The notes: generated by a model from the letters alone, not told the origin. A DNA stretch of 63,930 nt, filler included, from 4 parts of 4 records of this genome joined end to end with filler, not necessarily neighbours in it, one strand, 5' to 3'; positions 1-63,930 are shown, counted from the first letter of the whole stretch. Program-made: numbers and translations.

Positions 1-1
1 G

Positions 2-571
2 CTCTATGCCGTGCCATGGCCGCCACAGGGTCTGTATTTCAACAAGGAAGTGAACAGCGCAGCGGATATGCAAGGCATCAAGTTCCGGTCCTACAACAAC
101 GCCACTGCCCGACTGGCAGAGCTGACCGGCATGTTGCCCGTCACCATTGAGGCAGCAGAAATTTCCCAGGCGTTTGCGACAGGTGTGGCGGAATCGATGA
201 TTTCCTCCGGCGCGACCGGCTATGACCGCAAAGTCTGGGAAAGCCTGAGCCATTTTTATGAAGTCGATGCATGGCTGCCGTACAACTACGTGATGGTGAA
301 CAAAGGGGTCTGGGCCGATGTGTCTGACGCCAACAAAACCGCAATCACAACCTGCGCCGGCGAAGCGCAGGCGCGTGGCTTGCAGGCTTCCAAAGACTAC
401 ACCCAGTTCACCATGGACGGTCTGGCCGCTGGTGGCATGACCGTTGGTCCAGCCGGCGATCAGTTGATGGGTGATCTGCGTGCCGTGGGTGAAACCATGA
501 CCGCCGAGTGGCTCGAAGCAGCGGGTGATGATGGCGCGGCCATCGTCGATGCCTTCAAGTCCATGCAATAA
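2..571 (+). CDS. dctP: TRAP transporter substrate-binding protein DctP, 5'-truncated; probably pyroglutamate-binding subfamily
   Basis: Contains VPWPPQG..., GIKFRSYN and AEISQAFATG motifs; followed by dctQ/dctM and pxp genes. Confidence 0.88.
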   Translation, partial: LYAVPWPPQGLYFNKEVNSAADMQGIKFRSYNNATARLAELTGMLPVTIEAAEISQAFATGVAESMISSGATGYDRKVWESLSHFYEVDAWLPYNYVMVNKGVWADVSDANKTAITTCAGEAQARGLQASKDYTQFTMDGLAAGGMTVGPAGDQLMGDLRAVGETMTAEWLEAAGDDGAAIVDAFKSMQ

Positions 572-589
572 GCCTGCGTGTGAAATCAC

Positions 590-615
590 AAGAGGGCCGG
601 TGCGCTGGCCCTCTT
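590..615 (+). terminator. Stem-loop after dctP (stabiliser or partial terminator)
   Basis: AAGAGGGCCGG-TGCG-CTGGCCCTCTT hairpin. Confidence 0.55.
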
Positions 616-676
616 TGCGCAGCCCTTGCAGCGCTTTGGCACGGCCACACAGCCTTCTTTTGACAGGGGTCAGATC

Positions 677-1201
677 ATGACATTCCTCCGACGGTTCCTC
701 GATTTTCTGTATCTTGCATCCGGCGTCCTTGCCGCGCTTTGCCTGATCGCGATCCTTAGCCTGATTGTGGCGCAAATGCTGGCCCGCTGGATCGGTGAGA
801 TCTTTCCCGGTGCGCCCAGCTATGCGGGCTACGCCATGGCCGCAGCGAGCTTTTTCGCCTTTGCAAACGCATTGAACCGGGGCGCGCATATTCGGGTTTC
901 GGTCCTGTTAAACGCGGTGCCGCCGGGCCCGAAAAAGCTGTTGGAGATCTGGTGCTTTGCGCTGGCGGCCGGGATCGCATGGTATTTCACTTACTACGCC
1001 TATTGGTTCGTCTACTGGTCGTGGAAATTCAAAGAGGTTTCTCAGGGCCAGGACGCAACACATTTGTGGATACCGCAATCGGTGATGGTTCTGGGGGGCG
1101 GCCTGTTGGCGATCGCGCTGACCGACAACTTGATAAATGTGCTGTTCAAAGGTGAGCACCGCATCAGCCGCGACATCGTCGATCAGGCGCACGGGGAATA
1201 A
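677..1201 (+). CDS. dctQ: TRAP small permease DctQ
   Basis: Four hydrophobic segments and GAHIRVSVL motif; ATG at 677 chosen. Confidence 0.88.
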   Translation: MTFLRRFLDFLYLASGVLAALCLIAILSLIVAQMLARWIGEIFPGAPSYAGYAMAAASFFAFANALNRGAHIRVSVLLNAVPPGPKKLLEIWCFALAAGIAWYFTYYAYWFVYWSWKFKEVSQGQDATHLWIPQSVMVLGGGLLAIALTDNLINVLFKGEHRISRDIVDQAHGE

Positions 1202-1205
1202 GACC

Positions 1206-2516
1206 ATGACAGAGATTTACGCCATTACGCTTTTCCTTTTTGTGCTATTTTTCCTTCTGGGCACAGGTGTCTGGGTCGGGCTGGCCCTGATGGGGGTCGC
1301 TTGGGTCGGTATGGAGCTGTTTACCACCCGGCCCGTGGGCGACACGATGATCACAACCATTTGGGCCTCGTCCAGTTCATGGACATTGACCGCCTTGCCC
1401 TTGTTTATCTGGATGGGGGAAATCCTGTATCGGACCCGATTAAGCGAGGATATGTTCAAGGGCCTGTCGCCATGGCTGGCGCGGTTGCCGGGCGGGTTGG
1501 TGCATACCAACATCGTGTCGTGCACTGTGTTTGCGGCGGTGTCCGGTTCATCCGCTGCGACCCTGACCACGGTTGGCAAAATGTCGATACCGGAACTGCG
1601 GGCGCGGAATTACCCTGAAAAGATGATCATCGGCACATTGGCGGGGGCGGCCACTCTGGGTCTGATGATCCCACCTTCGCTTGCCTTGATTGTCTACGGT
1701 GTCACCGTGAACGAAAGCATCACCAAACTGTTCTTTGCAGGCGTTTTTCCGGGCTTGGTCTTGGCGGGCATGTTTATGGCCTATGTTGCCTTTGTCAGCT
1801 TCACCTCCAAAGAGTGGAACCCGGAGGTTGAAACCGGAATGAGCTTTGCCGAAAAGGTCCGCAATTCGCGGTTCCTGTTGCCGGTGTTTGCCCTGATCAC
1901 AGTGGTCATCGGGTCAATGTACCTGGGTCTGGCCACAGCCACCGAGGCGGCGGCCATCGGGGTCATCGGGGCGCTGGTACTGGCGATGTTTCAAGGATCG
2001 CTGAGCTGGGCCAGTTTCCGCGAAAGCCTGATGGGGGCCACGCGGACTTCTGCGATGATCGCGCTGATCCTTGCGGGTGCGGCGTTCCTGAAACTGTCGA
2101 TGGGCTTTACCGGATTGCCACGGGCGCTGGCGGATGGGATCGCGGCGATGGAATTGACCCGCTTTCAACTGCTGATGGCGCTCTTGGTGTTTTACATTGT
2201 TCTGGGCATGTTCCTTGACGGTATCTCGTCGGTTGTCCTGACCATGGCTGTGGTTGAACCGATGGTGCGCGGCGCGGGCATTGACCTGATATGGTTCGGC
2301 ATCTTTGTGGTTGTGGTGGTCGAGATGGCACAAATCACACCGCCCATCGGATTTAACCTTTTTGTGCTGCAAGGCATGACCGATCACGAGATGGGCTATA
2401 TCACCCGCGCGGCGCTGCCGATGTTTTTTATCATGGTGTTGATGGTCTTTGTCTTGATCTGGTTCCCCGAGATTGCGACATGGCTGCCAGAGAACCTGCG
2501 CAGCGGGCCGTCCTGA
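1206..2516 (+). CDS. dctM: TRAP large permease DctM
   Basis: Motifs LTALPLFIWMGE, AAVSGSSAAT, LGLMIPPS and ITPPIGFNLFV. Confidence 0.93.
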   Translation: MTEIYAITLFLFVLFFLLGTGVWVGLALMGVAWVGMELFTTRPVGDTMITTIWASSSSWTLTALPLFIWMGEILYRTRLSEDMFKGLSPWLARLPGGLVHTNIVSCTVFAAVSGSSAATLTTVGKMSIPELRARNYPEKMIIGTLAGAATLGLMIPPSLALIVYGVTVNESITKLFFAGVFPGLVLAGMFMAYVAFVSFTSKEWNPEVETGMSFAEKVRNSRFLLPVFALITVVIGSMYLGLATATEAAAIGVIGALVLAMFQGSLSWASFRESLMGATRTSAMIALILAGAAFLKLSMGFTGLPRALADGIAAMELTRFQLLMALLVFYIVLGMFLDGISSVVLTMAVVEPMVRGAGIDLIWFGIFVVVVVEMAQITPPIGFNLFVLQGMTDHEMGYITRAALPMFFIMVLMVFVLIWFPEIATWLPENLRSGPS

Positions 2517-2527
2517 GACTGTGACCT

Positions 2528-3466
2528 ATGATCCAACGCATTCTATTTGCCGCATCGACCCATGCGCGGCTGTGCCTGATCCTCGGGCTTGCGGGCGGGC
2601 TTTTGTTGCCTGCCGTGGCCGGGGCGCTGGTGCCGTGGTTGCCGCATATGGTGGCTGGGCTGCTGATGATCACGGCGTTGCGCATTGGCTGGCGCGCGGC
2701 AATGGGCGCGGTGGGCGATCTGCGCTGGGGGCTCAGCGCGGTATTGCTGCTGCAAATGGGCGTGCCGTTGGCGGGTTTGGGCATTATGACCTTGGCCGGT
2801 TTTGGGGGCAGCCCCGCAACCCTCGCCATCGTGCTGGCCAGCGCTGCCCCCGCCATTGCCGGTTCGGTCAATCTGGCGCTGATCCTCGGGCTGGATGGCG
2901 GGCGCATGATGCAGATCTTTGTGCTGGGTACGGCGGCGTTTCCCCTGACTGTTTTACCGGTTCTGGCGGCGTTGCCGCAGCTTGGTCCGGTGACGGATGT
3001 GGTGTTCGCAGCGCTGCGCCTTCTGGTGATTATCGCGGTGTCGGCCGGGGCCGGATTTGTGGTGCGGCGGCTGTTCTTTCCGCGCCCTTCGCCGGATCAG
3101 ATCAAGGCGCTGGACGGGCTGTCCGTGATCGCCTTTTCCTCTATCGTTGTGGGGCTGATGGCCGCGCTGAACCCCGCCTTGCGCGGCGATCCGGTTGCGG
3201 TTTTGTGGTGGGCCTTGCTGGCTTTCGCAATCAGCTATCTGTTGCAACTGGCCACACTACTGGCCCTGCGCCACGGCAAACTCAAAGCCGTCGCCGGACC
3301 CATCGCGATCGGCGCTGGCAACCGCAATATCGCGATCTTTCTGGTGGCCCTTCCGCCCGAGGTTCTGGCCCCGCTGATGGTGTTTATCGGCTGTTGGCAA
3401 TTGCCGATGTATCTGACGCCGGTGCTTTTGCCGCGCCTTTACAAATGGGCGCTTGGGGATGAGTGA
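2528..3466 (+). CDS. Polytopic membrane transporter, bile acid:Na+ symporter (BASS)-like
   Basis: About 10 hydrophobic segments, LASAAP and GNRNIAIF motifs; overlaps the pxpB start. Confidence 0.6.
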   Translation: MIQRILFAASTHARLCLILGLAGGLLLPAVAGALVPWLPHMVAGLLMITALRIGWRAAMGAVGDLRWGLSAVLLLQMGVPLAGLGIMTLAGFGGSPATLAIVLASAAPAIAGSVNLALILGLDGGRMMQIFVLGTAAFPLTVLPVLAALPQLGPVTDVVFAALRLLVIIAVSAGAGFVVRRLFFPRPSPDQIKALDGLSVIAFSSIVVGLMAALNPALRGDPVAVLWWALLAFAISYLLQLATLLALRHGKLKAVAGPIAIGAGNRNIAIFLVALPPEVLAPLMVFIGCWQLPMYLTPVLLPRLYKWALGDE

Positions 3467-4196
3467 CTGGCCTCAAATACGCACCGTCGGATTGTCCGGA
3501 ATATTGGTCAGCTTTGCCGACAGGATGTCGGAGCCTGCCAATCGCGCCGCGCTGGCCTTTCGCGCGGCTGTGGATGCGGCAGACTGGCCCGAGGTGGCAG
3601 AGACCAGCACCTCTTTGATCTCGGTCTTCTTGCAGGTCGATTTGGCGCAGGGCGCACCCGAGGGGGTGATTGAAAAGTTGCGAGATCTACTTGCCCAGGC
3701 AAATTGGCTGGATGCGCCCCTGCCGGCAGGGCGCACCCTGTGGCATGTGCCGACCGTCTATGGCACAGATCTGGCCCCGCAACTGGAAGAGGCCGCGGAG
3801 GCAGCTGGCGTTGATCCCGACACGGCGATCCGCGAATTGTCCTCATCGCGGGTGCGGGTTCTGACCATCGGCTTTGCACCCGGCCAACCCTACATGGGCG
3901 AGTTGAGCGAGACTTGGAACATTCCCCGCCAGCAGGCCCTGACCAAAGCGGTGCCTGCCGGGGCGTTGGTGGTTGCGATCCGCCAATTGATCATTTTCAC
4001 CAATGCCTCACCCACGGGCTGGCGGCACATCGGCCAGACTGCATTTCGCACCTTTCGCCCTGATGCGTCGCAGCCCTTTGCGCTGTCGCCGGGGGATGAA
4101 CTGGTGTTCCCATCCGTGACGCAAGCCGAGCTGGCGCAGATCCGTGCCAAGGACACCAGCGGCAATGGCGGCGCCAGTGCGGAGGCGCTGACATGA
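3459..4196 (+). CDS. pxpB: 5-oxoprolinase subunit B (KipI/allophanate hydrolase 1-like)
   Basis: Motifs IGFAPGQPY and SPTGWRHIGQT; in operon with pxpC and pxpA. Confidence 0.88.
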   Translation: MSDWPQIRTVGLSGILVSFADRMSEPANRAALAFRAAVDAADWPEVAETSTSLISVFLQVDLAQGAPEGVIEKLRDLLAQANWLDAPLPAGRTLWHVPTVYGTDLAPQLEEAAEAAGVDPDTAIRELSSSRVRVLTIGFAPGQPYMGELSETWNIPRQQALTKAVPAGALVVAIRQLIIFTNASPTGWRHIGQTAFRTFRPDASQPFALSPGDELVFPSVTQAELAQIRAKDTSGNGGASAEALT

Positions 4197-5221
4197 GCGG
4201 TCATCTGGACATTGTCCAAGCCGGTCCGGGGTTGAGCCTGCAAGATCTGGGCCGACCGGGCTTTCGCGCGCAGGGGCTGACCATTGGCGGTGCGGCAGAT
4301 CCGGTCGCGCTTTATGAAGGGGCGGCCATTCTGGGCCAGTCTGCCAATTTGGCGGCGTTGGAAATGGCCGGAAGTGGCGGCGCATTCCGGGTCAGTGTGG
4401 ACATGCGTATTGCTCTGACCGGCGCGGAAATGGCGGCCAACATCGACGGTGATCCGCTGATCTGGAACGCCTCGCATCTGTTGCCTGCCGGTGCGACGCT
4501 GACCATCGGCGGTGCGCGAAACGGCAGCTATGGATACCTGAATGTGGGCGGAGGATTTGATACATCGCCGCAGATGGGATCACGGTCCAGCCATCTGAGC
4601 GCGGGCTTGGGCCGGGCGCTTCAAGCCGGAGACAGCTTGCCACTGGGCCAAGACGGGGCAGGCCAGACGGGGATGTCCCTGACACCGATCAACCGGTTCG
4701 GAGGCGGCGCGGTGCGGGTGGTCGCCTCCATGCAAACGGCGTCTTTTTCGCCAGATACGCGGGACAGGTTTACCCAAACCGAATTTGTGCGGGATGCCCG
4801 CGCCAACCGCATGGGTGTGCGGATGGACCAAACGGGCGAGGGGTTCACCACTGAAGGACAGCTCACCATCGTGTCCGAAGTCATTGTGCCCGGTGACATC
4901 CAAATCACCGGTGATGGCGCGCCCTTCGTGCTGATGTATGAATGCCAGACGACGGGGGGCTATCCGCGCATCGGCACTGTGATCCCTTGTGATTTGCCGC
5001 GGGTGGCGCAGGCCCAGACGGGGGCCGCGATCCGGTTTGAATTTGTCGAAATGGCCGAAGCCATCGCATTGCAAACCCGTTTTCTGGCGGAACTGAAAGC
5101 CCTGCCATCCAAGGTGACGCCACTGGTGCGTGATCCGGCCAATATCCGTGACCTGCTGGGCTATCAATTGATCAGCGGTGCGGTTTCTGCCCAAGCGAAC
5201 CCTTTTGAAGAGGAGAACTAA
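4193..5221 (+). CDS. pxpC: 5-oxoprolinase subunit C (KipA-like)
   Basis: Motifs LQDLGRPG, NRMGVR and QTTGGYPRIG. Confidence 0.9.
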   Translation: MSGHLDIVQAGPGLSLQDLGRPGFRAQGLTIGGAADPVALYEGAAILGQSANLAALEMAGSGGAFRVSVDMRIALTGAEMAANIDGDPLIWNASHLLPAGATLTIGGARNGSYGYLNVGGGFDTSPQMGSRSSHLSAGLGRALQAGDSLPLGQDGAGQTGMSLTPINRFGGGAVRVVASMQTASFSPDTRDRFTQTEFVRDARANRMGVRMDQTGEGFTTEGQLTIVSEVIVPGDIQITGDGAPFVLMYECQTTGGYPRIGTVIPCDLPRVAQAQTGAAIRFEFVEMAEAIALQTRFLAELKALPSKVTPLVRDPANIRDLLGYQLISGAVSAQANPFEEEN

Positions 5222-5222
5222 G

Positions 5223-5996
5223 ATGCCACATGTCGATCTGAACGCGGATATGGGGGAGAGCTTTGGCGCATGGACGTTGGGCGATGATGCTGCGCTGCTA
5301 AAAATTGTCACCTCGGCCAATATTGCCTGTGGCGGTCATGCCGGAGATGCGGATGTTATGGCGGCGACCATGACGATGGCGCATAGCAATGGTGTGGGCA
5401 TTGGCGCGCATCCGGGTTTCATGGACATCGCCGGCTTTGGTCGCAACCGGATGTCCGTTCCTCGCGGAACCTTGCAAAATCAAGTGCGCTATCAGGTGGC
5501 CGCAAGCCTTGGCATGGCCCGCAGCGTCGGGGCAGAGGTGCGGCATCTCAAGTTGCACGGGGCGATGGCCAATATGTGTGCCGAAGATGAAGATATGGCG
5601 CGGGATCTTTACGAGGCAGCGCTGAGCGTTGCGCCGGATTTGATTGTCATGGTTCTGGCCGCCACCGCGCAGCAGGCGGCGGTGGAAAAGCTGGGCTGTC
5701 TTTGGGCCGGAGAGATTTTTGCCGACCGCGCCTATAACGATGATGCCACGCTGGTGGATCGGTCTTTGCCCGGTGCCGTGATCCACGATGCGGATCATGC
5801 TGGCGCTCGTATGGTGGAGATGGTGCAGGCCGGTGCGATCATCACCCAAAGCGGGAAACACATCCCGACCCGGATTGATACGATCTGTTTGCATGGTGAT
5901 ACGGCAGAAGCGGTTGCAATCGCAGCCTCCGTGCGGCGGCAACTGGAAGCGGCGGATGTATCATTGCGCAGGTTCGACGGTTATCGGGCAGGGTAA
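5223..5996 (+). CDS. pxpA: 5-oxoprolinase subunit A (LamB/YcsF family)
   Basis: Motifs DLNADMGESFG, SANIACGGHAGD, FADRAY and TICLHGD; RBS GAGGAG before ATG 5223. Confidence 0.93.
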   Translation: MPHVDLNADMGESFGAWTLGDDAALLKIVTSANIACGGHAGDADVMAATMTMAHSNGVGIGAHPGFMDIAGFGRNRMSVPRGTLQNQVRYQVAASLGMARSVGAEVRHLKLHGAMANMCAEDEDMARDLYEAALSVAPDLIVMVLAATAQQAAVEKLGCLWAGEIFADRAYNDDATLVDRSLPGAVIHDADHAGARMVEMVQAGAIITQSGKHIPTRIDTICLHGDTAEAVAIAASVRRQLEAADVSLRRFDGYRAG

Positions 5997-6000
5997 AAGG

Positions 6001-6843
6001 GTGGATGGGCAGACCCAGGCACAACTGAGCAAACTTGCCCCGATCTTTGACGCTCTGGGTGAACGGGCTGTTGATCTGACCGTTTTGGGCAGCGGGGCGC
6101 AGGCCTCGGTCTGGCGCATTCGAACAGAGCGGGCTGACTACGCCTTGCGGGTGCTTAAACCCGGCGCACCGGGCCTTGGTCCAGCGGTCGATGCCAGATT
6201 GCGCAAGGCGCTGGTTGAAAATGGTGCTGCGGTTGTCCGTCCGGTATTGACCTCTGATGATGTGGCAACGCCCGAAGTATCTGCGCAATGGGTGTTGGAC
6301 GATTTTGTGGACGGGCGGCCCTTGTCCGGGCCGCTGACGATGCATCAAGCCGATGATTTGGGCCGTTCCCTATGGGTATTGCACAGTTTCGATCCTGATA
6401 GTTGGGCAGATATTCCTGCCAGCTTGCCAGTGGCTTTGTCTGTTTTTGGTGAGGGAGCCGGTGATCCCCGAATGGGCCGAGATATGGATCACTACCAAGT
6501 TTTGTTGGGCCGGACACTGACTGAGGAAAAGGCCTGTTTGGCGGTCTGTCATGGCGATTTACATGCGGATCAAGTGCTCCGAAAACGTGATGGCGGGATC
6601 GCGATACTGGATTTTGGTTTGGTGCGGCGCTGTGATTATCGTTGGGATCTGGCAGCGATTTTTCTGGCCTATGGACGGGACTGCCTTGGTGGAGTTTTAG
6701 CGGGCTACCAGAATAATACAAACGTTGATGACGTCCTGCCATTTGCGCAGACGATGGCCATTGCAGCACTGATGCGTGGCCGGGCCAAAGCAGCAGCGGC
6801 GCAGGCATTTCTGAACCAGCACCCCGTTCAGTTGGATACGTAA
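6001..6843 (+). CDS. Aminoglycoside phosphotransferase/choline kinase-like protein
   Basis: Kinase motifs LGSGAQASVW, CHGDLHADQV and ILDFG; GTG start 4 nt after pxpA. Confidence 0.7.
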   Translation: MDGQTQAQLSKLAPIFDALGERAVDLTVLGSGAQASVWRIRTERADYALRVLKPGAPGLGPAVDARLRKALVENGAAVVRPVLTSDDVATPEVSAQWVLDDFVDGRPLSGPLTMHQADDLGRSLWVLHSFDPDSWADIPASLPVALSVFGEGAGDPRMGRDMDHYQVLLGRTLTEEKACLAVCHGDLHADQVLRKRDGGIAILDFGLVRRCDYRWDLAAIFLAYGRDCLGGVLAGYQNNTNVDDVLPFAQTMAIAALMRGRAKAAAAQAFLNQHPVQLDT

Positions 6844-9815
6844 CCTGCGACCACCTGCAACAGCTTGTACGCGGTGCCAGCGTCACTGCCGACCACATCA
6901 AGGAATTCTTCGCCGCCAATGCGCAGACAGGTTAATTCGGTCTTGGCCCGCATGTCCAAGGCACGGGGCACATTGCGGATCAGGCCCAGTTCTCCAACCA
7001 ATGCGCCGGGGCCGGAGGTCGTGATCAGCAGATCATCCTCACCGTCGCGGGGCAGCAGCAAATCCGCCTCGCCGTCGATCACCAGATAGGCACCTGATGT
7101 TGGATCGTCGTCCTTGTGAAACACATACTCGCCCGGCTTGGCCTTGTACCACCGCGCCCCAAACGCCAACAGGCGCAATTGCTTGCGGGCCAGACCAGAG
7201 AACAGATCGGTTCCTTCTATCGCCCGCAGTTTACGCGCCAGATCGGCGCTGACGGTGCTGTCTTCATCCTGCGGGGCGGCGCTGGCGATGGATGAAATCC
7301 GGCCTGCCTGCATTTCGTAAACGGCTGTGAAATCGTCCGTATTCTCAAAGCTGGGCGCAAGACAGATGAGGGTTGTGCGTGGCAAGAGCGCCCGCAGCTT
7401 CTGTGGCAGGATGTTACGCGTCTCGTCGTCAAAACTGGCCAGTACCCCATCAAGGATCAGGATGTGTGGCCGCTTGATCGTGGCGCGGCTGATTGCAAGG
7501 GATTCCGTGAGCAAGGCAGGCAGGTTGCCACCGCCCAAGGTCAGCGGCATTTCAAAAATGAGGTCCAGTACAAGACCGTCCAGACCCGCCTTTCGCAGGA
7601 TGTCGCCGATCAGATCACGCAACTCATCCGCCTTGGACCCGGCGCTGGCCACGATCCGGCCATAGAGCGCGTTTTCCAGCACAGTAAGGCCTGCGACCGG
7701 CGCATCGGCATCAATCGGGCTAAGCAGATCGGCCATGCTGGCTTGCAATTGCGCGCCATGCTCCTTGCGGATTTGCAGCACGCGGGTGGTGATCTCTTCG
7801 GGGAAAGCGGTGCCGAGTTTGTCGGCGGAAATGACAAAGGTCACTGCCAAAAGCCGCGCCTTTTCTTCGCGTTCAAGTTGACCGCCGTCTTGATGTTTGG
7901 TCAGCAATGCGACCGCATTTTCGTAGGTTTCAGGATCAAGGCCAAGCTTGCGGAACATCGGGTGATCGGTGCCATCCAATCCAAAGATCTGGCGCAGAAG
8001 ATCAACGATATCGGCGGCGAGTTGCAGCAGATCCGCTTCCAGATGCAGCTCTTCGAGCAGGTTCAGGAACTGCGCCTGTTCGAGCAGGTTTTCCGCAGTG
8101 ACATGATTGCGCGATGTGGCAAATAGCATGTTTTCGGCAACCGGCAGGCTGGGATTGAACAGATCCTCGCGAAAGAAATAAACAGCATCGCGCAGGCCGG
8201 CATTTTGAACCGCTGTGTCAACCTCAGGCCGGAGCGCGACCAATGCGCGGGCCAGTTTGATATGGTCCGTCGCATTGATCCGCTGTTCGACCCCGCGTTT
8301 GAACAGGGCCTGATCAATGCCCATCCCGGTGATCAGCTCTAGCCACCAGGACCGCAGATCTTCGGGCGAAACTGTCTCTTCGATGTCGTGCCAATCGGCC
8401 TCCAACGGATCTGTGCTGTTGCCCGCCCGTGCGCTTTCTGCTGCTGTTTCATCGTGTTCAGCGCCCGGTTGCAGTTTCAGGGGCAGCATGACGTTATCGC
8501 CAAAGCTGCCGAGGAACATCACCGGGCGCGATGTGGCGTGGCCGATGCGTTTGGCGATTGTTGCCTGATGCAGGGCGGAGAGTTCCAGATCGCCAACGGT
8601 GATCTTGCCCGATGACGGGATAACCTCGCGGACCAGCACCTCTGCCAAGGCGCGGCGGTCTTCGTCGCTGGGGGCTGTGATGGCGATGGAAGTGCCGCCT
8701 TCAAAGGTGACGTTAAGATCTTCGAGCACCGGATTTCCATCGGCATCCTGCACGTTGACGCCGTGCAATTTGACGGTGCCTGCAAGATCCTCAAGCTGTT
8801 CTGGATAGCCATCAAACAGATCTTCGCGGATCATGCCCTGAGGGGCAAAACGTTCGGTGATGGTTTCCCATCGCAGGGCCATATCCTGTGACTGGTTGTA
8901 ATAGGCCAGCAGTTCTTTCCACGGGCTCGACAGATCTTTGTAGGCTGCCAAGGCTGCAACAAGGGCGCCCACCGTGATCTCACCCTTGATCGCGAGGTAT
9001 CCGCCAAGAGCATAGAAAAAGAACGGCGTCAGCTGCGAGATGAAGTTGTTGACGAACTTCATAAAGAACTTCTTTTGAAAGATCTCAAACCGGATCGCGA
9101 AAAGCCGCCCGAGCCGCGATGAGATCATCGCAAGGCGATAGCGCCAGCCGCCGTTCACGCGCAGGGTGCTTGCCCCCGCAGAGCTTTCGCCGATTTCCGA
9201 GGCCAGCGCCCGCAACTGGATCACCCGTTTCTTGTTTAGCTTGTTCACTTGGCGCTGTAATTTGGGGATCAGCCACGCCTGAAGTGGGATGAATGCACAG
9301 GCGGCCAGACCAAAAGTGAAACTTTGTAGAAACAAGAAGCCCAGGATGGTCGCCATCTGGCCTGCTTGCAGTACGGGCTGTGCAACCGCATCCCCCATCA
9401 GACCGCCCATTGGTTCGGATTCAGATGTGACCATCGAAACCAGTTCACCCTGGCTGGTGCGCTCAAAATAAGGGGCGGGGAACCGCAGGATACGGGCAAT
9501 CAAGGTATAGCGCAGCCGCCGCAGAAGGCGTTCGGCCAGCACCCCTTTCATCGTGTTGATCCGCATTTTCATGATGCCATGACCAAAGACGGACAACAAA
9601 AACAGCCCGCACAGGAACATCAGGAACGGCACCTGCTGCATCTCGTAGCCATAGACAGTGACCGGGCCGCCAGCGCCAATGGCATCATTGATGATCCGCT
9701 TTGGCAGTTCCAGCGTCAGGTAAAGCAATGGAAACAAGGTCAGCGTCACGGCCAGCAGAATCAGCTGGTCGCGTTTGGAGTATTTCCAGATGAAACTGAA
9801 CAGCGTGCGTTCGAT
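6828..9815 (-). CDS. ABC exporter-type membrane domain + degenerate, interrupted NBD + C-terminal cyclic-nucleotide-binding domain
   Basis: N-terminal ABC membrane domain (LLRRLRYTL..., ITVGALVAAL); NBD remnants; CNB motif GEYVFHKDD...GALVGELGLI...PRALDMRA. The track start is GTG 9749, but the frame is open further upstream and a start near ATC 9815 is suggested. Confidence 0.85.
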   Translation of the reverse strand: MERTLFSFIWKYSKRDQLILLAVTLTLFPLLYLTLELPKRIINDAIGAGGPVTVYGYEMQQVPFLMFLCGLFLLSVFGHGIMKMRINTMKGVLAERLLRRLRYTLIARILRFPAPYFERTSQGELVSMVTSESEPMGGLMGDAVAQPVLQAGQMATILGFLFLQSFTFGLAACAFIPLQAWLIPKLQRQVNKLNKKRVIQLRALASEIGESSAGASTLRVNGGWRYRLAMISSRLGRLFAIRFEIFQKKFFMKFVNNFISQLTPFFFYALGGYLAIKGEITVGALVAALAAYKDLSSPWKELLAYYNQSQDMALRWETITERFAPQGMIREDLFDGYPEQLEDLAGTVKLHGVNVQDADGNPVLEDLNVTFEGGTSIAITAPSDEDRRALAEVLVREVIPSSGKITVGDLELSALHQATIAKRIGHATSRPVMFLGSFGDNVMLPLKLQPGAEHDETAAESARAGNSTDPLEADWHDIEETVSPEDLRSWWLELITGMGIDQALFKRGVEQRINATDHIKLARALVALRPEVDTAVQNAGLRDAVYFFREDLFNPSLPVAENMLFATSRNHVTAENLLEQAQFLNLLEELHLEADLLQLAADIVDLLRQIFGLDGTDHPMFRKLGLDPETYENAVALLTKHQDGGQLEREEKARLLAVTFVISADKLGTAFPEEITTRVLQIRKEHGAQLQASMADLLSPIDADAPVAGLTVLENALYGRIVASAGSKADELRDLIGDILRKAGLDGLVLDLIFEMPLTLGGGNLPALLTESLAISRATIKRPHILILDGVLASFDDETRNILPQKLRALLPRTTLICLAPSFENTDDFTAVYEMQAGRISSIASAAPQDEDSTVSADLARKLRAIEGTDLFSGLARKQLRLLAFGARWYKAKPGEYVFHKDDDPTSGAYLVIDGEADLLLPRDGEDDLLITTSGPGALVGELGLIRNVPRALDMRAKTELTCLRIGGEEFLDVVGSDAGTAYKLLQVVAGYVSN

Positions 9816-9957
9816 GGGGCAGATCCAATGTAGAGGTGAAACAAAAGGACTTTGAAAATCATCAACTTCAGAGTCTTAACAACTCCGGGGCGCTAAAATC
9901 AATTGATTTGCAGCTTTCGCAGGTTGCGTTAGGATCAAGCCCTGAGGGAGGACGTGC

Positions 9958-10347
9958 GTGACCGCAGAGCTTCAAACCGCTTTGCTCCTGCTGCTTTTGC
10001 TGGAGATCAAACATCTGTTTGCGGATTTTTTTCTGCAAACGCCGCGCATGTTGTCCGGTCGCGGGCAGTACGCTCATTTGGGTCGGGCGCAACATGCGGG
10101 GCTGCATGCAGCATTTTCTGTCTGTGCGCTGTTGATCTGCGGTGCTCCGCTGGTGTTTGTTGTCATCCTTTGTCTGGCGGAACTGGTTGTGCACTACCAC
10201 ATTGATTGGGCCAAAGGGGTGCATTCAGACAAGACCGGATATACGCCCACCGATCCGGGGTACTGGCGGGCCTTCGGGGTCGATCAGTTTTTGCACCAGC
10301 TTACTTACATTGCGATGGTCTGGGCTTGGACGGTCTTTACGCTCTGA
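9958..10347 (+). CDS. DUF3307-like small membrane protein
   Basis: Pattern HLFADFFLQ / HAGLH / HYHIDWAK / DQFLH; RBS GAGGGAGG. Confidence 0.75.
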   Translation: MTAELQTALLLLLLLEIKHLFADFFLQTPRMLSGRGQYAHLGRAQHAGLHAAFSVCALLICGAPLVFVVILCLAELVVHYHIDWAKGVHSDKTGYTPTDPGYWRAFGVDQFLHQLTYIAMVWAWTVFTL

Positions 10348-12055
10348 CGGCTTTTGCTGCGAAGTTCGGCACCGGCTCGGCATAGCCTTTCAGGGCGATT
10401 GGTGCCAAAGTTTCAAATGCAACGCCGTCCAGATCGCCGCTGGCATCGCGGGTCGCCTGATCCAACAGAACCTGCCCCGGATCGGCCTTTGAACAGAGCC
10501 GCGCAGACAGGTTCACCGTGGAACCCAAAACGGTGAAATCCATCCGTTCTCGGGCACCCATGGCACCAACAACCACTTCACCGGATGCGATGCCAATGCC
10601 GACATGCAGGTTGTAGTCGGGAAACTTCATCAACAGATCTTGCATCGCGCTGGTGATTTTCACCGCACATTGCACCGCGCGGGTCTCCATTTCGTGGCCT
10701 TCAAATACCGCAACAAGGGCGTCACCGATGAACTTGTCAACATCGCCCTGATGTTCTTCGACGATGTCGGTTTGGACATCAAAATACTGGTTCAACGCTT
10801 CAATCACGACTTCGGGCGGCACGCGTTCGGAAAACTCTGTATAGCCGCGAATATCGGTGAAAATGACAGAGACCCGCCGCCGTTGCCCGCCGCGTGACAT
10901 GCCCGCCTCATGCGATCCCTGAATGGCGTTCATGGTGCCGTGGCTGACAAATTTCATCAGCTCCAACCGTTCGCCCAGATGGCCGATCATCTGGTTGATC
11001 CGGTGAGACAGGTCACCGATTTCATCGCGCGAATTTACGTTTTGCACACGGGCGCTGAAATCACCGCCACCGACCTTTTCCGCCACGCTGCCAATCTCAA
11101 GGATGGGTTTGGTCAGTCGCCGGGCAAAGATCAATGCACCCACACTTGCAATCGCAAAGCCCAGAAGGCCAACAATCAGGATCTGTTCTGTGATCGCATT
11201 CACCACGCCGTAGGCTTGATCCTCGCTTTGTTCGGTCACCACGGCCCATGGAAACCGATTTGGAAAGGCATAAGCGCCCAGCATTTTGGTGCCATCCGTG
11301 CGGGTATAGCCTTGCAAGGTGTCGGCTCGGGCGTTTGCCGTGATCAGGGGCATCGCAGAACGGACCAAAGACCGGTCTTTCAACGACACAGGCTCTGCTG
11401 TCAGAACCGTTTGCCCTTGCGGATCAATCACAGAAATTTCCCCACGCGCCGAGAACGGGTGATTTGCTACCAGCGCCGCCATAGACGCAAGATTGATCTT
11501 GGCGGCGAAAGTCACCTCGCGACCCGCGATCTTGGTTTCCAGCGGCAGGGCAATGGTTGCGATCCAATCGCCGGTCGCGTCCAGCTGATCAATCAGCGGT
11601 TTGCCATAGGCGCCGCGCGCCCGCAGATCAGCCAGAAGTTCTGGAGAGGTGCTGAGCGTGGTGACGGGGTCAAGACCCGCCGCATCAAGCCGCTGGGCAA
11701 AGCCCTGGTCCGGGGCAAGGATTGGCAATTTTGATCCGTCGATTGCCAGTTGCAGGGCGACCACCTGTGGCAGTTCCTGTATGCCCAGTGTCAGCAAGGA
11801 CACCTTTTGTTGCACGTCAAGATCGGGGCTGTCGATGCCGTTGCGGATCACCTGAAGCGGAGAAAGCCAACGGCCCTGAAATTCGTTGTCGAAGGCGCGG
11901 CGCAGTTGGCTGGCAACGGCGGTCAGATCTTCGTTGGCGGCGCTTTTTAATTCGTCGCGTGTCAGCTTGGTCAGGTTCTGGCCAACAATGGCCAGCGGAA
12001 GAACGGCAAGCAACGTCGCAAAGAGGAAAAATTTGATGCGTAATGGAAATCTCAT
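10337..12055 (-). CDS. Membrane class III adenylyl cyclase (TM, periplasmic Cache-like sensor, TM, HAMP, cyclase)
   Basis: FTDIRGYT, VDKFIGDAL and DFTVLGSTVNLSARL retain the metal-binding Asp pair, ATP-specifying Lys/Asp and Asn/Arg; HAMP motif RDEIGDL. Confidence 0.92.
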   Translation of the reverse strand: MRFPLRIKFFLFATLLAVLPLAIVGQNLTKLTRDELKSAANEDLTAVASQLRRAFDNEFQGRWLSPLQVIRNGIDSPDLDVQQKVSLLTLGIQELPQVVALQLAIDGSKLPILAPDQGFAQRLDAAGLDPVTTLSTSPELLADLRARGAYGKPLIDQLDATGDWIATIALPLETKIAGREVTFAAKINLASMAALVANHPFSARGEISVIDPQGQTVLTAEPVSLKDRSLVRSAMPLITANARADTLQGYTRTDGTKMLGAYAFPNRFPWAVVTEQSEDQAYGVVNAITEQILIVGLLGFAIASVGALIFARRLTKPILEIGSVAEKVGGGDFSARVQNVNSRDEIGDLSHRINQMIGHLGERLELMKFVSHGTMNAIQGSHEAGMSRGGQRRRVSVIFTDIRGYTEFSERVPPEVVIEALNQYFDVQTDIVEEHQGDVDKFIGDALVAVFEGHEMETRAVQCAVKITSAMQDLLMKFPDYNLHVGIGIASGEVVVGAMGARERMDFTVLGSTVNLSARLCSKADPGQVLLDQATRDASGDLDGVAFETLAPIALKGYAEPVPNFAAKAVRA

Positions 12056-12103
12056 GCGCGCACCTTAGAGCAGAAAACAGGCTCTGAATATGGGCTATCT
12101 GCC

Positions 12104-12143
12104 TGCAACGCGCCGCAACGGTTTGACCGCTGCGGCGCGTGCA
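12104..12143 (-). terminator. Strong GC stem-loop between PKD gene and cyclase
   Basis: TGCA-A-CGCGCCGCAACGGT-TTG-ACCGCTGCGGCGCG-TGCA; no clear U-tract on the minus strand. Confidence 0.5.
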
Positions 12144-12147
12144 AAAA

Positions 12148-15100
12148 TCAGTTGCGCGGCAGGGCTGTCACGATCGCGGTGTCACGGCCAACCCCACAGG
12201 CCAGTCCGGTTGTATCGCGTGCCTCGACCGTCACGGTATAGGTGCCGGGTGTTGCATAGCGATGCCGCGTTACCGCGCCTGTGCCGGTGGTCCCGTCGCC
12301 GTAGCTCCACCGCAGGTCGAGCCCTTGGCCATCCGCATCAGAAGCGTTGGATGCGTCAAAATCAGCAACATCGTGGGCCGCGCCCAGTTTTGTTGTGATG
12401 TCCGGCCCGGCATCGACGCTGGGTGTGTGATTGACCAGAACCGCAGCGCGGTCTGTTCCGGTGCCGCAGGTTAGGCCACTGTTGTCGGTCACAACCAGAT
12501 CAACGGTGACAGGACCAGCGGTGTCAAAGCTGCGTTCGACGCGGGGGCCGGTCAGGGTGACGCCATCGCTGAACTTCCACTCGAACTGTTCAATCAACCC
12601 GTCCAGATCACCAGATGCGCCCGCATCAAAGACGGTCACATCGCCAGGGCAGACCACGCGGTCCGGTCCGGCCAGCGCGGTTGGTGCGGAGTTGACCCGC
12701 ACATAACGTTCCTCGCGGCGTAGGCTGTTGGCGAGGTTTTTGCCGTCATCCAATGCCACGCTCACCGGGTAAAGACCCGGATTGGCAAACTGGTAGGACA
12801 CGTTGGCCCCTTCGGCGCGTACACCTGTGTCACCAAAGATCCATGCCACCTCGGTGCCCGATGGCACATCCACAGCCCAGGGCAATTCCACGGCGGGGCA
12901 GATCCATTGCGGCGCTTCGAGATCGGCAACCGGCGCGGGGTTCACCACGACTTCATGTTCGCGGGTGACGCGGCTGTTGCCGACGCCTGCGTCATCCGTC
13001 ACGGTCAAAGCCACGCGGTAGGTGCCGGCTTTCGCAAAACGGTGGGCGGGGCGCAGACCTTCGCTGGTGTTGCCGTCACCAAAGTCCCAGGCGTAGTTGA
13101 TGATCACGCCATCTGCGTCTTTGGAGGCGCCCGCATCAAAGATCACCGCCTCACCTGCAGCCATGGATTGCGGACCCTTGATATCGGCGGCCGGTGCCTC
13201 ATTGACCACAACCTTGCGGGTTGTCTCGATGGTGCTGCATCCTTGATTGCCGCCTGAAAGCTCGGTCTTCAGGGTCGCAAAATAGACGCCGGGTGTTTCG
13301 AAGATGTGCGATACCTCGGCCCCTTCTGCGGTTGCTCCATCGCTGAAGCTCCACTGATGGGAGGTCACAGAAGCCCCCTCAAGATCGCTGAGATCAATCG
13401 AGAAATTGGCGGGCATTCCAGCGGCGGCGCGTTCAGAGCCGACGATGGCCTGCGCAGGGGCTGCGACAACCTCAACATTCACGGTGTCGGTGTCCAGCGG
13501 GCTGCAAGCCCCCAAAGCTTCGCCGGTGATGGTCAGGTTGACCACGTAATTGCCCGGTTTCTTGAACCGGTATTCAGGGCGTTCACCGCTGGCGGTTCCG
13601 CCATCGCCAAAGGTCCAGGCAAAGGAGTTCACAGCGCCATCCGCATCGGTCGATCCAGAGCCATCAAAGCGCACGGCCTGATTGGTGCAGACGGTCATGT
13701 CCTCCCCTGCGTCAGAGATCGGCCCTTCGCGGATCAGGGCGGCGATACGGTCCACCGCGGTGCCCCAGTCGGTGCCGGTACCATTGCGCACGGTCAGGGT
13801 GACCGGATAGGCGCCGGGCTGTTCGTAGGTCTTGGACGGGTTCACCAGATCGGAGGTTTCGCCATCGCCGAAGTCCCAGGAATACAGCAGCAAACTGCCA
13901 TCTGGGTCGGAGCTGTCTGAGGCGTCAAACAGGATCGGCTGGCCGGAACACACATCCTTGTTGCCGCCTGCCACCGCAATCGGGCGGGTCTTGATCGTGA
14001 CAACCGTGGTATCGATGGCCTTGGCGTTTTTCAGGCCGGTGCCGTCATTGACGCGCAGGGTCACGGGATAGATGCCGGATTTTTCGTAAACATGGGTGAC
14101 CTGCACCCCTTCCATCGGGGCAGAGCCGTCACCGAAGTCCCAGACATAAATCAACGCATCCCCATCCGCATCCGAAGAGGCCGATCCGTCAAAGGAGACC
14201 TGCAACACCTCAGTATCAAGGCGCGGTCCGGCTTCGGCCACCGGCGCGTGATTGACCCGAATGGTCAGATCATCGGTATCTGTGGCGTTGGTCACGCCGC
14301 TGTCATCGGTCACGACCAATTGCGCGGACCAGACGCCGGGGGTGTCATAGGTGCGTTCAAACGTGGGAGCGGCGACAGGATCAACGCCATCGTCAAATTC
14401 CCACATGTAGCTGATGATCTCACCGTCCGTGTCGTAGGACAAACCGCCGTCAAAGCGCACCGGGTCTCCCGGCGCGACCAGCATATCGGCACCCGCTTCG
14501 GCCACGGGGGCAGCGTTAACGGTGATCAGTGTCTCGGCGGTGTCTGCCGCCGGACCACCGGAAAAGCCGTCTTTGACCGTCAGGCCAAACCGGTAGAGGC
14601 CGGGGCTGGCCAAGGCCACAGCAATGCGCTCGGCGGATTGGGTTGTGCCGTCTGGAAGTGACCATTCATGGGTGCTGATCCGGCCATCTGGGTCCAGCGA
14701 GGCGCGGCCAGAAAGGATGAACTCCTCATTCGGGGCCACAGTCAGTGGCGGACCTGCATCGGCGATGGGCGTGGCGTTGATCGTGATCGTCGTTGTGGCG
14801 CGGTCCACGTTCAGTGGCGCGGTGCTTTCGTCGCGGACGACCAGGGCAACTTCATAGATGCCGGGCCGTGCATAGGCGTGCACCGGGGTCGGCCCGTTGC
14901 CGGTTTGGCCATCGCCAAAGTCCCATTCGTAGGATGTAATGCCACCTTCGGGATCGAATGATCCGGTGCCATCAAACTGCACTTCGCTGGCGGTGACAAA
15001 TTGCGCCGGACCTGCGTTTGCCGTCGGGGCGGCATCAATCACGATCTGCTTTTCGATCTTTTGTATGGCCGAGGCTGTGCCGCTGTCATCCGTCACGGTC

Positions 15101-16995
15101 AGGGTCACGGTGTAGACCCCCGGTGTGGTCCAGGCGTATTCGACAGTCTCGCCATCCCCCAGCGCGCCATCGCCAAAATCCCACATGTAGGACAGGATCG
15201 ACCCATCGGGATCAACGCTTGCTTCGGCAGAAAGCTGGGCCGCTTCGGAGACAGAGACAGGGCGATCGGGAATGGTGAACATCGGCTCAGGCGGCGCGTT
15301 CACAACCACGATCAGTTGATCCCAGTCATAGTTGTTCTCGACGCCGCTGTCGTCTTTGACGGTCAGGGTGGCATAGTATGTGTCAGGCTTGGTGTAGGTG
15401 TGGCTGATCCGGGCACCTTCGATGATTGTGCCGTCGCCCATGTCCCAGACATAGGTCTTGAGCGCCCCGTCCACATCATAGCTGGCGCTGGCATCAAACA
15501 GCAGGGTTTGGCCGGTCTCGGCGGTTTGATCAGTGCCTGCCTCGGCCACAGGGGCAAAGTTGACGGTGATCAGACGGGTTTCTACGCCAAAGTTACAGGG
15601 GTGATCGCTGTTGTCTTCGACGCGCAGGTTGCTGCGGTAGGTGCCGGGTTTGTCATAGGTCTTTTCGGCATAGCTGCCAGCCGCGCCGGTGCCATCGCCA
15701 AAGCTCCAGATGTAGCGGCTGATCGGGCTGTCCGATGGCTCTGAGGTTGAACCGTCAAAGGGCACAACCTGACCGGGGGCGACTGTGACCGGATCGCCGG
15801 GTTTGGCCGTAGGGCCAGACCGGACATGCACGGGCACGGCAACGCTGGACCCGCGGCCCGCACGGGTGCCTTGTTCCATCACCTTGAGTGTCGCGGTGTA
15901 GCGGCCCGGCGCATCATAGCGGTGCGCGATCACGGATTGATCGGCGGTTTTGCCATCGCCAAAGTCCCAGATGTAGCTCAGCGGCACCCGCCCTTGCGAG
16001 GGGCTGGCGTCAAACGCCACGGCGCGGCAATCGGCGAGCGGGCTTGCGGTTCCTAGGGCGGTTGGACGGGCCGGATCAAGCGCTTTGACTGGCGGCATTT
16101 GCAGGCCGACGGCGGCGCCGTCCTTGTCAAACACCGAGACGGTCACATCATTGGGGGTTTCAAACCCGCCCTTAAGGCTCAGCGCCAATGCGCCGGTTTC
16201 CGGTGTGGCGCTGTCGATGGACCAATAGTTTTGGCCTGAAATCTGCAACGGGATATCGGTGTAGTCGGTCACAAAGGTCAAATCACCCTTGGCACCATCA
16301 AAGTTTTGTACTTTGAACGGTCCCTGCGCTGCGGGGTCCACGGTCACACGGGTGGCGGATGTGCCTGCGCTCCACCGGATGGTGGGTTGATAGGCAAACA
16401 TCGACAGGTCTTTGGGCGCACGGTTGCGGTCGCGCACGGTGCTGACGGCAACAGAGAACCCGTTGCCATCGTTGCCTGCGGTGCCATCCACATCAATGCG
16501 GAAATAGGCGCGACCATTCATGATCTCGCCCTGACGGGCACGCACGGTGCCCAGTGTCACCCAGCGGCCATCGGTGCCTTTGTCATAGCCGTATTCGGAC
16601 TGCGCCAATACCTTGCCGGGATCTGTTGCCAGTGTTGAAATCCGGGCGGGGCGTTCGCGTTCCTGCACCATGGCGGGGCGCGTTGCGCCGGTGAAGGCAC
16701 CTTCGCCGCCCATGATACGATAGGTCGTCAAGGAATCGCGCGGCCCGCCATAGGTGAAATCATCATTGCCGCTGGTTTCGGGGTCAAAGAGGCGCACATA
16801 GACACGGCCGGGCGTGTTTTCGGGAATGGAGAACAGGATCTGCTCGCGGTGATCCACGTCGCCTTCGGAACTGGGCGCAGAGACCCCGTAGACCACCAGC
16901 AGGCTGGCGGTATCAGCGGTGGTTTGGGCGCTCAGCGGCAGGGCAAACGCCGTGAGGGCGCTGGCAGCCAATGTGATGCGTTTCATCCAGTTCAT
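12148..16995 (-). CDS. Exported 1615-aa protein with 15 tandem PKD domains
   Basis: Sec signal (..ALPLSA/Q); 15 WDFGDG-like motifs, each followed by a H.Y..PG.Y.V.L.V-like segment; RBS GGAGGA. Confidence 0.9.
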   Translation of the reverse strand: MNWMKRITLAASALTAFALPLSAQTTADTASLLVVYGVSAPSSEGDVDHREQILFSIPENTPGRVYVRLFDPETSGNDDFTYGGPRDSLTTYRIMGGEGAFTGATRPAMVQERERPARISTLATDPGKVLAQSEYGYDKGTDGRWVTLGTVRARQGEIMNGRAYFRIDVDGTAGNDGNGFSVAVSTVRDRNRAPKDLSMFAYQPTIRWSAGTSATRVTVDPAAQGPFKVQNFDGAKGDLTFVTDYTDIPLQISGQNYWSIDSATPETGALALSLKGGFETPNDVTVSVFDKDGAAVGLQMPPVKALDPARPTALGTASPLADCRAVAFDASPSQGRVPLSYIWDFGDGKTADQSVIAHRYDAPGRYTATLKVMEQGTRAGRGSSVAVPVHVRSGPTAKPGDPVTVAPGQVVPFDGSTSEPSDSPISRYIWSFGDGTGAAGSYAEKTYDKPGTYRSNLRVEDNSDHPCNFGVETRLITVNFAPVAEAGTDQTAETGQTLLFDASASYDVDGALKTYVWDMGDGTIIEGARISHTYTKPDTYYATLTVKDDSGVENNYDWDQLIVVVNAPPEPMFTIPDRPVSVSEAAQLSAEASVDPDGSILSYMWDFGDGALGDGETVEYAWTTPGVYTVTLTVTDDSGTASAIQKIEKQIVIDAAPTANAGPAQFVTASEVQFDGTGSFDPEGGITSYEWDFGDGQTGNGPTPVHAYARPGIYEVALVVRDESTAPLNVDRATTTITINATPIADAGPPLTVAPNEEFILSGRASLDPDGRISTHEWSLPDGTTQSAERIAVALASPGLYRFGLTVKDGFSGGPAADTAETLITVNAAPVAEAGADMLVAPGDPVRFDGGLSYDTDGEIISYMWEFDDGVDPVAAPTFERTYDTPGVWSAQLVVTDDSGVTNATDTDDLTIRVNHAPVAEAGPRLDTEVLQVSFDGSASSDADGDALIYVWDFGDGSAPMEGVQVTHVYEKSGIYPVTLRVNDGTGLKNAKAIDTTVVTIKTRPIAVAGGNKDVCSGQPILFDASDSSDPDGSLLLYSWDFGDGETSDLVNPSKTYEQPGAYPVTLTVRNGTGTDWGTAVDRIAALIREGPISDAGEDMTVCTNQAVRFDGSGSTDADGAVNSFAWTFGDGGTASGERPEYRFKKPGNYVVNLTITGEALGACSPLDTDTVNVEVVAAPAQAIVGSERAAAGMPANFSIDLSDLEGASVTSHQWSFSDGATAEGAEVSHIFETPGVYFATLKTELSGGNQGCSTIETTRKVVVNEAPAADIKGPQSMAAGEAVIFDAGASKDADGVIINYAWDFGDGNTSEGLRPAHRFAKAGTYRVALTVTDDAGVGNSRVTREHEVVVNPAPVADLEAPQWICPAVELPWAVDVPSGTEVAWIFGDTGVRAEGANVSYQFANPGLYPVSVALDDGKNLANSLRREERYVRVNSAPTALAGPDRVVCPGDVTVFDAGASGDLDGLIEQFEWKFSDGVTLTGPRVERSFDTAGPVTVDLVVTDNSGLTCGTGTDRAAVLVNHTPSVDAGPDITTKLGAAHDVADFDASNASDADGQGLDLRWSYGDGTTGTGAVTRHRYATPGTYTVTVEARDTTGLACGVGRDTAIVTALPRN

Positions 16996-17032
16996 CGTCT
17001 TCCTCCATCCCTCAGGCGCAGCGCCCGAGAGG

Positions 17033-19369
17033 TCATTTGAATGCCGTGTTCCCGGCGTAGTCTTCGACGGCCACTTCGATCAGTTGGATCTGGCCGGTTT
17101 CGGGTGGCAGGCTGGCGCGGCAGATGCCTGCGCCGCTGTCGCAGCGCAAAAAGCCGTCCCGCTCCGCGCCGCCGATCTCAAGCAGATAAGTCGCAGATTT
17201 GCGCAGCCCGCTTGGGTCGGTTGCGACCACTTCGATGGTGATTGGCCCGGCGTTGCCCTCGGGGCGGGTCACTTCGGCGCGGGTGATCACGGGCGGGTCA
17301 ATGTCATAGACCGTTTGCAAGCGCACAGCAGTAACATTGCCAACAGCATCGGTTGCCAGAAGGTCAAAATCGTTGATGCCGGGTTGCAGTTCGGTTGCGA
17401 TATTGAATGTTCCGTCAGTAACCGCGATCGGCTGCCCATCAAGGGTCAGGTTGACCGCATCCCCAGCCGTGCCCGTGATCTCAAGGTCAGGATTATCCGT
17501 GGCCTTGGGCAATGGCAGATCAAGTTTGACTTGGGGTGGCATTTCATCGCGCAGGGCAAAGAAATCAGCGCGGCCTTCGGATTTGCCGTTGGGGGCAAAA
17601 ATCTCGATCTGGTAGCCTTGGATCTCGGAGGTGGCCGGGACGCTAAACGAGACTGCACCCTGCGGCCCTGTAACGGCCTGAACCACAACAGCGCCCGAAG
17701 CGTCTATGACAACAACCGGCGCGTCCGGTTGCGCGGTGGTCGCAGCGCGGACCACCAATTCATCAGACCGCGTGGCGAAAGCATCCCCTGCGCGGGGCAT
17801 CGCCGGATCAAAGGCGATCTCAACCGCAACAGCGGGGCGGTAAATGACGGTCTGACCAAGGTTGCTTTGGTTTCCGGCCAGATCTGTCGCATCAAGGCGC
17901 AGCAGGTTCTCGCCCACATTCAGGTTCACTTCGGTTTCAAAGCTGCCGTCCTTGTTCAACGTCAGCGGCGCACCGTTCAACAGGACTTTCGCCTCGGGCT
18001 CGGATGCACCAAACACAATGATCTTTGGTTCCTCGAATAGCGCCCCGTCACCGGGGGCAAGCAACGTCAGGAACGGCGGTGTGTTGTCCCGGCGCACGGT
18101 AAAGCCTGCGGGTTTGCTCCATTGTCCAGGCAGTCCCAATTGATCCAGCGCGGCAACCCGCCAGAAATAACGGGCAGGGGGCAGATCGGGCGTGGTAAAG
18201 GCAGTATCGGCGATGCCCCATTCGCTGACCTGCATTTCGTTAAACCCGGCGTCGCGGGCAACCTCGATCCAATAACCAGCAGCGCCATCAAAACCGCCCC
18301 AACCCAGATCAACCGCACTGGAATACAAGATTTCATTGTCGTCTGGCTTGCGAAGAACAGGGCTTTCCAACACATCGGCGGTCTGTGCGCCGTTTCGGTT
18401 CAGAACGACGCCTTCATTTTCGCCAATCACAATTGCGGTGTCGCCCTGTTTGACCTCAAGACTGGCCTCGTCATAGTTCACAAACTTGGCGCCGCTGCGG
18501 TCGTTCTTGACCCAGAAATCGGAACTGTCGGTTTTGGTTTCCACACCTGGAACGTCGATCTCGAAGGCAGTTTTGTCCGACAATTGGTTGAGAACCGCGT
18601 AAAAATCGCCATCAACCAGCGAGACCTTCGTCACTTCATCCCCGGTCAGCGGATCGGAACGCATACGCTGGATCGTGGCGTTGGAATTGGCGTTCAATCG
18701 CAGGCGCGACAGATCGCGAAAGGTGATCTGTGTCGTGCTGGCCGACAGGGTGCGGACGCGTTCAAATTCGATCAGAATGTCGTTGAGGCTGCGGCCGGAC
18801 CAGCGCGGCTCTGCCGGAGCGCGGCCCTGCACGTCGCCTTGAACATCGGACACAACCGCTTCGGCGGATCGGTCGCGTTGGGCAATCGCGATCTCAAGCG
18901 CCTCTTGCGCCAGCAGGGTGGCGATGTCGGACAGATCAATGACTTCGCCCCACTGATAGGTCTCACGCCGTTCCAGCGCGGTTTCGCGGCTGGCGACGGC
19001 ATTGCCGATCTGAACCGGCGCAAAAACCTGCGCACCCTCAGCCGTTGCCGTCTGGATGGTGTTAAGCGCCTCTTGCAGCGCTTCGTCTGCCGCGCGGACC
19101 TGTTTGACCGGCATCTTGAGCGTGTCGTTGGGCCGCAGATCGGTGGGCGTTGCGATCTCGTTCAGCTCAAGCACGTAGGGCCAAAGATCAGGATCACCCA
19201 AGTGCCGCCCGACAAAATCACGGATCGTGTCGGCAGAGGTGAATGTGATGTTTTCGAACTCAAGCGTTGCGCTGCGCGTTTGGCTCAAGGCTGGCTGAAC
19301 CGCCAGTCCTGATGCAAATGCACTGGCAAAAACAAGGCCGCGCAGAATATGTCGGACAGTACAAATCAA
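17033..19369 (-). CDS. Exported LysM-like + FecR + FN3 + Ig-like multidomain protein
   Basis: Signal peptide; LGDPDLWPYVLELN..LRPNDTLKMP (LysM-like); VRTLSASTTQITFRD..LVDGDF (FecR); YFWRVAALD..GQWS (FN3); D.xPP-started Ig repeats. Confidence 0.82.
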   Translation of the reverse strand: MICTVRHILRGLVFASAFASGLAVQPALSQTRSATLEFENITFTSADTIRDFVGRHLGDPDLWPYVLELNEIATPTDLRPNDTLKMPVKQVRAADEALQEALNTIQTATAEGAQVFAPVQIGNAVASRETALERRETYQWGEVIDLSDIATLLAQEALEIAIAQRDRSAEAVVSDVQGDVQGRAPAEPRWSGRSLNDILIEFERVRTLSASTTQITFRDLSRLRLNANSNATIQRMRSDPLTGDEVTKVSLVDGDFYAVLNQLSDKTAFEIDVPGVETKTDSSDFWVKNDRSGAKFVNYDEASLEVKQGDTAIVIGENEGVVLNRNGAQTADVLESPVLRKPDDNEILYSSAVDLGWGGFDGAAGYWIEVARDAGFNEMQVSEWGIADTAFTTPDLPPARYFWRVAALDQLGLPGQWSKPAGFTVRRDNTPPFLTLLAPGDGALFEEPKIIVFGASEPEAKVLLNGAPLTLNKDGSFETEVNLNVGENLLRLDATDLAGNQSNLGQTVIYRPAVAVEIAFDPAMPRAGDAFATRSDELVVRAATTAQPDAPVVVIDASGAVVVQAVTGPQGAVSFSVPATSEIQGYQIEIFAPNGKSEGRADFFALRDEMPPQVKLDLPLPKATDNPDLEITGTAGDAVNLTLDGQPIAVTDGTFNIATELQPGINDFDLLATDAVGNVTAVRLQTVYDIDPPVITRAEVTRPEGNAGPITIEVVATDPSGLRKSATYLLEIGGAERDGFLRCDSGAGICRASLPPETGQIQLIEVAVEDYAGNTAFK

Positions 19370-19669
19370 TATTGCCGCCCCCGAGGGATCAAAGAGAAGT
19401 GCCTTAAAATTGGCACAATTCTCTGGAGAAACCTCTGTTCAGGCAAGTTTATTCGTTAACAAATGAACTGTTTTGGTGCGCTATTGGCCCGGTAAGCCGC
19501 ATCAATCCGCCTGTTTTCTGGGGCATTGTCGCGTATCTGGCACCTATTTGCAGGTGGGCGCTGCAAGGCGAGCGATTTTGTAACCACCGGCTTTGCAGCG
19601 CTGGGGGTTATGATTCTCTTTGGACGTGCCGCGGTTCTGGATGTGGCCAAAAGCGCGGCACTGGCCGTC

Positions 19670-20728
19670 TTATTGGGCGTAAAGGCCGCCCGTAGTTGTG
19701 GCAAGGAAATCGGACAGTGAGATGTCCTCTTGCTTGAGGAACCCGCTGGCTGGCAATTTGCCGTCACGGACCATTTCGATGATCGCAACAACCGATCCTG
19801 CCGTTGTCCATGCGATGGCGGTGCGGGATTTGCCCGCCACATCAATCGGGCGATAGCCGCGCACAAATTCCTTGCGGGCCATCCGGCCGTCTTTGCTGCC
19901 TTCTGCCGCGACATGCACATAGACCACGTCGTCATCGACAGGTGGCTTTGCGTTCACAAGGATCTCGCCGGCCTCTTTGCGGCGCTCGCGCATCAGCAAT
20001 TCGTGGAAGAAAAAGTTCATCTGCGCGGCATGACCGGGATAGCGCATGGTTTTGTAATCAATGTTGGCGACCTTACCCAAATAGGTGTCACACATCGTGC
20101 CCAGCCCGCCCGAGGTGGTAAAGGCCTCAAGCTTGACCCCGTCGATGTAAATATCTTCGAGCCATTCCATCGCCGAGACCCATTTGATCTCACCATCCTC
20201 GATTACTTCGCAGTCGTTCAGGTATTCGTTGACCACACCCTCCGGTGACCAGTTGAAGGCATAACCCATCAGGCCGGTGGGGTTTTGCGGCAGAGCGCCA
20301 ACCCGCATCTTGCAGCTGCGGCACTCATCCAGCGATGCGATCAGATCTGCACCAACGATTCCGATAAATCCGGGGGCCAGACCACATTGCGGGGCCATTA
20401 ATCCCTTTGAGGTTTTGCTGAGTTCGATGATGGTCTTGGTTGTCGGCACATCCTCGGTCAGATCAAAGTAGTGGATGCCTGCATCATGCGCGATCTGCGC
20501 CAGTTGGATGTTCAGGTGAAACGGCAGACAGGACAGCACGGCATCTTGTTGCGCAAATTCTGCGGCCACATCGCCGGTCTGGCTCAGATCCATGGATTTT
20601 ACGGTGAAGGGCAGCGACGTGGCGGGCTGCGCCATGTCCACGCCGGTGACCTCAAACCCTGAATTATGCAGCAACTCCGCTGCCAATGTGCCAACTTTCC
20701 CAAGCCCAAGAACCGCAATCTTTTTCAT
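19670..20728 (-). CDS. Saccharopine dehydrogenase family / lysine 6-dehydrogenase-like
   Basis: Motifs GLGKVG, HYFDLTED, PQCGLAPG, LEAFTTSGG and YKTMRYPGH. Confidence 0.85.
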   Translation of the reverse strand: MKKIAVLGLGKVGTLAAELLHNSGFEVTGVDMAQPATSLPFTVKSMDLSQTGDVAAEFAQQDAVLSCLPFHLNIQLAQIAHDAGIHYFDLTEDVPTTKTIIELSKTSKGLMAPQCGLAPGFIGIVGADLIASLDECRSCKMRVGALPQNPTGLMGYAFNWSPEGVVNEYLNDCEVIEDGEIKWVSAMEWLEDIYIDGVKLEAFTTSGGLGTMCDTYLGKVANIDYKTMRYPGHAAQMNFFFHELLMRERRKEAGEILVNAKPPVDDDVVYVHVAAEGSKDGRMARKEFVRGYRPIDVAGKSRTAIAWTTAGSVVAIIEMVRDGKLPASGFLKQEDISLSDFLATTTGGLYAQ

Positions 20729-20860
20729 AGCCAACCCTCAATCATAGCCGTTGCGAAAAGGCAGGTTCGGCACGTCGAATAGGTGCGTCCCGCCATTTCA
20801 GATTGCAGCCACCTAATGCGCCCCGGTGGGCAGTTACAATCGCTTGATACTCATCCACTC

Positions 20861-20875
20861 ATGAATAATATTCAT
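20861..20875. promoter_or_regulatory. LysR-type recognition site (T-N11-A dyad)
   Basis: ATGAATA-A-TATTCAT palindrome between the divergent dehydrogenase and LysR genes. Confidence 0.6.
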
Positions 20876-20939
20876 ATCTTACCCTGCCGGACCCCGGTAT
20901 GGGTGAATATGACCGCATCTTGAGGCAGGAATACCCACA

Positions 20940-21863
20940 ATGTCAGAATACCAAAGGCGTTACCTGCCGTCCCATGCTGTTTTGCGCAGTTTTGAATCCG
21001 CCGCGCGACATCAAAGCTTTACGCTGGCGGCTGCGGAGCTGCATCTGACGCAAAGCGCGATCAGCCGTCAGGTGAAAGAGTTGGAGAACACGGTTGGCAC
21101 CGCATTGTTCCGCCGTGTCGGTCGCGGGGTGGTTTTGACCGCGGCGGGGCAAAATCTGGCGGATGGACTGGCCGTTGATCTGGAGAATATGCACCGTACC
21201 ATTATGCGGGCAGTGTCGGCGGGCAAGATGGGCGCGGCCATTCGTGTTGCCACACTGCCGGCCTTTGCCAGCCGCTTTATGATCCCGCGATTGCCTGCAT
21301 TCTTTGAGCGTTACCCGAACATCGAGGTCAGCCTGTCCACGCGGCTTGAACCTTTTGACATGTCGGAAGGACGGTTTGATCTGGCCGTGCATTTTGGCAA
21401 GGCCGATTGGCCCGGTGCGGACCTGCGCTATCTGTGCAGCGAGACTTTGATCCCCGTTGCCTCGCCCGCGTTTATTGAAAAGCACGGGTTCAAGGGACCG
21501 CAAGACCTTGGCGCGGTTCCGCTGTTGCATCTGGCGACCCGTCCCTTTGCCTGGCAGGAGTATCTGGAAGATCTTGAGATTGATCGGCCAGTGGCGATGT
21601 CGGGCAAATATTTTGATCAGTTCCTGATGATCATCGCGGCGGCAACTGCGTCGTTGGGGGTGGGGCTGATCCCTGACTATTTGATCGAACAGGAATTGCA
21701 AAGCGGCGCTTTGGTGCCATTGATCGAGGGCGGGATGACCACCAACAACAGCTACTATTTGGTGACACCGCAGAACCAGAACAATGCGCATGTGAACAGA
21801 TTGTGTGATTGGTTAGCCGATTGTGTTTCTGACCGAGAAGAGCAGAGCAAAGCATCAGGGTGA
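20940..21863 (+). CDS. LysR family transcriptional regulator (GcvA-like)
   Basis: HTH FESAARHQSFTLAAAELHLTQSAISRQVKELE. Confidence 0.93.
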   Translation: MSEYQRRYLPSHAVLRSFESAARHQSFTLAAAELHLTQSAISRQVKELENTVGTALFRRVGRGVVLTAAGQNLADGLAVDLENMHRTIMRAVSAGKMGAAIRVATLPAFASRFMIPRLPAFFERYPNIEVSLSTRLEPFDMSEGRFDLAVHFGKADWPGADLRYLCSETLIPVASPAFIEKHGFKGPQDLGAVPLLHLATRPFAWQEYLEDLEIDRPVAMSGKYFDQFLMIIAAATASLGVGLIPDYLIEQELQSGALVPLIEGGMTTNNSYYLVTPQNQNNAHVNRLCDWLADCVSDREEQSKASG

Positions 21864-22015
21864 CCCAACGTTAAAGGCGGATAATCTCAGTAATGCTTTG
21901 TAAATAAAGATTAATTAACTACTAACAATTTAGTTTGACAGATTTGTATTTCTGGCATTAGCGTAGAGGCAAGCCGGCATGTTCCGGCTCACAAAATACT
22001 TTGGGAGGAGACAAG

Positions 22016-23749
<1,734 letters not shown>

Positions 23750-23855
23750 ACCAAGTGTTGGCCCCTTCACGGGGCCAGCGTTGGCCGAAGTTTCCTCTCT
23801 GGGCTTCGGCCTTTTCTGACGCCGCGCTTTCGGGCGCAACTCCGGGCTGAACGAC

Positions 23856-24917
23856 ATGACAATCCAACTGCGCGCCGCGACCAAAGTGGTCAGGGGCATC
23901 ACTCATATCAAACCCACCACACTCACGCTGGAGGCGGGGCATTTTAATGTGCTGCTGGGGCAGACCGGATCGGGCAAGACCTCCTTGATCAAGTTGATGG
24001 CGGGGCTTGATCCGCTGGGCGCAGGCGAGATCCACATGGACGGCGAAGATGTGTCAAAGCTGTCCACGCAAAAGCGCAACATCAGCCTCGTGCATCAGTT
24101 CTTTGTGAACTATCCGCATATGACGGTTTTTGAAAATATCGCCTCCCCCTTGCGGGTTGCAGGCATGGCCAAATCCGAAATCACCGGGCGTGTGGAAGAA
24201 GCCGCCGACATCCTGCAATTGCGGCCCATGCTGAACCGCCGCCCGCAAGAGCTGTCGGGCGGGCAGCAGCAACGCTGTGCGCTGGCCCGTGCGATTGCCA
24301 AGGAAAGCCGCGCGGTGTTTCTGGACGAGCCTTTGGCCAACCTTGATTACAAACTGCGCGAGGAACTGCGCGAACAGCTGCCCGAGCTTTTTGCAGGGCG
24401 CGGCGCGGTTGTGGTTTATGCCACCTCCGAGCCTGAAGAGGCGCTGTTGCTGGGCGGCAAAACCGCGCTTTTGGACGATGGTGTGGTCACCCAATTCGGC
24501 ACCACGGCAGAGATTTATCGCAGGCCGGAAAACCTGACCGCGGCGCGGGTGTTTTCCGACCCGCCGATCAATTCGGCCCAGATCGTCAAGGCGGGCACCA
24601 CGGCCAAGATGCAAAACGGGATCAGCTGGACCATGGGCGGATCGGCGGCAGAATTGCTTGATGGGCCATATGTCGTCGCCGTGCGCCCGCATCACGTCAC
24701 GCCAGTTGCCTCGGGCAGCACCGTGGCGATGGATGGCACGGTGCTGGTCACGGAATTGTCCGGCTCAGAATCCAGCGCCCATTTTGAGGTGGGTCAGGAT
24801 GCATGGGTGTCTTTGGCGCATGGGGTGCATCCCTACAACGTGGGCGAAAGCCACCGGTTTTACATGGACACGACACAGGCATTCTATTTTGCCCCTGACG
24901 GGAGGCTCGTTGCCTGA
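23856..24917 (+). CDS. glpS: ABC ATP-binding subunit
   Basis: GQTGSGKT, LSGGQQQR and VFLDEP present; YATSEP lacks the switch His. Confidence 0.8.
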   Translation: MTIQLRAATKVVRGITHIKPTTLTLEAGHFNVLLGQTGSGKTSLIKLMAGLDPLGAGEIHMDGEDVSKLSTQKRNISLVHQFFVNYPHMTVFENIASPLRVAGMAKSEITGRVEEAADILQLRPMLNRRPQELSGGQQQRCALARAIAKESRAVFLDEPLANLDYKLREELREQLPELFAGRGAVVVYATSEPEEALLLGGKTALLDDGVVTQFGTTAEIYRRPENLTAARVFSDPPINSAQIVKAGTTAKMQNGISWTMGGSAAELLDGPYVVAVRPHHVTPVASGSTVAMDGTVLVTELSGSESSAHFEVGQDAWVSLAHGVHPYNVGESHRFYMDTTQAFYFAPDGRLVA

Positions 24918-25990
24918 TGGCCAAAATCACCCTTGCCAACCTGCGCCATTCCTACATGCCCAACCCCAAAGGGCCGGAGGATTTTGCGCTCAAAAAGATC
25001 GACCTCGATTGGCAGGACGGCGGTGCCTACGCGCTGTTGGGTCCGTCAGGTTGCGGCAAATCCACTTTGTTGAACATCATTTCCGGCCTGCTGGCGCCGT
25101 CCGAAGGGCGCATCTTGTTTGACGGCAAAGATGTCACCGACTTGCCGCCCGATCAGCGCAACATCGCGCAGGTGTTCCAGTTTCCGGTGATCTACGACAC
25201 GATGACGGTGCGCGAAAATCTGGCGTTTCCGCTGCGCAATCGCGGGGTGGCAGAGACCAAGATCGTTGAGCGTGTGGCCGAGATCGCGGCAATGCTCGAA
25301 GTCGGAGAGATGCTCGATACCCGCGCCTCGCATTTGTCACCGGACAACAAACAAAAGATCTCAATGGGGCGCGGATTGGTGCGCGACGATGTGAATGTGG
25401 TGATGTTTGATGAGCCGCTGACGGTGATTGATCCGCATCTGAAATGGAAATTGCGCTCCAAGCTCAAGGAACTGCATCAACGGGTCCGTGCGACGATGAT
25501 TTATGTGACCCATGACCAGACCGAGGCGTTGACCTTTGCCGATCAGGTGGTGGTGATGCAGGATGGTGAGATCGTACAAATCGGCACACCTGTCGAACTC
25601 TTTGAGCGCCCGCAACATACCTTTGTCGGCCATTTTATCGGATCGCCAGGCATGAACGTGCTGCCCGCAGACGAAGGGCAGGGCGGCGTCACGGTTGAGG
25701 GCCATCCGATCACGCTGGAGGGTAAGATCAAAGGCAGTGGCGGTGCGGCGCAGGTCGGCATCCGGCCCGAGTTTGTCTCGCTTGCCAAGACAGGCCTGCC
25801 GGGCCGTGTGCGCAAAGTGTCAGACATTGGCCGGCATTCCGTGCTGGAGGCGATGGTGGGCGACACCTCGATCAAGGCCGTGATCGACGGTCCGGTGCCC
25901 GCACAAGGCGAGGCCGTGCATCTGGCCTTTCGTGCCGATCAAACCCGGCTGTATCGCGACGGCTGGATCGCAACGGAGGTGGGCGCATGA
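24917..25990 (+). CDS. glpT: ABC ATP-binding subunit
   Basis: GPSGCGKS, degenerate signature LSPDNKQK, MFDEP and YVTHDQ. Confidence 0.8.
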   Translation: MAKITLANLRHSYMPNPKGPEDFALKKIDLDWQDGGAYALLGPSGCGKSTLLNIISGLLAPSEGRILFDGKDVTDLPPDQRNIAQVFQFPVIYDTMTVRENLAFPLRNRGVAETKIVERVAEIAAMLEVGEMLDTRASHLSPDNKQKISMGRGLVRDDVNVVMFDEPLTVIDPHLKWKLRSKLKELHQRVRATMIYVTHDQTEALTFADQVVVMQDGEIVQIGTPVELFERPQHTFVGHFIGSPGMNVLPADEGQGGVTVEGHPITLEGKIKGSGGAAQVGIRPEFVSLAKTGLPGRVRKVSDIGRHSVLEAMVGDTSIKAVIDGPVPAQGEAVHLAFRADQTRLYRDGWIATEVGA

Positions 25991-26850
25991 AAACCGAAAA
26001 TCAAAAGGCGTGGTTCTTTGTTCTGCCGGTCCTGCTGCTGGTGGCGTTCAACGCGCTGGTGCCGATCATGACAGTGGTCAATTATTCGGTGCAGGAAACC
26101 TTTGGAAATAACGTGTTCTTTTGGCAGGGGCTCGACTGGTTTGAACAGATCTTGCGGTCTGACCGGTTTCAGGCGGCCTTGGGGCGGCAGTTTCTGTTTA
26201 CCTTCCTGATCCTGATCATCGAGGTGCCGCTGGGTATCATCATTGCCCTGTCGATGCCGCGCAACGGGTTCTGGGTGCCGGTGTGCCTTGTCACCATGGC
26301 GCTGCCGATGTTGATTCCGTGGAATGTTGTGGGTGCGATGTGGAATATCTTCACGCTGCCGGACATCGGTCTGCTTGGTTATCTGATGAACCATACGCTC
26401 GGCATTCCATATGACATGACGCAAAACCCCTTTGCGGCTTGGGTCACAATCATCACGATGGACGTCTGGCATTGGACCTCGCTTGTGGTGCTACTGTCCT
26501 ATGCCGGTTTGGTGTCGATCCCGGACGCCTATTATCAGGCGGCCAAAATCGACGGTGCCAGCGCGTGGAAAGTCTTTCGTTTCATTCAGCTGCCCAAGCT
26601 GAAGACTGTACTGACCATCGCCATTCTGCTGCGGTTTATGGACAGCTTTAACATCTACACCGAACCCTTTGTTCTGACCGGCGGCGGGCCGGGCAATTCG
26701 ACGACCTTGCTGTCGATTGATCTGGTGAAAATTGCCCTGGGCCAGTTTGACCTTGGGCCGGCGGCGGCAATGTCGCTGATCTATTTTGCCATCACGCTTT
26801 TGGTGAGCTGGCTGTTCTACACTTTGATGACAAAGGACGACGCGCAATGA
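25987..26850 (+). CDS. glpP: Carbohydrate ABC permease
   Basis: EAA-like loop YQAAKIDGAS; LTGGGPG motif. Confidence 0.82.
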   Translation: MKTENQKAWFFVLPVLLLVAFNALVPIMTVVNYSVQETFGNNVFFWQGLDWFEQILRSDRFQAALGRQFLFTFLILIIEVPLGIIIALSMPRNGFWVPVCLVTMALPMLIPWNVVGAMWNIFTLPDIGLLGYLMNHTLGIPYDMTQNPFAAWVTIITMDVWHWTSLVVLLSYAGLVSIPDAYYQAAKIDGASAWKVFRFIQLPKLKTVLTIAILLRFMDSFNIYTEPFVLTGGGPGNSTTLLSIDLVKIALGQFDLGPAAAMSLIYFAITLLVSWLFYTLMTKDDAQ

Positions 26851-27644
26851 GAAAACGGTCCCTCATTCCGATCCTCTATATCCTGTTTCTGATGTTGCCG
26901 ATCTATTGGCTCATCGCGATGAGCTTCAAGACAACGGGTGAGATCCTCTCGGGGTTCAGCCTGTTTCCCCAGACCTTCACGCTTGAGAACTACAAGGTGA
27001 TCTTTACCGATCCGACGTGGTACTGGGGCTATATCAACTCGATCATCTATGTGTCGTTGAACACGGTCATATCCGTCGCTGTTGCCCTGCCTGCCGCCTA
27101 TGCATTTTCGCGGTATCGCTTCCTTGGGGACAAGCAATTGTTCTTCTGGCTGCTGACCAACAGGATGGCACCGGCTGCGGTTTTTGCCCTGCCGTTTTTT
27201 CAGCTGTATTCATCGGTCGGGTTGTTTGACACGCATCTCGCCGTAGCCTTGGCGCATTGTCTGTTCAACATCCCGCTGGCGGTTTGGATTCTCGAAGGGT
27301 TCATGGGCGGGGTGCCAAAGGAGTTGGACGAAACCGCCTATGTGGATGGCTATTCATTCCCGCGGTTTTTCGTGAAGATCTTTCTGCCGACGATCAAAGC
27401 GGGTGTGGGCGTTGCGGCGTTCTTTTGCTTCATGTTCTCGTGGGTTGAGTTGTTGTTGGCCAAAACGCTGACAGCCGTGGCAGCCAAACCGATTGCCGCC
27501 ACCATGACCAAGACGGCATCTTCTGCGGGGTACGAGCTGGGCCTGCTGGCGGCGGCGGGGACGCTCACCATCATTCCCGGCGCCATCGTGATCTACTTTG
27601 TCCGCAACTACATCGCCAAGGGTTTTGCCCTGGGGAGGGTTTGA
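26847..27644 (+). CDS. glpQ: Carbohydrate ABC permease
   Basis: ELDETAYVDG EAA-like loop; C-terminal YIAKGFALGRV. Confidence 0.82.
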   Translation: MRKRSLIPILYILFLMLPIYWLIAMSFKTTGEILSGFSLFPQTFTLENYKVIFTDPTWYWGYINSIIYVSLNTVISVAVALPAAYAFSRYRFLGDKQLFFWLLTNRMAPAAVFALPFFQLYSSVGLFDTHLAVALAHCLFNIPLAVWILEGFMGGVPKELDETAYVDGYSFPRFFVKIFLPTIKAGVGVAAFFCFMFSWVELLLAKTLTAVAAKPIAATMTKTASSAGYELGLLAAAGTLTIIPGAIVIYFVRNYIAKGFALGRV

Positions 27645-28045
27645 TGCAGCGTCTTTCAATCACACTTGCCGCCCTTCTTTTGGCTGCGCCTGTTTGGGCG
27701 CAGGGTTGGGGCAATGTCGCCAAAAAGGAAGAGGAAAAGGGATTCTCCTGGACTGATCCCCTGTGGCCGGAGTTCTGGATGGCATGGACGCCCGCGACAT
27801 TCCTGCTGTTCTGCGGGATCTTTTCTGGGATGGCGATCATCACCGTGCTGGAGATCCGTCGTCCGGGCGGGGATGAACGGCGCGGTGTGCTTGGCCTGAC
27901 CACAACGCGCGGAGATCGCTTGTTTATCTCGCTTTTGGGAACGGCCTACATCTTTCTCGCTTGGCTTGGCATCGTGGGCCAGCCGCTGTGGTGGCCATTG
28001 GCAATTTCGATCGCTTGGGCGGTGTTCTGTTTCCGGAAGGTTTAG
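27641..28045 (+). CDS. glpU: DUF2160-like small membrane protein of glycerol ABC clusters
   Basis: WMAWT...RRGVLGLTTTRGDRLFISLLG motif. Confidence 0.72.
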   Translation: MMQRLSITLAALLLAAPVWAQGWGNVAKKEEEKGFSWTDPLWPEFWMAWTPATFLLFCGIFSGMAIITVLEIRRPGGDERRGVLGLTTTRGDRLFISLLGTAYIFLAWLGIVGQPLWWPLAISIAWAVFCFRKV

Positions 28046-28059
28046 AATTCGCTTTGGAT

Positions 28060-28075
28060 TACGAAAAACTTAGTA
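28060..28075. promoter_or_regulatory. Candidate BlaI-type operator
   Basis: Imperfect dyad TACGA-N6-TAGTA directly upstream of the BlaI gene. Confidence 0.45.
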
Positions 28076-28103
28076 TTTACTCTGGCAATGTAACGAGTGA
28101 GCA

Positions 28104-28520
28104 ATGCCCACGGACTGGATGGCAATGAGAGAAAAGAAAAAGCGCGAGTTGTTAACAGAGGTTGAGCTGGAGTTCATGAATGAGCTCTGGGCCTTGGGAG
28201 AAGGGACGGTGCGTGATGTGCTGGACCAGCTGCCAAAGGAACGCAATCTTGCCTATACATCCGCCGCCACCATCCTGCGCATTCTGGAACAAAAGGAATT
28301 CGTCACCAGCCGGAAAGAAGGCAAAAGCCATGTCTATATTCCCGCGCTTGGCAAAGACGCCTACCAGAGCCGCTCACTCAAAGATCTGTCGATGAAGTTG
28401 TTCGATGGAACGCCTGCCTCGCTTGTGGCGCGTTTGGTCAACGATGACGCGCTGACAGACGAAGCATTGGGGCAAATCCGGGCACTTGTGGATCGGAGGT
28501 TGAAAAATGATACCGGGTGA
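28104..28520 (+). CDS. BlaI/MecI/CopY family repressor
   Basis: LTEVELEFMNELW..GTVRDV..LAYTSAATILRILEQK; start may be 28125. Confidence 0.9.
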   Translation: MPTDWMAMREKKKRELLTEVELEFMNELWALGEGTVRDVLDQLPKERNLAYTSAATILRILEQKEFVTSRKEGKSHVYIPALGKDAYQSRSLKDLSMKLFDGTPASLVARLVNDDALTDEALGQIRALVDRRLKNDTG

Positions 28521-28698
28521 TGCAGTTCTCGACGCTTTCATCAACGCCAATATTCTGTTTTGTGTGGCCTATGCGCTTTGGTATGTGACGCGCATTGGGT
28601 TGAATCATCTGGGCCTCCGACACGCCTACCGAACCCAACTGCAACTTCTGAACGGCGCCTTTGTGGCCATTGTTTTTGCGCCCTTTCTTGTTCTTCTG
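28507..28698 (+). CDS. N-terminus of probable BlaR1/M56 family sensor-peptidase, truncated by contig end
   Basis: Hydrophobic N-terminal segments, overlapping the blaI stop; call rests mainly on synteny. Confidence 0.55.
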
Positions 28699-28798
28699 NN
28701 NNNNNNNNNNNNNNNNNNNNNNNNNNNNNNNNNNNNNNNNNNTTAATTAATTAANNNNNNNNNNNNNNNNNNNNNNNNNNNNNNNNNNNNNNNNNNNN
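28699..28798. other. Artificial contig spacer
   Basis: N44-TTAATTAATTAA-N44, with stops in all six frames. Confidence 0.98.
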
Positions 28799-28799
28799 G

Positions 28800-29078
28800 A
28801 TCCTCGTTCTGGACGAAGCGACCTCGGCCCTCGATTCGGAAGTCGAGGCCGCCATCCAGGAGAACCTGCAAGGATTGATGACAGGCAAGACCGTGATCGC
28901 GATCGCACACCGCCTGTCGACCATCGCGGCCATGGACCGACTGATTGTCATGAACAGGGGCCGGATCGTTCAGCAGGGGACACACGAGACGCTCCTGGAA
29001 GATGCAGATGGCCTTTACGCGCAGCTGTGGCACCGCCAGTCCGGCGGATTTCTGGAACCGGAAAGCGAATTCGCCTGA
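28800..29078 (+). CDS. ABC exporter, C-terminal fragment (5'-truncated)
   Basis: [16 protein letters not shown] and [10 protein letters not shown]. Confidence 0.9.
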
Positions 29079-29182
29079 GTTGAAGTTCGCCGCAGCAGCT
29101 CAGCTCAATTCCTGCTGATCCAGTGCTCTTGCCGAGGCGTAGAACCGACGAAACAAGGCAGTGCAAAACCAGGGGGCCGATC

Positions 29183-29581
29183 TTGAAATACGTCACGGCA
29201 TACATCGCAACAGTGCTGGTTTTTCTTGCCGTGGACTATGTCTGGCTGACGCAGGTATCCACGCGGTTCTACCTTGATCGCATTGGCCATCTGATGATGG
29301 AAAAGCCCAACATTGCCGCCGCGAGTGTTTTCTATCTGGTGTATGTCGTCGGCATAGTGATCTTCGCGGTTGCACCCGCGCTCAAGGCAGACAGCCTCAC
29401 GACCGCCATTGTTTTCGGAGCGTTGTTTGGATTTTTCACCTACGGCACTTACGACGTCACCAACTACGCAACGCTCAGGGAGTGGCCGGTTTCCGTTGTT
29501 CTCGTCGACGTTGCCTGGGGGACGGTCCTCTCCGCGGTTTCGGCCGGTGCGGGCTTCACGATCACCCGGCTGATGTCCTGA
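29183..29581 (+). CDS. DUF2177-like membrane protein
   Basis: DYVWL..., YGTYDVTNYATL..W...VDVAWG; TTG start chosen. Confidence 0.8.
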   Translation: MKYVTAYIATVLVFLAVDYVWLTQVSTRFYLDRIGHLMMEKPNIAAASVFYLVYVVGIVIFAVAPALKADSLTTAIVFGALFGFFTYGTYDVTNYATLREWPVSVVLVDVAWGTVLSAVSAGAGFTITRLMS

Positions 29582-29763
29582 TCCGCTAGACGCGAAACGC
29601 AGCGCACAACAGTCTCGTCAAAATTATCAAGACTACGTAGTTCTCCGAGGACTGGCCGTTACTGAATTTTTACGTGCAGAGCGGTAGTGTTTCATCTTGC
29701 GATAACGGCGCTGATCAACAGCGGCCGTAAGCGGGGCTGAAAAATTACTGTCGGGGTTTCCAC

Positions 29764-31083
29764 GTGACGCTTTCAATCAAGGGCCGGTTCGTCGCCATGG
29801 TTCTGACGGCTGCCGCCATCATGATGGCCGGTACCGCATTTGCTTTCTATACCTTCCGCCAGGCCTTCATGGAAAAGATCGGCACGCCCGCCGGTGCGCA
29901 GGACTTTCTGACGGGCAACGTTGCCGGCAAGATCGACGGGCTTATCCTGGATCAGATGATCACCATCGGTCTGGTCGTGCTGCCGGTCGGTCTGGCCTTT
30001 CTGGCATTTGCCGTCATTCTGGCCGTGGGGCTCGCCCGGCCGATGAACCGGTTGCAGACTGGCCTCGACATGCTGTCCGAAGGCAATCTCGACATCCAGA
30101 TCGACGGTGCCCATCGGAGCGACGAAATCGGAGCCATTGCACGGTCCGTGACCGCTTTCCGGGCCAATCTCGCCGAACGGGCCAAAGAGCAGGCGAGGCA
30201 GGAACTTGCCCACCAGGAAGCCCTCAGCGAAGAGCGCAAGGCGCTGATGCAGGATGTCGCCGATGATTTCGAGAAGTCCGTCATCGGTGTGGTTTCTGCC
30301 TTGTCGACGGCCGCCAAAAGCGTTGAAGGCAATTCGGCGGATCTGAACAGGGCAGTGAACTCGTCCATGCAGGCCGTTCAGGAAGTGCATCAGGCAACAT
30401 CGGAAGCCAGCAGTTCCGTCGCTTTCGTGACGAGTTCGGCAGATCGGCTGTCCGGTTCGCTGAGCCGTGTGCGCGAGGACGTCGACCAGGCAACGGACAT
30501 TGCCAGTACCGCGGTGGCGGAAGCCCGGAAAACCGACGAGATTGTCGGTCGGCTTGCGGAAACGGGCCGTGCCATTGGTGAAATCGTCGAGTTGATCAGC
30601 CAGATCGCAAGCCAGACCAATTTGCTCGCGCTCAATGCGACCATCGAGGCCGCAAGGGCTGGCGAAGCCGGGCGGGGATTTGCCGTCGTTGCGAATGAGG
30701 TCAAGGCCCTTGCCGAGCAGACGACCAGGGCGACCGAAGACATCTCCGCGCAGGTGACGGCGGTGCAGGAAGTCGCGGAGCTTTCCGAAACCGCCATCCG
30801 TTCGATCGCGGAAACCATTGGCCGCGTCAGCGAGATTTCCGGAAAAATCCGCGAAGCGGTCGAGGAACAGACAACGGCCACCCACGAGATCAGCAGCAAT
30901 GCACTGACGGCGCGGACCAGTTCCGATCAGGTGGCCGAAAACGTCGACACCTTGAGCGATGTTATGGAAACCAGCCGGACGGCTACCGATGAAATGAACG
31001 GTGCTGCTGCCGAACTGGGGCAATTGTCAAACAGCCTGCAAGAACAGGTTCGGCAATTTCTGCAAAGCGTGCGGGCTGCCTGA
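29764..31083 (+). CDS. Methyl-accepting chemotaxis protein
   Basis: Two TM segments, HAMP (RSDEIGAI), and signalling hairpin [34 protein letters not shown]. Confidence 0.95.
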
Positions 31084-31215
31084 GAGACTGCCGCGGAACG
31101 TCTTGTGTATTGGTATAAATGACAGTAACCCAATAAAATCACTTGCAGTTTAGAGATTGGTTCAGTTTTGCTCCCGTAGAGTAAGCGTAACTAATATCTT
31201 GGCTGAAGACGGAAT

Positions 31216-33078
31216 ATGGCAGAATTCTTAGCGAATGTGCCGGGTCAACATCTCCTGCTCGCATTGGGAACCGCTCTGGTTCTCATGGCCGTATGCTATT
31301 TATGCGGCCGAAAGCAGCGGGACGGCTCGGCTCCTTCCAGCGTTTCCAGATTTGGCAACGATGCCGCAATCCTTCAGCTTGTCGTGGAGCATGCCCATGA
31401 AGGCCTGGTCATGCAGGACATCGACGGGCACATCGAATGGACGAACCCGGCCTATTCCCGCATCACCGGTTTCAGCGCTGAGGAAATTCGCGGCCGGCGG
31501 CCTCAGGAATTCATCTTGCCGCCGGAAAACCAGCTCCCCCCGGACGAGATCGAAAACTTCCGCTACGACCTGACGAAGTTCCGGTCGGGAACTGAAGAGC
31601 TGATCCTCAACCGGCGCAAGAACGGCGAATTGTTCTGGAACCAGCTGACCTTTGCTGTGGTCGAGGGAAAGACGCTGGAAGAAACCAAGATCATTCTGAT
31701 TTGCCGGGATGTAACCAGCCAGGTTGAGCATGTGAAGGAGCTGGAGAATGCGCGCATCCGTTTGAAACATCAGGCGGAGCATGACGACCTGACCGGCGTT
31801 GCCAACCGGGCCAAGCTGAATGCCTACCTGAAGGAGCGCGTTGCGGAGGGTACGGACGGCAGCGCTCAGATCGGAATCATTCATTTTGATCTGGACCACT
31901 TCAAGGACATCAACGACAGCCATGGACACGGAGCAGGCGATACCGTGCTGCGCCATGTGGCCATGGTGATGAGCCGTGTGCTGGGCAACAAGGGGTTGGT
32001 CGCACGTATCGGCGGGGATGAATTCGTTGCGGTGGTCGCGGACCCGTCCGGACCAGGCGAAATGGAAGATCTGGGCAACCGGATCCTTGAGGGACTGGCC
32101 AAGCCTGTGAGAGTGGACCGTCACGAGTTGCGGGTTGCCGGCAGTGTCGGGCTAGTGTTGGCGGAAACGGCGACTGCGAGTGCGTCGGAGCTGATCAATT
32201 GTGCCGATATTGCTCTATATGCCGCCAAGCGCTCGGGCCGTAGCCAGATCTCCTGGTACACGGATGCACTCGGAGCAGCGCATCGCCACCGGCGCATGAT
32301 CCAGGCTCAGCTGGACGAGGATCTTGAAAACGGCGGTCTGTCTTTGATGATGATACCGCAGTACGATCTGGAGAGTCGGCGGATCATCGGATACGAAGTT
32401 ATGGCCTGCTGGCTGCATCCTTCCGAAGGGCTCGTGGACCCGGTCAGTCTTCTGTCGACGCACGAAGACGTCAAGAGAATCGCCCAGATCGAGCGTTTTG
32501 CGCTGCTGGAGGGTCTTTCCCAGGTCAGGCGACTTCGAGAGCTCTCGAATACGGCGTTCTTCCTGTCGGTGAACCTGAGCGGAGCCAGCCTGAAGGAAAA
32601 GGGCTTCGTTGAACAGCTTCGTCAGGCCGCCTGTGAGGCTGGTTTCAAGACCGACGACATCGTGGTGGAGCTGGACGAAAAAATCATCCGTTTCGACGAA
32701 CCGGACGGCCTCGCCGGATCCGTCGACCTTCTGAGGGAAATCGGTTGCAGGGTTGCCCTGGACAAGTTCGGCGGAGGACATGGCGGTGCCGGTCAGCTTA
32801 TCTATCTGAATGCGGATCAATTGAAGCTGTGTCCGATGCTTATTGCAGGGCTTGAGGACAGCAAGGAAAAACGGCAGCTGGTTCAGTCGGTCACCCGGCT
32901 TGCCGGCAATCTGGGGCTGAAGATTTCTGCGGCGGGGGTCGATACGACAAAGCAGGTCGATCTGCTCAAGCAATTCGGCTGCACGACGGTGCAGGGCAAG
33001 GTCATTGCGGATCCGCTATCGCCGCATGAAGCGGAAATTCACATGCGCGAGTTCGAGCTGCTGGAGTATCAGTCCTAA
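31216..33078 (+). CDS. PAS-GGDEF-EAL protein (GGDEF intact, EAL degenerate)
   Basis: PAS (WTNPAYSRITG..NRRKNGELFW), DLDHFKDIND, RIGGDEF; EAL remnants YEVM and LDKFGGG. Confidence 0.9.
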   Translation: MAEFLANVPGQHLLLALGTALVLMAVCYLCGRKQRDGSAPSSVSRFGNDAAILQLVVEHAHEGLVMQDIDGHIEWTNPAYSRITGFSAEEIRGRRPQEFILPPENQLPPDEIENFRYDLTKFRSGTEELILNRRKNGELFWNQLTFAVVEGKTLEETKIILICRDVTSQVEHVKELENARIRLKHQAEHDDLTGVANRAKLNAYLKERVAEGTDGSAQIGIIHFDLDHFKDINDSHGHGAGDTVLRHVAMVMSRVLGNKGLVARIGGDEFVAVVADPSGPGEMEDLGNRILEGLAKPVRVDRHELRVAGSVGLVLAETATASASELINCADIALYAAKRSGRSQISWYTDALGAAHRHRRMIQAQLDEDLENGGLSLMMIPQYDLESRRIIGYEVMACWLHPSEGLVDPVSLLSTHEDVKRIAQIERFALLEGLSQVRRLRELSNTAFFLSVNLSGASLKEKGFVEQLRQAACEAGFKTDDIVVELDEKIIRFDEPDGLAGSVDLLREIGCRVALDKFGGGHGGAGQLIYLNADQLKLCPMLIAGLEDSKEKRQLVQSVTRLAGNLGLKISAAGVDTTKQVDLLKQFGCTTVQGKVIADPLSPHEAEIHMREFELLEYQS

Positions 33079-33268
33079 CCACTTTGCCGTTGGGAGAGGT
33101 TTGCGGGTCTGTGGCCGATGGGCAACAGATCGATATTTCGTGCTGCAAATTGACGCATTTTTGCTTTTCAAGTTCTCCGAAAGCAGGTACCAACATCCCC
33201 AGTCAACTCATGGTGGTTGGCTTTGTTTCCCCAGCAGCCGCCCGGCTGCGCAACCAGGAGGGCACTAA

Positions 33269-33343
33269 ATGACAGATCGTTGCATGATCCACCCATATGC
33301 CGCTCTCCAGGCTTGCCCAGGTATCGCTGTCCGCTTCCGCTAG
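33269..33343 (+). CDS. Candidate 24-aa leader peptide MTDRCMIHPYAALQACPGIAVRFR
   Basis: Strong RBS AGGAGG 7 nt before the ATG; lies in the 5' region of the membrane protein + ABC exporter operon. Confidence 0.5.
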   Translation: MTDRCMIHPYAALQACPGIAVRFR

Positions 33344-33472
33344 GAAGCCACAGACCTTCTTCAAATTCCTGACTTTTGCGGTGACCGGCTGAAGCCGTTC
33401 CCATTGAGCTGCATGTGTTGCCGCGCATGTCTGCCGTCACCACGTTTACGATCCCATTTCGGAGATGATCCG

Positions 33473-33901
33473 ATGTCATTCCATTTCACGCCGGACCTGT
33501 CCCCAGCGACAGGCCGTCCGGATATTGAAGTGTCTTTACCAGAAGAGCCACGACAGGCTTTCCCCCGCCGCGCGATGCGTGCCGCTGTCGCCGCCGGCGT
33601 CTTTCTGGGAACCACTTTTGCGATCGCCGTCGTGTTCTTCATTCCGGTCATCGTCTTCAATCTGAGCCGGATCGAGGCTCTGGAAATCGCCGGCCGACAC
33701 ATACCGGTGACGCAGTTTGCCGATGAACTCGGCGCGCTTTTCTGGGGCACCTTCATCGTGGCTCTCGCCTTTACAAGTTTCATCGCCAGTCTGCTGCTGT
33801 TTGCGACTGGCCGCATAATTCGCCCGCATAGAAAACCTGTGCGCACTGACGATGCCCTGGTGCATCTCAATGTGTTACGGTTGAGCGGGGCCGAGAGGTA
33901 A
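33473..33901 (+). CDS. Hypothetical two-TM membrane protein
   Basis: RBS GGAG; two hydrophobic segments; stop 2 nt before the ABC exporter start. Confidence 0.6.
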   Translation: MSFHFTPDLSPATGRPDIEVSLPEEPRQAFPRRAMRAAVAAGVFLGTTFAIAVVFFIPVIVFNLSRIEALEIAGRHIPVTQFADELGALFWGTFIVALAFTSFIASLLLFATGRIIRPHRKPVRTDDALVHLNVLRLSGAER

Positions 33902-33903
33902 TC

Positions 33904-35742
33904 ATGTTCGAGCGTTTCGAAAAACTCGTGGACCCCTTCGAGAAGACTGTTCTCGAAGTGCCTCCGAAGGGCTTCTGGGCCTTCTGTTGGTACTACACCA
34001 AACCTGTCTGGCCGATCCTGGCCGGTGTGTCGCTTCTCGGCACACTGGTCGCGATCGTGGAAGTCTATATCTTCACGTTCCTCGGCGACCTGGTCACCTG
34101 GCTGGAAAAATCCGATCCGGATACGTTCGTCAGTCAGAACTGGCGCACGCTCCTCTTCATGCTGGTGATCCTGCTGGTGCTGCGCCCGCTGCTGGAGGTT
34201 ATCTGGCAGCTGCTGTTTCACCAGGGGCTGATGGGCAACTATCCCATGTCCATCCGCTGGCGGGTGCATCGATACCTGCTGCGCCAGAGCGTGTCGTTCT
34301 ATCAGAACGATTTCGCGGGCAGGATCGCGACGAAACTGATGCAGACAGCGCTTGGTGTGCGTGAGGTCGTCTCGCGCATGGCCGATATCATGGTCTATGT
34401 CGCGGTCTACTTCACCGCGGCCGTGATCGTGGTCGCGGGAGCCAATATCTGGCTCAGCCTGCCGTTCCTGGTGTGGATCTGTGCCTATCTGCTCACGATC
34501 CGCTTCTTCATTCCGAAGTTGCGGGACGTGTCGAAGGAGCAGGCTGATGCGCGCTCCCTGATGACCGGTCACGTGGTTGATGCCTATACCAACATCACCA
34601 CGGTGAAGCTGTTCTCCCATGCGGAGCGCGAAGAAGCCTATGCTCGCACGTCGATGCTTGGCTTCCTGAAGACGGTCTTCCTGCAGATGCGGCTGGTGAC
34701 GGGACTGAATATCGTCCTGGTGTTCATCAACATGCTGCTGCTGACCTCCATCGGTGGTCTTTCGATCATTCTGTGGAAGGCCGGCACTGTGACCATCGGC
34801 GAAGTCACCATTGCGGTTGCCTTCGTGCTGCGTCTTCAGGGGATGTCCCACTGGATCCTTTGGGAGCTTGCGGGATTGTTCGAGAACATCGGCACCGTGC
34901 AGGATGGTATCTCCACCATTTCGCGGGAACGCGAGGTGATGGACGTCAAGAACGCCAAGGCGCTCGAGGTCGGGCAGGGCGAGATCCGTTTCGATCGCAT
35001 CCGGTTCCATTATGGCAAGGAAGCCGGCGTAATCGAGGACCTCAGCCTGACGATCCATCCGGGTGAGAAGATCGGTCTGATCGGCCGGTCGGGTGCAGGC
35101 AAGTCGACGCTGGTCAACCTGATCCTGCGCTTCTACGACCTGGAGGGCGGCCGGATCCTGATCGATGGCCAGGACATCGCCAATGTCCGTCAGGACGACA
35201 TCCGGGCCGAGGTTGGTGTGGTGACGCAGGATACATCGCTCCTGCATCGGTCGATCTTCGACAACGTGGCCTATGGTCGTCCGGATGCGACGCGGGAAGA
35301 GGTGCTGGCCGCGCTTGAAAAAGCGCATGCGCTGTCCTTTGTCGACGAACTGGAGGACATGGAGGGCCGCAAGGGTCTCGATGCCCATGTCGGCGAGCGG
35401 GGCGTCAAGCTGTCCGGTGGCCAGCGCCAGCGGGTGGCGATTGCCCGAACCCTGCTGAAGGATGCGCCGATCCTGGCGCTCGACGAGGCGACATCCGCTC
35501 TCGACAGTGAAGTCGAGCTCGCCATTCAGGAGAGCCTGTTCGATCTGATGCAGGGCAAGACGGTGATTGCGATTGCCCACCGTCTGTCCACGATCGCGGC
35601 CATGGACCGGCTGATCGTGATGGACAAGGGTCGAATCATCGAGGAGGGGTCCCATCAGGAGCTTCTGGAGCGGGGCGGACTTTACGCACAGCTCTGGGAG
35701 CACCAGTCGGGGGGCTTTCTGTCCTCGGTTCAGGCCGCCTAA
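33904..35742 (+). CDS. ABC exporter, fused permease/ATPase (MdlA/B-like)
   Basis: [28 protein letters not shown] and IAHRLST. Confidence 0.95.
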   Translation: MFERFEKLVDPFEKTVLEVPPKGFWAFCWYYTKPVWPILAGVSLLGTLVAIVEVYIFTFLGDLVTWLEKSDPDTFVSQNWRTLLFMLVILLVLRPLLEVIWQLLFHQGLMGNYPMSIRWRVHRYLLRQSVSFYQNDFAGRIATKLMQTALGVREVVSRMADIMVYVAVYFTAAVIVVAGANIWLSLPFLVWICAYLLTIRFFIPKLRDVSKEQADARSLMTGHVVDAYTNITTVKLFSHAEREEAYARTSMLGFLKTVFLQMRLVTGLNIVLVFINMLLLTSIGGLSIILWKAGTVTIGEVTIAVAFVLRLQGMSHWILWELAGLFENIGTVQDGISTISREREVMDVKNAKALEVGQGEIRFDRIRFHYGKEAGVIEDLSLTIHPGEKIGLIGRSGAGKSTLVNLILRFYDLEGGRILIDGQDIANVRQDDIRAEVGVVTQDTSLLHRSIFDNVAYGRPDATREEVLAALEKAHALSFVDELEDMEGRKGLDAHVGERGVKLSGGQRQRVAIARTLLKDAPILALDEATSALDSEVELAIQESLFDLMQGKTVIAIAHRLSTIAAMDRLIVMDKGRIIEEGSHQELLERGGLYAQLWEHQSGGFLSSVQAA

Positions 35743-35753
35743 ATCCAAAGACC

Positions 35754-35798
35754 AATGGCAAGAGCGGGATTCAATCGGATTCCGCTCTTGCACTCATT
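35754..35798 (+). terminator. Stem-loop after ABC exporter
   Basis: GCAAGAGCGGGATTC...GGATTCCGCTCTTGC inverted repeat. Confidence 0.55.
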
Positions 35799-36048
35799 CC
35801 CCAAAAAAGGGCAGAAAAGCGGCGCGGCGGTTGTTTTGCCTGCGACATATGCGTTTCGAGGCGTTTGTTGAACTGGACAAGCGTTTCGAAGGGTGCAAAA
35901 AGACAAGCCGCTTGGCCGGTGCGGAATAGCCCGTATCCGGCCCCCGATGAGCCCGGCATGGTTCCGTTCCCTTCTTGGGCAAAGAAGGGGTCCCGGACGT
36001 GATGCGGGCTTTCGGTACAGGTTGAACAGGTTTCGAGAGGACGCGACC

Positions 36049-36609
36049 TTGGCACATACGGATCAGGCGGAACCGACCCGCCGCGATTTCCTCTATATTG
36101 CGACCGGCGCCATGGGCGTCGTTGGCGCTGGCGCGCTGGCATGGCCGTTCATCGATCAGATGAACCCGGATGCCTCCGCATTGGCTCTGGCTTCCATCGA
36201 GGTGGATATCTCTGCCGTGGAAGAGGGGCAGTCGATTACAGTCAAATGGCGCGGTAAGCCGGTATTCATCCGCAACCGTACCGAAACGGAAGTGGAAGAA
36301 GCCAAGGCTGTTCCCCTGACTGATCTTCCCGACCCGCTTGCACGAAATTCTAACCTGCCGGCGGACGCGGAAGCGTCTGACGCCAACCGTGGCGTCGAAG
36401 GCAACGAGAAATGGCTCGTCCAGGTCGGTATCTGTACCCACCTCGGCTGCGTGCCGATCGGCAGCTCCGGCGACTTCGGCGGCTGGTTCTGCCCGTGCCA
36501 TGGGTCTCACTACGACACCGCCGGCCGTATCCGTAAGGGCCCGGCTCCCGAGAATTTGCTGATTCCGCCGCTCGAGTTCGTCAGCGACTCGACGATCAAG
36601 ATCGGCTAA
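36049..36609 (+). CDS. petA: Ubiquinol-cytochrome c reductase Rieske Fe-S subunit
   Basis: Tat motif [14 protein letters not shown] and [13 protein letters not shown] start after GAGAGG. Confidence 0.96.
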
Positions 36610-36634
36610 CGGCATAGATTTTTAGGAGACAGCC

Positions 36635-37231
36635 ATGGCTGGACATTCAAACTATGTACCGCAGAGCGCTCCGGCAAAGTGGCTGGAAAGCCGCCTGCCG
36701 GTCATCTCGCTCGTTCGCGGCTCTTTTGTTGATTTCCCGACGCCGAAGAACCTGAACTACTGGTGGACCTTCGGTGGCATCCTGTTCTTCGTGCTGATCG
36801 CGCAGATCATCACCGGCATCGTGCTGGTGATGCACTACACGCCAAGCACCGATGCAGCCTTCAACAGCGTCGAGCACATCATGCGCGACGTGAACTTCGG
36901 CTGGATGCTGCGTTACCTGCATGCAAACGGCGCGTCGATGTTCTTCATCGCCGTGTACATCCACATCTTCCGTGGTCTTTATTACGGTTCTTACAAGGCG
37001 CCGCGCGAGATCTCCTGGATCCTCGGCGTGATCATCTTCTTGATCATGATGGGCACCGCCTTCATGGGCTACGTGCTGCCGTGGGGCCAGATGTCCTTCT
37101 GGGGCGCAACGGTTATCACCAACCTGTTCTCGGCCATTCCGCTGGTCGGCGAAGAAATCCGCACCTGGCTGTGGGGTGGTTTTGCGGTCGACAACCCGAC
37201 CCTGAACCGCTTCTTCTCGCTGCACTACCTG
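36635..37231 (+). CDS. petB: Cytochrome b, 3'-truncated
   Basis: [21 protein letters not shown] and [18 protein letters not shown]. Confidence 0.97.
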
Positions 37232-37331
37232 NNNNNNNNNNNNNNNNNNNNNNNNNNNNNNNNNNNNNNNNNNNNTTAATTAATTAANNNNNNNNNNNNN
37301 NNNNNNNNNNNNNNNNNNNNNNNNNNNNNNN
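37232..37331. other. Artificial contig spacer
   Basis: N44-TTAATTAATTAA-N44; sharp GC drop across it. Confidence 0.98.
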
Positions 37332-37696
37332 CAGCTTTAAACAGCTGGCTTTTTTGCGTTTGGAAATATTTATATTTTTAGCTAATCACTCCTTTTAGGA
37401 GATTAGCCTACTATTGGTATCGGTAGACGCCCTCCTCTTGAAATAGTAGGGTTATGAGCAGGCCTAGGTTATATCTCAAAAAATTACAGACAGTTCTTAT
37501 GCTTGAATATTCAGCCAAATTTGTAATTAACTTCAGATGATATTATTGCAATTGAAAATTGTTAAAAATATTAGGGTAAGTTTCACTCTACAATCAGTCC
37601 ACTACAATGATTTGACTACGCAGTGAGGGGGTAGTTCAGAATTTACTATATATTAGTTTTAATGCATGTGCTGAATAAAATTTTAATTAATCTCAT

Positions 37697-38044
37697 ATGT
37701 TTGATCTAAATGGGAATAGGATTTTTATTTGTTTGACTAGTGTTCTAGTTTTTGTTTCATGTGATAATTGCAAATTTCAAAACAGAAGAAATATGAAAGC
37801 ATATTCTGGAGTAGTACTTGAAAAGAATTTTTATAATTGGGATAGAGGTGTGAAAGACATTATTATTGAAAGTGGAAATGGTGATTTAAAGTATTATTTC
37901 CCAACAAGTCCTTTGTATGACGACTTTTGGGATAAAATACTTGTGGGAGATTCAATCAACAAACCATATAACGATTTGAATTTTTCAATTTACAGAAATG
38001 GAGAATTGGTAGAACATATGGACCTATATTTCGATTGTAACTAA
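37697..38044 (+). CDS. Hypothetical AT-rich protein, possible lipoprotein
   Basis: 115-aa ORF with hydrophobic stretch ending LVFVSC. Confidence 0.55.
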   Translation: MFDLNGNRIFICLTSVLVFVSCDNCKFQNRRNMKAYSGVVLEKNFYNWDRGVKDIIIESGNGDLKYYFPTSPLYDDFWDKILVGDSINKPYNDLNFSIYRNGELVEHMDLYFDCN

Positions 38045-38073
38045 TTTGGATTAGGTAGCCGTCTCATTTATTT

Positions 38074-38129
38074 AAAGCCCTATAATTAATGATGTGCCCC
38101 CAAAATCTAGACACTTATTTGGGCATTTT
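38074..38129 (+). repeat. Dispersed ~55-60 bp repeat, copy A (IS3/IS150-end-like)
   Basis: AAAGCCC..ATAATTAATGATGTGCCCCCAAAATCTAGACACTTATTTGGGC aligns with the reverse complement of 43604-43664. Confidence 0.6.
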
Positions 38130-38262
38130 GGTTTTATAGAGGTTTTTTAACTTAAGTAAATATCAATCGCAATAGTAGGAAATTGACAGCATGATGATTT
38201 AAAGAAAGAGATTGATTTTTTTATAAGTCAAGGCAGAGTTCATCCCTGGCTTAATGGGATTT

Positions 38263-38709
38263 CTACCAAATCCTAAACTGTCCGAAGTGATGTTTAAAAT
38301 GTTTGGGATGAAACTTTTCCCACTCTGAATAATTCAATTTTCCAAATCTTGGATGTATGGAGCTGGCGTCAGGGCTTGAATTAAAAAATGTAGTATACCC
38401 AGTTAAGCTCTCAATGAGTTGTTTTTTTGCTTCATCTAAGCTACTATTTCTTAACGGGAGTAATTCCCCTGCCTTCATATTAGGAGCTAAAACACCTCGT
38501 GGAAATTCCATTGTAGAATCTAATAGAGCTCTCTTTTGAAATAACTGTTTTTCACTTGGTTCAAATTCTGGAATCTTTATTCTGCCGTATGATATCTTGA
38601 CTGTAAGCGTAAGATGTTCTACCATATGTTGTGGAGTCATTATCCCGAATTCTGCCTTAGTATTAGCTTCTAAGGCTTTTAATTTGTTCTCTATCGATGT
38701 TATATCCAT
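38263..38709 (-). CDS. DinB/DUF1569-like protein
   Basis: FGIMTPQHMVEHL ... HPRFGKLN..EW..FH.KH..HHF.QF. Confidence 0.75.
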   Translation of the reverse strand: MDITSIENKLKALEANTKAEFGIMTPQHMVEHLTLTVKISYGRIKIPEFEPSEKQLFQKRALLDSTMEFPRGVLAPNMKAGELLPLRNSSLDEAKKQLIESLTGYTTFFNSSPDASSIHPRFGKLNYSEWEKFHPKHFKHHFGQFRIW

Positions 38710-38791
38710 GTATGGGTTCTTTGGGTTATAAGTTATAAAAAAAGCGTGTGAGACTTCAAACGCTTTCTTGGTGATTATTGAACTTTATCTT

Positions 38792-41191
38792 TTAGCTTCC
38801 GCACATTTCGCAATTATCTGGATCATCCAGAGAACATGCAATAGCATCTTGTTTTTGTGATTTCACTTCAACTATTTCTTGCTGAGCCTTTTCAACTTTA
38901 GGCTCAAAACCTGTTTTGTCAAGCGTGAATTTAATAGCTGCTGTAGCCGCTTGTGATCTCAAGTAGTACATACCTGTTTTAAGGCCTTTTTTCCAAGCAT
39001 AGAAGTGCATAGAGGTTAACTTACCAAAGTTAGGATCCTGCATGAACACGTTCATACTTTGAGACTGGCAAATGTATGCGCCACGATCGGCAGACATATC
39101 GATAATGATCTTCTGAGAAATCTCCCAAACGGTCTTATAAATATCTTTGATGTGTTGTGGGATGCCAGGTACATTTTGTACAGAGCCATTGGTTGAGATC
39201 AATCGGTTTCTCATGGTATCATCCCACAGACCTAATGCAATCAAGTCTTTCATTAAGTGCTTGTTCACAATAATAAACTCACCTGACAAGGTTCTTCTAG
39301 TATAGATATTTGAAGTGTAAGGTTCAAAGCACTCATTGTTACCCAGGATTTGAGAAGTAGAAGCTGTAGGCATAGGAGCCATCAACAGAGAGTTTCTCAT
39401 CCCGTATTTCTTGATCTTCTCTTTTACCTCAGCCCAATTCCATCTTCCTGACTTTGGCTTCACTCCCCAAAGGTCAAACTGCAGCTCTCCTTTTGAAGCT
39501 GGAGAACCCTCATAAGTCTCGTATGTACCTTGAACTTTTGCTAGCTCCATAGAAGTTTCTACCGCCGCAAAATACATAGTTTCGAAAATATCCTCATTCA
39601 ATCCTTTAGCTTCTGGAGAATCGAAAGGCATACGAAGCAAAATAAATGCATCAGCCAAACCTTGTATTCCTAGACCAATTGGACGATGACGGAAGTTTGA
39701 TCTTCTCGCTTCTTCAACTGGATAGTAGTTTACATCAATTACCTTGTTCAGGTTCTTGGTGGCTACTTTGGTGATTTCATATAGTTTCTGATGGTCAAAG
39801 AATAATTTTCCATCAGGTCCTTGAGTTACAAATTTTGGAAGGGCAATAGAAGCCAAATTACAAACGGCAACCTCATCTGGAGCTGTGTACTCAATGATCT
39901 CTGTACAAAGGTTAGAAGATTTGATTGTACCAAGGTTCTTCTGGTTTGACTTACCATTCGCAGCATCTTTATAAAGCATGTATGGTGTTCCAGTCTCAAT
40001 CTGTGATTCTAATACTTCAAACCAAAGTTCTTGAGCTTTGATAGTTTCACGAGCTTTCCCTTCTCTCTCATACTTTTCGTACAGTCTTTCAAATTCTTCA
40101 CCATGGCACTCAGAAAGTCCTGGAGCTTCGTGAGGACAGAATAGAGACCACTCAAGGTTTTGTTCTACGCGCTTCATGAAAAGATCTGGAATCCAAAGTG
40201 CATAGAACAAATCTCTAGCTCTCATCTCTTCCTTACCATGATTTCTCTTCAGCTCTAAGAAATCCTTGATATCTGCATGCCAAGGTTCTAAATAAATAGC
40301 AAAGCTGCCTTTTCTTTTTCCGCCACCTTGGTCTACATAGCGAGCTGTCATATCAAAGTTTCTAAGCATTGGTACAATGCCATTAGAAACTCCATTTGTA
40401 CCCTTAATGTAAGAGCCTTTAGCTCTCACATGGTGTATCGAAAGACCAATACCTCCAGCTGATTGGGAAATCTTCGCACATTGTTTCAAAGTGTCGTAGA
40501 TACCGTCAATACTATCATCCTTCATAGTAAGTAGGAAGCAAGAGGAAAGCTGAGGCTTAGGTGTACCTGCGTTGAAAAGGGTAGGGGTTGCATGGGTAAA
40601 CCACTTTTCAGAAAGAAGGTTGTATGTTTCGATTACTGATTCCATGTCCTCTTTGTGGATCCCAACAGCCACTCTCATCAACATGTGCTGAGGACGTTCT
40701 ACTACTTTTCCATTCAAACGGATCAAGTAACTTCTCTCCAAAGTCTTGAATCCAAAATAATCATACCCAAAATCCCTTTTGTAATCAATTGCCGCATCTA
40801 GTTTTGCCGCATTATTCTTAATGATGCCATATACCTCAGGATCTAGCAAAGCTGCATTTTCATCAGTCTTTGGATTCACGTGGGTATAGAGCCTTTTCAT
40901 AGTATTTGAAAAAGACTGACTAGTAGTTTTATGGAGATTTGAGATAGCGATTCTTGCTGCCAAGATGGCATAGTCAGGATGCTTTACAGTCAGTGAAGCA
41001 CAAACTTCAGCGGCCAAGTTGTCCAGCTCTGTAGTTGATACTCCATCATAAAGACCATCTATTACCTTTTTGGCAACATCAATTGGATGAATGAATTTAG
41101 AATCGAGTTCGTAGCATAGGTTCTCAATTCTTGCTGTGATTTTGTCGAATCGTACTGATTCTCGTCTTCCGTCTCTTTTTAATACTAGCAT
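38792..41191 (-). CDS. nrdA: Ribonucleoside-diphosphate reductase class Ia alpha subunit
   Basis: ATP cone (VLKRDGR), [25 protein letters not shown] and C-terminal CEMCGS. Confidence 0.97.
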
Positions 41192-41230
41192 TTCTTTGGG
41201 ATTTTTAGGTTGATGGAAAAGTTGGGTTAA

Positions 41231-42211
41231 TTAAAAGTCTTCACCAATGGAGAATCTTGGTGAATCGTCTGATCCTTCATTAGATTTCATTACTCCGGCT
41301 TTTTGGTAGTCTCCAACTCTTTTCTCAAAGAAATTGGTTTTACCCTGAAGCGAAATCATATCCATGAAATCAAAAGGATTCGTGCTATTCCATATTTTAT
41401 CGCACTCTAATTCGTCTAATAGTCTATCTGCTACAAATTCAATGTACTGACACATCAGGTCAGAGTTCATTCCTATAAGTCGTACAGGAAGTGCATCAGT
41501 TACAAATTCCTTTTCGATTTCTACAGCATCTCTGATTATTTCTCTTACCGTCTCTTTTGGCAATTGATTGTTAAGATGCTTTGTGTATAGGTGACAGGCA
41601 AAATCGCAATGCAATCCTTCGTCACGGGAGATCAATTCATTGGAGAAGGTAAGTCCGGGCATCAGGCCTCTTTTCTTGAGCCAGAAAATAGAGCAGAATG
41701 ATCCTGAGAAGAAGATGCCTTCCACCGCAGCAAAGGCGATTAATCGCTCTTGGAAGTTGCCATTATCTATCCATCTCAATGCCCAGTCCGCCTTTTTCTT
41801 TACACAATCAATATGCTCAATAGCATGTAATAGCTTGTCCCGCTCAGCTGCATCTTTGATATAGGTATCTATAAGAAGACTGTAAGTTTCTGAATGGATG
41901 TTTTCCATCGCAATCTGGAAGCCGTAGAAAAATTTTGCTTCTGTATATTGAACCTCTGATACGAAATGCTCTGCCAAATTCTCATTAACAATCCCATCAC
42001 TAGCTGCAAAAAATGCTAATACGTGTGAGATAAAATGACGCTCACCATCATTTAATGCTTTCCAATCCACCATGTCCTGTCCCAGGTCAATCTCCTCAGC
42101 AGTCCAAAAGCTAGCCTCGGCTTTCTTATAATACTGCCAAATGTCGTTGTGCTGGATAGGGAATAAAACAAAGCGATTCTTATTCTCTTCTAGTATTGGT
42201 TCGTTCTGCAT
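41231..42211 (-). CDS. nrdB: Ribonucleoside-diphosphate reductase beta subunit
   Basis: [23 protein letters not shown] and KTNFFEKRV. Confidence 0.97.
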
Positions 42212-42755
42212 TGTTACTGTAGTGTTTAAGCGTATTAATTTTTGCCCCTAAATGAATAAATAGTTTGTCCGGGGATAAGAAAGGCTGCCTTTTTAGAACA
42301 GCCTTTCAACAAATATGTGAATCAAAATTGGGAAATAAAACCTGTGAAGTGTCTGTTTAAGGTCATTTCTGACCCGAGGTCAAAAAGTATATAGCGATCA
42401 TATATACAAATAGTTAGGTTGGTTTAAATATACTTTTTGATTAATTGAATGGGCTATTATCGGGGGTTTGAAAAAAAATCAAATAATTGCAAAAAAGATT
42501 TTCAACCAAAATTCAAGGCAATTTCTGACTTTTGGTCAATATTTTCGTGATATTAATTTTACTATTCAAAATTATGATCCTCAATCAGTTGGAGGTAAAA
42601 TCAGAAAAAAAATTTAATTCATTTTTAAGTTTAATTGTCTTTTATCGTGGAAATTTTATGTTGTTTTTTAAGTAAATGAGGGCGGGTGGCAAAGTTTCAA
42701 TATAAAACGCAAATAATATTTCAGAAGCCAGTTTTTTTCTTCCAATCAACTTCCC

Positions 42756-42763
42756 TATATTTG
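42756..42763 (+). promoter_or_regulatory. Bacteroidota -7 promoter element for rplU-rpmA
   Basis: TATATTTG matches TAnnTTTG, 28 nt before the rplU ATG. Confidence 0.65.
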
Positions 42764-42791
42764 CACTCCGATTTCAAAAGAATCAAGAACT

Positions 42792-43103
42792 ATGTACGCA
42801 ATTGTAAACATCGCAGGAAAGCAGTTCAAAGTAACGCAAGATCAGTTTATCTATGCTCCAAAGCTAGATTTAGAAACTGGCGCTTCCATCGACTTCGACC
42901 AGGTACTATTAGCTGAGGCTGATGGATCTGTGTCTGTAGGCGCTCCCCTATTGGCTGGAGCGAAGGTATCTGGGAAGGTCCTAGATCATGTAAAAGGTGA
43001 TAAAGTCATCGTCTTCAAAAAGAAGCGTCGTAAAGGCTACAAAAAGAAGAACGGTCACAGACAAGATTTCACCAAAGTTTTGATAGAAAGTATTACACTC
43101 TAA
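42792..43103 (+). CDS. rplU: 50S ribosomal protein L21
   Basis: [14 protein letters not shown]...KKKRRKGY...GHRQ. Confidence 0.98.
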
Positions 43104-43138
43104 AGTTTTCTTTTTGAAGACTATAAAAGAATAAAACC

Positions 43139-43399
43139 ATGGCACATAAGAAAGGCGTCGGTAGTTCCAGAAACGGTAGGGAATCAGAATCTAAGAGATT
43201 AGGTGTTAAGAAATTTGGTGGCGAAGTAGTAATCGCTGGAAATATTATCGTAAGACAAAGAGGTACTAAGCATCACCCAGGTGAAAATGTAGGACTAGGT
43301 AAAGATCATACCTTGTTTGCAACAGCTAACGGTGTTGTTACCTTTAGAAAGAAATATGATGGCAGATCATACGTAAGCGTATTGCCAGCAGAAGCTTGA
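43139..43399 (+). CDS. rpmA: 50S ribosomal protein L27
   Basis: [24 protein letters not shown]. Confidence 0.98.
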
Positions 43400-43417
43400 T
43401 TTAATCAATCAATATTG

Positions 43418-43447
43418 AAAGCCCCTTCAAGTGAAGGGGCTTTTTTT
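43418..43447 (+). terminator. Rho-independent terminator
   Basis: AAAGCCCCTTCA-AG-TGAAGGGGCTTTTTTT. Confidence 0.85.
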
Positions 43448-43603
43448 GTGTCTATAATTTCTTCACTGATTAACTGCAGAGGATATTGTGGTTTCCGAAG
43501 AGACAGCAAGATGTTTCGCTGGGCTAAATTTATTCAACCCTGATGACTAGGGGCAATGTTTCAAGCTTACAGCAGTATAGTTATTCTGTGGAAACAGGTC
43601 ACG

Positions 43604-43664
43604 AAAAAGCCCCCAAAAAGTATCTAACTTTTGGGGGCACATTAATAATTATCAGTTGGGCTTT
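43604..43664 (-). repeat. Dispersed repeat, copy B; also a hairpin/terminator for the rhomboid operon
   Basis: Minus strand reads ..ATGTGCCCCCAAAAGTTAGATACTTTTTGGGGGCTTTTT. Confidence 0.6.
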
Positions 43665-43680
43665 CGTTTGATTATGTTTT

Positions 43681-44310
43681 TTAGAAAGGTCTATAGCTCA
43701 TTACTTCATTAATAAATGTGGTTGCACTACTTGGAGAAACTAGTAGGATAAATACAATACCGAAAATTGCTCCATATAAATGCGCATCATGATTAATTGC
43801 ATCATCTTGGTTTTTACCTTTGAAATATGAATAAAGCAAAAATAGTACACCCAAAATAAATCCAGGCAAGCAAAGAATTCCGAAAAGACAGATGTCAGAA
43901 AGCGGAAGTATGATGATGCTGGCAAATACTGTAGCGGCTGTTCCTCCTGAAGCTCCTAAGGCTCTATAATAGCTGTTATCTTTATTTTTTAGATAAGTAG
44001 GAATGTCTGAGATTACTATTCCTAAAAGATAGAAGAGCACATAGACCAAGCCACCTAAGACTACTCCAAATTTATAAGCAAGAATCTGCTCGACTACACC
44101 TCCAAAGAAGTAGAAGGTAAACATATTAAAGAAAAGGTGGATGTAGTCTTTATGTATAAATCCGGAGGTGATAAAACGATCCCATTGGCCATTTCTCTTG
44201 ATTTTATATGGAATGAACATGCAACGCTCCATAAATGCTGCATTATTGATTCCATAGTAGCTACTAATTGCGGTGACTATAATCAGGACAACTGTAATTG
44301 ATAATTCCAT
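43681..44310 (-). CDS. Rhomboid family intramembrane serine protease
   Basis: HLFFNMFT, GASG and HDAHLYGA. Confidence 0.92.
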   Translation of the reverse strand: MELSITVVLIIVTAISSYYGINNAAFMERCMFIPYKIKRNGQWDRFITSGFIHKDYIHLFFNMFTFYFFGGVVEQILAYKFGVVLGGLVYVLFYLLGIVISDIPTYLKNKDNSYYRALGASGGTAATVFASIIILPLSDICLFGILCLPGFILGVLFLLYSYFKGKNQDDAINHDAHLYGAIFGIVFILLVSPSSATTFINEVMSYRPF

Positions 44311-45309
44311 TTATTTTTCTCTGTGAATTAAGTCCTGAGTGATTTTTTTGAGTTCAAGGAAATAGTCTTCGTTTTTGAAATGAATTGCATCATATTGTGC
44401 AAATCCAGCCTCGAAATAGGAGTTCATTTTGGATTCTGCAAGGGCTTTGATTCCGAGCTTTTCATAGATAGCTCTTACTGCCTTCACCTTTTGATCTTTG
44501 TCAAAGTCACGCTGAGAGAGCCAGAAATTTAAGTCTTCAGCATCCTGCCCTTTCGCTAATTCAAGTGCTTTGATCAAAAGAAATGTTTTTTTATTGGAAA
44601 TGATATCACCTCCAACCTGCTTGCCAAACTTTTCCTGATCTGCAAATACATCCAGCAAGTCATCTTTTAACTGAAAGCCAACCCCGATATTCATCCCGAA
44701 ATCATAAAGTTTTTGAGCATCTTCCTTCTCTGCTCCAGCTAGTAAAGCGCCTAGCTGTAGAGCAAAACCTAAGAGAACAGCTGTTTTCAGACGGATCATG
44801 TCTAGGTATTCGTCCTCATGAACAGATCCCAAGGACTCAAAATTCATGTCGAATTGCTGGCCTTCACATACCTCTGCTGCTGTTTTATTGAATAGGCGAA
44901 TCACTTCACCCAATTTATCTGCCTCAGTAGGTAGCAGTAAATCATACGCTTTTACCAGCATGACATCACCAGAGAGTATCGCTACGTTTTTATTCCATTT
45001 TACATGGACAGAATCCTTACCTCTTCTCAATGGAGCATCATCCATGATGTCGTCATGCATTAGCGTGAAATTGTGAAAAACTTCAACTGCAGCTGCTTGA
45101 CTTAGAATTTCAGCAGGATTTGGCTTATAAATTCCATATGCCAAAAGACTTAGCAAAGGACGGATTCTCTTACCGTCCAAGCTCAAAATATAGGTGATTG
45201 GGTCGTATAGTTCTTCGGGTGATTTTCTTATTTCTAGTGCACTCGGGAGGTTCTGGATATATGTTTCCAGCTTACCTAATAACTCGTGCGCGTGGCTTTT
45301 TTCTTTCAT
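44311..45309 (-). CDS. Polyprenyl diphosphate synthase (IspA/GGPPS-like)
   Basis: GKRIRP, HDDIMD..RRG, CEGQQFD and FQLKDDLLD; overlaps the rnr 3' end. Confidence 0.93.
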   Translation of the reverse strand: MKEKSHAHELLGKLETYIQNLPSALEIRKSPEELYDPITYILSLDGKRIRPLLSLLAYGIYKPNPAEILSQAAAVEVFHNFTLMHDDIMDDAPLRRGKDSVHVKWNKNVAILSGDVMLVKAYDLLLPTEADKLGEVIRLFNKTAAEVCEGQQFDMNFESLGSVHEDEYLDMIRLKTAVLLGFALQLGALLAGAEKEDAQKLYDFGMNIGVGFQLKDDLLDVFADQEKFGKQVGGDIISNKKTFLLIKALELAKGQDAEDLNFWLSQRDFDKDQKVKAVRAIYEKLGIKALAESKMNSYFEAGFAQYDAIHFKNEDYFLELKKITQDLIHREK

Positions 45310-47473
45310 TATCTGCAAATTCCAAATCTATCGTTCTACGGTCAATATCAGTGTTAACTACTCTGACCTTCACTTTGTCGCCCAAAGTGATCATTTTTTT
45401 TGTTTTCGAGCCAATTAAGCGCATGTTTTTCTGGTCGAAATCATAGTAATCGTCATCCATGTCCTGGACGCGGATCATGCCTTCACACTTAGTTTCGGTG
45501 ATTTCTACAAAGACACCCCATTCGGTGACGCCAGCTACAATTCCCTCGTAATCTTTGTCTTCCGCAAGAGACATGAATTCTACTTGCTTGTATTTAATGG
45601 AAGCTCTTTCGGCGTCTGCTGCTCGTTTTTCTCGTTCGGAAGAATGAACACATTTTTGTTCCCAAGCTTCTGCATCCGGCGATTTCCCTCCTTCGAGGTA
45701 TAGTTCAAGCAGTCTGTGCACCATCATATCCGGATATCTTCGAATAGGAGAGGTGAAATGAGAGTAATGTGCGAATGCGAGTCCAAAGTGCCCTTTCGGC
45801 TCAGTGGTGTATTTGGCTTTTGCCATACTTCGAATTGCCAATTGTTCGAGAACATTTTGCTCAGGCTTACCTTGAATCTCCTCCATTAATTTGTTTAATG
45901 CAGTAGAGATAGTTCTCTCATTTTCGATTTCAAACTCATGTCCAAATCGCTTCGCAAAGCCAGAGAACGTATCCAATCGCTCCATATCTGGCGAATCGTG
46001 GGTACGATAGACAAAAGTATCTTTTCCTTTATTCTTATTGAAAATGAATTCTGCTACATACTTGTTGGCAAGTAGCATGAATTCCTCGATGAGCTTATGG
46101 ATATCCTTTCGCTCTTTGATCATCAAGCCAAGTGGTGTGCCTTTTTCATCTAGCTTGAACTTCACTTCAACAGTCTCGAAATTAACTGCTCCATGCTTGA
46201 ATCTTCGCTGACGGATTTTCTTAGCCATGACATTTAATAATGTCAGTTCTTCGAAGTAGTCACCAGATTGATTGTCAATATTTTCTTGGGCATCTTCATA
46301 TGCGTATCTTCTGTCAGAATGTATGACAGTTCTGCCAATCCAATGTTTCTTCACATTTGCTTCGTCATCCACTTCGAATACGCAGGCAAAGGTCAGTTTG
46401 TCCTCATGTGGGCGAAGTGAACATAGCCCATTACTCAAGCGCTCAGGAAGCATAGGAATGGTTCTATCTACTAAATAAACAGAAGTAGCTCTATTATAGG
46501 CCTCTTTTTCTAAAGCCGTTTTTGGTTGCACATAATGAGTGACATCTGCGATGTGAACACCGATTTCATGATTGCCATTTTCCAGTTTTCTATAAGAAAT
46601 AGCATCATCAAAATCCTTTGCATCACCTGGATCTATCGTGAAAGTGAGGACGTCTCTAAAATCCTTTCTTTTCTTGATCTCTTTGGCAGTGATCTTCTCT
46701 GAAATCTCCTCAGCTTCCTTTTCTGGTTCTTCAGGATACTCGAATGGCAATCCGAACTCTGCCATGATAGAGTGAATCTCTACTTCATGTTCGCCGGCTT
46801 TTCCTAATACTCGAATTACTTCTCCCGTTGGATTCTTATCGCCATCTCTCCATTCGGTAAGTTTGACAATTACTTTTTCTCCGTGCTGAGCACCATTGAG
46901 TCCACCTCTATGTACGAAGATGTCTTTGTGCATTTTCTTGAAATCCGGCACAACGAAGGCGAATCGAGGCGAAATCTCTACTCTGCCTACAAATTCATCA
47001 CGGCTTTTCTCTACTACTTCCAGGACCTTTCCTTCTACGCGACCAGTTTTACCCTTGAGCGGATATACCATCACGCGGACTTTATCACCATCGAGTGCTT
47101 GTTTCATATCAGCCTCTTTGACCAAAATATCTCCATCTACCTTCTCAGGATCGAGTGGTACGATGAAAGCAAAGCGTGGATTTACAAAATCTACGATTCC
47201 TTCGATGAACTCCGGGTCTTGGGTAGATGAATAATAGTTTCTTGGATTTCGAGAAACTGAACCTGCTTCTACTAATTTGCTTAGTACAGGCTCGACGCCA
47301 CCTTTAGTAAGGGCATCTCTGATTTCGAGCTTCTTAATAATCTGCTTGGAGTTGAATTCTTCTCCATAATGTGCATCTAAAAATTGAAGGATGCGACGGG
47401 CCAAGCTGGCTGCGTCTGTTTGTTTTCCTCCTTGATTTTTACTGTTGTTTTTTCTGTGTTGTTTTCTTCCCAT
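45272..47473 (-). CDS. rnr: Ribonuclease R
   Basis: TIDPGDAKDFDDA, HFTSPIRRYPD and C-terminal S1 domain. Confidence 0.96.
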   Translation of the reverse strand: MGRKQHRKNNSKNQGGKQTDAASLARRILQFLDAHYGEEFNSKQIIKKLEIRDALTKGGVEPVLSKLVEAGSVSRNPRNYYSSTQDPEFIEGIVDFVNPRFAFIVPLDPEKVDGDILVKEADMKQALDGDKVRVMVYPLKGKTGRVEGKVLEVVEKSRDEFVGRVEISPRFAFVVPDFKKMHKDIFVHRGGLNGAQHGEKVIVKLTEWRDGDKNPTGEVIRVLGKAGEHEVEIHSIMAEFGLPFEYPEEPEKEAEEISEKITAKEIKKRKDFRDVLTFTIDPGDAKDFDDAISYRKLENGNHEIGVHIADVTHYVQPKTALEKEAYNRATSVYLVDRTIPMLPERLSNGLCSLRPHEDKLTFACVFEVDDEANVKKHWIGRTVIHSDRRYAYEDAQENIDNQSGDYFEELTLLNVMAKKIRQRRFKHGAVNFETVEVKFKLDEKGTPLGLMIKERKDIHKLIEEFMLLANKYVAEFIFNKNKGKDTFVYRTHDSPDMERLDTFSGFAKRFGHEFEIENERTISTALNKLMEEIQGKPEQNVLEQLAIRSMAKAKYTTEPKGHFGLAFAHYSHFTSPIRRYPDMMVHRLLELYLEGGKSPDAEAWEQKCVHSSEREKRAADAERASIKYKQVEFMSLAEDKDYEGIVAGVTEWGVFVEITETKCEGMIRVQDMDDDYYDFDQKNMRLIGSKTKKMITLGDKVKVRVVNTDIDRRTIDLEFADNERKKPRARVIR

Positions 47474-47526
47474 GATTTGGGTTGTTGATTAGGGTTAAGG
47501 TAAAAAGATTTATGTCCCTGCGCCCA

Positions 47527-48276
47527 TTAATCTTTGTGATCTTTCTTTGAATCGTCTAAATGAATGATTTCAATTTCTAAGTCATCCGACTGCGGATGCA
47601 TAGCCATGTATACTCGAGCTGTGACTTCCACATCTCTCAGGCAGTATTTTTTGATTTTTTCTACGTCTTTATCCAGATGAAAAGTAGTGTTGACCTGACT
47701 TCCGTCAAGATCATCTTTTGAAGATGGAATTCCAAAAACTGAAGCTAAAAGCTCCAAGCGGGTGTAATGTTTATAGTCTCCAAACTTCCAAAGCTCCATC
47801 GTATCAAGATGGCGAACTTCCCAAGGCTTTTTCCCTGAGATCTGTAAAGGCTCCGGCAAAGCTACTCCATTGATGAGCATTCTGCGGCAGAGGTATGGAA
47901 AATCAAATTCCTTACCGTTGTGAGCGCAAAGAATCCATTTTTTCTTCTCTAACAAAGCCTTAAACTCCAAAAGAAGTTCCCGTTCATCTTCATGGGAATA
48001 ACATTTCGATCTGAACGCTAGTTTTTTATCTTTCTTTTTCCATTGGAAATAGCCGACACCTACACAGACTACCTGTCCAAATTCAGCATGAATTCCTGCT
48101 CGGTCAAAATATAATGCACCTGGATCGTGAAGGTGATCCGGTGATTGGATAAGGCGCTCTTTCTTTAGCCATTCATCTTGAATACGCTCAGGCAGTTCTT
48201 CAAATTTCTCAGTTAATGAGGCTGTTTCTATATCTAGAAAAAGGATGTCATTCAGTTGATCAAAAAAATCTGCCAT
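47527..48276 (-). CDS. DEDD 3'-5' exonuclease (PolB-exonuclease-like stand-alone)
   Basis: FLDIET, AHNGKEFDFPY and YCLRDV. Confidence 0.88.
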   Translation of the reverse strand: MADFFDQLNDILFLDIETASLTEKFEELPERIQDEWLKKERLIQSPDHLHDPGALYFDRAGIHAEFGQVVCVGVGYFQWKKKDKKLAFRSKCYSHEDERELLLEFKALLEKKKWILCAHNGKEFDFPYLCRRMLINGVALPEPLQISGKKPWEVRHLDTMELWKFGDYKHYTRLELLASVFGIPSSKDDLDGSQVNTTFHLDKDVEKIKKYCLRDVEVTARVYMAMHPQSDDLEIEIIHLDDSKKDHKD

Positions 48277-48285
48277 AAGCGTTTA

Positions 48286-48687
48286 TTAAGCGTGGAGAAC
48301 TCCTTCTAGGCCAATTTCGGGAATCATCTTTATGAATCCAGGATCGAAACTGCCTGAAGTAAAGATAAACTTTTTATCAAAAATTTGATCTAAAATATAG
48401 TAACTCACCCAAAACTCATTGTTTAAAGCAAAAACTGCTGGATCTATGGGTTCTACTTTGGCTACTGACTGCTCTCCAAGCTCTTCCATCATATGGCGAA
48501 GTGTTGATGTCTTTTTTACTTCTCCATTTATTTCGCCATATCCTTTTGAAGTGATCATGACATTTTTTAACTCAATCAAATTCAAGTTTATAATATATAC
48601 TGCCCATTCCGTTCCGGATGCGGTCTCTTCTTTAGCTATCGCCAGTTTTACTCCAGTCACGGGACTGAAATCTATGTCTTTCTTCAT
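48286..48687 (-). CDS. Conserved hypothetical protein
   Basis: 133-aa ORF coupled to lipB by a 4-bp overlap. Confidence 0.75.
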   Translation of the reverse strand: MKKDIDFSPVTGVKLAIAKEETASGTEWAVYIINLNLIELKNVMITSKGYGEINGEVKKTSTLRHMMEELGEQSVAKVEPIDPAVFALNNEFWVSYYILDQIFDKKFIFTSGSFDPGFIKMIPEIGLEGVLHA

Positions 48688-49409
48688 ATTGCTTCTATAC
48701 TCTCCATTTCAAATAATTCGATCAAATGTCGCTTCACTCTGTCTTTGACTTCATGCATTTCCACAGGGCGACCAAGTTCCAAATGAAGTGAAGTGACAGC
48801 CTTGTCATCGATGCCACAGGGAATAATATGTCCAAAATAGCTGATATCTGCATTCACGTTGAAAGCGAAACCATGCATAGTCACCCAACGACTGGACTTC
48901 ACGCCCATCGCACAAATTTTTCTGGGGCTTTTTTGCTCTACATGATCTATCCAAACACCAGTTAACCCATCGATCCTTCCTGCTTCAACTCCATAGTCGG
49001 CCAAAGTCAAAATGACCGCTTCTTCGAGAAATCTTAGATACTTATGAATATCAGTGAAGAAATTGTCCAGATCTAAAATCGGATAACCAACCAGCTGACC
49101 TGGACCGTGGTAGGTGATGTCACCACCGCGGTTTATTTTATAATATTGAGCGTGATGGCTTTTGAGGCCATTTTCATCCAAAAGCAGATTTTCTTCTTTG
49201 CCACTTTTTCCCAGCGTATATACATGTGGATGTTCTACAAAAAGCATGTAGTTATTGCTTGGAGATTGATCGGCTGGAGCCAAAGGACGATTGCTGATTT
49301 TTAGCGCAACAGTTTCAGCAAAGAGTTTTTCCTGATAGTTCCAGGCTTGTTGATAATCCAGCTGTCCAAGGTCTCGGAATTCTACTTTTTTATTAATAAT
49401 TTCATTCAT
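48684..49409 (-). CDS. lipB: Lipoyl(octanoyl) transferase
   Basis: EHPHVYTLG, RGGDITYHGPGQLVGYPI and HGFAFNV. Confidence 0.96.
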   Translation of the reverse strand: MNEIINKKVEFRDLGQLDYQQAWNYQEKLFAETVALKISNRPLAPADQSPSNNYMLFVEHPHVYTLGKSGKEENLLLDENGLKSHHAQYYKINRGGDITYHGPGQLVGYPILDLDNFFTDIHKYLRFLEEAVILTLADYGVEAGRIDGLTGVWIDHVEQKSPRKICAMGVKSSRWVTMHGFAFNVNADISYFGHIIPCGIDDKAVTSLHLELGRPVEMHEVKDRVKRHLIELFEMESIEAI

Positions 49410-49493
49410 CGGCTAGTCCCGAGGGATTTACTTTTCAACTGAACCAGCAAGTGGTTCGTTCATTGATTTTTCAAAATTAAACAAATATCCAAG

Positions 49494-49850
49494 ATGGCTG
49501 AACACAACGATTCCGGAAAACTCGCAGAACAACTCGCAGCTGATTTTTTGGTGGGCAAGGGGTATGAACTAGTCGAAACAAACTATCGGCATGGACACGC
49601 TGAGATCGATCTCATCACCAAGCATAAAGGTTTGTTAATTTTTGTTGAAGTAAAGTTCAGATCTGGGACTGGCTTCGGATTTGCTGAGGAGTTTGTCGAT
49701 TCGGTCAAACGTAAATTACTTATTAAAGCAGCTGATCAGTTTATTTATGTTAAGGATTGGCATAATGATATCCGCTTTGATATCATTGGCGTATACAAAG
49801 ACCGAACAGGAAAAATTAATTTCAGGCATTTTGAAGATGCTTTTTACTAA
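49494..49850 (+). CDS. yraN: YraN family endonuclease-like protein
   Basis: NYRHGHAEIDLI, FVEVK and RFDII. Confidence 0.9.
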   Translation: MAEHNDSGKLAEQLAADFLVGKGYELVETNYRHGHAEIDLITKHKGLLIFVEVKFRSGTGFGFAEEFVDSVKRKLLIKAADQFIYVKDWHNDIRFDIIGVYKDRTGKINFRHFEDAFY

Positions 49851-49972
49851 ACACACAGCTCCGTTCAAATTTTAAAAACATATGAAATCGAGCATGACGA
49901 AGAACGTCACACCTGGGATAATTATACCCTTGCGAGATTCCATGTAACCATTGAAAAACAAATTATAAACAC

Positions 49973-50500
49973 ATGAAAAAATTAGCATTCACTTTCTTTT
50001 TTGCCCTGATGGCAATTGTAGCTTTCGCTCAAAGTGATAGAAAAGATAAACAGATCGAAGAGGATAGTATGGATGCCAAAGCGGCATTTTTAGAGGAAGA
50101 TGAGAGCATGCAGGAATTATTTGACTCATCTTATGGCTACATTATTTTACCAAATGTGGGAAAAGGAGGTTTCGGAATTGGGGGAGCGGCTGGTAATGGT
50201 GTTGCTTTCCAAGGTGGAAAACAAGTCGGGTATGCGAAAATGACTCAAGTGACCATTGGTTTTCAGGCCGGAGGTCAAGCGTATTCAGAAGTTGTTTTCT
50301 TTGAAGATGAGGAAGCTTTCGCAAGATTTAAATCAAACAATATTGAAATGTCTGCTCAAGTCTCTGCTGTCGCAGCTGCCTCTGGAGCATCAGCCAATGC
50401 AAAATACGTTGATGGGGTAGCGGTGTTTACCCGAACAAAAGGAGGATTGATGTACGAAGCCTCAGTAGGAGGTCAGCAGTTTAAATTCAGAGAATTGTAA
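49973..50500 (+). CDS. Exported Ysc84/SYLF lipid-binding-like protein
   Basis: Signal peptide; KGGFGIGGAAGNG, IGFQAGGQ and KGGLMYEASVGGQQF. Confidence 0.8.
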   Translation: MKKLAFTFFFALMAIVAFAQSDRKDKQIEEDSMDAKAAFLEEDESMQELFDSSYGYIILPNVGKGGFGIGGAAGNGVAFQGGKQVGYAKMTQVTIGFQAGGQAYSEVVFFEDEEAFARFKSNNIEMSAQVSAVAAASGASANAKYVDGVAVFTRTKGGLMYEASVGGQQFKFREL

Positions 50501-50503
50501 ACT

Positions 50504-51355
50504 TCAATTATCTTTTCGATAAACTAAATTTCCGTCCTTATCCCATTCAGCACGAATGTAAGGGCGGAAATTTTTTGTGTAAGCAGTTTCCTGATATTGG
50601 ATTTCACGCTTTCTTACTGCTTTGGTATTATTGAAGTCCCAGTATTCTGTCCAAAGACCCACTTTTTCGCCATATTGATATTCCCCTGTGACCGCGACTT
50701 GTTTATTCTCATAGAAGTAAAAATAGTTTCCCTCTTCCAAACCATACTGAACGGGGATAATCTCTTGGATGGTTTTGGATGACTGATCAAAGTATCGAGT
50801 TCTTGACTCCCGCGGCCAACCTGCTTCAAAGTGATTTTTGTCCTGTAGCACATTGTTTGCATCGTAGAGCATCCATGTTTTATGCTTGGTGCCGTAGTAG
50901 AACATACCACTTTCCACCACTTCCTCATTAATTACCCGCTCATAAGGTCCATGCAGTAGGTAGCCTTTTCCTGCTTCATATTCTTTGGTTTTTATACTTC
51001 TTTCTTGAGGATCAAACCAATAAACATCACGTATATAGGGGTCTGGACGTCGCGCAGCATCAGTGTAGTTAAAGTGCTCAAAAATCTGCTGCCCCCGAAT
51101 TTCCTGACGGGTATAGCCTTTTCTGGTTTTAATCCCAAACCATTCATTTTTCCGAGCTTTCTTCTTTTTCTCCTTTTTTTCTTCCTTCTCTTTTGAGTCG
51201 TCGAAAAGTAGTAAAGGCATTGTCGTAGGGAGTAATCTGGAGTTCACCACACCACTGGAATCAGGATCTGATTTCGGTTTTGATTCTTCAGTTTGGGCTA
51301 AAGAAACCTTGCTCAGAAGTAGGAGGAAAATAAAACTGATATAATATCTACTCAT
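50504..51355 (-). CDS. Exported MORN-variant repeat (YwqK-like) protein
   Basis: Signal peptide; LHGPY, EEGNYFYFYEN and GEYQYGEKVGLWTEY repeats. Confidence 0.65.
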   Translation of the reverse strand: MSRYYISFIFLLLLSKVSLAQTEESKPKSDPDSSGVVNSRLLPTTMPLLLFDDSKEKEEKKEKKKKARKNEWFGIKTRKGYTRQEIRGQQIFEHFNYTDAARRPDPYIRDVYWFDPQERSIKTKEYEAGKGYLLHGPYERVINEEVVESGMFYYGTKHKTWMLYDANNVLQDKNHFEAGWPRESRTRYFDQSSKTIQEIIPVQYGLEEGNYFYFYENKQVAVTGEYQYGEKVGLWTEYWDFNNTKAVRKREIQYQETAYTKNFRPYIRAEWDKDGNLVYRKDN

Positions 51356-51489
51356 ATATTAGAAAAACGCAATATCCTTCGGTGTATTTTATCCAAAAAT
51401 AACATTTCGAGATCAAAACCCACCGATTGTTTAGATTTTATAATCTTCTCTCTACTTTTGTGGAATTTGTAAAAAAAATCTCTCAAACA

Positions 51490-52692
51490 ATGAACTCTAT
51501 TTTATCAGACCGGATAATCAATATGGAAGAATCAGCCACTCTTGCGATGGCAAAAAAAGCAAGAGAGCTGAAATCACAAGGAGTTGACATCATCAGCCTA
51601 TCGTTGGGTGAGCCTGACTTCAAAACACCTAAGCATATCCAACAAGCAGCAAAAGATGCAATCGACGAAGGTAAGTACTTTTCATATCCTCCCGTAGCAG
51701 GTTATCAGGATCTGAGAGAAGCTATCGCAAAGAAGCTTCGTGAAGAAAATGAAATCACTGAAGCTAAAGCGGAAAATGTCGTTGTTTCCACCGGAGCAAA
51801 GCATTCCATTGCCAATGTATTCATGTGCATGATCAATGAAGGTGATGAAGTTGTTATTTTCTCTCCATACTGGGTGAGTTATGCTGAAATCATCAAGTTG
51901 GCAGGTGGAGTTCCAGTATTGATCGAAGGGACTTTGGAAAACAACTTCAAGGCTACTGCCGCTCAATTGGAGGCTGCTATTACGCCAAAGACTAAGGGCG
52001 TGATCTATTCTTCTCCATGTAATCCTACTGGATCTGTATTCAGCAAGCAGGAACTAGAAGCTATCGCTGACGTAGTGAAAAAGCATGAGAATATCATGGT
52101 GATCGCTGATGAGATCTATGAGAAAATCAACTTTGCTGGTAGAAATTATAGCATCGCGTCTTTCCCAGGTATGTTTGACAGAACAATTACTGTGAATGGT
52201 TTTTCTAAAGGTTATGCAATGACTGGCTGGAGAGTTGGGTACATCTGTGCACCAGTTTGGATGGCTAAATCTGTAGAAAAAATCCAAGGTCAATTTACTT
52301 CTGGAGGAACAGGTATTGCCCAAAGAGCAGCATTGGCAGGAATTGCTGGAGACCAGACTCCTACTACAGAGATGGCTGATGCATATCTAAGAAGAAGAGG
52401 ATTGGTATTGGATTTACTTCGTGATATTCCTGGTATCAAAACTCACGTTCCTGAAGGAGCATTCTATTTCTTCCCTGATGTGACCGCTTTCTTTGGCAAG
52501 TCTGCAAAAGGGCATGACGTAAAAGATGCAGATGACCTTTGCCTTTATTTGTTGGCTGAAGCTCATGTTTCCTTGGTGACTGGAGCCGCTTTTGGAGCTC
52601 CGGATTGTATCAGACTTTCTTATGCGGCTTCCGACGAGGAGCTTGTAGATGCACTGGGCAGAATGAAAAAAGCCCTAGGTGAATTAGCTTAA
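51490..52692 (+). CDS. PLP-dependent class I aminotransferase (aspartate aminotransferase-like)
   Basis: GEPDF, SPCNPTG, ADEIY and NGFSKGYAMTGWRVG. Confidence 0.93.
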   Translation: MNSILSDRIINMEESATLAMAKKARELKSQGVDIISLSLGEPDFKTPKHIQQAAKDAIDEGKYFSYPPVAGYQDLREAIAKKLREENEITEAKAENVVVSTGAKHSIANVFMCMINEGDEVVIFSPYWVSYAEIIKLAGGVPVLIEGTLENNFKATAAQLEAAITPKTKGVIYSSPCNPTGSVFSKQELEAIADVVKKHENIMVIADEIYEKINFAGRNYSIASFPGMFDRTITVNGFSKGYAMTGWRVGYICAPVWMAKSVEKIQGQFTSGGTGIAQRAALAGIAGDQTPTTEMADAYLRRRGLVLDLLRDIPGIKTHVPEGAFYFFPDVTAFFGKSAKGHDVKDADDLCLYLLAEAHVSLVTGAAFGAPDCIRLSYAASDEELVDALGRMKKALGELA

Positions 52693-52706
52693 TAAAAACA
52701 ATTCTT

Positions 52707-52736
52707 AACCCCGGCAAATAGTCGGGGTTGTTTTTT
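52707..52736 (+). terminator. Rho-independent terminator
   Basis: AACCCCGGC-AAATA-GTCGGGGTT-GTTTTTT. Confidence 0.8.
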
Positions 52737-52775
52737 GCCTAGTCAGAAAGGCTTATTTTTGGGAAAATTTACCCT

Positions 52776-53486
52776 ATGGCTGAAGTTATCGTTATCACAC
52801 CTGTAAAGAATTCTCTTGAAACTACCTTGGATACCGCAAGGGCAATTTCGGGATCTACCGTTCAAGTGAGGCATATTATTTTTAATGACTTCAGTACTGA
52901 AGAGACAAAAGCTGGTTTAGAACAATTCAAGTCTCAGGTAGGATACGAACTGGTACATTTGGAAGATCATACTGATCATCCATCTCCTAATTATAAACTA
53001 GTTCTTCAGATGGCTCAGAGGATGGCTAATGATGCGAGTCTGCCTCTTTTGGTAATAGAATCAGACGTGGTTGTAAAGCCAAATACAATTGCTGATTTGC
53101 TGAGTTTCCAAAAAGCAACTTCCAAATCAGGTTTGGTGGGATCTGTGACAGTGGATGAAAAAGGCGTAGTGAATTTTCCTTATTTGAAATTTAAAGGTGT
53201 AAAAGAAAAAGTGATAGACACCTCAAGAAGTTTGAGCTTTTGCTGCACACTTTTTTCATCTGACTTTTTGAAAGCCTATGATTTTATGGGTTTGGATGAA
53301 GCAAAAGATTGGTACGATACCTTTATTTCGAAAAAATCTATTGAACTAGGATTTAAAAACCATGTCCTAATGAATGCTCCAGTTTGGCACCGCCCACATG
53401 CGAGCCGACCTTGGAAGCAACTGAAGTATAGTAATCCTCTGAAATATTATTTCCTGAAGTTCTGGAAAGGAATGGATAAGATCTAA
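52776..53486 (+). CDS. Glycosyltransferase family 2-like
   Basis: VITPVKN, FNDFST and IESDV. Confidence 0.75.
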   Translation: MAEVIVITPVKNSLETTLDTARAISGSTVQVRHIIFNDFSTEETKAGLEQFKSQVGYELVHLEDHTDHPSPNYKLVLQMAQRMANDASLPLLVIESDVVVKPNTIADLLSFQKATSKSGLVGSVTVDEKGVVNFPYLKFKGVKEKVIDTSRSLSFCCTLFSSDFLKAYDFMGLDEAKDWYDTFISKKSIELGFKNHVLMNAPVWHRPHASRPWKQLKYSNPLKYYFLKFWKGMDKI

Positions 53487-54293
53487 TTAGAGTTTGCCCA
53501 GAAATTTCATCAAGTTATTGTAAGGCTTGGACCAAGTACGCTGAAATCGAAGTGGGCCATTCAATTCTCGCTCGAAAAAATCCATGTGCTTTGAATTCAG
53601 ATAGGCTATTCGTTCTCTCTTTTTCTGGGATGTTCCAGTTTTCTTTCGCTTACTCCCTGAATGAATTCGATAGAAAAAACCAATGAAAGGGAGTTTGGCA
53701 ACGTCACCTCCATTTTTTAGCATTTTGATCCAAAATTCCCAGTCTTCTCTGCCCATTTTCATGTCATCGCTGAAGCAACCTACTGCTAATGCGTCTGCTT
53801 TTCTGAAAACAGCACTCACAAAAATCATGTTGTCTCTTGCCAGGAGGTTCAAGTTGAAGTCCTTGAGCTTCCAAGGCTTTTGTCCAAACTCATCAAATTT
53901 TACAGCTTCACAATAGACGACTTTTACCTCAGGTTTTTTCTCCAAGACCTGAATTGCCTCCGAAATGTAATTTGAGGATATTAGATCATCCCCGTCCAAG
54001 GGAAGGATGTATTTACCTTTAGAAAATTCTATTCCGGAATTTCTAGCTGAGGTAACGCCAGCATTTTTCTGATTAAGTAAGTAGACGTTCGTATACTTTT
54101 CGGTGAGCTCTGCTGCGATTTCTTCACTATTGTCCGTAGAACCATCATTTACGATGATGATTTCAAGTTCAGGATAAGTTGAGTTAAGTGCGGATTCGAC
54201 AGATTTAGCAAGGAATTGTGCCTGATTATAGCAAGGGATTATGATGGATATGGTTGGTTTCAAGTTTTTATAGACATGTTGAAGTAGATGCAA
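53487..54293 (-). CDS. Glycosyltransferase family 2
   Basis: ISIIIPCYN, VNDGSTD, LDGDD and EDWEFW; true start possibly TTG 54263. Confidence 0.88.
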   Translation of the reverse strand: MHLLQHVYKNLKPTISIIIPCYNQAQFLAKSVESALNSTYPELEIIIVNDGSTDNSEEIAAELTEKYTNVYLLNQKNAGVTSARNSGIEFSKGKYILPLDGDDLISSNYISEAIQVLEKKPEVKVVYCEAVKFDEFGQKPWKLKDFNLNLLARDNMIFVSAVFRKADALAVGCFSDDMKMGREDWEFWIKMLKNGGDVAKLPFIGFFYRIHSGSKRKKTGTSQKKRERIAYLNSKHMDFFERELNGPLRFQRTWSKPYNNLMKFLGKL

Positions 54294-54430
54294 TTTAATT
54301 GAATAGTCGGTGATTTTCCATTATTGTAAAGGTTGAAGTAGGATCAATTTATTGTAAGTTTATTTTGGTTTGGTATAAAAAAGCCAAACAATAATTTGTT
54401 TAATTCCCTGAAGTTCATAACTTTAATCTG

Positions 54431-54549
54431 GTGATTAAACAACTTTTCAATCGTATTTTACTTTTTCAAACGAGGATTGTAACACTAATCCATTTTTCAA
54501 CCTCAACCTGTTTCAGAAAAAATCCGGACTACGGTTCGGATTTTTTTTT
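54431..54549 (+). ncRNA. Candidate orphan small RNA
   Basis: Upstream TTTG-N19-TAACTTTA promoter-like pair; internal hairpin GGATT..AATCC; terminator with TACG loop and T9; no sizeable ORF in the track. Confidence 0.45.
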
Positions 54550-54595
54550 GAGAATTTTTTAGTGAACTTTCGGCTTGCGTATACACTCACCAGCT

Positions 54596-55621
54596 ATGAT
54601 CCGAATAAAGATTTCAATAATCTTTTTTGTCTTTATCTATTGCAATCAGTCTTTTGCACAAAAATCGAAGCTACAATACGACTCTATGTATGTGGAAAGT
54701 ACTCGTGATGTGTTGGCAACTAGACTTTTTTTTAGCAGAAAATATACCAGATTAGTAGCTATGGCGCCAGAATCCAATGAGCGATACATGTTAGTTCCTA
54801 ATACTGGATTAAAATTGGGACTTGGATTTACCTATCAAGATCTAACTATTAATGCTTCATTTCCTGTAAGATTTCTGAATCCTGACCGAATAGGTGATTG
54901 GCCTGGGAATTTGGATTTGCAGTCTCACATCTATGCTCCAAAGGTTATTGTGGATTTCTTTGGGCAGTTTTACAATGGGTACAAGATAGATGCTGAAAAC
55001 CGGACTTATTCTGAGGAAGATTACCTAAGGAAAGACATGCGGCTCATTTCTTTGGGGCTCAATATGAATTACTTGTTTTTTGGTGACAAGCTGTCCATTG
55101 CGGCAGCCTGGAATCAGTCCTCTGTCCAAAAGAAATCGGCTTATTCACCTTTTGTTGGAGTCGAAGGGTATGGAGGTAATATGCGAGGTGACTCTCTATT
55201 ATTGCCATCGACCCCGCAGACTGATTTGATTAATTTTGACCAGGCCAGTTACTTTTTGGCTGGACCAAATGCAGGGATGGCTGGAACTTGGGTTTTTTGG
55301 AGAAATTTCTATCTGACAGGAGTGGCTTCTGTAAACCTGAGTGGAGGATATACGAAGTGGAGGAACGAGGAGGAATTTACGAAGTGGGGTGTAGCACCTA
55401 CTTATTATTTACGTGGGTTTTTAGGGTACAATGGTCCTCGGTTTGCAATTACCACGAGCTATGTTTATAAAAACCTTAATCTCATCAAGGGAGGACCTTA
55501 TGATCAAGCAGTAAATACGGGCGATTATAGAATTAATTTTATATATAAAATATATGCAGGAAAGAGTTTTAAGAGAAAGTTCAATAAAGTGAATCCTGTG
55601 CGGATCATAATTAAAGAATAG
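54596..55621 (+). CDS. DUF4421-like outer-membrane/exported protein
   Basis: Signal peptide; LGLGFTY, DFFGQFYNGY and QKKSA motifs; beta-strand pattern. Confidence 0.65.
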   Translation: MIRIKISIIFFVFIYCNQSFAQKSKLQYDSMYVESTRDVLATRLFFSRKYTRLVAMAPESNERYMLVPNTGLKLGLGFTYQDLTINASFPVRFLNPDRIGDWPGNLDLQSHIYAPKVIVDFFGQFYNGYKIDAENRTYSEEDYLRKDMRLISLGLNMNYLFFGDKLSIAAAWNQSSVQKKSAYSPFVGVEGYGGNMRGDSLLLPSTPQTDLINFDQASYFLAGPNAGMAGTWVFWRNFYLTGVASVNLSGGYTKWRNEEEFTKWGVAPTYYLRGFLGYNGPRFAITTSYVYKNLNLIKGGPYDQAVNTGDYRINFIYKIYAGKSFKRKFNKVNPVRIIIKE

Positions 55622-55688
55622 TACTTAATTCTTTGGACTCCCTGTCATAATTGTTTTAGTTTTGAAAGCATAACAAACCCCAAATATA

Positions 55689-57233
55689 ATGGCAGACCAA
55701 TTTGGTATTCAAGAATCATTGAAGCGACTCGGGCTTAAATCCGAAAACTTAGGAACTTCAACTGGCATCAATTGGATAGATTCAGGTGAGTCGTCTATTT
55801 CTTCTTTTTCACCAGCAGATGGTGCCCTGATCGGAAAGGTGCAGTTGACTAATCAGCAGGCCTACGAAGAAGTGATGACTAAGGCACAAGTTGGATTTGA
55901 GAGCTGGAGACAAGTGCCAGCTCCCCAACGAGGAGAAATTGTTCGGGAAATAGGAAATGCCCTGAGAGAAAAGAAGGCTGACTTAGGAAAGCTAGTTTCT
56001 TACGAAATGGGTAAATCATATCAAGAGGGGCTAGGTGAGGTGCAGGAGATGATTGATATCTGTGATTTTGCAGTTGGTCTTTCTCGACAGTTATATGGTC
56101 TTACTATGCATTCAGAGCGTCCTGGCCACCGTATGTATGAGCAATGGCATCCTTTGGGGATAATAGGAATTATTTCAGCATTTAATTTCCCAGTTGCAGT
56201 CTGGTCTTGGAACGCTGCTTTAGCTTGGGTTTGTGGAGATGTTTGTGTGTGGAAACCCAGTGAAAAAGCGCCTCTTTCAGGAATTGCCTGCCAGCTCATA
56301 GCCGGAGAGATTTTTGAAAAACATAGTATGCCTGAGGGCATTTGCTCGCTTATAATTGGTGATTACAAAGTAGGTGAACTGATGTCTCATGACTCACGGA
56401 TTCCATTGGTTTCGGCAACTGGTTCTACCCGTATGGGGAAATTGGTCGGTCAAGCAGTAGGGAGTAGGTTAGGCAGATCATTGTTAGAGCTTGGTGGTAA
56501 CAATGCCATTATAATCACAGCGAATGCTGATATGGATATGGCGATACGTGGTGCTTTATTTGGAGCTGTAGGGACGGCAGGTCAGCGCTGTACTAGTACT
56601 CGTCGACTTATTATCCATGAAAATGTCTATGAAGAGGTTAAGTCTAGATTAGCTTCAGCTTACAGCAAATTGGTAATTGGGAACCCTTTGGACGAAAAAA
56701 ATCATGTAGGTCCGCTGATCGATAAAGATGCGGTAAACATGTACTTGGCTGCCATAGAGAAAGTTGAAAAAGAAGGAGGGAAAGTAGTGGTAAAAGGTGG
56801 AGTTCTGACGGGAGATGGTTTTGAATCTGGTTGCTATGTAAAGCCAGCAATATATGAAGCCGAAAATCACTTTGAGATTGTGCAACACGAAACTTTTGCT
56901 CCAATCCTCTATTTAATGAAATATAGTTCAATGGAAGAAGCGATTGCTATGCAAAACGGTGTGCCGCAAGGGCTGTCTTCTGCTATCATGACCACAAATA
57001 TGAGAGAGGCAGAGGCGTTCCTTTCTGCGGCCGGATCTGACTGCGGAATTGCCAATGTAAATATCGGTACTTCAGGAGCAGAAATTGGTGGTGCTTTTGG
57101 TGGAGAAAAAGAAACCGGTGGAGGTCGTGAATCTGGATCTGATGCTTGGAAAGCGTATATGCGTCGCCAAACTAATACAATTAATTACTCATCCACCTTA
57201 CCATTGGCGCAGGGGATTAAATTTGATATTTAA
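55689..57233 (+). CDS. Aldehyde dehydrogenase family 7 (aminoadipate-semialdehyde/piperideine-6-carboxylate dehydrogenase-like)
   Basis: SAFNFPVAV, LELGGNN, GTAGQRCT and GRESGSDAWKAYMRR. Confidence 0.92.
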   Translation: MADQFGIQESLKRLGLKSENLGTSTGINWIDSGESSISSFSPADGALIGKVQLTNQQAYEEVMTKAQVGFESWRQVPAPQRGEIVREIGNALREKKADLGKLVSYEMGKSYQEGLGEVQEMIDICDFAVGLSRQLYGLTMHSERPGHRMYEQWHPLGIIGIISAFNFPVAVWSWNAALAWVCGDVCVWKPSEKAPLSGIACQLIAGEIFEKHSMPEGICSLIIGDYKVGELMSHDSRIPLVSATGSTRMGKLVGQAVGSRLGRSLLELGGNNAIIITANADMDMAIRGALFGAVGTAGQRCTSTRRLIIHENVYEEVKSRLASAYSKLVIGNPLDEKNHVGPLIDKDAVNMYLAAIEKVEKEGGKVVVKGGVLTGDGFESGCYVKPAIYEAENHFEIVQHETFAPILYLMKYSSMEEAIAMQNGVPQGLSSAIMTTNMREAEAFLSAAGSDCGIANVNIGTSGAEIGGAFGGEKETGGGRESGSDAWKAYMRRQTNTINYSSTLPLAQGIKFDI

Positions 57234-57315
57234 AACAATTATTCTTGATTCTGAAAATATTTTGTAAATATTCTTTCTCATTTTCAATAGTTTAGGGATG
57301 TTGTTTCAAAATGTA

Positions 57316-57346
57316 TTTGCTTATGAGAAAATAGAAATTACCTTTG
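57316..57346 (+). promoter_or_regulatory. Bacteroidota primary-sigma promoter of the tRNA
   Basis: TTTG (57316-19)-N19-TACCTTTG (57339-46). Confidence 0.75.
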
Positions 57347-57379
57347 CATTCCCTTACGAACGGAAAGGGACACAAAGAT

Positions 57380-57408
57380 GGGAGTTTAGCTCAGTTGGTT
57401 CAGAGCAT
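57380..57408 (+). tRNA. 5' part of a tRNA, truncated before the anticodon; possibly tRNA-Val
   Basis: GGGAGTT-TA-GCTC-AGTTGGTTCA-GAGC-AT gives the acceptor strand and D arm. Confidence 0.8.
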
Positions 57409-57508
57409 NNNNNNNNNNNNNNNNNNNNNNNNNNNNNNNNNNNNNNNNNNNNTTAATTAATTAANNNNNNNNNNNNNNNNNNNNNNNNNNNNNNNNNNNN
57501 NNNNNNNN
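57409..57508. other. Artificial contig spacer
   Basis: N44-TTAATTAATTAA-N44. Confidence 0.98.
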
Positions 57509-58535
57509 CGATCGGCGACCAGAGCTTGCCGCGTTTGGCGGCAATATCCAGCCACACGGCAAGAATGATGATGATCCAGGTCACCACATACTGGACATAG
57601 AACTGCAGTCCGACGAGCAAGAGGCCGTTCTGGATGAAGCCGAGGATCAGGACACCGATAACGGTCTTGAAGATCGTGCCGGAGCCGCCCATCAGCGATG
57701 CTCCGCCGAGGATGACTGCAGCCAGAACTTCAAGCTCAAGCCCCTGACCAACCGTGTTCTGGCTTCCCAGTGACCGGCTGGCCTGGATGAGACCGGCAGT
57801 ACCGACGCAGAAAGCGGACATGAGGTAGCAGGTGAAGACGACACGGGCTCTGCGAATGCCCGAGAAGGTTGCCGCGGTGCCGTTGCCTCCAACCGCGTAG
57901 ACCTTGCGACCGAACGGTGTCTTGGCAAGGACGATCCCCAGAACAGAGGCGACAAGGGCAAACAGTAGGATCGGTACCGGAATGCCGAGGACGGTCGACT
58001 GGCCGAAGACGCTGAACCAGGTGCCTTCCTTGTCGGCAATATCCATGTTCTTGCCGCCGGAATAGGTGAGGGTCAGTCCGTGGATCGCCGACAACATGCC
58101 AAGGGTCACGATCAGGGAATTCAGCTTCAGATATCCGACGAGGAAGCCAATGAAGGCGCCCAGGCACAGTACCATGGCGTACATGGACGGAATGGCGAGC
58201 AAAGGCCCCAGCTTGTCGTGCAGATCAAGGACGACGATGGTGGCAAACGACATCATCGACCCGACGGAGAGGTCGAGATTGCCGCTGATGACGACAAAGG
58301 TGACGCCGAGAGCCATCACGCCGAGGATTGCAGAGGAGCGGACAACGCCCATGATGTTGTCTGGGTCGAGAAAGCGCTGGTTGGCGATCGTGAAGCCGAT
58401 CATGAAGACGGCGAAGGCGATCAGGATGCCCTGTTTCGCCAGAAATCCCCCAACGCCCGACAGACTGAAGGGCTTCATGGATTTTTCCTTGGAACTGCCG
58501 GGACGGCTGGCAGCCTTGGTTGATATGTCGGACAA
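57509..58535 (-). CDS. Monosaccharide ABC permease (RbsC-like), last codons lost at contig end
   Basis: GNLDLSVGS, TPFGRKVYAVGGN and ELEVLAAVILGG; TTG 58535 follows RBS GAGGGAGG (alternative ATG 58478). Confidence 0.9.
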
Positions 58536-58564
58536 CAGACCCTCCCTCATCCTGTTGTAAAGTT

Positions 58565-59362
58565 TCAAACGAGCGTCATGCCACCATCGATCATCACCAC
58601 CTGACCGGTCATGTAATCGCTTTCTGGTGACGCCAGGAACGTGGTCGTTCCCGTGATGTCGGACGGTGTGGCCACCCGGCCGCGCAGGATCTCGGAGGAA
58701 AATTCCTCCATCGCCTGTCCGGGCCGCTCGGCAGCGCCGATATCCAGAAGATCCCGGTCCACCTGTTCCCACATTTCGGTAGCCACGACACCCGGCGCGA
58801 AGCCTGTGACGGTGATGTTGTGTCTGGCAAGGTCTCGTGCGCCGGATTGCGTCAGCGAGACCACGGCCCATTTCGAGGCGCAATAGGGCGCGACATTGTC
58901 AAACCCCTGTCGACTGGCGATCGACGCGGTGTTGATGATCTTGCCGCCGGTGCCCTGGCCAATCATCTGGCGGGCGGCCTCCTGCATGCCGATCAGGCAC
59001 CCAAGGCCGTTCACTCCCATGATGAAGTTCCAGTTGTCCTCCGTGACATCGAGAAAGTTCATGGGCTTGTTGACGCCGGCATTGTTGAACTTGACGTCCA
59101 GCTTGCCGAAAGCCGCGACGGTTTTCGCGATCATGGCACGAACCTGGTCACGATCGGTCACATCGACCTGAGCCCATGTCACCCCGGCGCCGGTTTCGGC
59201 AGCACGGTTGCGGTTGGCTTCGGCAACGGCACTTGCCTGTTCGCCGTTGATGTCCGCAAAGCAGACATCCGCTCCCTCGTTGATAAGGGCTTCGCCAATG
59301 GCACGTCCGATCCCTCGGGCAGCACCGGTGACGATACAGGAACGCCCGGACACTCGGCCCAT
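58565..59362 (-). CDS. Short-chain dehydrogenase/reductase (polyol/acetoin dehydrogenase-like)
   Basis: TGAARGIG, NNAG, S..YCASK and YMTGQ. Confidence 0.92.
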   Translation of the reverse strand: MGRVSGRSCIVTGAARGIGRAIGEALINEGADVCFADINGEQASAVAEANRNRAAETGAGVTWAQVDVTDRDQVRAMIAKTVAAFGKLDVKFNNAGVNKPMNFLDVTEDNWNFIMGVNGLGCLIGMQEAARQMIGQGTGGKIINTASIASRQGFDNVAPYCASKWAVVSLTQSGARDLARHNITVTGFAPGVVATEMWEQVDRDLLDIGAAERPGQAMEEFSSEILRGRVATPSDITGTTTFLASPESDYMTGQVVMIDGGMTLV

Positions 59363-59442
59363 GGTTTCCTCCCGGTCAATGTATTGGGAAAAAATGGGGC
59401 GCAAGGCTTGGCTCGCGCCCCAGTCGGGCTTGACCTTCAGGC

Positions 59443-60402
59443 TCAGAAGACAGGCTTGTCGAATTCGGCCATGTTGTCCTGGGTGATCTTCGGTGTGTCG
59501 AAGTAGTTCAGGAAAGGGACATCCTTGCCGGACAGGATATCGATTGCCGTCTGCAGGGCAGCTTCGGCATCGTCAACGGGCGACTGGTAGATCGAACCCC
59601 AGTATTCGCCGCGCTCCATCGCCTCGTAACCGACGGAGAAATTGGTCGCGCCGACGAAGATGATGCCCTCACGTCCGGCGGCCTTGGCGGCATTCAGCGC
59701 GCCGACACCCATGTTGTCGTCTCCGGCGTAAACGCCGTCGATGTCGTCATACTTGACCAGGAACGCTTCCATGACCTTCTGGGATTTTTCGCGGTTCCAG
59801 TCGCCCGGCTGGGTCTCCACCAGGGTCACATTCGGGCAGACTTCCGGCAGACGATCTTCGAAGCCCTTGGCGCGCTCGATTGCAGTCGTGTAGCCCGGCT
59901 GGCCGGAAATCTGAACGATCTGGGCTTCGTTCTCGATGCCCATGGCCTTGAACTTGTCGCACATGATCTCGGCGGAACGGGAGCCCTGGGTGATGTTGTC
60001 CGGACCGGAGAAGGACTTCACGAACTCGAAGCCCTGTTCGGCGATGTTCGAGTTGGTCACAATCACCGGAATGTCGGCCTTGAAGGCCTTGCGGACGGCC
60101 GGGATGACGGCTTCACCGTTCGTCGGCCAGATGATGATCGCGTCCACTTCCTGCTGGATCAGGTCTTCCATCTGGGCGATCTGCCGGGCGACGTCGCCGC
60201 CGGCGTCCAGAACGACGGTTTCGACATCCGCATTGGCGTCGGCTGCCGCGATGAAGGCCTTTTCATAGGTGGTCTGGTAGCTGTCGACGCCGACGTTGTT
60301 CTGCGTGATGCCGATCTTCATCGTTTCTGCACCGGCTGCACCAGACAAGGTCAGGCCTGCGACGGCCGTCGTGGCGACAAGCAGCGAACGGAAAGTGTTC
60401 AT
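59443..60402 (-). CDS. Sugar ABC substrate-binding protein (RbsB-like)
   Basis: Signal peptide; QIAQMEDLIQQEVDAIII, ERAKGF and DDNMGVGA. Confidence 0.9.
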   Translation of the reverse strand: MNTFRSLLVATTAVAGLTLSGAAGAETMKIGITQNNVGVDSYQTTYEKAFIAAADANADVETVVLDAGGDVARQIAQMEDLIQQEVDAIIIWPTNGEAVIPAVRKAFKADIPVIVTNSNIAEQGFEFVKSFSGPDNITQGSRSAEIMCDKFKAMGIENEAQIVQISGQPGYTTAIERAKGFEDRLPEVCPNVTLVETQPGDWNREKSQKVMEAFLVKYDDIDGVYAGDDNMGVGALNAAKAAGREGIIFVGATNFSVGYEAMERGEYWGSIYQSPVDDAEAALQTAIDILSGKDVPFLNYFDTPKITQDNMAEFDKPVF

Positions 60403-60540
60403 TGTTTCATTTCCTCCCTGAGAGACCATTTCGAATGGTCTGAATTCTGAACCGTGCCTCCTCCTGACACGGATATGCGCCCACCGTGAGCGTCAACAAA
60501 AAGCCTGCACGCCTCGGCAGAACGACGCCCCCTCGAAAAT

Positions 60541-60574
60541 ATCCAAAATGGATGTTCTTATATCCAAATTGGAT
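60541..60574. promoter_or_regulatory. Tandem palindromic operator candidates ATCCA-N3-TGGAT
   Basis: ATCCAAAATGGAT at 60541 and ATCCAAATTGGAT at 60562 (21-bp period) in the divergent intergenic region. Confidence 0.6.
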
Positions 60575-60627
60575 TTTTTGGCCGTTTTTCTAATCGGCCA
60601 CGTCGCTCACGCTTAGGAGGACATTCA

Positions 60628-62457
60628 ATGTCGATCCAAAAAATATCCAAAACGAGGAAACGCAGCAGTGGTTCATCCCGTCCGGAAAACTGGAGCCGAG
60701 CGATGAACCAGCAAGAGGGAGAGTTGGTTCGCGAAAAGACTTATCTGACGCAACAGGCCAAGACGGAAATCCTCCAGGTTCTCAGCTTTCTGGAGAACTT
60801 TGAAGAAGAGATGGATGGTCTGTTGGAGATATCTGCTCCGAACCCCTATGTCAAAATGTCGACCTATCTGGTGAAAAGGCATCTGGAAGCGAAGGCGGTG
60901 ACCCCGACCTCGCTCATTGGCGCGTCGGGCGTTCCCTACGCGACAGCCAGCCGCCGCATGCGCGAGATGATCGACAACGGCCTGATCGAGCAAAGGCCGA
61001 GGACGTCTTCCGGCAGAAGCTACTCCCTCCATCCGAGCGCCGACATGCTGGAGGCATGGACCCAATTCAGCAGCCGGGTCCGCAGGATGGCGGCACAATC
61101 GTTCGGGTCTGCCGATCTGCGCTCCGGCACACAAGACTATTATTTCGGCGGGTCCTATCTGGAAGCCCAGACAATCCAGCCGCCCCAGGTCCTGCTTGAA
61201 CCCTTGAAACTGTCTGGCGATCTTCGTGTCCTGGTCCATGGCGACCCGACCTTCATGGTGATGCATGGTCTGAAGCGCCAGTTTGAGCAGGTGGTCGGGT
61301 GTTCCATTCAGCAGCGGGCCTTTTCCATCGACCGGCTTCACGAAGAAGCGGTCAAGAACGCCCACAGGGCGACAAGTCGCTATGACCTGATTGCCCTGGA
61401 CCTGCCGTGGCTGGGCGAGTTTGCCGAGAACGGGTATCTCCTGCCGCTGGACGAAGTGCTGGATGTCGAGCGGCTTCAGCCGAGCGATTTTCATACGGCC
61501 GGCTGGCAGGCAGCTCACTGGGGAGGCAAGCCATACGGTGTGCCTTCGCAGACCACGCCGGAACTGCTGTTTTACCGGAAGGATCTGCTGGCGGAAGCAG
61601 GGCTTGAACCGCCCCTCACGACGGACGCGTTGCTCAAGGCCGCCGCCCGGCTCAACGACCCGGTTCAGGGCAGATACGGAATTGCCTGGAACGCGGCACG
61701 CGGGACGGCGCTTGGCCATACATTCATGATGACTTGTGCGGACTTCGGTCAGCCTATTCTGGATTTGCCCAAACAGGCTGGTGGTTATGACGCCTCACGA
61801 CTGGCAGACGGCGGCTACCGGCCGGTCATCTATTCCGAACGTGCACTCGATGCTGCCGAATACCTGATGGCGCTGTTGCAATATTCGCCGCCAGATATCC
61901 TGTCGATGTCCTGGTACGAGCGCGTCCGTCCGTTCGCCAGCGGACGTGTGGCGATGGCCTACGGCTATACTTTGCTCGCTCCATACTTCGAACAGAATCC
62001 GGCCTGCGCGGCCCATGGCAAGGTCGGCTTCCTGCCGCATCCTTCCGGCCCCAATGCGCAGAATATCGCCCCAGTCGGCGGCTATCTGCTCGGCATTCCG
62101 GCCAATATCGCGCCGGAACGGCTGGAGGCGGCAGCCGAAGCGTTGATCGTCTTCACGTCGCCCGAAGCGCAAAAGCTCTACGTCGAACACGGCAGCCGCA
62201 CCAATCCGCGCTACTCGGTTGGCGCGGACCCGGAAGTCCGGCGCCTGTCTCCGATCTTTGAAGCGGTGGACGCCATGTCCTGGCGGGACGAACTGCAGTT
62301 CTGGCCACGACCGCCGATCCCTGAAATCAACGACATCATCCGCATCTGCGGGGAGGAATGCCACGACATGTTGCGTGGCGTGAAGACGCCAAAAGCCGCG
62401 TTGCAGATGGCTCAAGATCGTGCCGACCGACTTCTGCGGGAGGCTGGAAAACTTTAA
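60628..62457 (+). CDS. Winged-HTH + family-1 solute-binding domain fusion, putative cytoplasmic regulator
   Basis: No signal peptide; N-terminal TPTSLIGASGVPYATASRRMREMIDNGLI..RSYSLHP; C-terminal YDLIALDLPWLGEFA..LLFYRKDLL..FASGRVAM; RBS AGGAGG. Confidence 0.82.
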   Translation: MSIQKISKTRKRSSGSSRPENWSRAMNQQEGELVREKTYLTQQAKTEILQVLSFLENFEEEMDGLLEISAPNPYVKMSTYLVKRHLEAKAVTPTSLIGASGVPYATASRRMREMIDNGLIEQRPRTSSGRSYSLHPSADMLEAWTQFSSRVRRMAAQSFGSADLRSGTQDYYFGGSYLEAQTIQPPQVLLEPLKLSGDLRVLVHGDPTFMVMHGLKRQFEQVVGCSIQQRAFSIDRLHEEAVKNAHRATSRYDLIALDLPWLGEFAENGYLLPLDEVLDVERLQPSDFHTAGWQAAHWGGKPYGVPSQTTPELLFYRKDLLAEAGLEPPLTTDALLKAAARLNDPVQGRYGIAWNAARGTALGHTFMMTCADFGQPILDLPKQAGGYDASRLADGGYRPVIYSERALDAAEYLMALLQYSPPDILSMSWYERVRPFASGRVAMAYGYTLLAPYFEQNPACAAHGKVGFLPHPSGPNAQNIAPVGGYLLGIPANIAPERLEAAAEALIVFTSPEAQKLYVEHGSRTNPRYSVGADPEVRRLSPIFEAVDAMSWRDELQFWPRPPIPEINDIIRICGEECHDMLRGVKTPKAALQMAQDRADRLLREAGKL

Positions 62458-62469
62458 TGGGAGGAATTC

Positions 62470-63276
62470 ATGGACCCCAATCGGCTCAAGGGAAAAAACG
62501 TTCTGATAACCGGTGCCGCACGCGGCATGGGCGCAACCAACGCCGAGCATTTTGCAGCTCAGGGCGCCAACGTCTGTCTTGGTGATCTGGACCTCGACGA
62601 AGCCCAGGCCGTCGCGGAGCGGATCAATGCGGCCGGTAACGGCAAGGCGGTTGCGGTCAAGATGGACGTGACCCGCCGCGAGGACAACGCCGCGGCGGTG
62701 GCGGCAACTGTCGAAGCCTTCGGCAGCATCAATGTGGGCCTCTTCAACGCCGGCCTCAACAAGCCCCGTTTCTTCATGGATATCGATGAGGACAACTGGG
62801 ATCTCATCATGGGCGTCAACACCAAGGCAATGTGGCTGGGCATGCAGGAAACCGCCCGCCAGATGATTGCGCAAGGGCCACAGGATTTTCCCTACAAGCT
62901 GATCAATGTCGGCTCCATCGCCTCGCGCAAGCCGTTGGTGGATGTGACCGTCTATTGCACGTCCAAATATGGCTGCCTGGCTCTGACCCATTGCGGGGCC
63001 GTTGCGCTCGGCGAACACAACATCACCGTCAACGGCTATGCCCCCGGCGTGGTGGTGACACCGCTTTGGGAACAGCTCGACAAGGACCTTGTCGAAATCG
63101 GCTTCAAGGAACGGGCCGGACAGGCCTACGAAGACATCGCCAACAACGAACTGGTGATCAAGCGTGTGTCCTATCCGGATGACATCAAGGGCACCGCGTC
63201 GTTTCTCGCCAGCCCCGACAGCGATTACATGACCGGCCAGATGATCCACATCGATGGCGGCTGGTGCATCCAGTAA
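62470..63276 (+). CDS. Short-chain dehydrogenase/reductase
   Basis: TGAARGMG, FNAG, S..YCTSK and YMTGQ. Confidence 0.92.
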   Translation: MDPNRLKGKNVLITGAARGMGATNAEHFAAQGANVCLGDLDLDEAQAVAERINAAGNGKAVAVKMDVTRREDNAAAVAATVEAFGSINVGLFNAGLNKPRFFMDIDEDNWDLIMGVNTKAMWLGMQETARQMIAQGPQDFPYKLINVGSIASRKPLVDVTVYCTSKYGCLALTHCGAVALGEHNITVNGYAPGVVVTPLWEQLDKDLVEIGFKERAGQAYEDIANNELVIKRVSYPDDIKGTASFLASPDSDYMTGQMIHIDGGWCIQ

Positions 63277-63342
63277 CACTCTGAAAAACAATATTCTTTT
63301 TCACATGACGGATGTGCGCAGGTGCATCCGAAGGAGAGAGCC

Positions 63343-63930
63343 ATGTCTCGCGCACTGTTACCCAACCTCCTGACGCCACAGGATCTCGAACCGCATTGGC
63401 GCTGGGAGGGGCGTTTGCCTGCCTGGGGGCACACATCCGTCGATTTCGAACGTCGTATTGACCATGATCGGCTGCGCCGGTATCGCCTTGCCAGAACACG
63501 GGAGGCGCTGAAGGCCTCTCCCGCCGGTACGCTGCTGCTGTTTGACGTCAACAACATCCGCTACGTCTCGGCCACCAAGATCGGCGAATGGGAGCGGGAC
63601 AAGATGTGCCGCTTCTGCCTGCTGACGGGCGATGATGCCCCATACGTGTGGGACTTCGGTTCAGCCGCCGTCCACCACAAGAAGTTCTCCGACTGGCTGG
63701 TGCCGGATCATTGCCGGGCAGGTGTGGTCGGCATGCGCGGCACCATTCCGCCGGAATTCGGCCTGATGCGCAAATATGCCCGCGAAATTGCCGGGCTGAT
63801 CCGGGACGCCGGCATGGCGGACATGCCAGTCGGTGTCGACTATGCCGAAACCGCCATGTTCCATGCGCTGCAGGCAGAGGGACTTAACGTGGTCGACGGA
63901 CAGCAGATCATGCTGGCGGCGCGCGAGATC
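63343..63930 (+). CDS. M24 (Xaa-Pro peptidase/creatinase-like) family protein, 3'-truncated; absent from the ORF track
   Basis: RBS AAGGAG; open frame MSRALLPNLL..VDFERRIDHDRLRRYRLAR..LLFDVNNIRY..AAREI running to the window end. Confidence 0.8.
   Translation, partial: MSRALLPNLLTPQDLEPHWRWEGRLPAWGHTSVDFERRIDHDRLRRYRLARTREALKASPAGTLLLFDVNNIRYVSATKIGEWERDKMCRFCLLTGDDAPYVWDFGSAAVHHKKFSDWLVPDHCRAGVVGMRGTIPPEFGLMRKYAREIAGLIRDAGMADMPVGVDYAETAMFHALQAEGLNVVDGQQIMLAAREI

Follow-up and report, generated by a model that had tools for sequence, protein, structure and literature searches.

Among the systems closest to the one analysed here are the LysM+FecR periplasmic proteins of COG4254, which pair with CHASE2 sensor kinases, as in the Burkholderia ‘BiofilmReg’ operon and the PA4035-type pair of P. 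aeruginosa (PMC5192318). In Campylobacterota, a CHASE2 adenylate cyclase is clustered with a FecR-domain outer-membrane protein, a phosphodiesterase and a TPR protein (PMC9239204). Sinorhizobium meliloti has a cAMP cascade running from CyaD1, CyaD2 and CyaK to Clr, of which the FecR-domain protein SMc02177 is a target, although, according to the same source, it is not required for signal perception (PMC5498481). Finally, an ABC exporter linked to a cNMP-binding domain is known from Nostoc, namely HetC, which has been assigned to the peptidase-ABC exporter family, PCAT (PMC10986499).

The DNA that we analysed comes from the marine Sulfitobacter mediterraneus and forms a window (i.e., the whole stretch of DNA, 63,930 nucleotides with filler) in which all five genes of a preliminary description are present. 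Three of them follow each other on the minus strand, with gaps of 37 and 92 bp, and encode a FecR-domain protein (17033-19369, 778 aa), a PKD-repeat protein (12148-16995, 1615 aa) and a membrane cyclase (10337-12055, 572 aa). On the plus strand, a DUF3307 gene (9958-10347, 129 aa) converges with the cyclase gene, the two 3′ ends overlapping by 11 bp, and diverges from a minus-strand gene for an ABC-fold protein with a cyclic-nucleotide-binding domain (ABC-CNB; 6828-9749 and 973 aa when read from a GTG, 6828-9815 and 995 aa with the revised start discussed below). The divergent intergenic region between the last two, as given by the sequence and the start-codon assignment, is 142 bp long (9816-9957). 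A scan for promoters, also in this region, and for terminators gave no more sites than shuffled sequence. These ORFs and their spacing reproduce what had been described. The flanks (3453-24917) encode carboxyltransferase subunits, LamB/YcsF, an APH-family kinase, saccharopine dehydrogenase, LysR and parts of an ABC importer. The window also contains a foreign low-GC segment of 20 kb, which is all that one of the genomes compared (G001, from another lineage) shares with it.

As in COG4254 pairs, the gene of an exported FecR-domain protein lies directly beside that of a membrane sensor, and neither an ECF sigma factor nor a TonB receptor accompanies them; so far as the source describes those pairs, the differences are a Cache-like+HAMP input and a cyclase output here, as opposed to CHASE2 and a kinase there, the 1615-aa PKD protein gene placed between the FecR and sensor genes, and a FecR protein with about 350 extra Ig-like residues and a weakly detectable LysM (PMC5192318). 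With the Campylobacterota cluster, for which one pathway was proposed, our locus shares the genomic association of a membrane class III cyclase with a FecR-domain envelope protein; the sensor domain, however, differs, the ORFs of 3453-24917 include neither a phosphodiesterase nor a TPR gene, and the PKD protein and the ABC-CNB/DUF3307 pair, both present here, are missing from that cluster as the source presents it (PMC9239204). The likeness to S. meliloti, as portrayed in its source, consists in alphaproteobacterial receptor-type class III cyclases and a periplasmic FecR-domain protein within one regulatory circle, but the effector there is a transcription factor, Clr, whereas the candidate effector here is a membrane protein with no adjacent CRP-type gene (PMC5498481). 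The FecA-FecR-FecI system has the FecR periplasmic domain (PF04773) in common with this locus; here, however, no ECF sigma factor or TonB-dependent transducer is nearby, and the FecR protein begins with a signal peptide instead of a cytoplasmic anti-sigma domain. The claimed absence of an adjacent ECF sigma factor, TonB receptor or CRP-type regulator holds for all ORFs of 3453-24917.

Two conserved modules and their possible link

The FecR-protein, PKD-protein and cyclase genes occur in this order and on one strand in all 72 loci with at least 7.4 kb of upstream sequence, which come from Roseobacteraceae, Paracoccaceae, Geminicoccaceae and unclassified Alphaproteobacteria. In a distant locus (L088) the order is cyclase-FecR-PKD, the linkage being kept despite the rearrangement. 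The three genes are a strictly conserved unit. The DUF3307/ABC-CNB pair behaves differently: it adjoins the trio downstream in 39 of 68 loci, being divergent in every one of the 39, and by clades of the cyclase tree this adjacency is found in 38 of 48 crown roseobacter rows, one of nine in the Shimia clade and none of 11 basal ones; it was broken at least 7-10 times. The pair itself holds together, as DUF3307 and ABC-CNB are neighbours in 15 of the 19 genomes in which ABC-CNB is separated from the trio or no trio was found. Each module also exists alone. Searched at E<=1e-20, ABC-CNB is absent from seven of the 28 trio genomes examined beyond three adjacent controls, and the pair occurs with no trio cyclase in seven of the 151 family genomes sampled. 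Still, across these 151 genomes, which as kin are not independent, a DUF3307-type ABC-CNB is present in nine of the ten with a cyclase orthologue versus seven of the 141 without. The five genes are two independently conserved modules, the trio and the divergent pair, with DUF3307 paired with ABC-CNB and outside the cyclase transcription unit.

Our main reading, to which we give a probability of about one half, is that the two modules communicate via cAMP, the trio being an envelope-sensing cyclase operon and the pair a small DUF3307 membrane protein and an ABC-fold cAMP receptor or effector. A link from the cyclase to ABC-CNB is plausible; the direction of the signal flow, the role of cAMP between the modules and the output are what we infer. 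No paper was found on the trio or on the pair, in agreement with the earlier statement that no characterised system of such a design was known. The ‘complete signal path’ proposed for the five genes is therefore to be taken as a hypothesis with moderate comparative support, because there are two modules, the ATPase is dead and the inputs are inferred: each module is conserved, and the cyclase and CNB motifs are intact, but a pair that is adjacent in 39 of 68 loci does not make one path.

It is possible, if somewhat unlikely, that the modules are functionally unrelated and are neighbours by inherited order, the trio's cAMP acting on CRP-type regulators elsewhere and the pair hearing another cyclase or cGMP. 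Their separate occurrence and the repeated loss of adjacency are in keeping with this, and so are the flanking genes, which are common to up to 19 of 34 loci (about half), so that the adjacency of trio and pair may partly be plain synteny. The ABC-like gene is widespread, being found in 138 of 401 sampled alphaproteobacterial genomes, and in this wider family a separate CNB gene comes after it in all 40 loci examined, only three of which, all close kin of one locus (L115), have an adjoining cyclase. Moreover, the reference genome (4.1 Mb) gives 13 matches for cyclases and 12 for CNB domains, some of which form two other cyclase-CNB neighbour sets, and cross-talk is thus possible. On the other hand, the adjacency has been kept across many genera, in which the cyclases differ by up to about 37%, and Jhaorihella-type loci retain DUF3307 beside the cyclase though ABC-CNB has moved. 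Furthermore, ABC-CNB relatives independently adjoin class III cyclases of at least four other architectures, i.e., a CHASE2-cyclase with DUF3307 (L135), Fer2-cyclases (L131, L134), a cyclase-AAA_16 (L126) and short cyclases (L115, L120, L132, L134), and with 13 cyclase matches in 4.1 Mb such adjacency should rarely arise by chance. These recurrent neighbourhoods argue for the cAMP-linked modules of the main reading.

Roseobacters, which are key heterotrophs of the sea and associate with algae, have many receptor-type cyclases, for which, to our knowledge, neither signals nor targets have been described. The trio offers a defined, testable example of a cAMP-producing receptor with putative accessory proteins in the envelope, and extends the theme of LysM-FecR proteins with sensors, so far known from gene neighbourhoods alone.

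The cyclase and its exported partners

The cyclase consists of a first transmembrane helix followed by a periplasmic Cache-like domain (residues 28-290), a second transmembrane helix followed by HAMP (residues 310-360) and a class III catalytic domain (residues 393-557). Pfam recognises Guanylate_cyc (PF00211, 76.3 bits against a cut-off of 21.9) and HAMP (50.7 bits); the Cache-like domain is matched weakly, as dCache_1 reaches only 18.8 bits against a cut-off of 45, and no CHASE2 is matched by Pfam. An alignment of the catalytic domain with P. aeruginosa CyaB (3r5g) spans residues 391-565 (E 5.8e-23), and in the alignment to 3r5g and Cya2 (2w01) the catalytic residues are D401, K441, D445, T508, N515 and R519, all six of them invariant in 17 cyclase orthologues. 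We take D401 and D445 to be metal-binding, K441 and T508 substrate-defining, and N515 and R519 transition-state residues. By alignment, then, the protein retains every catalytic residue of an adenylate cyclase, and its description as an intact HAMP class III cyclase is borne out. The metal, Lys/Thr and Asn/Arg positions match those of CyaB; the input domain of the latter, however, is a MASE2 membrane domain, as opposed to the periplasmic Cache-like domain and HAMP of this cyclase.

The FecR protein starts with a signal peptide and carries a FecR domain at residues 204-294 (nt 18488-18760; 34.3 bits against a Pfam cut-off of 24) and an Ig-like beta-sandwich region at residues 430-778; Glucodextran_B matches two stretches (61.4 bits), and Big_6 and Big_13 score under their cut-offs. 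Its export, FecR domain and Ig-like part thus agree with the preliminary description, which had also given it a LysM domain. That part is less secure, as Pfam has no match of any kind at E<=5 within residues 1-140. When a profile built from 70 orthologues was compared with PDB chains, it gave seven matches in all, weak ones (best E 0.003), of which five are named as LysM, peptidoglycan-binding or Kbp proteins (E 0.003-0.77) and align to profile positions 11-81; on these weak matches, about residues 35-90 (nt 19100-19267) may be called a LysM-like segment.

In the PKD protein, a signal peptide is followed by a head of two beta-jelly-roll modules (residues 25-315, nt 16051-16923) and by 15 PKD repeats (nt 12151-16050), the number previously described for this 1615-aa protein: Pfam PKD_4 (PF18911) matches 15 stretches with 1024 bits in total, and the repeats are 24-48% identical to each other. 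Protein length hardly varies: in 67 of 73 loci, the longest plus-strand ORF has 1589-1682 aa. Pfam finds nothing in the head. Its AF2 model is all-beta (pLDDT 87.6), Foldseek gives low TM-scores (<=0.25) and a wide structural search finds, with Z of 7.6 at best, CBM, PPC and GOLD-type sandwiches; given such middling Z to many beta-sandwich modules, the head can be assigned to no specific family. It was found in one of 400 other genomes of a phylum-wide sample. Among ten distant head homologues, the only Pfam matches are TIG (P0235) and a borderline BlaR1 M56 (P0268).

In our main reading, the LysM-like/FecR/Ig protein would be periplasmic, the PKD protein, with its head and repeats, would be periplasmic or at the surface, and the cyclase would sit in the inner membrane, the two exported proteins acting as accessory ligand- or wall-sensing partners of its periplasmic domain. 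This role is modelled on the LysM-FecR proteins paired with CHASE2 sensors, and as inputs the PKD and FecR proteins are putative. When the FecR domain was modelled together with the PKD head and the periplasmic part of the cyclase, two runs, made without controls or supplied alignments, both scored 0.00, which speaks neither for nor against a complex.

We consider it quite unlikely that the two proteins are instead a co-expressed adhesin or wall scaffold, merely coordinated with the cyclase, or that the Cache-like domain of the latter senses alone. PKD and Ig repeats are frequent in adhesins and secreted enzymes, and in NCBIfam the FecR protein matches models of Leptospira adhesins and lipoproteins, all far under their cut-offs; in structure, the PKD head is similar to carbohydrate-binding and PPC modules, if only at the above Z, and the cyclase has a ligand-binding-type domain of its own. 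An adhesin or scaffold, however, has to be reconciled with the strict linkage and order with the cyclase (72 of 72 loci) and the fixed protein length, as well as with the distant homologue P0268, where the head domain lies behind a BlaR1-type M56 sensor-protease region. In addition, LysM-FecR proteins are recurrently paired with membrane sensors in other phyla, as far as the two sources cover them (PMC5192318, PMC9239204).

DUF3307 and the ABC-fold protein

The DUF3307 protein is a small membrane protein (PF11750, 40.3 bits against a Pfam cut-off of 23), and in an Atlas search (P0004) its neighbours are all DUF3307 clusters. Over 61 distinct sequences, the residues conserved at 95% or more include H19, D23, H40, H46, H50, E75, H79, D83, D109 and H113.

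ABC-CNB (residue numbers count from the GTG at 9749, i.e., the 973-aa form) comprises six long transmembrane helices (nt 8790-9749; ABC_membrane, PF00664, 73.5 bits), an ATPase domain (NBD) interrupted by some 245 aa of helical insert (nt 7680-8414) and, at the C-terminus, a cNMP-binding domain (nt 6831-7187; PF00027, 51.2 bits against a cut-off of 27.5). The insert matches no known Pfam family and gives unnamed clusters in the Atlas search. The AF2 model (pLDDT 82.9, pTM 0.71) finds ABCB1, PCAT1, TmrAB, TM287/288 and Atm1 as its best Foldseek matches, with target-normalised TM-scores of about 0.5-0.55 to the last three. The preliminary label of an ABC exporter does not survive, though, since Pfam has no ABC_tran match at E<=0.01 and the ATPase motifs are degenerate. 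In the Walker A region (residues 357-368, ITAPSDEDRRAL), APSDEDRR aligns to GPTGAGKT of PDB chains; Walker B is ILILDG, without the catalytic Glu, the H-loop region CLAPSF is without His, and the signature is LGGGNL, not LSGGQ, with GGxNL in relatives. Since none of the 16 aligned orthologues and paralogues retains Walker A, the catalytic Glu or the H-loop His, the ATPase is, by its motifs, dead and the protein cannot be an ATP-driven pump. A decaying pseudogene was considered and rejected, for 52 distinct relatives are 50-82% identical over the full length, with many invariant residues.

The other half of the described fusion fares better. The CNB motif (residues 919-931, GELGLIRNVPRAL) is conserved in orthologues, which keep GELGLI...PRAL, whilst most paralogues have Asp for Glu; we take it for the phosphate-binding cassette, with its Glu and Arg, of a CAP-type domain. 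The cNMP pocket thus looks intact and may bind a cyclic nucleotide. In the main reading, cAMP on this domain, and not ATP, would switch the ABC-like membrane protein, which is homologous to type IV ABC exporters but, by its motifs, can no longer bind or hydrolyse ATP, next to a histidine-rich DUF3307 membrane protein with many invariant His, Asp and Glu residues; ABC-CNB would therefore be a membrane cAMP receptor or effector rather than a pump and, should it prove to bind cAMP, would represent a new class of second-messenger effectors in the membrane. More specific, and doubtful, is the idea that the ABC fold has turned into a cyclic-nucleotide-operated device with DUF3307 as its partner, in which cAMP on the C-terminal CNB domain would drive or gate a conformational switch of the transmembrane domains with no involvement of ATP, and the cAMP output of the cyclase would be controlled by a FecR protein anchored to peptidoglycan and a 15-PKD protein of fixed length, both reporting the state of the envelope or a contacted surface.

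HetC, as presented in its source (PMC10986499), and the bacteriocin-transport-associated CNB proteins of NCBIfam (TIGR03896, ‘cyc_nuc_ocin’) resemble ABC-CNB in that a type IV ABC exporter fold goes together with a cyclic-nucleotide-binding domain, fused or in a neighbouring gene. Here, in contrast, the ATPase motifs are lost, the NBD has the insert of about 245 residues, the CNB domain is C-terminal, and there is no peptide or peptidase gene near ABC-CNB among the ORFs of 3453-24917. The PCAT family, as far as is known, consists of working ATPases that export peptides. Compared with the bacteriocin-type set of NCBIfam (TIGR03796/03797 exporters with a TIGR03896 CNB partner), ABC-CNB (P0003) scores 96.9 bits against TIGR03796, under the cut-off of 853.3, and the CNB ORF of L115 scores 42.8 bits against TIGR03896, under the cut-off of 161; no NCBIfam model reaches its cut-off for the ABC-like family, on which no paper was found. 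That ABC-CNB is the degenerate half of a heterodimeric exporter, with a competent half encoded elsewhere and a CNB domain regulating real ATP-driven export, is very improbable: its best matches do include the one-degenerate-site heterodimers TM287/288, TmrAB and Rv1273c/72c, and the wider family retains the Walker A Lys and a QRQ-type signature, but all same-genome paralogues are equally degenerate, its own signature has diverged too (LGGGN), the window has no canonical ABC half-transporter gene next to it and, given the loss of Walker A, the Walker B Glu and the H-loop, no more than one composite site could be functional.

The start of the ABC-CNB gene is also to be corrected, from the GTG at 9749 to an ATC at 9815-9813, 66 nt upstream. 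Its AUA/AUC start codon is conserved, and offers a natural example of non-canonical initiation retained through long evolution.

Trio and pair as two conserved modules

The high-GC part of the window is Sulfitobacter mediterraneus DNA: the cyclase encoded there shares 99% identity with a contig of strain DSM 12244 (L009) and with other proteins assigned to the species. Three minus-strand ORFs, separated by gaps of 37 and 92 bp, form what we call the trio: the FecR protein (17033-19369, 778 aa), the PKD protein (12148-16995, 1615 aa) and the cyclase (10337-12055, 572 aa). The pair consists of a plus-strand DUF3307 gene (9958-10347, 129 aa), whose 3′ end overlaps that of the cyclase gene by 11 bp, and the minus-strand gene of ABC-CNB (6828-9749, 973 aa from the listed GTG), a protein with an ABC-exporter-like fold and a C-terminal cNMP-binding (CNB) domain. 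Pfam finds FecR and Ig-like domains in the first of these products, PKD_4 in 15 stretches of the second, HAMP and Guanylate_cyc in the third (with a dCache_1 match at sub-threshold level only), DUF3307 in the fourth, and ABC_membrane and cNMP_binding in the fifth, and the flanks of the five genes contain no ECF sigma factor, TonB receptor or CRP-type regulator. The preliminary description, made from the DNA alone, was largely right in what it observed (ORF positions and spacing, most of the domain content and the lack of adjacent regulators of these kinds); its interpretation of the five genes as one complete envelope-sensing cAMP path is partly supported.

One part that stands is the trio. 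Searching one genome per species with a cyclase alignment gave 80 loci, fetched with 10-kb flanks. Of these, 72 have 7.4 kb or more of DNA upstream, and at all 72 the cyclase is preceded on its own strand by the FecR-protein gene and then the PKD-protein gene, including the loci of Geminicoccaceae, Amaricoccus, Paracoccus and Dinoroseobacter; the order at locus L088 is cyclase-FecR-PKD. The pair, on the other hand, adjoins the trio as a separable element: the downstream DNA reaches 5.3 kb or more at 68 loci, of which 39 have DUF3307 and ABC-CNB after the cyclase, two have DUF3307 only and 27 have neither. On the cyclase tree this adjacency needs at least 10 changes, seven of them forced by well-supported branches, and it is found in 0/11 basal rows, 1/9 rows of the Shimia clade and 38/48 rows of the crown roseobacters, the simplest reading of which would be one gain and repeated loss. 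Other flanking genes, either metabolic or unrelated regulators, are common to at most 19 of 34 loci.

Whole-genome searches were made in 28 genomes with the trio (26 without the pair downstream and two with too short downstream DNA) and in three adjacency controls. A full-length ABC-CNB (47-63% identity) is encoded elsewhere in 17 of the 28, four have a distant relative only, and in the remaining seven nothing was found at E<=1e-20. In 19 genomes the ABC-CNB orthologue is either unlinked to the trio or present where no trio cyclase was found, and in 15 of these it keeps its divergent DUF3307 neighbour. The cyclase orthologue occurs in 10 of 151 sampled genomes of the family, and the DUF3307-type ABC-CNB accompanies it in nine of these 10, as opposed to seven of the 141 without it, these genomes being related and not independent. 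Judged by neighbourhood and co-occurrence, trio and pair are shown to be two conserved modules and not one path, and a cAMP link between them is plausible but unproven.

Proteins of the trio

The catalytic domain of the cyclase aligns with Pseudomonas aeruginosa CyaB (3r5g) and with Cya2 (2w01), which places D401 and D445 at the metal, K441 and T508 at the substrate and N515 and R519 at the transition-state positions of class III cyclases. All six residues are invariant in 17 orthologues. Cyclase orthologues also include proteins assigned to Ruegeria pomeroyi and Phaeobacter gallaeciensis. Since Lys and Thr occupy the substrate positions, the alignment points to ATP as substrate, and the enzyme, described as intact in the preliminary account, is by its residues shown to be an intact adenylate cyclase.

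The FecR protein had been described as a LysM-FecR protein, of which FecR is confirmed by Pfam and LysM is not detected by it. A profile built from 70 orthologues gave weak matches only (E 0.003-0.77). Five of the seven are by name LysM, peptidoglycan-binding or Kbp proteins and align to one and the same N-terminal segment, which lends weak support to this segment being LysM-like.

The PKD gene, assumed to be the longest plus-strand ORF of each locus, encodes 1589-1682 aa in 67 of 73 loci, so the number of repeats seems fixed, and the 14 repeats found by anchor pattern are 24-48% identical to one another. Residues 25-315, the head of the protein, have no Pfam match. Their predicted fold is two beta-sandwich or jelly-roll modules (pLDDT 87.6), for which the best structural matches (carbohydrate-binding, pre-peptidase C-terminal and GOLD-type modules) are middling, at Z<=7.6, so that no function follows from them. 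The head family comprises 620 representative clusters at E<=0.001, and in a phylum-wide sample the head was present in only one of 400 other genomes. In a distant homologue, P0268, a borderline match to BlaR1-type M56 (31.4 bits, the cut-off being 31) lies N-terminal to the head, which would then be an extracytoplasmic sensor module in that protein.

The pair and the wider ABC-CNB family

In 61 distinct DUF3307 sequences, conservation reaches at least 95% at, among others, K18, R35, R43 and K86 and ten histidine or acidic positions (six His, three Asp, one Glu), a pattern that fits a metal-binding or catalytic membrane protein.

In the AF2 model of ABC-CNB (pLDDT 82.9, pTM 0.71) the transmembrane domain is built of long helices, a helical insert splits the nucleotide-binding domain and the CNB domain (about residues 855-973) is C-terminal. 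Foldseek groups the model with ABCB1, PCAT1, TmrAB, TM287/288 and Atm1; as modelled, the protein folds like an ABC exporter. Pfam ABC_tran has no match in it. When it is aligned with solved exporters, APSDEDRR stands in place of their Walker A GPTGAGKT, Gly takes the position of the Glu after the Walker B Asp, and the H-loop has no His, these losses being common to all 16 aligned orthologues and paralogues. The Q-loop is separated from the signature region by an insert of about 245 residues that matches no known family. Lost motifs and exporter-like fold together indicate a protein with the shape of an ABC exporter, yet unable on its own to work as an ATP-driven pump. Of the exporter-CNB fusion proposed earlier, the fold and the CNB domain thus hold and the ATP-driven exporter does not; what the alignments show is an ABC fold whose ATPase is dead and whose cNMP pocket motif is conserved.

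The start of the ABC-CNB gene appears to be an ATC at 9813-9815 on the minus strand, 22 codons upstream of the listed GTG. The equivalent codon in 52 distinct relatives is ATA in 33, ATC in 13, ATG in five (four paralogues and locus L026) and TTG in one; at locus L016 an in-frame stop stands immediately 5′ of the ATA, and the 22 upstream codons vary as coding sequence does (entropy 11.5, 6.3 and 26.3 by codon position). By this comparison the start is a conserved non-canonical AUA/AUC codon, which suggests deliberately low or regulated translation. In seven of eight Shimia-type assemblies (G050, G052, G053, G055, G057, G058 and G066) some 270-400 nt separate the end of the ABC-CNB gene from that of its contig, the exception being G065 at about 2 kb, suggesting an adjoining repeat such as an rRNA operon or IS element.

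One or two ABC-CNB paralogues of about 41-50% identity occur in every roseobacter genome examined, including one in the S. mediterraneus reference strain (G042:C5:170725-173658) and others at loci L101, L108-L111, L118, L119 and L128-L130. Their ATPase motifs are equally dead, their start is ATG, and in most of them Asp replaces Glu in the CNB pocket motif. Neither DUF3307 nor a cyclase was found near them (cyclase at 0/10 paralogue loci). Class III cyclases of other architectures adjoin one orthologue-level protein and several more distant relatives (29-37% identity): a CHASE2-cyclase at L135, where DUF3307 is also present, ferredoxin-fused cyclases at L131 and L134, short cyclases at L115, L120, L132 and L134, and at L126 a cyclase-AAA_16 protein in the position of DUF3307. 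Of nine distant loci, six have a cyclase within the fetched stretch.

The distant-type family has matches in 138 of 401 genomes of a class-wide sample. At all 40 loci fetched for it (L136-L175) a separate CNB-domain gene follows the ABC-like gene within about 200 nt, and a cyclase is adjacent at only three, all close kin of L115, which is a result against the link between ABC-CNB and cyclase. These ABC-like proteins, of about 900 aa, have the same insert in the nucleotide-binding domain and keep the Walker A Lys and a QRQ-type signature, their Walker B often being Ser-Glu; the roseobacter proteins would therefore be a fused, duplicated and further degenerated branch of this wider family. No NCBIfam model reaches its cut-off for ABC-CNB or the distant-type ABC-like proteins, and the latter with their CNB genes seem to be an uncharacterised, widespread two-gene unit.

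A possible cAMP path and its surroundings

If trio and pair do communicate, the exported FecR and PKD proteins might modulate the cyclase via its periplasmic domain, the CNB domain of the ABC-like protein could read the cAMP so made, and this protein, possibly with DUF3307, may alter some membrane or envelope property. The S. mediterraneus reference genome has 13 cyclase and 12 CNB matches; at two further places, G042:C4:370824-372743 and G042:C10:2289-10480, a class III cyclase gene and the gene of a small CNB protein of CRP size are no more than about 4 kb apart.

Parts of such an arrangement are described in published work. LysM+FecR proteins (COG4254) stand beside CHASE2 kinases in Burkholderia (PMC5192318), and CHASE2 cyclases of Campylobacterota cluster with a FecR-domain outer-membrane protein, a phosphodiesterase and a TPR protein (PMC9239204). 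The FecR-domain protein SMc02177 of S. meliloti is a Clr target dispensable for signal perception (PMC5498481), and HetC is a CNB-linked ABC exporter (PMC10986499), of which NCBIfam TIGR03896 is, by its model name, another case. The full-text literature searched holds nothing on FecR, adenylate cyclase and PKD together, in agreement with the earlier impression that no such system had been characterised, nor on PKD domain, adenylate cyclase and Roseobacter together; for DUF3307 it returned only a study that is, by its title, of a phage genome.

The window also includes a low-GC segment from 37333 to 57000 and probably beyond (GC 0.36-0.41 vs 0.56-0.62 around it), 99% identical to genome G001 over 19.7 kb and not found in the S. 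mediterraneus DSM 12244 genome. Its genes are of the housekeeping kind: those of the two ribonucleotide reductase subunits, polyprenyl synthetase, RNase R, an aminotransferase, DUF4421 and aldehyde dehydrogenase. At its left junction a cytochrome b ORF (36635-37279) is truncated. Its appearance is that of a contaminant or an assembly chimera, the alternative being a very recent transfer. G001 contains some 35 diverged copies, 71-86% identical, of a repeat of about 100 nt that lies here at 49866-49983.
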